From: Marinisporobacter balticus | Lineage (GTDB): Bacteria; Bacillota; Clostridia; Peptostreptococcales; Thermotaleaceae | DNA: 24,000 nucleotides | Assembly (NCBI RefSeq): GCF_004345705.1 | Contig: NZ_SLWV01000011.1 | Span: forward strand, 72,235-96,234 | Direction of reading: 5' to 3' | Shown: positions 1-24,000 of the stretch, one piece after another | Position numbering within the stretch: position 1 is the first letter of the stretch | Layout of the letters: each line of letters starts with the position of its first letter | Program-made: the position numbers and the translations under genes | Notes under the pieces: model-generated | Databases searched by the model: none | Told to the model about the DNA's origin: nothing | What the model saw: only the letters and a program-made list of their open reading frames with translations

Positions 1-338
1 AATCCAAAGAAATGGGCGTTGTATTAGGTGAAATATTAGAAGAAATGAAAGAAAAACATGCAAGTGTTGGAGATGTTCGATATATAGGTCTTTTCTCTGC
101 TATTGAATTGGTGAAAGATAGAAATAGCAAAGAACCATTGGTACCTTATGGAAAAGACCCGGATGGAATTATGAAAAAAATACTCGGGATGCTTAGAGAA
201 AAAGGATTTTGGAACTACAGTCATGAGAATATAATAATTGTAGCGCCACCGTTGATTATAAAAAAGGATGAGCTTAGGGATGCAATGAAAATTATGGATA
301 ATGTATTAGATTTTGTAGACGAGATGATGGATGAATAA
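1..338 (+). CDS. class-III PLP-dependent aminotransferase, C-terminal fragment (start lies upstream of window)
   Basis: The frame is open from the window edge (codons from nt 3) to TAA 336-338. The C-terminal sequence GDVRYIGLFSAIELVKD...GFWNYSHENIIIVAPPLIIKKDEL resembles omega-/acetylornithine-type aminotransferases. A hairpin terminator follows. Confidence 0.6.
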   Translation, partial: SKEMGVVLGEILEEMKEKHASVGDVRYIGLFSAIELVKDRNSKEPLVPYGKDPDGIMKKILGMLREKGFWNYSHENIIIVAPPLIIKKDELRDAMKIMDNVLDFVDEMMDE

Positions 339-352
339 ATTTAAAAGTAAAT

Positions 353-394
353 AAAACCTGGATTAATCAATGTAAGATTAATCCAGGTTTTATT
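353..394 (+). terminator. Rho-independent terminator
   Basis: AAAACCTGGATTAATC (353-368) pairs perfectly with GATTAATCCAGGTTTT (376-391) around a 7-nt loop, with a T-rich tail. Confidence 0.85.
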
Positions 395-506
395 ATATAG
401 CGATTTCTATAGCTAAAATATGGATATTATTATATAATAAAAATGTATAAGAACTAAATTATGTATATAATAAGATGAAATTCATAGTATGTGAAAGGTG
501 ATTATC

Positions 507-734
507 ATGAAGAATATCATTATAACAATTATCATAACCATAATTGTAGGGATTATTGCATTGCTTTATGCTTTTGGTATATTGTTTGCGATGCTAGAAA
601 CAAATGGCCCATTTTTACTCATGGGGATTGTGTGTATCGCTTTGTTAGGAATCATATTTGCATTAATTTATAATATGGTTAAGAGAGTTAAAGAAATAAG
701 GGAGGAGGATAAGGATGATCTTAGTAAATACTGA
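507..734 (+). CDS. small hydrophobic membrane protein (two predicted TM helices), function unknown
   Basis: ATG 507 is preceded by AAAGGTG (494-500); the ORF track starts at GTG 498. Two Ile/Leu-rich segments (IIITIIITIIVGIIALLYAFGILFA and FLLMGIVCIALLGIIFALIY) are followed by a charged tail. The 3' end overlaps the next gene by 20 nt. Confidence 0.5.
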   Translation: MKNIIITIIITIIVGIIALLYAFGILFAMLETNGPFLLMGIVCIALLGIIFALIYNMVKRVKEIREEDKDDLSKY

Positions 735-1032
735 TTATATTAGTGGAAAAAAATTAGAAACACTTTCAATTGTAAAGGGTGCAACCGTACAATCAAAGCA
801 TGTTGGAAAAGACATTTTAAGTGGTTTGAAGACATTAGTAGGGGGAGAAATAGAAGCGTATAAAGAAATGATGGATGAAGCAAGAGCCATTGCGACAAAG
901 AGAATGGTTATGGAAGCACAAAACTTAGGTGCAGATGGTATAATTAACATAAGATATGCAACGAGTGCAATCATGCAAGGGGCTGCTGAAGTAATCGTTT
1001 ATGGAACAGCAGTTAAGTTTATAAAAGAATAA
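715..1032 (+). CDS. YbjQ/UPF0145 (DUF74) family protein
   Basis: ATG 715 is preceded by GGAGGAGGATAAGG (701-714). The full-length pattern is typical of the YbjQ family: TTDYISGKK...VKG..V.SKH.GKDI.SGLK..VGGEI..Y..M...AR..A..RM...A..LGADGIINIRY. Confidence 0.8.
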   Translation: MILVNTDYISGKKLETLSIVKGATVQSKHVGKDILSGLKTLVGGEIEAYKEMMDEARAIATKRMVMEAQNLGADGIINIRYATSAIMQGAAEVIVYGTAVKFIKE

Positions 1033-1034
1033 AT

Positions 1035-1070
1035 AATACCGGGTAATTTTAAATTACTCGGTATTATTTA
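1035..1070 (+). terminator. Rho-independent terminator
   Basis: AATACCGGGTAATTT pairs with AAATTACTCGGTATT (one G-U wobble) and is followed by a T-rich tail. Confidence 0.8.
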
Positions 1071-1276
1071 TATACAAATATTAGGTAGAAAATAAAAATT
1101 TTGGTGATTGTAATATTTTTGTAAAGATTTTTATGGGATTTTGTTGTATACTATAAATTGGTAAAAGATTGGTATATGACAAAAATATAAGATTAAAAAG
1201 AGATTTTGTAAGGCGAAAATATGGCTATGGATGCAAAAATTGTATAGAATAGAATGATACAAAGGGGGGGAGAACG

Positions 1277-1963
1277 ATTAAAAATGCAATTGAAATAAAA
1301 AATGTTAGAAAGGTATATAGAGTAGGAGATGAAAAGATCGTTGCATTAAACGATGTTTCCTTGGAAATAAAGACAGGAGAGATATGTTGCTTTTTAGGAA
1401 CTTCAGGATCAGGAAAATCTACTCTTTTAAATATGATGGCGGGACTTGAGAAACCTACAAGAGGCATTATTAAAATTAATGAAAAAAATGTTGAAAAAAT
1501 GAATGAAAAACAACTTGCAAAGTTTCGACAAAAGCATATTGGTTTTGTTTTCCAGTCATACAACCTGTTAGCTGCACTCACAGCTCTTGAAAATGTTAGT
1601 ATGCCACTCACTTTTAGAGGGATGAAAAAAAAGCAACGAGAGAAAATTTCTGCTGAAATATTAGATGCTGTGGGGCTTAAAAAATATATCACCCATAAAC
1701 CTAATCAAATGAGTGGAGGGCAGCAGCAAAGAGTAGGGATTGCAAGAGCCTTTGTGAGTAAGCCACCTATTATTTTTGCAGATGAGCCAACAGGAAATTT
1801 AGATTCGAAGACAACCAAAGAAGTTATGAACTTGATGTTAGAAATTGCAAAAGAGAACAATCAGACAATTATTATTGTAACCCATGATAGAAGTATTGCT
1901 GAGTATGCAGATAAGGTTGTCTATATTTTAGATGGAAACATTGAAAAAATTGAAGAAAAATAA
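1277..1963 (+). CDS. ABC transporter ATP-binding protein, MacB/LolD-like; start codon unresolved (ATT 1277, or an indel at ATG 1284)
   Basis: Walker A GTSGSGKST, Q-loop, signature MSGGQQQRV, Walker B IIFADEPTGNLD and H-loop VTHD are all present. The ORF track starts at TTG 1361, which would delete the conserved N-terminal strand IEIKNVRKVYRVGDEKIVALNDVSLEI. That strand is encoded in frame upstream. The SD GGGGGGGAG lies at 1264-1272. Confidence 0.8.
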   Translation: MKNAIEIKNVRKVYRVGDEKIVALNDVSLEIKTGEICCFLGTSGSGKSTLLNMMAGLEKPTRGIIKINEKNVEKMNEKQLAKFRQKHIGFVFQSYNLLAALTALENVSMPLTFRGMKKKQREKISAEILDAVGLKKYITHKPNQMSGGQQQRVGIARAFVSKPPIIFADEPTGNLDSKTTKEVMNLMLEIAKENNQTIIIVTHDRSIAEYADKVVYILDGNIEKIEEK

Positions 1964-1985
1964 GGAGAATTAAGGGGGAAAAAAG

Positions 1986-3974
1986 ATGAAACGAAGGATA
2001 CTTACTTTATCCATTGTATTGATGATGGCTTTTAGTATTTGTAATATGGATACTTTCACTTCATATGCGGATACGAATTTAATTATAGGAAGAAATAGGG
2101 AAGTGCCTGTATTTGAATCAGGAGAAGAAGTGAGACTTGGCATTCCTATAGAAAATATTGGAGAAGATTCTATAAAAGATGTAACCATATCTTTAGATAC
2201 AAGTGATTTAAAAAGTTTTCCTTTTGAAATAGAAAAAATGTCTACAACAAAGAGAATAGCGTCTATTCATGGTAAAAGTGATGAAGATATTGGATTTTAT
2301 TTGAAGGTAGCTATGAATGCAGAAGCAAAAACTTATCCAATCAAAGTAAGTGTTAGTTATGATGGAGGTACTGCATCAGAAACGGTTTATGTGAAAATTG
2401 AAGAGAATCGCCAAAAACCTTCTTTGGAATTAATGGATGTAAAATTTGAAGGCAACAGTGTTTCTGCTGGTCAAAGTAGCGTTATGAAATTAGAAATTCA
2501 AAATGAAGGCGAAACGATGGCAAAAGATGTTGAAATTAGTTTTGAGGGGCTTAAGGCAGAGGCAATAAGACTTGATAATTATATGAATGTACCCAAAATA
2601 AAAGAGATAAAACCTAAGCATTTTCACGAGATTCCACTAAAAATCTATGCGAATGAAGATTTAAAGAGTGGTACATATGAATTAGATCTTTCTATAAAGT
2701 ATAAGGATGAATATAATCATGAATATGAAAAGAAGAAAAAAATATATGTTCCTGTAGATGGCGCTGGAGACCAAGAATTAGATTTTGGGTTTGAAAATTT
2801 AGCATATCCTGTGGATGGTGTAAAAACAAGTCAGGATTTTGATATTGCCTTTGATCTAAAAAATCTATCAGGCAAAGATGCAAAAAACTTAAAGGTTAGT
2901 ATCGATGCAGGCGCTGAGATACTTCCAAAATCTGCATCTGTTAAAAATATAAAAAGTCTAAATGTGGGAGAATCTATTCCTATGACTTTTAAGCTTTTTG
3001 CTAAGGATGGTATAGAATCAAAAAATTATCCTGTTAAGATCAATGTGGAATATGGACTAAAGGATTCAAAATCAGAAGAGAAGAATTCTTTAAGCCAATA
3101 TGTTGGTATATTTATAAAAGGAGACAATTCAAAATTAACACCGAGAATTATTATAGATAATTACAACTATGGAAAAGAATATATCCAAACAGGCGAAACT
3201 TTTCCACTGAATATATCTTTTTTCAATACAAATAAAAGTGCTTCAGTAAAAAATATTAAGGTAAGCATCAGCTCGGAAGGAGATGCTTTTGCACCAGTAG
3301 GAAGCAGTAATTCCTTCTTTATAGATGAAATTGGTGCATCAAATCGCGTTAATAAAACGATTAAATTGAAGTCAAAATCAGATGCAGAGCAGAAAATGTA
3401 TAATATTACGGCGGATATTGAGTATGAAGATAGTACAGGAAAAGCACAAACGGCAAAGGAAATTATAGGAGTAAATGTCATACAAGAAGTAAAATTTAAA
3501 ACATCTGACGTGAAAATTCCAGAAGAAGTTTTTGTTGGTGGGAATGCTTCCCTATCCATAGATTTTTATAATTTGGGCAGAGGAATATTGAGAAATATGA
3601 TGATTCATACAGAAGGTGGTTTTGAGGTAAACAGTGGGAGTACTTATATAGGAAACATAGATGCTGGAAAAGATGACTATTATGATGTTACAGTGATACC
3701 AAATAAGGAAGGAAAAGGAACTGGGAAAATTATATTTGAATTTGAAGATACGGTTGGGAACCCTTATAAAGTAGAAAAAGATTTCGAGATAGAAGTAATG
3801 AAAGAACCAGAAATGCCTCCAATGGATCCAGAAATGGAGATGGAAGGTCAAAAAGGGTCTTCATCAAAGAAATGGATATGGATTGGGGGGGGCGTTCTTT
3901 TAGTAGGCGGTATTGGATTTGTTGTTCGTAGGAAGCGCAAAAAGAAAGCCGAGGAAGTGAGCATAGATGAATAA
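1986..3974 (+). CDS. secreted, C-terminally membrane-anchored protein with five tandem Ig-like (CARDB/COG1361-like) repeats
   Basis: SD AAGGGGGA (1972-1979). N-terminal signal peptide MKRRILTLSIVLMMAFSICNMDTFTSYA. Five roughly 110-130-aa repeats each carry G-x-x-x-x-L-x-I-x-x-x-N-x-G...K[DN][VLI]x[VI]S and a later YP[IV]K[VI]xVxY-type strand. A Pro/Met/Glu linker precedes a C-terminal TM helix WIWIGGGVLLVGGIGFVV and an RRKRKKK stop-transfer. Confidence 0.6.
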   Translation: MKRRILTLSIVLMMAFSICNMDTFTSYADTNLIIGRNREVPVFESGEEVRLGIPIENIGEDSIKDVTISLDTSDLKSFPFEIEKMSTTKRIASIHGKSDEDIGFYLKVAMNAEAKTYPIKVSVSYDGGTASETVYVKIEENRQKPSLELMDVKFEGNSVSAGQSSVMKLEIQNEGETMAKDVEISFEGLKAEAIRLDNYMNVPKIKEIKPKHFHEIPLKIYANEDLKSGTYELDLSIKYKDEYNHEYEKKKKIYVPVDGAGDQELDFGFENLAYPVDGVKTSQDFDIAFDLKNLSGKDAKNLKVSIDAGAEILPKSASVKNIKSLNVGESIPMTFKLFAKDGIESKNYPVKINVEYGLKDSKSEEKNSLSQYVGIFIKGDNSKLTPRIIIDNYNYGKEYIQTGETFPLNISFFNTNKSASVKNIKVSISSEGDAFAPVGSSNSFFIDEIGASNRVNKTIKLKSKSDAEQKMYNITADIEYEDSTGKAQTAKEIIGVNVIQEVKFKTSDVKIPEEVFVGGNASLSIDFYNLGRGILRNMMIHTEGGFEVNSGSTYIGNIDAGKDDYYDVTVIPNKEGKGTGKIIFEFEDTVGNPYKVEKDFEIEVMKEPEMPPMDPEMEMEGQKGSSSKKWIWIGGGVLLVGGIGFVVRRKRKKKAEEVSIDE

Positions 3975-5325
3975 TTGGGATTTGTTAAAAATGGGCTTTC
4001 ACAACCTATGGAGAAAAAAAACAAGAACATTTTTGACTGTTTTAGGCGTAATTATTGGAACTTGTTCTATTGTAGTGATGATGTCTATAGGAATTGCAAA
4101 TGATCAAGGGACCAAAGAGTGGATTGAAAGTATGGGAGATTTAAGCATTATTGAAGTATATTCTTCTGGAAGATATGGCGATATGGATTCAAGAAATTCA
4201 AAAAAACAAGTAAAGCTTGATGATCAAGGGATTGAAAAGCTTGAAAAGATAGATGGGGTAAAGGCAGTAATGCCTATAAAAGAAATGCGTCTAAAAGTAG
4301 CTGCTGGAAAAATGATTGGGAATGTGAATGTAATAGGAATAAAACCTGAAGTAATGGAAGCGTTTGATTTTAAAGTGCAAGAAGGAAGATTACTAACATC
4401 AACAGATAAGGAAACATTAGTTTTTGGTACAGAAGTAGCTGATCGTTTTTATGATCCTAGATCAAGAAACCGATATGATCGTGATCCCAATGCACCAAAG
4501 GTAAATTTAATAAGTAGTAAGCTTATGTTATCATCAGATAATAATTATGGAGAGAAAAAAAGAAATCAAAGAAATCAAAGAGATGATGATTATAAGCCAC
4601 CAAAGCCACATAAGGTAAAAGGCGTGGGACTTTTAGCACAAAGTGGTAGAGAACAGGATTGGAATGCTTATATGAATATTACTGCGCTTGAAAAAATCAT
4701 AAAGGAAGATCAAGATGCAAGACATGAAAAAAGAAGACGATCAGATAATGAAGACCAATATGAACAAGTAAAGGTAAAGGTAATTGATATTCAAAGAGTA
4801 GAGGAAATTCAAGAAAAAATAAAAGCAATGGGATTGGATGCGAGTAGTTTGACAGAGTGGTTAAAGTCTATGAGAGAACAGATGAAAAAATCCCAGATGA
4901 TGTTGGGCGGAATAGGGGCTGTTAGTTTACTTGTAGCTGCAATAGGTATTACGAATACAATGATTATGAGTATCTATGAAAGAACAAGAGAAATAGGGGT
5001 TATGAAGGTTATTGGTGCAAATTTAGTGGATATAAAAAGGTTATTTCTATTTGAAGCGGCAATGATTGGTTTTGTTGGAGGAATATTAGGGATTACACTA
5101 AGCTATGGGCTATCTTTTGCGCTGAACAAATTTGGAGAAGGCTCTATGGAAGGTATGGACATGATGATGGGAGGTATGTCAGGTAGTGCAGGTATGTCTA
5201 TTATCCCCATAGAACTTGCATTAGGAGGGGTAGCTTTTGCAACTGTTATTGGTATCATCTCAGGATATCTACCAGCAAGACGTGCTATGAATTTAAGTGC
5301 ATTAGAAGCAATAAAAACAGAATAA
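3967..5325 (+). CDS. ABC transporter permease, MacB/FtsX family (large extracytoplasmic domain)
   Basis: The N-terminal TM helix (TFLTVLGVIIGTCSIVVMMSIG) is followed by a roughly 280-aa extracytoplasmic domain. The C-terminal FtsX domain reads GITNTMIMSIYERTREIGVMKVIGANLVDIKRLFLFEA...GYLPARRA. The gene overlaps the upstream gene by 8 nt. Confidence 0.85.
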   Translation: MNNWDLLKMGFHNLWRKKTRTFLTVLGVIIGTCSIVVMMSIGIANDQGTKEWIESMGDLSIIEVYSSGRYGDMDSRNSKKQVKLDDQGIEKLEKIDGVKAVMPIKEMRLKVAAGKMIGNVNVIGIKPEVMEAFDFKVQEGRLLTSTDKETLVFGTEVADRFYDPRSRNRYDRDPNAPKVNLISSKLMLSSDNNYGEKKRNQRNQRDDDYKPPKPHKVKGVGLLAQSGREQDWNAYMNITALEKIIKEDQDARHEKRRRSDNEDQYEQVKVKVIDIQRVEEIQEKIKAMGLDASSLTEWLKSMREQMKKSQMMLGGIGAVSLLVAAIGITNTMIMSIYERTREIGVMKVIGANLVDIKRLFLFEAAMIGFVGGILGITLSYGLSFALNKFGEGSMEGMDMMMGGMSGSAGMSIIPIELALGGVAFATVIGIISGYLPARRAMNLSALEAIKTE

Positions 5326-5338
5326 TAAATAATATTTA

Positions 5339-5387
5339 AAAGGGATGTACATATTATATACGTATAATAGGTACATCCCTTTATTTT
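5339..5387 (+). terminator. Rho-independent terminator of the ABC operon
   Basis: AAAGGGATGTAC (5339-5350) pairs with GTACATCCCTTT (5371-5382), with further inner pairing, and is followed by ATTTT. Confidence 0.85.
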
Positions 5388-5551
5388 AGTAATGATATAA
5401 AATTAGGGCTAGATAATAAGTAGAAATTCTTTTTATCTATATTTAATCGTTTACATACTTGCTATTGTAATTAAAATTAAAGGTTTCGAAAATTATTGGA
5501 GAATATGTACAATATTAGGAAGATTATTTTTAAATTATTCATAAATGGCAT

Positions 5552-5579
5552 TTGACAATAATAAAATTTGGAGTATAAT
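5552..5579 (+). promoter_or_regulatory. sigma-A-type promoter for the mrp/nifX-like/minD-fdx operon
   Basis: TTGACA (5552-5557), a 16-nt spacer, then TATAAT (5574-5579). It lies about 45 nt upstream of the ATG at 5624. Confidence 0.65.
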
Positions 5580-5623
5580 ATAAATAGCAAATGCCAATTA
5601 TAGATATAATGGAGGGAATACAT

Positions 5624-6412
5624 ATGATACAAAAAGAAAAACCACTAGAAGGAACAAATATTAAAAAAATCATTGCTGTAATGAGTGGAAAAGGGGGCGT
5701 AGGGAAGTCTTCAGTTACTTCTTTAATGGCAGTATCACTAAGAAATAAAGGATATAAGGTAGGAATCATGGATGCAGATATAACAGGACCTAGTATTCCA
5801 AAAGTATTTGGTATCAACAATCAGAGAGCTGTGTCTATTGGAGAAGCCATTCAACCAGCAGAGACGGTTACAGGAATTAAGGCAATGTCGCTAAATTTAC
5901 TAGTAAAGCAAGAAGATGATCCAGTTGTTTGGAGAGGACCTGTCATTGCAGGAACTGTAAAACAATTCTATACAAATGTAGCATGGGGAGATTTAGATTT
6001 TTTATTGATTGATCTACCACCAGGAACAGGAGATGTACCTCTTACAATTATGCAGTCATTACCAGTAGACGGTATTGTCGTGGTATCATCTCCACAGGAT
6101 TTAGTAAAGTTGATTGTAAAAAAATCTGTAAACATGGCAAAAATGATGGACATACCGATCTATGGAATTGTTGAAAACATGAGTTATTTTGAATGTCCAG
6201 ATTGTAATAAAAAGCACTATATCTTTGGAAAAAGCAAAATTGAAGAAATAGCGAAAGAAATGGATATAGCGGTATTAGAAAAATTACCGATTGATCCTGA
6301 GTTTGTAGCACTTTGTGATGAAGGCAAAGTGGAAGTTTTCGGTAAAATGCGCTTTGGTTTTTGCGAAAACTTTGCAAATAAGTTAGAAGATAAAATAGGA
6401 GGGATTGAATAA
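5624..6412 (+). CDS. mrp: Mrp/NBP35 (ApbC-like) iron-sulfur cluster carrier P-loop ATPase
   Basis: ATG 5624 is preceded by GGAGGG (5611-5616); the ORF track starts at 5591. Deviant Walker A is AVMSGKGGVGKSS. WRGP, DLPPGTGD and the family CxxC motif (ENMSYFECPDCNKKHYIFG) are present. Confidence 0.85.
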   Translation: MIQKEKPLEGTNIKKIIAVMSGKGGVGKSSVTSLMAVSLRNKGYKVGIMDADITGPSIPKVFGINNQRAVSIGEAIQPAETVTGIKAMSLNLLVKQEDDPVVWRGPVIAGTVKQFYTNVAWGDLDFLLIDLPPGTGDVPLTIMQSLPVDGIVVVSSPQDLVKLIVKKSVNMAKMMDIPIYGIVENMSYFECPDCNKKHYIFGKSKIEEIAKEMDIAVLEKLPIDPEFVALCDEGKVEVFGKMRFGFCENFANKLEDKIGGIE

Positions 6413-6780
6413 TGAAAATATGTGTTTCAAGTTTGAACAAAGAAAAAAATGCAAAAATGGATCAACATTTTGGTAGATGTCCATATTTTTCAATCTTTGA
6501 TACGGAAACAAATGCATTTGAATTTCTTGAAAATGCAGGAGTTACGGCGAATCAAGGAGCAGGAATTGCAGCTGGACAACAAGTGATTGATGAAAAAGTA
6601 GGAGTGGTTATTACAGGAAGTTTAGGACCGAATGCAATGCGTGTATTACATGGTGGAAATATAGAAACATATACATGCCAAGGTGGAAGTATTGAAGAAG
6701 TGATAAATTTATTTCAAGAAGGAAAACTAGAAAGATTGGAAAGTGCTGGACCTGCACATTCTGGAATGGGGCACAAATAA
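6412..6780 (+). CDS. NifX/NifB-C-terminal-like (dinitrogenase FeMo-cofactor-binding fold) small protein
   Basis: TAATG overlaps the mrp stop. SD AGGAGGG (6397-6403). Family pattern: KIxV.S......HFGRCPYFSIFD.....F.EN........GAGI.A.Q.V.....VVITG..GPNA...L....I. Confidence 0.75.
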   Translation: MKICVSSLNKEKNAKMDQHFGRCPYFSIFDTETNAFEFLENAGVTANQGAGIAAGQQVIDEKVGVVITGSLGPNAMRVLHGGNIETYTCQGGSIEEVINLFQEGKLERLESAGPAHSGMGHK

Positions 6781-6796
6781 AGAAAGGACTGATCCT

Positions 6797-7636
6797 ATGA
6801 AGATTGCAGTCTTAAGTGGCAAGGGTGGGACAGGAAAAACAACTGTTTCTACAAATCTTGCAAAAGCTATGGGATGGCAATATATAGACTGTGATGTAGA
6901 AGAACCTAACGGATTTATATTCCTAAACCCTAAGATAATAGAAACAAGAGAAGTAACTATACCTGTTCCGATAATTGATGAAGAGAAGTGTATAAACTGT
7001 AATAAATGTGCCCAAATTTGTCAATTTAATGCATTGGCAGGAACAAATACAGGGATTATTTTCTTTGAAAAATTATGTCATGGTTGTGGTGCATGTACCC
7101 TTGTATGTCCAGTTGATGCCATTAAAGAAGAGGGAAGAGTTATTGGAAAGATTGATATAGGAAAAAGCGAGAATATTTCTTGTATACGAGGATTGTTAGA
7201 TGTAGGAGAACCGATGGCACCCCCCATTATCAAAGAATTAAAGAAGTTGATAGATGAAAAACCAACGGTTATTGATTGTTCACCAGGAAGTTCTTGTTCT
7301 GTTGTAGCAGCTATTGAAGGAACAGATTATGCTGTTTTGGTAACAGAGCCTACGGAATTTGGTTTGCATGATTTGAAAATTGCTGTAGAACTTGTTAAAA
7401 CAATGAAGATACCATTTGGGATCATTATTAATCGTGCAGATGAAGAAAATGATTTGATTGTCAGATATTGTAAAGAAGAAGAAATAAATCTTTTAGGAAG
7501 AATTCCTTTTGATAGAAAAGTAGCTGTTTTATATTCAAATGGAAAACTTTTAGTAGAAGATAAAGCATATAGAAAAGAATTTGAAGAATTAGGACGGAAA
7601 ATTTTGGGGGTGAAGGCATGCAACTCGTTGTTATAA
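6797..7636 (+). CDS. MinD/ParA-superfamily P-loop ATPase with inserted 2x[4Fe-4S] ferredoxin domain (COG1149 type), paralog 1
   Basis: ATG 6797 gives MKIAVLSGKGGTGKTT (deviant Walker A); the ORF-track start at 6743 overlaps the previous gene. Two ferredoxin motifs are present: CINCNKCAQIC and CHGCGACTLVCP. Confidence 0.8.
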   Translation: MKIAVLSGKGGTGKTTVSTNLAKAMGWQYIDCDVEEPNGFIFLNPKIIETREVTIPVPIIDEEKCINCNKCAQICQFNALAGTNTGIIFFEKLCHGCGACTLVCPVDAIKEEGRVIGKIDIGKSENISCIRGLLDVGEPMAPPIIKELKKLIDEKPTVIDCSPGSSCSVVAAIEGTDYAVLVTEPTEFGLHDLKIAVELVKTMKIPFGIIINRADEENDLIVRYCKEEEINLLGRIPFDRKVAVLYSNGKLLVEDKAYRKEFEELGRKILGVKACNSLL

Positions 7637-8460
7637 GTGGAAAAGGTGGAACAGGAAAGACAACTGTTGCAGCTGCATTTGCTTACCTTAATGAAAAAAG
7701 TATAAAAGTAGATTGTGATGTAGATGCTTCAAATCTTCATATTCTTCTTGGTGGAGAAGATATTGAAGAAGAAAATTTTATTGGGGCAAAAATGGCGCAT
7801 ATAGATCTTGATAAATGTATAAAATGTGGTGCTTGTGAAAAAGTTTGTAGATTTGGTGCGATACATGATTATGTTATAGAGCCATTAAAATGCGAAGGAT
7901 GTGCAGCATGTACGGTGGTATGCTCTCAAGAAGCGATTATATTAGAGGATGAAATAACAGGAAAAACCATTACAACCCGAACGAAGCAAGGGATTTTATC
8001 AAGGGCAGAAATGGTGATAGGTGCAGAAGGGTCTGGAAAACTTGTCACCCAAGTAAGAAAAAATGCGATGAAACATAGAAAAAATGATGAGATGCTTATA
8101 TTAGATGGAACCCCTGGCATAGGATGTGCCGTGATGGCTTCTATTACAGGTTGTGATGCTGCACTGATTGTTGTAGAACCAACCCAATCAGGATTAAATG
8201 ATTTTGAAAGAGTGCTTTCCCTAACGAAATTTTTCGGAGTGAAGACATTTGTATGCATTAATAAATACGATATCAATGAAGAGATGACTTTAAAAATAGA
8301 AAGCTTTTGTAAGGAAGAAGATATTGATTTATTAGGGAAAATTCCATTTGATCCAATGGTCAAAGAAGCTGTCAATCACTTAAAGCCTATTGTATGCTAT
8401 GAGGAAAGTAAAGCTTCAAAAGAAATCATAAAAATATGGAATCAAATAAACAAAATATAA
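7618..8460 (+). CDS. MinD/ParA-superfamily P-loop ATPase with inserted 2x[4Fe-4S] ferredoxin domain (COG1149 type), paralog 2
   Basis: MQLVVISGKGGTGKTT. Ferredoxin motifs CIKCGACEKVC and CEGCAACTVVC. It overlaps paralog 1 by 19 nt. SD GGGGGTGAAGG (7604-7614). Confidence 0.8.
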   Translation: MQLVVISGKGGTGKTTVAAAFAYLNEKSIKVDCDVDASNLHILLGGEDIEEENFIGAKMAHIDLDKCIKCGACEKVCRFGAIHDYVIEPLKCEGCAACTVVCSQEAIILEDEITGKTITTRTKQGILSRAEMVIGAEGSGKLVTQVRKNAMKHRKNDEMLILDGTPGIGCAVMASITGCDAALIVVEPTQSGLNDFERVLSLTKFFGVKTFVCINKYDINEEMTLKIESFCKEEDIDLLGKIPFDPMVKEAVNHLKPIVCYEESKASKEIIKIWNQINKI

Positions 8461-8475
8461 GGAGGCGTTTTAAAA

Positions 8476-8817
8476 ATGAAAATAGCGATAGCGAAGAATG
8501 GAAATACTGTATCAGGACATTTTGGTCATTGTGAAGGGTTTGAAACATTTGAAGTGGAAAATGGAAAAATTGTAGAAAGAGTATTTATTCCAAGTCCAGA
8601 ACATCAGCCAGGAATTTTACCACCATTTCTTGCTGATAAAGGTGTGAATGTCATTATTGCTGGTGGAATGGGTGGTGCTGCAGTAGAACTTTTTAAAGAA
8701 AGGGGTATTGCTGTAGTTATTGGTGCACAAGGAGATCTAGATGATGTGATTAAACAATACTTAAGTGGTGAATTGAAATCTACAGTAAGTGCATGTGAAG
8801 AACATCATCATCATTAA
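8476..8817 (+). CDS. NifX/NifB-C-terminal-like small protein with C-terminal Cys/His-rich tail
   Basis: SD AAGGAGG (8459-8465). MKIAIA......HFGHCEGFETFEV...VNVIIAGGMGGAA matches the NifX-like pattern. The protein ends in SACEEHHHH. Confidence 0.75.
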   Translation: MKIAIAKNGNTVSGHFGHCEGFETFEVENGKIVERVFIPSPEHQPGILPPFLADKGVNVIIAGGMGGAAVELFKERGIAVVIGAQGDLDDVIKQYLSGELKSTVSACEEHHHH

Positions 8818-8823
8818 GAATTT

Positions 8824-8851
8824 GGCAGAATAATTTTATTCTGCCTTTTTC
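8824..8851 (+). terminator. Rho-independent terminator
   Basis: GGCAGAAT (8824-8831) pairs with ATTCTGCC (8838-8845) and is followed by TTTTT. Confidence 0.85.
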
Positions 8852-8959
8852 ATTGAGTAATAAATAAAAAATTTATCAGAATATGAATAACTAGTGTATC
8901 AAATAATTTCTAAGAAATTTGAGCAAAGAAAATTTCAAAAGGAATTCTTTGAAATTTCG

Positions 8960-8990
8960 TTGACGAAATGAAAATATAAGATAGTATAAT
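8960..8990 (+). promoter_or_regulatory. candidate sigma-A promoter for the fur-family/DUF134 genes
   Basis: TTGACG (8960-8965) and TATAAT (8985-8990). The 19-nt spacer is longer than optimal. Confidence 0.45.
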
Positions 8991-9029
8991 GCGAATTTTT
9001 TTATATAATATAAGAATTGGGTGGTACGA

Positions 9030-9467
9030 ATGGAAAGTAAAATAGAAATCATCGAAAAGATTTTAAAAGAAAAGAATATTAAGTGTACGAACCAAAGAAA
9101 AGCAATTATAGAAGTTTTTGTAAATCAAGATGCACATTTTAAGCCAGAAGAAGTGTATGATTTAGTAAAAGGTAAAAAAATTGGGCTAGCAACAGTATAT
9201 CGAACCATAGAAATATTAAAAATACATGGTATAATAGAAGAAACTACGATCGAAAAAGATAGATATTATGAGTTAAAGTTATTTAGTGAAAAGCGGTTGC
9301 ACATTCATTTTAAATGTAGCAGGTGTAATCAAATCTACGATTATGACAAAACAGAAATGATTTTGGATTTGATCCAATTAAGAAATTTTGCTGAACAAGA
9401 GTATAATGTAAGGGTAGAAGATATAAAAATGATTATGAATGGTGTATGTCATAAGTGTAGGGGGTGA
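9030..9467 (+). CDS. Fur-family metalloregulator (Fur/PerR/Zur type; specificity not assignable)
   Basis: ATG 9030 is preceded by GGGTGG; the ORF track starts at GTG 9021. N-terminal winged helix (TNQRKAIIEVF...GLATVYRTIEIL), an HIH motif ahead of CSRC, and a second C-terminal CHKC pair give the structural Cys4 pattern of Fur proteins. Confidence 0.8.
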   Translation: MESKIEIIEKILKEKNIKCTNQRKAIIEVFVNQDAHFKPEEVYDLVKGKKIGLATVYRTIEILKIHGIIEETTIEKDRYYELKLFSEKRLHIHFKCSRCNQIYDYDKTEMILDLIQLRNFAEQEYNVRVEDIKMIMNGVCHKCRG

Positions 9468-9471
9468 AATT

Positions 9472-9945
9472 TTGGCTAGACCTATGAAACCACGAAAAAT
9501 TGCTTTTATGCCAGAAAATAGATATTTTATCCCTGTAGGTAAACCCAAATGCCATCTTGAAGAAATCCAATTAAAGCTTGAAGAAGTAGAAGCAATGCGA
9601 TTAAAAGACATTGAAAAACTTTCTCAAGAGGAATGTGCAGAAAAAATGCATGTATCTAGACAGACTTTCCAATTGATTATTGACAAAGCCAGAAAAAAGG
9701 TTGCTGAAGCACTAACAGAAGGCAAAGCTATCAATATCCAAGGCGGAAATTATACTTTGAATATTTGTAAATATCAATGTAAAAACTGTGATCATGAATT
9801 TAATGAAGCATACGAAAAAGAAGTGCATGTTTGTCCTGTATGCAATTCTGAGGAAGTTGTATGTATGGATAAAGGAAGATGCTGTATGAAAGCTTGCAGA
9901 AGACCTTGGTGTGAAAACAAAGAGATGAACCAACAAAAGAAATAA
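9472..9945 (+). CDS. DUF134/UPF0251 family predicted DNA-binding protein with Cys-rich C-terminal extension
   Basis: TTG 9472 lies 5 nt after GGGGGTGA (9459-9466) and 4 nt after the fur-family stop; ATG 9484 is an alternative start. (M)ARPMKPRKIAFMPENRYFIP...LEEVEAMRLKDIEKLSQEECAEKMHVSRQTFQLIIDKARKKVAEAL..GKAI.I.GG is the DUF134 consensus. The last roughly 60 aa contain 10 Cys, including CKNC and CPVC. Confidence 0.8.
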   Translation: MARPMKPRKIAFMPENRYFIPVGKPKCHLEEIQLKLEEVEAMRLKDIEKLSQEECAEKMHVSRQTFQLIIDKARKKVAEALTEGKAINIQGGNYTLNICKYQCKNCDHEFNEAYEKEVHVCPVCNSEEVVCMDKGRCCMKACRRPWCENKEMNQQKK

Positions 9946-10043
9946 TAAAAATATTGAGCTTAAGAAGTGTACAACAGGTGTGTGTAGATTTCTTATACAA
10001 CTTCTGCAAGTATAATATATTTTATTTAATGGAGGAAAGAAAG

Positions 10044-10424
10044 ATGAATACAATCGATGAAGCAGTTATGAAGTACTTTGATGATTGTAAAAAAGGATGC
10101 AGTAATCTTATTGCTAGTAAAGATTTATACGAAGCCATACAAAAAAAAGAAAAGTTATTTATGTTAGACATTAGAAGACCTGAAGATTTTGCGAAAAATC
10201 AGATTAATGGATCTATCAATATTTATTGGAGTGAAGTGGGAGAATTTATTGATGTTCTACCAATGGATGAAAAAATTATTGTAATCTGCTATACAGGACA
10301 AACATCAGGACAAGTGGTATCTCTACTTAAGGTTTTAGGATATGATGCATATTCTCTTAGTGGTGGTATGATCAATGGATGGATGAAGGGTTCTTTACCA
10401 GTACAGGCAGGATGCTCAACCTGA
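10044..10424 (+). CDS. single-domain rhodanese (GlpE-like sulfurtransferase)
   Basis: ATG 10044 follows GGAGGAAAG (10031-10039); the ORF-track start at 9954 is an unlikely extension. The active-site loop VICYTGQTSGQ resembles GlpE CYHGNSS. LDIRRPEDF and GSINI are also family features. Confidence 0.8.
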   Translation: MNTIDEAVMKYFDDCKKGCSNLIASKDLYEAIQKKEKLFMLDIRRPEDFAKNQINGSINIYWSEVGEFIDVLPMDEKIIVICYTGQTSGQVVSLLKVLGYDAYSLSGGMINGWMKGSLPVQAGCST

Positions 10425-10461
10425 GGTTAAGATGAATCTCTTGGAGAGAGAGAATGAAAAT

Positions 10462-10494
10462 AAAAGTCGGGAAATTTTCTCGACTTTTATTTAT
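10462..10494 (+). terminator. Rho-independent terminator
   Basis: AAAAGTCGGGAAA pairs with TTTCTCGACTTTT (one G-U wobble) and is followed by ATTTATT. Confidence 0.8.
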
Positions 10495-10523
10495 TATATA
10501 TGTGGATAGAAAGGATGAAAAAA

Positions 10524-11147
10524 ATGCCGTGTATTACAAATCTAGAACAACAAAAAAATAAAAATAGAGTCAATATATATGTGGATGATACATTTTTTCT
10601 AGGGGTAGATCAAGAAATTATTTATACATTGGGATTGAAGAAAGGTCAGGAAGTTGAAACAAAAAAATTAGAATCTATTATAGGAGAAGAAATATATCTA
10701 AAAGCAAAAAGTAAGGCTTTAAAATTATTGCATTTTGCTTCACGTACAGAAAAAGAAATGAGAGAAAAATTAGCAAAGCATGAATATGAAGAACAAACCA
10801 TTGATCGCGTCCTGACTTTTTTAAAAGAATATGAATTTATTGATGATGAGAAATTTACAAAACATATGGTGAAAAGTAAAGCAAATGGAGAAAAATATGG
10901 GAAAAATAGAATTAAGCAAGAGCTATATAGAAAAGGAATAGACAAGGAGCTTATAGAAAACACAATTATAGAAGAATTAGATCTAAAAATAGAGTATGAA
11001 AATGCCTTGAGTTTAGCAGAAAAGAAAATGCGTACAATAAAAGATACAGATAGAAAAAAAGTTTATGAAAAGTTAGGAAGATATTTAGCTTATCGAGGAT
11101 ATGATTACGATATAATTAAAAAAGTAATCAATCATGTTTTAAAATAA
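10524..11147 (+). CDS. recX: RecX-family regulatory protein
   Basis: Three-repeat helical protein with an N-terminal ...NRVNIYVDD.FFLGV pattern and YLAYRGYDYDIIKKVI near the C-terminus. The start is ambiguous (ATG 10500, 10515 or 10524). ATG 10524 has the best spacing from AAAGGA (10510-10515). Confidence 0.7.
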   Translation: MPCITNLEQQKNKNRVNIYVDDTFFLGVDQEIIYTLGLKKGQEVETKKLESIIGEEIYLKAKSKALKLLHFASRTEKEMREKLAKHEYEEQTIDRVLTFLKEYEFIDDEKFTKHMVKSKANGEKYGKNRIKQELYRKGIDKELIENTIIEELDLKIEYENALSLAEKKMRTIKDTDRKKVYEKLGRYLAYRGYDYDIIKKVINHVLK

Positions 11148-11167
11148 TAAAGAGATGGGGGAGAAAA

Positions 11168-11908
11168 ATGAGTGATTTACATCACTACACAAAGCCATTT
11201 TTTCATGAAGGAAATGATGAAGGCTGTTTATTGATCCATGGTTTTACAGGTACCCCTGCGCATATGCAATTATTAGGGAAAGCCTTAAATAAGGAAGGAT
11301 ATACAGTAAATGGAATTTTACTAAAGGGTCATGGAACTTGTGTAGAGGATATGAATGAGTGTAATTGGAAAGATTGGATGCAGGATGCAGTAGATGGATA
11401 TGAAAGATTACGAAAAAAGTGCAGTAAAGTATATGTGCTAGGTTTATCTATGGGAGGGGTTTTATCCTTATTATTGGCAGAAAAGTATCCAGTTGAAAGA
11501 ATCGTATCTATTGCGACACCTGTTTTGATCTATGATCGATTTGCACTATTAGCGCCTATTGTAAAATATTTTATGCCCTATAAAAAATGGAAATCAGAAC
11601 CAACACAGGGACAAAATGATACGAAAAATAGCATTGCCTATGCATCTATTCCAATCGGAGCTGTGCCAAGTCTCTTAAAATTGATGAAACAAGCAAAAAA
11701 AAATTTATCTAAGATTACATGTCCAACTTTGATTGTCCAATCCCATATGGATCAAACGGTAAAGCCAATGAGTGCACAGATGATCTATGATAAAATATCT
11801 TCCAAAGAAAAAGAAATTCTTTGGTTAAAGCGTTCAAAGCATGTGTGTACATCAGGGCCAGAAGTAAAATGTATACATGAGAAGATCATTGCATTTCTGG
11901 AAAAATAA
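11168..11908 (+). CDS. alpha/beta-hydrolase carboxylesterase / lysophospholipase-like (Est/YvaK type)
   Basis: SD GGGGGAG sits upstream. LLIHGFTGTP oxyanion region, nucleophile elbow GLSMGG, late acidic residue (HMDQTV) and His (RSKHV). Confidence 0.75.
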   Translation: MSDLHHYTKPFFHEGNDEGCLLIHGFTGTPAHMQLLGKALNKEGYTVNGILLKGHGTCVEDMNECNWKDWMQDAVDGYERLRKKCSKVYVLGLSMGGVLSLLLAEKYPVERIVSIATPVLIYDRFALLAPIVKYFMPYKKWKSEPTQGQNDTKNSIAYASIPIGAVPSLLKLMKQAKKNLSKITCPTLIVQSHMDQTVKPMSAQMIYDKISSKEKEILWLKRSKHVCTSGPEVKCIHEKIIAFLEK

Positions 11909-11955
11909 ATATTTAAGGTAGCATACCTAAAGATATAATAAAGCTTAAAACAACA

Positions 11956-11993
11956 AAACCCTGTTTTCTTAAAATACAATGAAAACAGGGTTT
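11956..11993. terminator. bidirectional hairpin terminator between convergent genes
   Basis: AAACCCTGTTTTC (11956-11968) pairs perfectly with GAAAACAGGGTTT (11981-11993). A/T tracts flank both sides. Confidence 0.8.
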
Positions 11994-12039
11994 GATTGGA
12001 GAATGCATATAGGATATAAGTATATAAAGAAGTAAGAAA

Positions 12040-12954
12040 CTATAATTTAGAAAATTCTACTGCTAATTTAGTACCAACTATTGCATTGTTATATACCAAT
12101 TCGATATTTGATGCTAAACTTTTTCCAGCAGTAATAGATTTGATTCTAGAAAGAAGGAAAGGGGTTGCTTCTTTTCCTTTGATGCCTTTTTCTTTTGCTT
12201 CTGTTACTGCATTTTCTATTGCATCATTGATGGTATCAAAATCCATTTCATATTCTGTTGGAATTGGGTTGCCTACAACTATCCCTCCATTTAAATTCAA
12301 ATCCCATTTTGCTTTTAATGCTTTTGCAAGCTCTACTTCAGAATCAACACGATAGTCTACTTTAAATCCACTTTTTCTTGTAAAGAATGCTGGGAAATCT
12401 TCTGTTTTAAAACCTACTACAGGAACGCCATGCGTTTCTAAGTATTCTAAAGTAAGTCCAATATCTAGGATTGATTTTGCGCCTGCACAAATCACAGCTA
12501 CATTGGTATTGCTAAGTTCTGTTAGATCTGCAGAGATATCAAAAGTTTCTTGGGCATCTCTGTGAACCCCACCGATTCCTCCTGTAACAAAAACTTTAAT
12601 TCCAGCTAAATTCGCAATAATCATAGTGGATGCTACAGTGGTTGCACCATTTAATTCTTTTGCAATAATAAAGGGTAAATCCCTTCTACTTGCTTTGAAG
12701 ATATCTGTTCCTTTTCCCATATATTCTAGTTCATCTTCTGTAAGACCTACTTTCAATCTTCCGCCTATGATAGCTATTGTCGCAGGTATGGCATCATTTT
12801 CTCTTATGATGGATTCAACTTTTCTAGCTGTTTCAACGTTTTGAGGATAGGGCATACCGTGGGATATGATTGTAGACTCTAATGCAACAACAGCGCGTCC
12901 CGCGTCTAAAGCTTTTTTTACCTCTGGATGGATATCTAAATATTTTCTATACAT
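12040..12954 (-). CDS. psuG: pseudouridine-5'-phosphate glycosidase
   Basis: Full-length match to the PsuG/YeiN pattern: VVALESTIISHGMPYPQN, ATIAIIGGRLKVGL, TTVASTMIIA..AGI.VF.TGGIGGVHR, DISADL.EL, AVICAGAKSILD. Confidence 0.9.
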   Translation of the reverse strand: MYRKYLDIHPEVKKALDAGRAVVALESTIISHGMPYPQNVETARKVESIIRENDAIPATIAIIGGRLKVGLTEDELEYMGKGTDIFKASRRDLPFIIAKELNGATTVASTMIIANLAGIKVFVTGGIGGVHRDAQETFDISADLTELSNTNVAVICAGAKSILDIGLTLEYLETHGVPVVGFKTEDFPAFFTRKSGFKVDYRVDSEVELAKALKAKWDLNLNGGIVVGNPIPTEYEMDFDTINDAIENAVTEAKEKGIKGKEATPFLLSRIKSITAGKSLASNIELVYNNAIVGTKLAVEFSKL

Positions 12955-14042
12955 AAATTCATCTCCTTTGAAATTTTTTGGATATATTTTAATGACATCG
13001 TAGGGTTAATTGTATTTTCATGCATCAGTGCTAAAATGGATGAAGCCATAGCAAACTTTGCACTATTTTCTAAAGTATAGTTATTTAAATGGCTATAAAC
13101 GATTCCTGCCATAAAAGCATCTCCAGCTCCTGTAGCATTGACTGCTTTTACTAGTTTAGCAGGTAGAAAGTTAGAAGTATTTTCATCTGCATAATATACA
13201 CCTTCTTTTCCGAGACTGATAAATATTTTTTTTACACCTTTTCCTAAAAAATAATGTGAAGCTTTTTGTAAATCATCTCTTGTATTAATTTTTATATCAG
13301 TTAATATTTCAGCTTCTAATTTATTGGGCTTAATTGTATGAAAGGAACCGATAAAATCTTTTACTTTTTTTGCTTTCGTAGTAGATACAGGATCAAGAAA
13401 AAAATGAACTCCTTTTAAATTGGTTACTAAATAATGTAAAACTTCTTGAGGAATATTTGTATCTACAACCACTAATTGAGCATTTTTTAGGATATGGTTT
13501 TTTTTTCTGATAAAATTAATATTGATTTTATCTAAAATATCCATATCTGAAATGGCGACTTTCATATCTCTATTTTCATCTAAAACAGAAAGATAGGTAG
13601 AGGATGAGGCATCTTTTAGTATGAAAGTGTGCTGCATATCGATTCCAGAAATTTTACATTCCTCTAAAATTTTATTGCCATATAAGTCATCTCCTATAGC
13701 AGAAATAAGTCTCGTGTTGATTCCAAGCTTTACTAGATTTTCTGCGATGTTTCTTCCAACACCACCTAACGAAATTTTTACCTTACCTGGATTTGAATCA
13801 TTTAAAATCAATGGATTACTTGTAAAACCTTGAATATCAATATTGGTTCCACCGATTGCAACAATATAATCTTCTTCTCGTACAATGTACCCTTTCCCCA
13901 TAATATAGCCCTTTTTCATCAAATTTGTAATATGAACAGCGACAGAGGAACGGGTAATCCCTAATGTATCTGCTAACTCTTGCTGCGATATATAAGGATT
14001 CTTTCTAATCAATGATAAAATTTCTTTTTCGCGTAAGGTCAT
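12936..14042 (-). CDS. psuK: PfkB-family kinase with N-terminal winged-HTH; probable pseudouridine kinase
   Basis: ATG 14042 follows GGTGA; the ORF track starts at TTG 14054. The N-terminal roughly 55 aa form an HTH (ISQQELADTLGITRSSVAVHITNLMKKGYI). The ribokinase-like core has GGVGRNIA and C-terminal NATGAGDAF motifs. The gene overlaps psuG by 19 nt. Confidence 0.75.
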   Translation of the reverse strand: MTLREKEILSLIRKNPYISQQELADTLGITRSSVAVHITNLMKKGYIMGKGYIVREEDYIVAIGGTNIDIQGFTSNPLILNDSNPGKVKISLGGVGRNIAENLVKLGINTRLISAIGDDLYGNKILEECKISGIDMQHTFILKDASSSTYLSVLDENRDMKVAISDMDILDKININFIRKKNHILKNAQLVVVDTNIPQEVLHYLVTNLKGVHFFLDPVSTTKAKKVKDFIGSFHTIKPNKLEAEILTDIKINTRDDLQKASHYFLGKGVKKIFISLGKEGVYYADENTSNFLPAKLVKAVNATGAGDAFMAGIVYSHLNNYTLENSAKFAMASSILALMHENTINPTMSLKYIQKISKEMNLCIENI

Positions 14043-14279
14043 CACTATCACCAACTTATGCTTATTTTATAAACTAATGCTTAACAACAGTATATCTCAA
14101 AATAGCAAATTTATCAAAAGAAATTTTTTATAATTTCCGTATATAGATTCTGAACAATTGTATCAGCGAAACACTATATTCAAAATATTTTATATAAATA
14201 ATAAAAAACAGAAATTTAATCATATAAGTTATATATATGAAATTTGTTTCATAGTCACGAAAATATTTAACAAGAGCCA

Positions 14280-14308
14280 TAGACTTCAAATGGACCATAT
14301 AGTATAAT
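14280..14308 (+). promoter_or_regulatory. candidate promoter of the XRE-cupin regulator gene
   Basis: TAGACT (14280-14285), a 17-nt spacer, then TATAAT (14303-14308). Confidence 0.45.
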
Positions 14309-14384
14309 GAATAAAAGTAAAGGAATATTTTAACAAAACAGCAAATTTATATTATATAACCATAAAAAAGTGAGGGAAAGACTT

Positions 14385-14948
14385 GTGGCAGCTGATATAG
14401 GAAAAAAGATTAAGGAACTAAGGACAAATAAAAATTTAACATTAAAGGATTTGAGTGAAAAAACTAATCTATCTATAGGTTATCTATCTCAGTTAGAAAG
14501 AGGACTTACCACCATCGCCATTGATTCTTTAGAGAACATTGCCAAAGTGTTGGATACAGATATCGCTTGTTTTTTTAGAGAACATAAAAATAGTAAAAAA
14601 GCTGTACTTCGGAATCATGAAAAAGAAGTATTCGAAATCATTAATTCTCAGTTTATCTATTACCATTTAACAAATGATGTAGAGAGTAAAAATCTTCTTC
14701 CAAGATTGATTGAAATACTCCCAAGTATGATGGAGGAAAAAATCATAACTTATCAGCATGAAGGAGAAGAATTTATCTATGTTTTAGAAGGAATCCTTAC
14801 AATGATCATCGATAATGAACAGTATGCGCTCTACCCAGGAGATAGTGCCCATATTGATTCAAATAGGGTGCATAATTGGGCGAATTATACAAACAAGAAG
14901 GTCAAGTTGTTAACCGTGCATACACCTAATTTCTTAAAGAAGGCGTAG
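14385..14948 (+). CDS. XRE-family HTH + cupin domain transcriptional regulator
   Basis: GTG 14385 follows GAGGGAAAG (14372-14380); the ORF track starts at GTG 14370. N-terminal HTH is IGKKIKELRTNKNLTLKDLSEKTNLSIGYLSQLERG. C-terminal cupin is HEGEEFIYVLEG......YPGDSAHIDSN..H.W.N. Confidence 0.8.
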   Translation: MAADIGKKIKELRTNKNLTLKDLSEKTNLSIGYLSQLERGLTTIAIDSLENIAKVLDTDIACFFREHKNSKKAVLRNHEKEVFEIINSQFIYYHLTNDVESKNLLPRLIEILPSMMEEKIITYQHEGEEFIYVLEGILTMIIDNEQYALYPGDSAHIDSNRVHNWANYTNKKVKLLTVHTPNFLKKA

Positions 14949-15059
14949 CGTGTATGATGTAAATGATATTCATATATATGAAATTGGTTTTATTATTATA
15001 AAATAAAAGGGTAAATCATGATAAGATTTATGAATGAAAATGAATAAGAAGGTGATTTT

Positions 15060-15959
15060 TTGAAAAAGGGGAGAATCATAAATATTCAGAAGTATTGTGT
15101 ACATGATGGGCCGGGGATTCGAACAACTGTATTTTTTAAGGGATGTCCACTGAATTGCTGGTGGTGTCATAACCCTGAAAGTCAAAAATTTGAAAAAGAG
15201 ATGATGTATAACCATGAAAAATGTACCATGTGTGGAGAATGCGAAAAAAGATGTGAAGGGAAAGGGATCAAATTAACGGAGAATATTTTTTATGATCCAA
15301 CGAAATGTGTATTTTGTGAAAATTGTATTGATTTTTGCATCAACAACGCGAGAGAAATGATAGGAAAAGAATATACAATAAGTGAACTGATGAAGGAAAT
15401 AAAAAAAGATCAAATGTTTTATCAAGAATCAGGTGGAGGTGTTACATTATCAGGTGGAGAAGTGATGACCCAAATCACATTTGTAGAAGAACTTGTAAGA
15501 CGTTGTAAAGAAAATGGAATGCATGTTGCAATAGATACTTGTGGATATGTTCCTTTTTATAGTTTTGAGAGAATTTTAGATAATACAGACATTTTCTTGT
15601 ATGATATTAAGTTGATTGATTCTAAAAGACATGAAAAATATACAGGGAAGCCGAATGAATTGATACTCGATAATATGAAAAAATTATCAGAAAAAGGTGC
15701 GAATATTCATCTGAGAATTCCTCTAATAGAAGGAATCAACACAGATGGTGAAAATATAGAAGGCATCATAAAGTTTGCTTCAGATTTAAAGATTTCAAAG
15801 GTAAATTTGTTACCTTATCATGAAATAGGTAGTGATAAGTATAAAAGATTAAATATGGATTACAAAAAAGGGGGAATGGTGCGACCAACAGACCAAAGAT
15901 TAGAGGAAATTAAAGCCATGTTTAAAGAATCTAAATTCGAGGTGAAAATTGGGGGGTAA
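15060..15959 (+). CDS. glycyl-radical enzyme activating protein (radical SAM, PflA family with ferredoxin insert)
   Basis: TTG 15060 follows AAGAAGGTGA. CVHDGPGIRTTVFFKGCPLNCWWCHNPE contains the CX3CX2C motif. Two extra Cys clusters are present: CTMCGECEKRC and CVFCENCIDFC. Confidence 0.9.
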   Translation: MKKGRIINIQKYCVHDGPGIRTTVFFKGCPLNCWWCHNPESQKFEKEMMYNHEKCTMCGECEKRCEGKGIKLTENIFYDPTKCVFCENCIDFCINNAREMIGKEYTISELMKEIKKDQMFYQESGGGVTLSGGEVMTQITFVEELVRRCKENGMHVAIDTCGYVPFYSFERILDNTDIFLYDIKLIDSKRHEKYTGKPNELILDNMKKLSEKGANIHLRIPLIEGINTDGENIEGIIKFASDLKISKVNLLPYHEIGSDKYKRLNMDYKKGGMVRPTDQRLEEIKAMFKESKFEVKIGG

Positions 15960-15963
15960 AATT

Positions 15964-18333
15964 ATGGGAAGAGGAATGAATGAAAGAATTCAAAAATTAA
16001 GAAAGCAAAGTATAACGACAGAACCTCACATTTCTATAGAAAGGGCAGTACTCGTAAATGAAGCCTATCAAAAATATGCAGGTACCGTAGAGAAACCTAT
16101 TCTTAGAGCTTTGACATTTAAACATATTATGGAAAACAAAAAACTTTGTATGAATGAAGATGAACTAATTGTAGGAGAAAAGGGGGAAGGACCACAATCG
16201 ACCCCTACTTTTCCAGAACTTTGCTGTCATACATTAAAAGATTTTGAAATTATGAATGATAGAGAATATATTTCTTTTAAAACCAGTGAAGAAGTACGAA
16301 AGGTTCAAGTAGAAACCATTATTCCTTATTGGGAAAATCGTTCTATAAGAAAGAACATTTTTGATCATATGAAACCAGAATGGGTAGATTGCTATGAAAA
16401 TGGGATCTATACTGAATTTATGGAACAAAGAAGCCCGGGTCATACAGTAGCAGATGGGAAAATGTATAAAAAAGGTTTCCTTGGATTTAAAAAAAACATT
16501 GAAGATTCAATTTCAAAACTTGACTATTTCGATGACCCACAAGTATATGAAAAGAAAACACAGCTTCAAGCGATGGCCATTTGCTGTGATGGGATTATTG
16601 CTTTTGGGAAAAGATATGAGCAGTATGCTCGAGCGTTAGCAGAAAATGAAACAGATGAAAGAAGAAAAGCGGATCTTCTAAAAATTGTCCAAAACTGTGA
16701 AGTTGTTCCTGCACACGCACCAAAAACATTCCATCAGGCAATACAAATGTATTGGTTTGTACATGTTGGTGTTACAAATGAACTAAACAATTGGGATGCT
16801 TATAGCCCTGGTAGATTAGATCAGCATCTATATCCTTTCTATAAAAAAGAAATAGAGGAAGGTACATTAACAAGAGATGAGGCAAAAGAATTATTAGAAT
16901 GCTTATGGGTAAAATTCAATAACCAACCAGCACCTCCTAAGGTAGGTATTACATTAAAGGAAAGTGCTACTTATACAGACTTTGCAAACATTAATACAGG
17001 TGGAGTTACATCAGATGGAGCAGATGGTGTAAACGATGTAAGTTATTTAATTTTAGAGGTAATGGATGAAATGAAGCAATTACAGCCTAGTTCAAATGTA
17101 CAAATTAGTCGAAAAACACCTCAACACTTCTTAAAAAAAGCTTGCGAAGTTTCAAGAAAGGGTTGGGGGCAGCCTGCATTTTACAATATAGATGCAATGA
17201 TTCAAGAAATGCTTCGTGCAGGAAAAGACATAACAGATGCTAGAGAAGGGGGTGCTAGTGGTTGTGTAGAAACTGGGGCTTATGGAAAAGAAGCATATAT
17301 TTTAACAGGATATATGAATATTCCTAAAATATTTGAAATAACACTTAATAATGGATTAGATAAGGTTTCAGGAAAACAACTAGGACTAAAAACAGGAGAT
17401 CCAAGAGGTTTTGAGACTTATGAAGAATTGTTTGAGGCATTCAATAAACAATTAAATTATTTTGTAGATATTAAAATAAAAGGAAGTAATATAATCGAAA
17501 AAATCTATGCCACCCATATGCCATCTCCATTCTTATCTGTTATCACGAGTGATTGTATATCTAAGGGAATGGATTATAATGCAGGAGGCGCTAGATATAA
17601 TACAAACTATATTCAAGGTGTGGGGATAGGAACCATTACGGACTGCTTAGCTTCTATCAAATATAATGTATTTGATAAGAAAAGATTTAGTATGGATGAA
17701 TTACTAAAGGCATTAGAGGATAATTTTGAGGGGCATGAAAATATTCATAATATTATATGCAACAAAACGGCTAAATATGGAAATGATGATGATTATGCAG
17801 ATGATTTAATGATCGATGCTTTTAATCTATTCTATAATGCTGTAAATGGTAGACCAAATATGAAGGGTGGATGCTATAGAATTGATATGCTTCCAACGAC
17901 TTGCCATGTTTACTTTGGAGAGGTTATGGGAGCGAGTGCAGATGGAAGACTTGCGCACAAACCAGTTTCTGAAGGAATTTCTCCAGCGAAGGGGGCAGAT
18001 AGAAATGGCCCTACTGCTGTAGTGAGATCAGCAGCAAAGATGGATCATCTAAGAACAGGTGGAACACTTCTTAATCAAAAATTTACACCTTCTGTACTTG
18101 CAGGAGATGAAGGAATTGAAAATTTAGCGTCACTCATTCGTTCTTATTTCAATATGGATGGACATCATATCCAATTTAATGTAATTGATAGACAGACTTT
18201 AATCGATGCGCAAAATAAACCTGAAGAATATAAAGATTTGATCGTGCGTGTTGCTGGATATAGTGATCATTTTCATAATTTAAGTAAAGCGCTTCAAGAT
18301 GAAATTATTGAAAGAACAGAGCAAGAATTTTAA
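15964..18333 (+). CDS. hypD: glycyl radical enzyme, probable trans-4-hydroxy-L-proline dehydratase
   Basis: ATG 15964 lies 7 nt after GGGGGG (15951-15956); the ORF track starts at TTG 15949. C-terminal glycyl-radical motif LIVRVAGYS. Cys loop GGASGCVETG as in 1,2-eliminating GREs. The gene is flanked by an activase and a P5C reductase, which is the signature context of HypD. Confidence 0.8.
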   Translation: MGRGMNERIQKLRKQSITTEPHISIERAVLVNEAYQKYAGTVEKPILRALTFKHIMENKKLCMNEDELIVGEKGEGPQSTPTFPELCCHTLKDFEIMNDREYISFKTSEEVRKVQVETIIPYWENRSIRKNIFDHMKPEWVDCYENGIYTEFMEQRSPGHTVADGKMYKKGFLGFKKNIEDSISKLDYFDDPQVYEKKTQLQAMAICCDGIIAFGKRYEQYARALAENETDERRKADLLKIVQNCEVVPAHAPKTFHQAIQMYWFVHVGVTNELNNWDAYSPGRLDQHLYPFYKKEIEEGTLTRDEAKELLECLWVKFNNQPAPPKVGITLKESATYTDFANINTGGVTSDGADGVNDVSYLILEVMDEMKQLQPSSNVQISRKTPQHFLKKACEVSRKGWGQPAFYNIDAMIQEMLRAGKDITDAREGGASGCVETGAYGKEAYILTGYMNIPKIFEITLNNGLDKVSGKQLGLKTGDPRGFETYEELFEAFNKQLNYFVDIKIKGSNIIEKIYATHMPSPFLSVITSDCISKGMDYNAGGARYNTNYIQGVGIGTITDCLASIKYNVFDKKRFSMDELLKALEDNFEGHENIHNIICNKTAKYGNDDDYADDLMIDAFNLFYNAVNGRPNMKGGCYRIDMLPTTCHVYFGEVMGASADGRLAHKPVSEGISPAKGADRNGPTAVVRSAAKMDHLRTGGTLLNQKFTPSVLAGDEGIENLASLIRSYFNMDGHHIQFNVIDRQTLIDAQNKPEEYKDLIVRVAGYSDHFHNLSKALQDEIIERTEQEF

Positions 18334-18436
18334 GGGATAGATGCGTTCGATTTAAAAAAATTATTTGGAAGATAATCGATAGAAAATAGGTAAAAATATT
18401 TTTAATAATAGATAATGGCTAAAAGGAGGAATTTAT

Positions 18437-19243
18437 TTGAAAAAAATAATCGGGTTTATAGGTGCAGGAAATATGGGACAGGCAATGGTGGGGGGGATAG
18501 TAAAATCCAAATTACTTCAGCCACAACAAGTCATGATGGCGGATCGTAGTGAAGAAAGATTGAAAGTTGTTTCTAAGGAATATGGGATAAAAGTGAACAC
18601 AGATAATAAGGAAGTAGCGAAAAATGCAGATGTTTTAATATTATCAGTAAAACCGAATATATACGCGCCTGTTATAGAAGAAATAAAAGATATTGTAAAG
18701 GAAGATGTAATCATTATTACGATTGCAGCTGGAAAAGATATAAGTGGTACTGAAAAAGGCTTTGGAAGGAAATTAAAAGTTGTTAGAGCTATGCCAAATA
18801 CACCAGCTCTTGTAGGGGAAGGAATGACATCTATTTCTCCTAATGAGAAGTTATCAAATGAAGAAATAGATGAAGTTGTCAAAATTCTAAAAAGCTTTGG
18901 GAAAGTTGAAATCGTAAATGAAAAATTAATGAATGCTGTTACATCAGTAAGTGGATCATCACCAGCATACGTATTTATGTTTATCGAAGCGATGGCAGAT
19001 GGTGCAGTTTTAGATGGAATTCCAAGAGATCAAGCTTATAGAATGGCAGCGCAGGCAGTACTTGGATCTGCTAAAATGGTATTGGATACGGGCATGCATC
19101 CAGGGGCACTCAAAGACATGGTATGCTCTCCTAGTGGAACAACGATTGAAGCAGTAACAACACTTGAAAAAACAGGATTTAGAGCAGCTGTTATATCTGC
19201 AATGAAAAGCTGCACGAATAAATCTATTGAGATGTCAAAATAA
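18437..19243 (+). CDS. proC: pyrroline-5-carboxylate reductase
   Basis: TTG 18437 lies 7 nt after AAGGAGG (18423-18429). N-terminal Rossmann motif IGFIGAGNMGQAM. RAMPNTPALVGEG, SGSSPAY and CSPSGTTIE are also present. Confidence 0.9.
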   Translation: MKKIIGFIGAGNMGQAMVGGIVKSKLLQPQQVMMADRSEERLKVVSKEYGIKVNTDNKEVAKNADVLILSVKPNIYAPVIEEIKDIVKEDVIIITIAAGKDISGTEKGFGRKLKVVRAMPNTPALVGEGMTSISPNEKLSNEEIDEVVKILKSFGKVEIVNEKLMNAVTSVSGSSPAYVFMFIEAMADGAVLDGIPRDQAYRMAAQAVLGSAKMVLDTGMHPGALKDMVCSPSGTTIEAVTTLEKTGFRAAVISAMKSCTNKSIEMSK

Positions 19244-19244
19244 T

Positions 19245-19282
19245 AAAAATAAGGTGATGAAAATATCATCACCTTATTTTTT
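19245..19282. terminator. bidirectional hairpin terminator (proC / small minus-strand ORF)
   Basis: AAAAATAAGGTGATGA pairs with TCATCACCTTATTTTT. T-tracts follow the stem on both strands. The stop codon of the minus-strand ORF lies inside the stem. Confidence 0.85.
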
Positions 19283-19522
19283 ATTTTTCTTTTTATTTTG
19301 ATGACTTGTAGAAAAGTCTTTCACTAAAGAATGATTAGTAGCTGCTGTATCTTCATAAAATTTAGATGGATCAATCTCATCTACATCTCTTTGCATATCT
19401 AGTGGCATTACATACGCATTTTGTGTTTTTTCAATGATTGGATAATCATCTTTATTATAGGTAGCATCAATCATATTCTCAGCATCATTTGCACTAAAGT
19501 TTGTTCCATTCTTATTTTTCAC
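19274..19522 (-). CDS. small acidic hydrophilic protein, unknown function
   Basis: GTG 19522 lies 6 nt after a strong SD GAGGAGGAG. The 82-aa product has no TM or signal sequence and ends in a Lys-rich tail. A terminator follows immediately. Confidence 0.5.
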   Translation of the reverse strand: MKNKNGTNFSANDAENMIDATYNKDDYPIIEKTQNAYVMPLDMQRDVDEIDPSKFYEDTAATNHSLVKDFSTSHQNKKKNKK

Positions 19523-19579
19523 ATCGATCTCCTCCTCTCTATTAGTATTTCACGAATAGAGAAAGATATGAAAAATTTA

Positions 19580-20413
19580 TTAGAAAGCAGGAACAATTGC
19601 ACCATTGTATTTCTCTTCAATAAATTTCTTTACTTCTTCTGATTGTAATACAGTTACTAATTTTTTGATTTTTTCACTATCTTGATCTTCTGGTCGAATG
19701 GTAATAATATTTGCATAAGGTGATTCGCTTCCTTCAATAATTAACGCATCCTTTTTAGGATTCAAATTTCCTTCTAATGCATAGTTTGTGTTAATAATAC
19801 TTACATCAACATCGTCTAATGTTCTAGGAAGCTGTGCTGCATCAATCGGTTTGAATACTAGATTTTTAGGATTTTCTACAATATCTTTTTCTGTAGCTTC
19901 TAACCCTGCATCTTTTTTTAACCTAATAATGCCATTAGCATCTAAAAGAATTAACGATCTTCCTTCATTTGTTGGATCATTTGGAATTGTAATAGTAGCG
20001 CCATCTTTTAAATCATCAACAGACTTTATTTTTTTAGAATATAAACCAAGGGGCTCAACATGTACTTTTGCTGCACTTACAAGATCAAGTCCACGTTCCT
20101 TATTAAAAGCTTCTAAGTAAGGCAAGTGCTGGAAGAAATTTGCATCAATTTCTTTTTCTGATAAAGCAATGTTTGGAGTTACATAATCCGTAAATGATTT
20201 AATTTCTAAGTTAATGCCTTCTTCTTCAAGTTTTGGCTTGATAAATTCTAGTATCTCAGTATGGGGTACGGGTGTTGCACCAATAATAAGCGTTACAGAT
20301 TCGTTCCCTTTTGCATCGCTAGATGTAGCAACCTCTTCTTTTTTTGTACACCCAGTAAAAACCAAAGATAATACCAACAAGCTTACAAGTAAAGTAACAA
20401 TATTTTTTTTCAT
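19580..20413 (-). CDS. metQ: methionine ABC transporter substrate-binding lipoprotein (MetQ/NlpA family)
   Basis: SD GGAGGAAT. Lipoprotein signal peptide with lipobox FTGC. NlpA-family body (GATPVPH.EIL, NFFQH.PYL, IPNDPTN.GR.L). It sits downstream of metN and metI under an S-box riboswitch. Confidence 0.9.
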   Translation of the reverse strand: MKKNIVTLLVSLLVLSLVFTGCTKKEEVATSSDAKGNESVTLIIGATPVPHTEILEFIKPKLEEEGINLEIKSFTDYVTPNIALSEKEIDANFFQHLPYLEAFNKERGLDLVSAAKVHVEPLGLYSKKIKSVDDLKDGATITIPNDPTNEGRSLILLDANGIIRLKKDAGLEATEKDIVENPKNLVFKPIDAAQLPRTLDDVDVSIINTNYALEGNLNPKKDALIIEGSESPYANIITIRPEDQDSEKIKKLVTVLQSEEVKKFIEEKYNGAIVPAF

Positions 20414-20425
20414 TTTTTATTCCTC

Positions 20426-21076
20426 CTATTTTTTATTAATAATTTGTGCAATTTTGTTGCCTGTGCTTTGAATAATCTGAACTAATATAATCAGTAGAAT
20501 GATTGTAGCAATCATTACATCTGTCTGGAAACGATGATAACCATATCGTATAGCCAAGTCTCCAAGTCCACCTGCACCAACGGTGCCTGCCATAGCAGAA
20601 TAGCCTAAAACATTTATAATCGTAATAGTAACGCCCAGAATTAAAGATGACATTGATTCGGGAATCAAAACCTTCATGATAATTTGGAAGGGTGTGGCAC
20701 CCATTGAAATAGAAGCTTCTACTACACCCCAATCTACTTCCTTTATACTCGTTTCTACAATCCTAGCAAAGAAGGGGGTTGTTGCAATGATTAATGGAAC
20801 AATTGCGGCTGTTGTACCAATAGTTGTTCCAACAACAAGTCGCGTAAATGGAAAAATGAAAATCATTAGTATAATAAAGGGTAGTGATCTTGTTATATTA
20901 ATAATATATGAGAGCACACCATTTAGCCGAGTGTTTGGCAATATATGATTCGGGTCTGTTACAACTAAAATAATTCCTAGTGGCAACCCAAAGAGGATTG
21001 TAAAAAATACAGATGCAAATACCATATATAAGGTTTCTAATAAAGAGGGCGTAAGGAGTTCGATCCAGTGATTCAT
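20426..21076 (-). CDS. metI: methionine ABC transporter permease
   Basis: About five TM segments. EAA-like loop EASISMGATPFQIIMKVLIPES. ATGA overlap with the metN stop. Confidence 0.9.
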   Translation of the reverse strand: MNHWIELLTPSLLETLYMVFASVFFTILFGLPLGIILVVTDPNHILPNTRLNGVLSYIINITRSLPFIILMIFIFPFTRLVVGTTIGTTAAIVPLIIATTPFFARIVETSIKEVDWGVVEASISMGATPFQIIMKVLIPESMSSLILGVTITIINVLGYSAMAGTVGAGGLGDLAIRYGYHRFQTDVMIATIILLIILVQIIQSTGNKIAQIINKK

Positions 21077-22065
21077 TGCTTTAACACCTCTACTTTCACA
21101 TGATTTTCTTCAAAATAAGTAATGATATCTAATAACTTATGACAATCTACATGCATTTGAACGGTAAGCTTTCCAATCGGTTTTTCTTGGATATATTCAA
21201 TTTTTCCAGATAATATATTTACATCTATATCAAATACTTTGGTTAATCTTGAAATAATCGGTGTACCTGCACTGCCTTCTGTAAAGGATAAGTTTAATAC
21301 TTTCCCTTCTAGATACTGCTCAGGTAAGTGCTGCATTTGTTCTACGAAGTGCTTTGTCACAGCATTACCAGGCTTTGAAAAAATATCTATGGTGTGTCCT
21401 TCTTCTACAATATAACCACCTTCTAATATGGCAACATGACTACAAATTTCTTTAATAACCTCCATTTCGTGGGTAATGACTACAATGGTCAACCCAAGCT
21501 CTTTGTTTATGTTTTTAAGGAGATCTAAAATTTGTTTTGTCGTTTTAGGATCAAGGGCTGAGGTTGCTTCATCACAGAGAAGTACATCAGGTTCATTTGC
21601 TAAGGCTCTCGCAATGCCTACTCTTTGCTTTTGCCCACCACTTAATTGAGACGGGTACACATGAGCTTTGTCAGATAATTCTACAAGATCTAAAAGCTTT
21701 TTTACTTTTTCTGTAATTGTTTTTTCAGATGTTTTCAAAAGACGAAGAGGAAAGGCGATATTTTCAAAAACTGTCTTACTATGTAAGAGATTGAAATTTT
21801 GAAAGATCATTCCCATCTTTTTTCTTGCATTTCGAAGTTCGGCACTTTTTAAGGTGACAAGATTCACACCATTTATCCAAATGTCTCCACTTGTAGGTTC
21901 TTCAAGTCTGTTAATGCAGCGAATAAGTGAGGATTTTCCTGCACCACTAAGTCCAATAATTCCGTAAATATCTCCTTTATGAATGTCTAGGGTTATACTT
22001 TCAAGTGCGGTTACTTGGTTTCTTCCTTTGGTATATACCTTTGATAGATTTTTTATTTTTATCAT
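21073..22065 (-). CDS. metN: methionine ABC transporter ATP-binding protein with C-terminal NIL domain
   Basis: Walker A GLSGAGKSS, signature LSGGQKQRV, Walker B LLCDEATSALD. The C-terminal roughly 90 aa form a NIL-type regulatory domain. Confidence 0.9.
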   Translation of the reverse strand: MIKIKNLSKVYTKGRNQVTALESITLDIHKGDIYGIIGLSGAGKSSLIRCINRLEEPTSGDIWINGVNLVTLKSAELRNARKKMGMIFQNFNLLHSKTVFENIAFPLRLLKTSEKTITEKVKKLLDLVELSDKAHVYPSQLSGGQKQRVGIARALANEPDVLLCDEATSALDPKTTKQILDLLKNINKELGLTIVVITHEMEVIKEICSHVAILEGGYIVEEGHTIDIFSKPGNAVTKHFVEQMQHLPEQYLEGKVLNLSFTEGSAGTPIISRLTKVFDIDVNILSGKIEYIQEKPIGKLTVQMHVDCHKLLDIITYFEENHVKVEVLKQ

Positions 22066-22110
22066 AACTTCACCCCTTTATAACTGTATAGTAATAAACT
22101 TATTAGGCCA

Positions 22111-22144
22111 TGAAATAAACCCTCTTTCATAGAGAAAGAGGGTT
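22111..22144 (-). terminator. riboswitch expression-platform terminator
   Basis: On the minus strand, AACCCTCTTTC pairs with GAAAGAGGGTT around a 5-nt loop and is followed by TATTT. It lies between the S-box aptamer and the metN SD. Confidence 0.85.
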
Positions 22145-22160
22145 AAAAAACATCCGCTTT

Positions 22161-22272
22161 TCTCTCATCTGTCGATACAAAAGTATCGCAGGAATTGGCA
22201 CCGTTGCTTATATATAAGCGGGTTGCCGGGTATCATAGGGCCTAGTCCCTCCACCACTCTGGATAAGAGATA
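22161..22272 (-). promoter_or_regulatory. SAM-I (S-box) riboswitch aptamer
   Basis: The minus strand reads CTCTTATCCAGAGTGGTGGAGGGACTAGGCCCTATGATACCCGGCAACC...ACGGTGCCAATTCCTGC...ACAGATGAGAG. This gives P1 CUCUUAUC/GAUGAGAG plus the conserved S-box core elements. Confidence 0.9.
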
Positions 22273-22305
22273 TCCGTTTATTTAGTTTTCATTTAATTAA
22301 TACTG

Positions 22306-22334
22306 AGTATAATGATTTTTTAGAATAATGTCAA
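22306..22334 (-). promoter_or_regulatory. sigma-A promoter of the S-box-metNIQ operon
   Basis: The minus strand reads TTGACA (22334-22329), a 17-nt spacer, then TATACT (22311-22306). It lies about 35 nt upstream of the riboswitch P1. Confidence 0.7.
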
Positions 22335-22574
22335 TACTTTTTTGAAAAAAATATTTTGATAAAAAGGATATATGAAGTAAATATAGAATATACCTAATAT
22401 AGACAAGAAAAAATAAGTAGCGCACAAGATAAAGGAATTACTATTTTTTAAACAGGTTTTTATAGAGGGATAAGCGTGATTAGGCAAAGAAAAAAATGGT
22501 TAAAATAACAAGCGAGATTGGATAATTTATGATCTTGTGCGTGGCAAGCATAAGATCGATTCAGAGGTGATAGA

Positions 22575-22889
22575 ATGAGTTATGAATCCAAATTAAAAAA
22601 TGTTTTTACAGATGAACTTTTTGAAATCATTTTGTTGTTAGAAAACAAGGAAGAATGTTATCGTTTTTTCGAAGATATATGTACTATCAAAGAAATTCAA
22701 GCCTTATCCCAGCGTCTTAAGGTTGCAAAGTTTTTAAGAGAGAAGAAAACCTATCATGAAATTGAGGAGATAACAGGAGCAAGTACAGCAACCATTAGTA
22801 GAATCAATCGATGTCTAACGTATGGAGCAGATGGATATAATATGCTCTTAGATCGGGTAGAAGAAAAAGAATCAAAAGATGAGAAGTAG
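22575..22889 (+). CDS. yerC: YerC/YecD-family TrpR-like DNA-binding protein
   Basis: SD GAGGTGA (22564-22570). ...EECYRFFEDICTIKEIQALSQRLKVAKFL...KTYHEIEEITGASTATISRINRCLTYGADGY is the YerC/YecD signature. Confidence 0.8.
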   Translation: MSYESKLKNVFTDELFEIILLLENKEECYRFFEDICTIKEIQALSQRLKVAKFLREKKTYHEIEEITGASTATISRINRCLTYGADGYNMLLDRVEEKESKDEK

Positions 22890-22913
22890 AAGGAACAATT
22901 TTATTGAAATTTT

Positions 22914-22958
22914 GGTGTAAATACCTAGTTTGTATACTAAGTTATTTACACCATTTTT
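22914..22958 (+). terminator. Rho-independent terminator (possibly shared with the convergent flavin reductase gene)
   Basis: GGTGTAAATA (22914-22923) pairs with TATTTACACC (22943-22952) and is followed by ATTTTTAT. The U-tract is weaker in the minus direction. Confidence 0.7.
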
Positions 22959-22977
22959 ATTGTTAGGAATTGTTTCG

Positions 22978-23589
22978 TTATTTCGTACCTTCATTATTCT
23001 TATTGCTAGAGATGCGTTTTTTTCTTTTCTTTTTGGCTACAGAAAAACCAAAATGGCCTAAAGATTTTTTGAGTCCGTAGTAGTGACCATGACTGTAGCA
23101 GATAGGTTTTGATTTCTCTAAATCAAATTTATTGTTTTGATCTAAAAAGGCATCGTCTATATTTACAGCTAAAACTTTTGCCATAAACATGTCATGAGAA
23201 CCCAGTTCAACAATTTTTTCTACCTTGCATTCTATATTTACAGGACTTTCAGCGATAAGCGGCGCTTTTACTTGGGTAGCTTTCTGTGGGGTGAGATGCA
23301 TGTCTTTGAATTTATTGATATCTCTACCCGAACGAACACCACAAAAATCTGTGGCTTTTGCTAAATCTTCTGTGGTTAGATTGATTACAAATTCTTTGGT
23401 TCTTTTGATAAGATCATAAGAATGTCTTTCTGGTTTTATAGATACATAAGTCATAGCAGGATCACTACAAATGGTGCCAGTCCATGCGATAGTGATAATA
23501 TTATAATTTTCTTCATGATCCCCACAAGTTACCAAAACAGCAGGGATTGGATAGACCATTGTACCTGGTTTCCAAGTTTTTTTCCCCAA
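22978..23589 (-). CDS. flavin reductase-like (FMN-binding split-barrel) protein with Lys-rich C-terminal tail
   Basis: TTG 23589 lies 8 nt after AGGAG (23602-23598); the ORF-track GTG 23598 overlaps the SD. KTWKPGTMVYPIPAVLVTCG....NIITIAWTG.ICSDP is typical of the flavin reductase family. The tail is AKKKRKKRISSNKNNEGTK. Confidence 0.75.
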   Translation of the reverse strand: MGKKTWKPGTMVYPIPAVLVTCGDHEENYNIITIAWTGTICSDPAMTYVSIKPERHSYDLIKRTKEFVINLTTEDLAKATDFCGVRSGRDINKFKDMHLTPQKATQVKAPLIAESPVNIECKVEKIVELGSHDMFMAKVLAVNIDDAFLDQNNKFDLEKSKPICYSHGHYYGLKKSLGHFGFSVAKKKRKKRISSNKNNEGTK

Positions 23590-23645
23590 TACAATCACTC
23601 CTAATCATATTTAAAAAATAGGGAGACACGTTAATATCTCTAGAT

Positions 23646-24000
23646 TTATTCTATAATGGTGAGTACTTCTTCTACTGATTTTCTAGGAGGACTTTTTATT
23701 TCTCCACTAGGAACACCAAGCGGAAGCATTGCTGAAAGGAAATATTCATCCTTTTGGAAGCCAATAAAATCGGAGATTTCTTTTGCTGCATAGTTTGAAC
23801 TTGTCATCCAGCAAGTACCATATCCCATATTTGTTGCAGCAAGTATTAAGTTTTCTATGGCAGCGCCGATGTTTTGAATCGCAGGATTGGTTCTTAAGAG
23901 ATTATGTATTTCTTCAGTAGAAGCACCTATTTCTTCTAATATATTAATACCAGTAGGTTTATAAGAATCTTCTGTATATACAAGAATCAATGCAGGTGCA
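23646..24000 (-). CDS. nitroreductase-family protein, C-terminal part (start lies beyond window end)
   Basis: The frame is open to the window edge. QNIGAAIENLILAATNMGYGTCWM...LPLG.P matches the C-terminal half of the nitroreductase fold. Confidence 0.7.
   Translation of the reverse strand, partial: APALILVYTEDSYKPTGINILEEIGASTEEIHNLLRTNPAIQNIGAAIENLILAATNMGYGTCWMTSSNYAAKEISDFIGFQKDEYFLSAMLPLGVPSGEIKSPPRKSVEEVLTIIE

Follow-up and report, generated by a model that had tools for sequence, protein, structure and literature searches.

The gene cluster of the ORP (orange protein) complex in Desulfovibrio has been studied since 2011, and one of its products, MrpORP, has been characterised biochemically. 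Orp3, Orp4 and Orp8 co-purify in Desulfovibrio, and MrpORP transfers Fe-S clusters onto them. The CxxC motif of MrpORP binds a bridging [4Fe-4S] cluster, and its Di-Nase domain binds a [3Fe-4S] cluster via CXHFGHCE, PPPHxPG and CDH (PMC6345978). The orange protein itself binds [S2MoS2CuS2MoS2], and this Mo-Cu cluster differs from the Fe-S clusters of its relatives. The function of the ORP complex is still called unclear by the Desulfovibrio authors, who favour a link with cell division.

Here we describe an eight-gene block in a 24-kb stretch of DNA (the window), which the initial annotation had interpreted as an uncharacterised metallocluster-handling system. The source organism is probably Marinisporobacter balticus or closely related to it. 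The block is probably the version of the ORP complex gene cluster found in Bacillota, with a proposed role in handling Fe-S or metal-sulfide species that agrees with the experiments on the homologous Desulfovibrio proteins. The label "uncharacterised" has to be dropped, because the complex is known and MrpORP has its own NCBIfam model, NF041136. The core has already been partly studied in Desulfovibrio; in this clostridial form it is linked to different regulators and a conserved putative control site.

Organization of the block

All eight open reading frames lie co-directionally on the plus strand and are tightly packed (Table 1), as the initial annotation had stated, and both overlaps that it reported were read from the sequence: TAATG between Mrp and NifX-like a (6410-6414) and 19 nt between ATPase a and ATPase b (7618-7636). 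The first hairpin ends an upstream ABC-transporter operon and marks the left border of the cluster. Since terminator hairpins, a promoter and a weaker promoter-like site (TTGACG-16-TAGTAT, 8960-8987) were found, a layout of two transcription units is plausible. The hairpin following NifX-like b is kept in Crassaminicella thermophila (locus L002); comparison with that locus revealed no conservation of the inverted repeat and promoter-like site upstream of the Fur-like gene.

Table 1. Genes and predicted transcription signals of the block (window coordinates).
Feature	Position	Strand	Remarks
Terminator-like hairpin + T-run	5339..5387	+	inverted repeat 5339-5382, 20-nt arms, 95% complementary
Operator-like site 1, ATGGCATTTGACAA	5545..5558	.	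TTGGCA-N2-TGCCAA variant overlapping -35 hexamer
Sigma-A/sigma-70-type promoter TTGACA-16-TATAAT	5552..5579	+	12/12 consensus matches
Operator-like site 2, ATAGCAAATGCCAA	5584..5597	.	just 3' of -10 hexamer, near expected transcription start
Mrp	5624..6412	+	ORF opens 5591; likely start ATG 5624 after GGAGGG
NifX-like a	6412..6780	+	single-domain Nitro_FeMo-Co protein, PF02579
ATPase a	6797..7636	+	likely start ATG 6797, GTG 6743 disfavoured
ATPase b	7618..8460	+	paralog of ATPase a
NifX-like b	8476..8817	+	NF041136 C-terminal part
Terminator-like hairpin GGCAGAATAA/TTATTCTGCC + T-run	8824..8851	+	between NifX-like b and Fur-like gene
Perfect 10-bp inverted repeat (8930-8939 / 8948-8957) abutting promoter-like site	8930..8987	+	
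Fur-like	9030..9467	+	ATG start; PF01475
DUF134	9472..9945	+	TTG start; PF02001
Rhodanese	10044..10424	+	ATG start; PF00581
Intrinsic-terminator-like hairpin, closes block	10458..10492	+	

In agreement with the initial annotation, no structural gene for nitrogenase, hydrogenase or CODH was found in the 24-kb window; a 20.8-kb locus taken from the 88.8-kb source contig has none either, and the independence of the block from nitrogenase is supported. HypD and its activase are encoded downstream of the block; the activase had been pointed out before.

Comparison with the Desulfovibrio proteins

In profile searches every family call of the initial annotation passed the Pfam gathering score, and the motifs that it quoted, including the Cys-rich tail of DUF134, are all present in the translations. 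Mrp (Walker A SGKGGVGKSS, CPDC motif; ParA/NUBPL PF10609, 316.5 bits) has NF041136 as its best NCBIfam match, which covers positions 3-242 of the 365 in the model with 337.7 bits; for lack of the C-terminal domain, Mrp does not reach the cut-off of 450 bits. By homology, Mrp is an Mrp/NBP35-type Fe-S carrier ATPase related to the P-loop half of Desulfovibrio vulgaris MrpORP (Orp9). NifX-like b (Nitro_FeMo-Co, 80.7 bits) matches the remaining part of the same model, with 109.9 bits over positions 265-365, and therefore MrpORP is here divided between two genes. The motifs of NifX-like b, HFGHCEGF (including HFGHCE), PSPEHQPGILPP and C-terminal CEEHHHH, agree with those described for the Di-Nase domain, and its PDB matches are PH0822 and TM1816 (both about 1e-17); this protein is a predicted stand-alone homolog of that C-terminal domain. 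NifX-like a (HFGRCPYF; PF02579, 84.9 bits) matches 1EO1 (MTH1175, 1.3e-18) and 2WFB (ORP of D. gigas, 7e-11) in the PDB, which relates it by sequence to the orange protein; it is Orp8-like. Unlike in Desulfovibrio, there is no fused MrpORP here, nor its four N-terminal Cys or sigma54/OrpR control. True MrpORP equivalogs (500-518 bits) were found beside the ATPase pair in loci retrieved with the ATPase of the window.

The two ATPases correspond to Orp3/Orp4. They are paralogs with 34% identity, and both carry Walker A SGKGGTGKTT, two CxxCxxCxxxC motifs and DCDV, with PGSSCSV and PGIGCAV between them; CbiA and Fer4 were detected in both above the gathering score. ATPase a is classed among the MinD-like P-loop ATPases and contains a 2x[4Fe-4S] ferredoxin domain as an insertion. 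In its AlphaFold2 model (pLDDT 94.9) the C-terminus forms a long helix (residues 256-277), and the nearest solved structures are those of archaeal MinD, ATPase-type HypB, BchL, ApbC and NifH. An alignment across phyla shows no variation at the eight ferredoxin Cys or at Cys167 (PPGTSC), and PGxxC is found in 96% of the family. The earlier proposal that the two paralogs could form a heterodimer gains support: they probably do so, because a is followed by b in a fixed order at 69 of 84 loci, this order is preserved in fused ATPases of about 600 aa (N-terminal half a-like, C-terminal half b-like), and Orp3 and Orp4 co-purify.

Distribution of ORP-type loci

Recurrence of the neighbourhood in anaerobes, which had been stated in the initial annotation, was confirmed in a survey of 80 species-level genomes of bacteria and archaea from many phyla. 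Of the 80 genomes, 71 have the ATPase pair, 73 have one or more NifX-like genes and 61 have two or more; Mrp was found in 39 and NifU_N in 24. The ORP-type set is a widespread, anaerobe-specific combination of Fe-S ATPases and small metal-cluster carriers.

Other recurrent neighbours are the DUF364 "heavy-metal chelation" family, CGGC and DUF1847. Some loci, such as L005, lie beside xanthine-dehydrogenase-type molybdoenzymes and FmdE. Feo genes are located 3' of the operon in L088; Feo iron uptake genes adjoin the Mrp-NifX-DUF134 operon in Geosporobacter. Gly/Arg-rich, cationic DUF5320 proteins and tails recur at ORP loci of other phyla.

Regulatory genes and a conserved putative operator

The core promoter is kept in L002, L003, L005 and L007. 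It is bracketed by a pair of TTGGCA-N2-TGCCAA palindromes, a conserved putative operator in many Bacillota: site 1 lies at the identical position in 13 or more further Bacillota loci, and both palindromes are kept in 14 or more. This site differs from known Fur-family boxes, and no description of it was found in the searchable literature. The dual operator also occurs at operons with DUF134 but without Fur (L005, L030 and L088), and in the window the Fur-like/DUF134 unit has no copy of it upstream.

The Fur-like protein (PF01475, 76.9 bits) is assigned by its profile match to the Fur/PerR family of metal-dependent regulators; it scored 87 bits with the best Fur equivalog of NCBIfam and 61 bits with PerR, missing every cut-off, and the alignment shows two CxxC pairs and complete regulatory-site residues. 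DUF134, read from its TTG codon, is a protein of 157 aa that shows 100% identity from end to end with the Marinisporobacter balticus protein (PF02001, 83.8 bits; matches to Sigma70_r4_2 and Zn_ribbon_8 are weak). This DUF134/UPF0251 protein has a sigma-70 region-4-like helix-turn-helix, a zinc-ribbon-like C-terminal CxxC...CxxC and the Cys-rich tail, and it is a putative DNA-binding protein and candidate regulator of the cluster. In at least six Clostridia from different families, Fur and then DUF134 come directly 3' of the core, with gaps down to 17 bp; carriers of this arrangement include C. botulinum, C. ragsdalei, Peptoclostridium litorale, Crassaminicella and one Peptostreptococcaceae genome. 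The two genes are a recurring clostridial pair of likely regulators, found where Desulfovibrio has sigma54/OrpR. The Fur-like gene is regular in Clostridia, but it occurs in only about 10% of the sampled genomes (8/80), and inspection of the core promoter and the Fur-unit promoter revealed no classical Fur box. Both regulators are candidates for binding the operator.

The rhodanese (PF00581, 47.3 bits; active-site loop CYTGQTS) scored 42.6 bits with the GlpE equivalog, against a cut-off of 102 bits. It was found in none of the 80 sampled genomes, nor in L002, L003 and L005-L007, nor in the closest named relatives. It is therefore local, a lineage-specific passenger or accessory gene outside the conserved cluster. 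Overall, the earlier interpretation is supported for the family calls, nitrogenase independence, a probable heterodimer, recurrence and a role in cluster handling. It fails for novelty and for membership of the rhodanese; for the regulation, the limited occurrence of the Fur-like gene and the lack of a Fur box do not support it.

Proposed working and alternative interpretations

The analysis shows homologous proteins, shared gene order, fused genes, invariant residues and a conserved operator, whereas the working proposed below, with the reaction, the clients and the protein that binds the operator, is inferred. ATPase a and ATPase b would pair as a nucleotide-dependent heterodimer of the MinD/NifH type, in which each subunit has its 2x[4Fe-4S] ferredoxin insert and the invariant Cys167 in the switch-II region, which may have a role in the ATPases. 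[4Fe-4S] clusters assembled or carried on the CxxC motif of Mrp would be loaded onto the ATPases, NifX-like a, a Nitro_FeMo-Co-fold carrier, would dock on the dimer and hold a labile inorganic metal-sulfide cluster, and NifX-like b, as a separate equivalent of the [3Fe-4S]-binding domain of MrpORP, would serve as adaptor or second carrier. Under strictly reducing conditions, ATP turnover and low-potential electrons would allow Fe-S or related metal-sulfide species to be built, reduced or delivered to clients. Transcription would start from the sigma-A promoter between the two palindromes, a layout typical of repression, and the Fur/PerR-like protein and DUF134 would be iron- or redox-responsive regulators; the rhodanese would be a local addition.

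Cell division was the role first proposed for the Desulfovibrio complex, and the MinD-like ATPases could place a septum or another structure with the metal clusters acting as redox sensors only. In the literature, OrpR inactivation is reported to cause morphological defects, MrpORP to localise at the cell poles and Orp3/Orp4 to carry amphipathic helices at their C-termini; the terminal helix and archaeal MinD-like fold of ATPase a are in line with this, and MinD models are the best non-ORP NCBIfam matches. However, the MinD equivalog score is 65 bits, far below the cut-off of 212.9, the conserved neighbours are metal-cluster genes (NifU_N, Mrp, Nitro_FeMo-Co, DUF364, CGGC) and no division genes, the nine ATPase Cys are invariant across phyla, and the pair is kept in diverse archaea too, so that a positioning role is very unlikely. 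Storage or buffering of excess iron and sulfide by the Nitro_FeMo-Co proteins, loaded or mobilised by the ATPases under a Fur-type sensor, is equally doubtful. IssA of Pyrococcus, which stores thioferrate, belongs to the same family, the cluster contains a Fur-family gene, and both the Feo genes of Geosporobacter and the DUF5320 proteins fit such a role; yet both carriers of the window are without an IssA-like cationic tail, a motif scan of the window in all six frames did not find the DUF5320 signature G[DG][GR]TGP, both promoters lack a Fur box, and the Fur-like gene is rare among the sampled clusters.

Handling of molybdenum or tungsten thiometallates, in which the carriers would feed or buffer cofactor synthesis for molybdo- or tungsto-enzymes, appears unlikely. 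The kinship of NifX-like a with the orange protein, a role in molybdopterin oxidoreductase cofactors proposed in an Archaeoglobus study, and the molybdoenzyme neighbours at L005 speak for it, but mod, moa/moe and tup genes and a Moco riboswitch were not found in the window, the commonest accessory genes encode Fe-S scaffolds and carriers (NifU_N and Mrp), Feo genes follow the L088 operon, and the homologous MrpORP domain binds Fe-S and not Mo. It is also rather improbable that the block is a five-gene ORP core with three unrelated downstream neighbours, although a hairpin and a separate promoter-like site divide NifX-like b from the Fur-like gene, the rhodanese is missing from all 80 sampled loci and the Fur-like gene is infrequent. 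Against this, Fur and DUF134 directly follow the core in different clostridial families, and DUF134 was present in 23 of the 80 ORP-type loci, across phyla, compared with about 1% by chance (a rough estimate, assumed and not measured). Because of this recurrence, the view of unrelated neighbours holds for the rhodanese only.

Anatomy of the block

The window has a low G+C content (~32%), and its leading-skew strand carries the block as eight co-directional ORFs spanning 5591-10424. The initial annotation described this anatomy correctly: the eight genes, both gene overlaps and all quoted motifs were present, and every family it had assigned scored above the Pfam gathering threshold in our profile search. 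Its statement that nitrogenase, hydrogenase and CODH structural genes are missing nearby also agreed with searches of the window, in which none was found near the block.

Genes and signals of the block, in window coordinates
Feature	Position	Remarks
Terminator hairpin	5339-5382	
Operator-like site 1	5545-5558	Overlaps the -35 hexamer
Sigma-70-type promoter	5552-5579	12/12 consensus matches
Operator-like site 2	5584-5597	Just 3' of the -10 hexamer
Mrp	Likely start ATG 5624	GGAGGG just 5' of the ATG (junction reading)
TAATG overlap	6410-6414	Present (sequence reading)
ATPase a	Likely start ATG 6797	Junction reading
19-nt overlap	7618-7636	Present (sequence reading)
NifX-like b	8476-8817	Separate Di-Nase-type gene
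Hairpin and T-run	8824-8851	
Weaker promoter-like site	8960-8987	
Fur-like	Likely start ATG 9030	Junction reading
DUF134	Likely start TTG 9472	157-aa product, full-length 100% identity to a Marinisporobacter balticus protein
Rhodanese	Likely start ATG 10044	Junction reading
Terminator	10458-10492	

An ORP-type cluster with a divided MrpORP

The core of the block consists of Mrp, two small Nitro_FeMo-Co proteins (NifX-like a and b) and two MinD-like P-loop ATPase paralogs with a ferredoxin insert (ATPases a and b). The best NCBIfam model for Mrp was NF041136, "iron-sulfur cluster carrier protein MrpORP", matched over model positions 3-242 of 365 at 337.7 bits, which falls below the cut-off of 450 bits, and the remaining C-terminal part of the model (positions 265-365) was matched by NifX-like b at 109.9 bits. 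Taken with the motif and PDB matches given below, the five-gene core is an ORP-type (orange protein complex) cluster with MrpORP divided between two genes.

Three motifs have been reported for the C-terminal domain of MrpORP (PMC6345978), namely CXHFGHCE, PPPHxPGxxP (rich in proline) and, close to the C-terminus, CDH; NifX-like b carries recognisable counterparts in GHFGHCE, PSPEHQPGILPP and CEEHHHH. Both MrpORP domains, the Mrp P-loop and the C-terminal Di-Nase domain, are found in the block with their Walker A, CxxC, HFGHCE, PxPxHxPG and C-[DE]-H motifs, although they are encoded by separate genes ~2 kb apart. The window's Mrp shares with MrpORP the deviant Walker A (GKGGVGKS) and the cluster-bridging CxxC (CPDC), whereas its translation lacks the four-Cys motif found at the N-terminus of MrpORP. 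It belongs to the Mrp/NBP35/ApbC family (PF10609, 316.5 bits against a cut-off of 27.1) and is not ApbC itself, for which the equivalog score was 222 bits against 348.

NifX-like a is a single-domain protein related to Orp8 (PF02579, 84.9 bits) and matches 2WFB, the solved ORP of D. gigas (E = 7e-11), as well as MTH1175; the PDB matches of NifX-like b were PH0822 and TM1816. Membership of PF02579 and the same small alpha/beta fold family are shared with NifX, NafY and the NifB C-terminal domain, but nif genes are absent near the window's genes. Identity with NifX was rejected, as TIGR02663 gave 16.4 bits against a cut-off of 112 and the window holds no nif genes. PF02579 occurs in ~65% of anaerobes versus 7.6% of aerobes, far beyond diazotrophs.

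In Desulfovibrio, the ORP complex includes Orp3 and Orp4, paralogous MinD-like ATPases with two [4Fe-4S] motifs each, together with Orp5, Orp8 and Orp9, the last being MrpORP (PMC6345978). Orp8, the orange protein, has a single domain and belongs to the dinitrogenase FeMo-cofactor family; both Orp4 and Orp8 co-purify with Orp3 (PMC6345978). In MrpORP the CxxC motif binds a bridging [4Fe-4S] cluster and the C-terminal domain a [3Fe-4S] cluster, and the apo-Orp3-Orp4-Orp8 complex receives Fe-S clusters from MrpORP (PMC6345978). The cluster of D. vulgaris Hildenborough comprises orp3-5 and orp7-9 (DVU2103-DVU2109). The window resembles it in the ATPase pair, the single-domain Nitro_FeMo-Co proteins, the Mrp-type Fe-S carrier and the restriction to anaerobes, and differs in having one co-directional array instead of two divergent operons, Mrp and a separate Di-Nase protein instead of the fused MrpORP, and attached Fur-like and DUF134 genes.

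The initial annotation had guessed the general biochemical area, metallocluster handling, correctly, but had considered the block an uncharacterised system; through the NF041136 match it has a name and a literature, those of the ORP cluster. The block is thus of an already named kind and not categorically new. What it adds is incremental: a MrpORP encoded by two genes, the attached Fur/DUF134 module, the operator conserved among loci, and the evidence from fusions. This placement provides a defined, partly characterised system instead of a vague "nif-like" annotation. In the literature searched, we found no later functional assignment of the ORP cluster.

Gene content of related loci

The ATPase family gave at least 8000 close matches in a word-index search and 761 clusters at 50% identity (E ≤ 1e-30). 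A scan of one genome per species yielded 80 loci from Bacillota, Desulfobacterota, Chloroflexota, Planctomycetota, Ignavibacteria, Omnitrophota, Acidobacteriota, Verrucomicrobiota and several archaeal phyla, and the ATPase pair was conserved from Clostridia to Thorarchaeota and Bathyarchaeia. HMMs built from the window genes were used to count gene content up to 6 kb from the ATPase (n = 80), and other neighbours were counted by clustering unannotated ORFs across 84 loci.

Gene content of loci carrying the ferredoxin-ATPase
Gene or family	Loci	Remarks
ATPase pair	71/80	
NifX-like gene, at least one	73/80	
NifX-like genes, at least two	61/80	
Mrp	39/80	11 of fused MrpORP length
NifU_N scaffold	24/80	
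DUF134	23/80	
Metallo-beta-lactamase	18/80	
Pyridine-nucleotide disulfide oxidoreductase	10/80	
Fur family	8/80	
Rhodanese	0/80	
DUF5320	46/84	
FmdB-type zinc ribbons	27/84	
Sigma54 enhancer-binding proteins	20/84	
ARMT1-like/DUF89	17/84	
DUF364/DUF4213	9/84	"Heavy-metal chelation"
CGGC, DUF1847		Also recurrent in the 84 loci

Three of the long Mrp proteins passed the MrpORP equivalog cut-off of 450 bits, with 500-518 bits. The presence of true MrpORP equivalogs among the loci found with the window's ATPase ties these loci to the canonical ORP cluster. The Maridesulfovibrio locus (L034), which carries the ATPase pair together with an FmdB-type ribbon, was rejected as a direct Desulfovibrio comparator because no NifX-like gene was detectable in it; Desulfobacterota loci with true MrpORP were used instead.

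Within Clostridia, the order was Mrp-NifX-ATPase-ATPase-NifX-Fur-DUF134-RecX in Crassaminicella thermophila and NifX-ATPase-ATPase-GCAxxG-NifX-Fur-DUF134-NifU_N in C. botulinum; C. ragsdalei and a Peptostreptococcaceae genome have the same heptad, and Geosporobacter has Mrp-NifX-DUF134 followed by feoAB. These layouts indicate that Fur and DUF134 are a recurring clostridial attachment and that the rhodanese is peculiar to the window's lineage. The rhodanese had been proposed earlier as part of the system. The protein has the domain and the active-site Cys loop, and its score with the GlpE equivalog was 42.6 bits against 102; the association was absent in 80 of 80 loci, so that it is removed from the system and can be dropped from the model.

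The DUF5320 proteins are small and Gly/Arg-rich with the N-terminus MPRGDGTGP (e.g., at 8216-8587, 168-392 and 8891-9145 of the comparison loci L012, L082 and L017), and a six-frame motif scan of the window found no such signature. Several DUF134 proteins of other phyla have similar Gly/Arg-rich C-terminal tails, and the FmdB-type zinc-ribbon proteins of ORP-type loci have Cys-rich tails.

The ATPase pair

ATPases a and b share 34% identity, lie adjacent, and each carries two CxxCxxCxxxC [4Fe-4S] motifs, as Orp3 and Orp4 do. The a-type gene preceded the b-type gene in 69 of 84 loci when the type was assigned by single-sequence phmmer scores; profile HMMs built for a and b lumped both paralogs.

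Two-module proteins of ~600 aa made up about thirty of the best 150 family representatives. Single a-b fusions of this size (P0121-P0153 and others) occur in many organisms, in the order of the window's two genes. In the representative P0121 (622 aa), the N-terminal half is a-like (45% versus 29%) and the C-terminal half b-like (42% versus 32%). Such natural fusions are 'Rosetta stone' evidence, read from gene structure, for a putative heterodimer, and together with the fixed gene order and the reported co-purification of Orp3 and Orp4 they support ATPases a and b as an obligate heterodimer.

The eight ferredoxin Cys, Cys167 (PPGTSC) and both Asp of DCDV did not vary among 36 diverse sequences; PGxxC was found in 96% of 162 family members, and the Cys of DCDV in 86% of the a-type and 70% of the b-type proteins. 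Cys167 lies seven residues past the Walker-B Asp, which we take to be the spacing of the NifH cluster ligand Cys132.

The AlphaFold2 model of ATPase a (pLDDT 94.9) had archaeal MinD, ATPase-type HypB, BchL, ApbC and NifH as the nearest solved folds (Foldseek E 1e-10 to 1e-7). The TMq was only ~0.58 because the inserted ferredoxin domain is absent from all solved structures, and no full-length PDB sequence match for a ferredoxin-bearing ATPase was found. The window's ATPases share the deviant Walker A with the SIMIBI ATPases (MinD, HypB, NifH/BchL, ApbC) and differ from them in the ~60-residue 2x[4Fe-4S] ferredoxin domain inserted after switch I. SIMIBI equivalog scores of both proteins were all far below the cut-offs.

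A conserved putative operator

The promoter of the first gene is flanked by two copies of a 14-bp near-palindrome, TTGGCA-N2-TGCCAA, which show up as an inverted repeat in a repeat search. The same two-site layout was observed 5' of the first cluster gene in Crassaminicella thermophila, C. botulinum, Candidatus Formimonas, Peptoclostridium litorale, Anaerostipes, Velocimicrobium and Gracilibacter, and also in Geosporobacter, a Peptostreptococcaceae genome and further Bacillota MAGs. C. ragsdalei has it twice, 5' of Mrp and 5' of NifX, Vallitalea has a single perfect palindrome, and a Verrucomicrobiota genome has a near-perfect copy that precedes DUF134 itself by 23 bp. In the numbering of the comparison loci, the sites are at 6750/6789 (L002, C. 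thermophila), 7540/7581 (L003), 6735/6770 (L005), 7499 (L006), 8768 (L007), 8070/8111 (L008), 9448/9489 (L009), 8641/8681 (L030), 1927 and 3954/3994 (L087), 5805/5838 (L088, Geosporobacter ferrireducens) and 3023/3070 (L089).

At no more than one mismatch, the palindrome matched 16 times in 1.29 Mb of loci, with 9 of the 16 within ~100 bp upstream of the first cluster gene, whereas a rough estimate with uniform base composition gives ~3 matches by chance overall and ~0.02 in the upstream stretches. The putative operator pair flanks the sigma-70-type promoter of ORP-type clusters in several Bacillota families. To our knowledge it is unlike the known sites of Fur, PerR, Zur, Rex and OrpR, and no description of it was found in the literature searched.

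Expression of the Desulfovibrio cluster depends on sigma54 and on OrpR; the latter is a redox sensor of the Fe-S type, binds GGGCGYRTTTTGCGCCC and is reported to be restricted to deltaproteobacteria. Where that system has sigma54, IHF and OrpR with its GGGCGYRTTTTGCGCCC site, the window has a sigma-A promoter of the consensus sigma-70 type with palindromes, and an enhancer-binding-protein gene, found in 20 of the other loci, is absent from the window. The clostridial control module thus looks like a non-homologous replacement of sigma54/OrpR.

Upstream of the Fur-like and rhodanese genes the 14-bp palindrome is absent, the best match having 4 mismatches. A classical 7-1-7 AT-rich Fur/PerR/Zur box at up to 3 mismatches was not found in 5326-5623, 8818-9029 or 9946-10043, nor was a riboswitch or leader RNA 5' of the cluster at Rfam gathering scores. 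The MacB/FtsX-type ABC transporter operon ahead of the cluster has a third, weaker copy on its upstream side (TTGGTATATGACAA, 1169-1182, 2 mismatches). We rejected it as a third site, as it is probably due to chance: it lacks both a partner site and a clear promoter, and 0.64 matches are expected.

Candidate regulators

The Fur-like protein (PF01475, 76.9 bits) has two CxxC pairs (CSRC and CHKC) and a complete His/Glu/His-x-His/Asp regulatory site, whose positions H, E, HxH and D align with family members; the PerR reference in this alignment served as a guide only. No NCBIfam cut-off for Fur, PerR or Zur was reached. Considering both CxxC pairs and the full regulatory site, the protein probably senses a metal or, in the fashion of PerR, an oxidant. 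The Fur-like/DUF134 unit has, directly 5' of its promoter-like site, a perfect inverted repeat of 10 bp (AAATTTCAAA/TTTGAAATTT, 8930-8957) with GAATTC in its 8-bp spacer; Crassaminicella has no conserved copy.

DUF134 scored 83.8 bits with PF02001 (cut-off 27). Its helix-turn-helix resembles sigma-70 region 4, its tail is rich in Cys and ribbon-like, and its N-terminal (M)xRPxKxRK motif is common to 30 homologs in the loci. A fusion of the tail with an FmdB-type zinc ribbon of the kind that other phyla have was rejected (BLASTP E = 0.34, not significant), and the zinc-ribbon idea, with a sub-threshold Zn_ribbon_8 Pfam match only, is left as a resemblance. No functional literature on DUF134, UPF0251 or DUF5320 was found in that searched.

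Three loci whose operons have the operator lack a Fur gene (L005, L030 and L088), and all three carry DUF134, which makes DUF134 a better candidate binder of the operator than the Fur-like protein. In Geosporobacter ferrireducens (L088, 5875-10465), a reduced operon Mrp-NifX-DUF134 is preceded by the same dual operator; it has neither ferredoxin-ATPases nor a Fur gene and is directly followed by feoA-feoB and a DtxR-type repressor. This layout hints at a link with iron and at DUF134 as the operator's partner. We propose tentatively, and with some doubt, that DUF134/UPF0251 may be the ORP-cluster transcription factor outside deltaproteobacteria, a Cys-rich metal- or Fe-S-sensing repressor acting on the paired palindromes, in Clostridia together with a dedicated Fur/PerR-like protein. 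If so, the Mrp, NifX-like carriers and ferredoxin-ATPase pair, and in some genomes the DUF5320, FmdE and Feo neighbours, would form a conserved regulon, and the regulator would for the first time make ORP function accessible to genetics in tractable Clostridia.

Proposed mechanism and alternatives

An a-b heterodimer, dependent on ATP and electrons, would receive clusters from Mrp and, on behalf of clients, would act on a labile metal-sulfide species that the small carriers bind. Complex formation and Fe-S transfer from MrpORP are taken from the Desulfovibrio data of others, and the present analysis contributes homology, the conserved pair and carriers, the fusions, the invariant Cys and the Fe-S-oriented accessory genes. 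The accessory census (NifU_N, Mrp, DUF364, CGGC, Feo) points to Fe-S handling.

Roles in division or positioning, in Mo/W-sulfide handling and in Fe-S storage each fit the neighbourhood data less well. For the role in division or positioning, archaeal MinD is among the nearest folds, but the MinD septum-site model TIGR01968 gave 65.1 bits for ATPase b and 34.2 for ATPase a against a cut-off of 212.9, and the ATPases resemble MinD at the fold level only. A NifH/BchL-type redox ATPase was likewise rejected: a Cys at the switch-II position is invariant in the family, and the nifH and BchL equivalogs had no significant match to ATPases a and b, in which no counterpart of the second bridging-cluster ligand Cys was established. 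As for storage, IssA, the thioferrate storage protein of Pyrococcus furiosus, which PMC6345978 links to iron and sulfide, is also of the Nitro_FeMo-Co family; unlike it, the window's carriers have no cationic C-terminal tail.

Among anaerobe-specific gene sets of unsolved function, the ferredoxin-ATPase pair with its NifX-like carriers ranks with the most widespread. With the ORP system widespread and unexplained, this window alone is a handle and not an answer; the fusion evidence for the heterodimer, the census and the operator with its two candidate regulators are testable entry points in tractable clostridia.

Other features of the window

The ABC transporter operon is preceded by a YbjQ_1 gene at 715-1032 (PF01906, 119 bits; 'putative heavy-metal-binding'). 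The ABC-transporter ATPase gene of that operon (1264-1963) has no ATG, GTG or TTG where the conserved N-terminus KNAIEIKNV... begins, and an ATT codon at 1277, which follows a GGGGGGGAG run by five bases, would suit the role of a rare start codon; the public call (1433-1963) gives a shortened protein without the Walker A motif. Genes for an Indigoidine_A protein of the pseudouridine-5'-phosphate glycosidase type and a PfkB kinase with an N-terminal winged-helix domain occupy 12040-14054 (- strand).

A hydroxyproline-utilisation set at 15060-19243 consists of genes for trans-4-hydroxy-L-proline dehydratase (NF043068, 1536 bits), for the radical-SAM activase of this enzyme (NF043069, 463 bits) and for pyrroline-5-carboxylate reductase, with a Cupin/HTH regulator gene upstream (14370-14948). 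The sole Rfam match at gathering score was a SAM riboswitch (RF00162, 94.3 bits, 22162-22269, - strand), located 5' of a three-gene operon at 19580-22065 (- strand).
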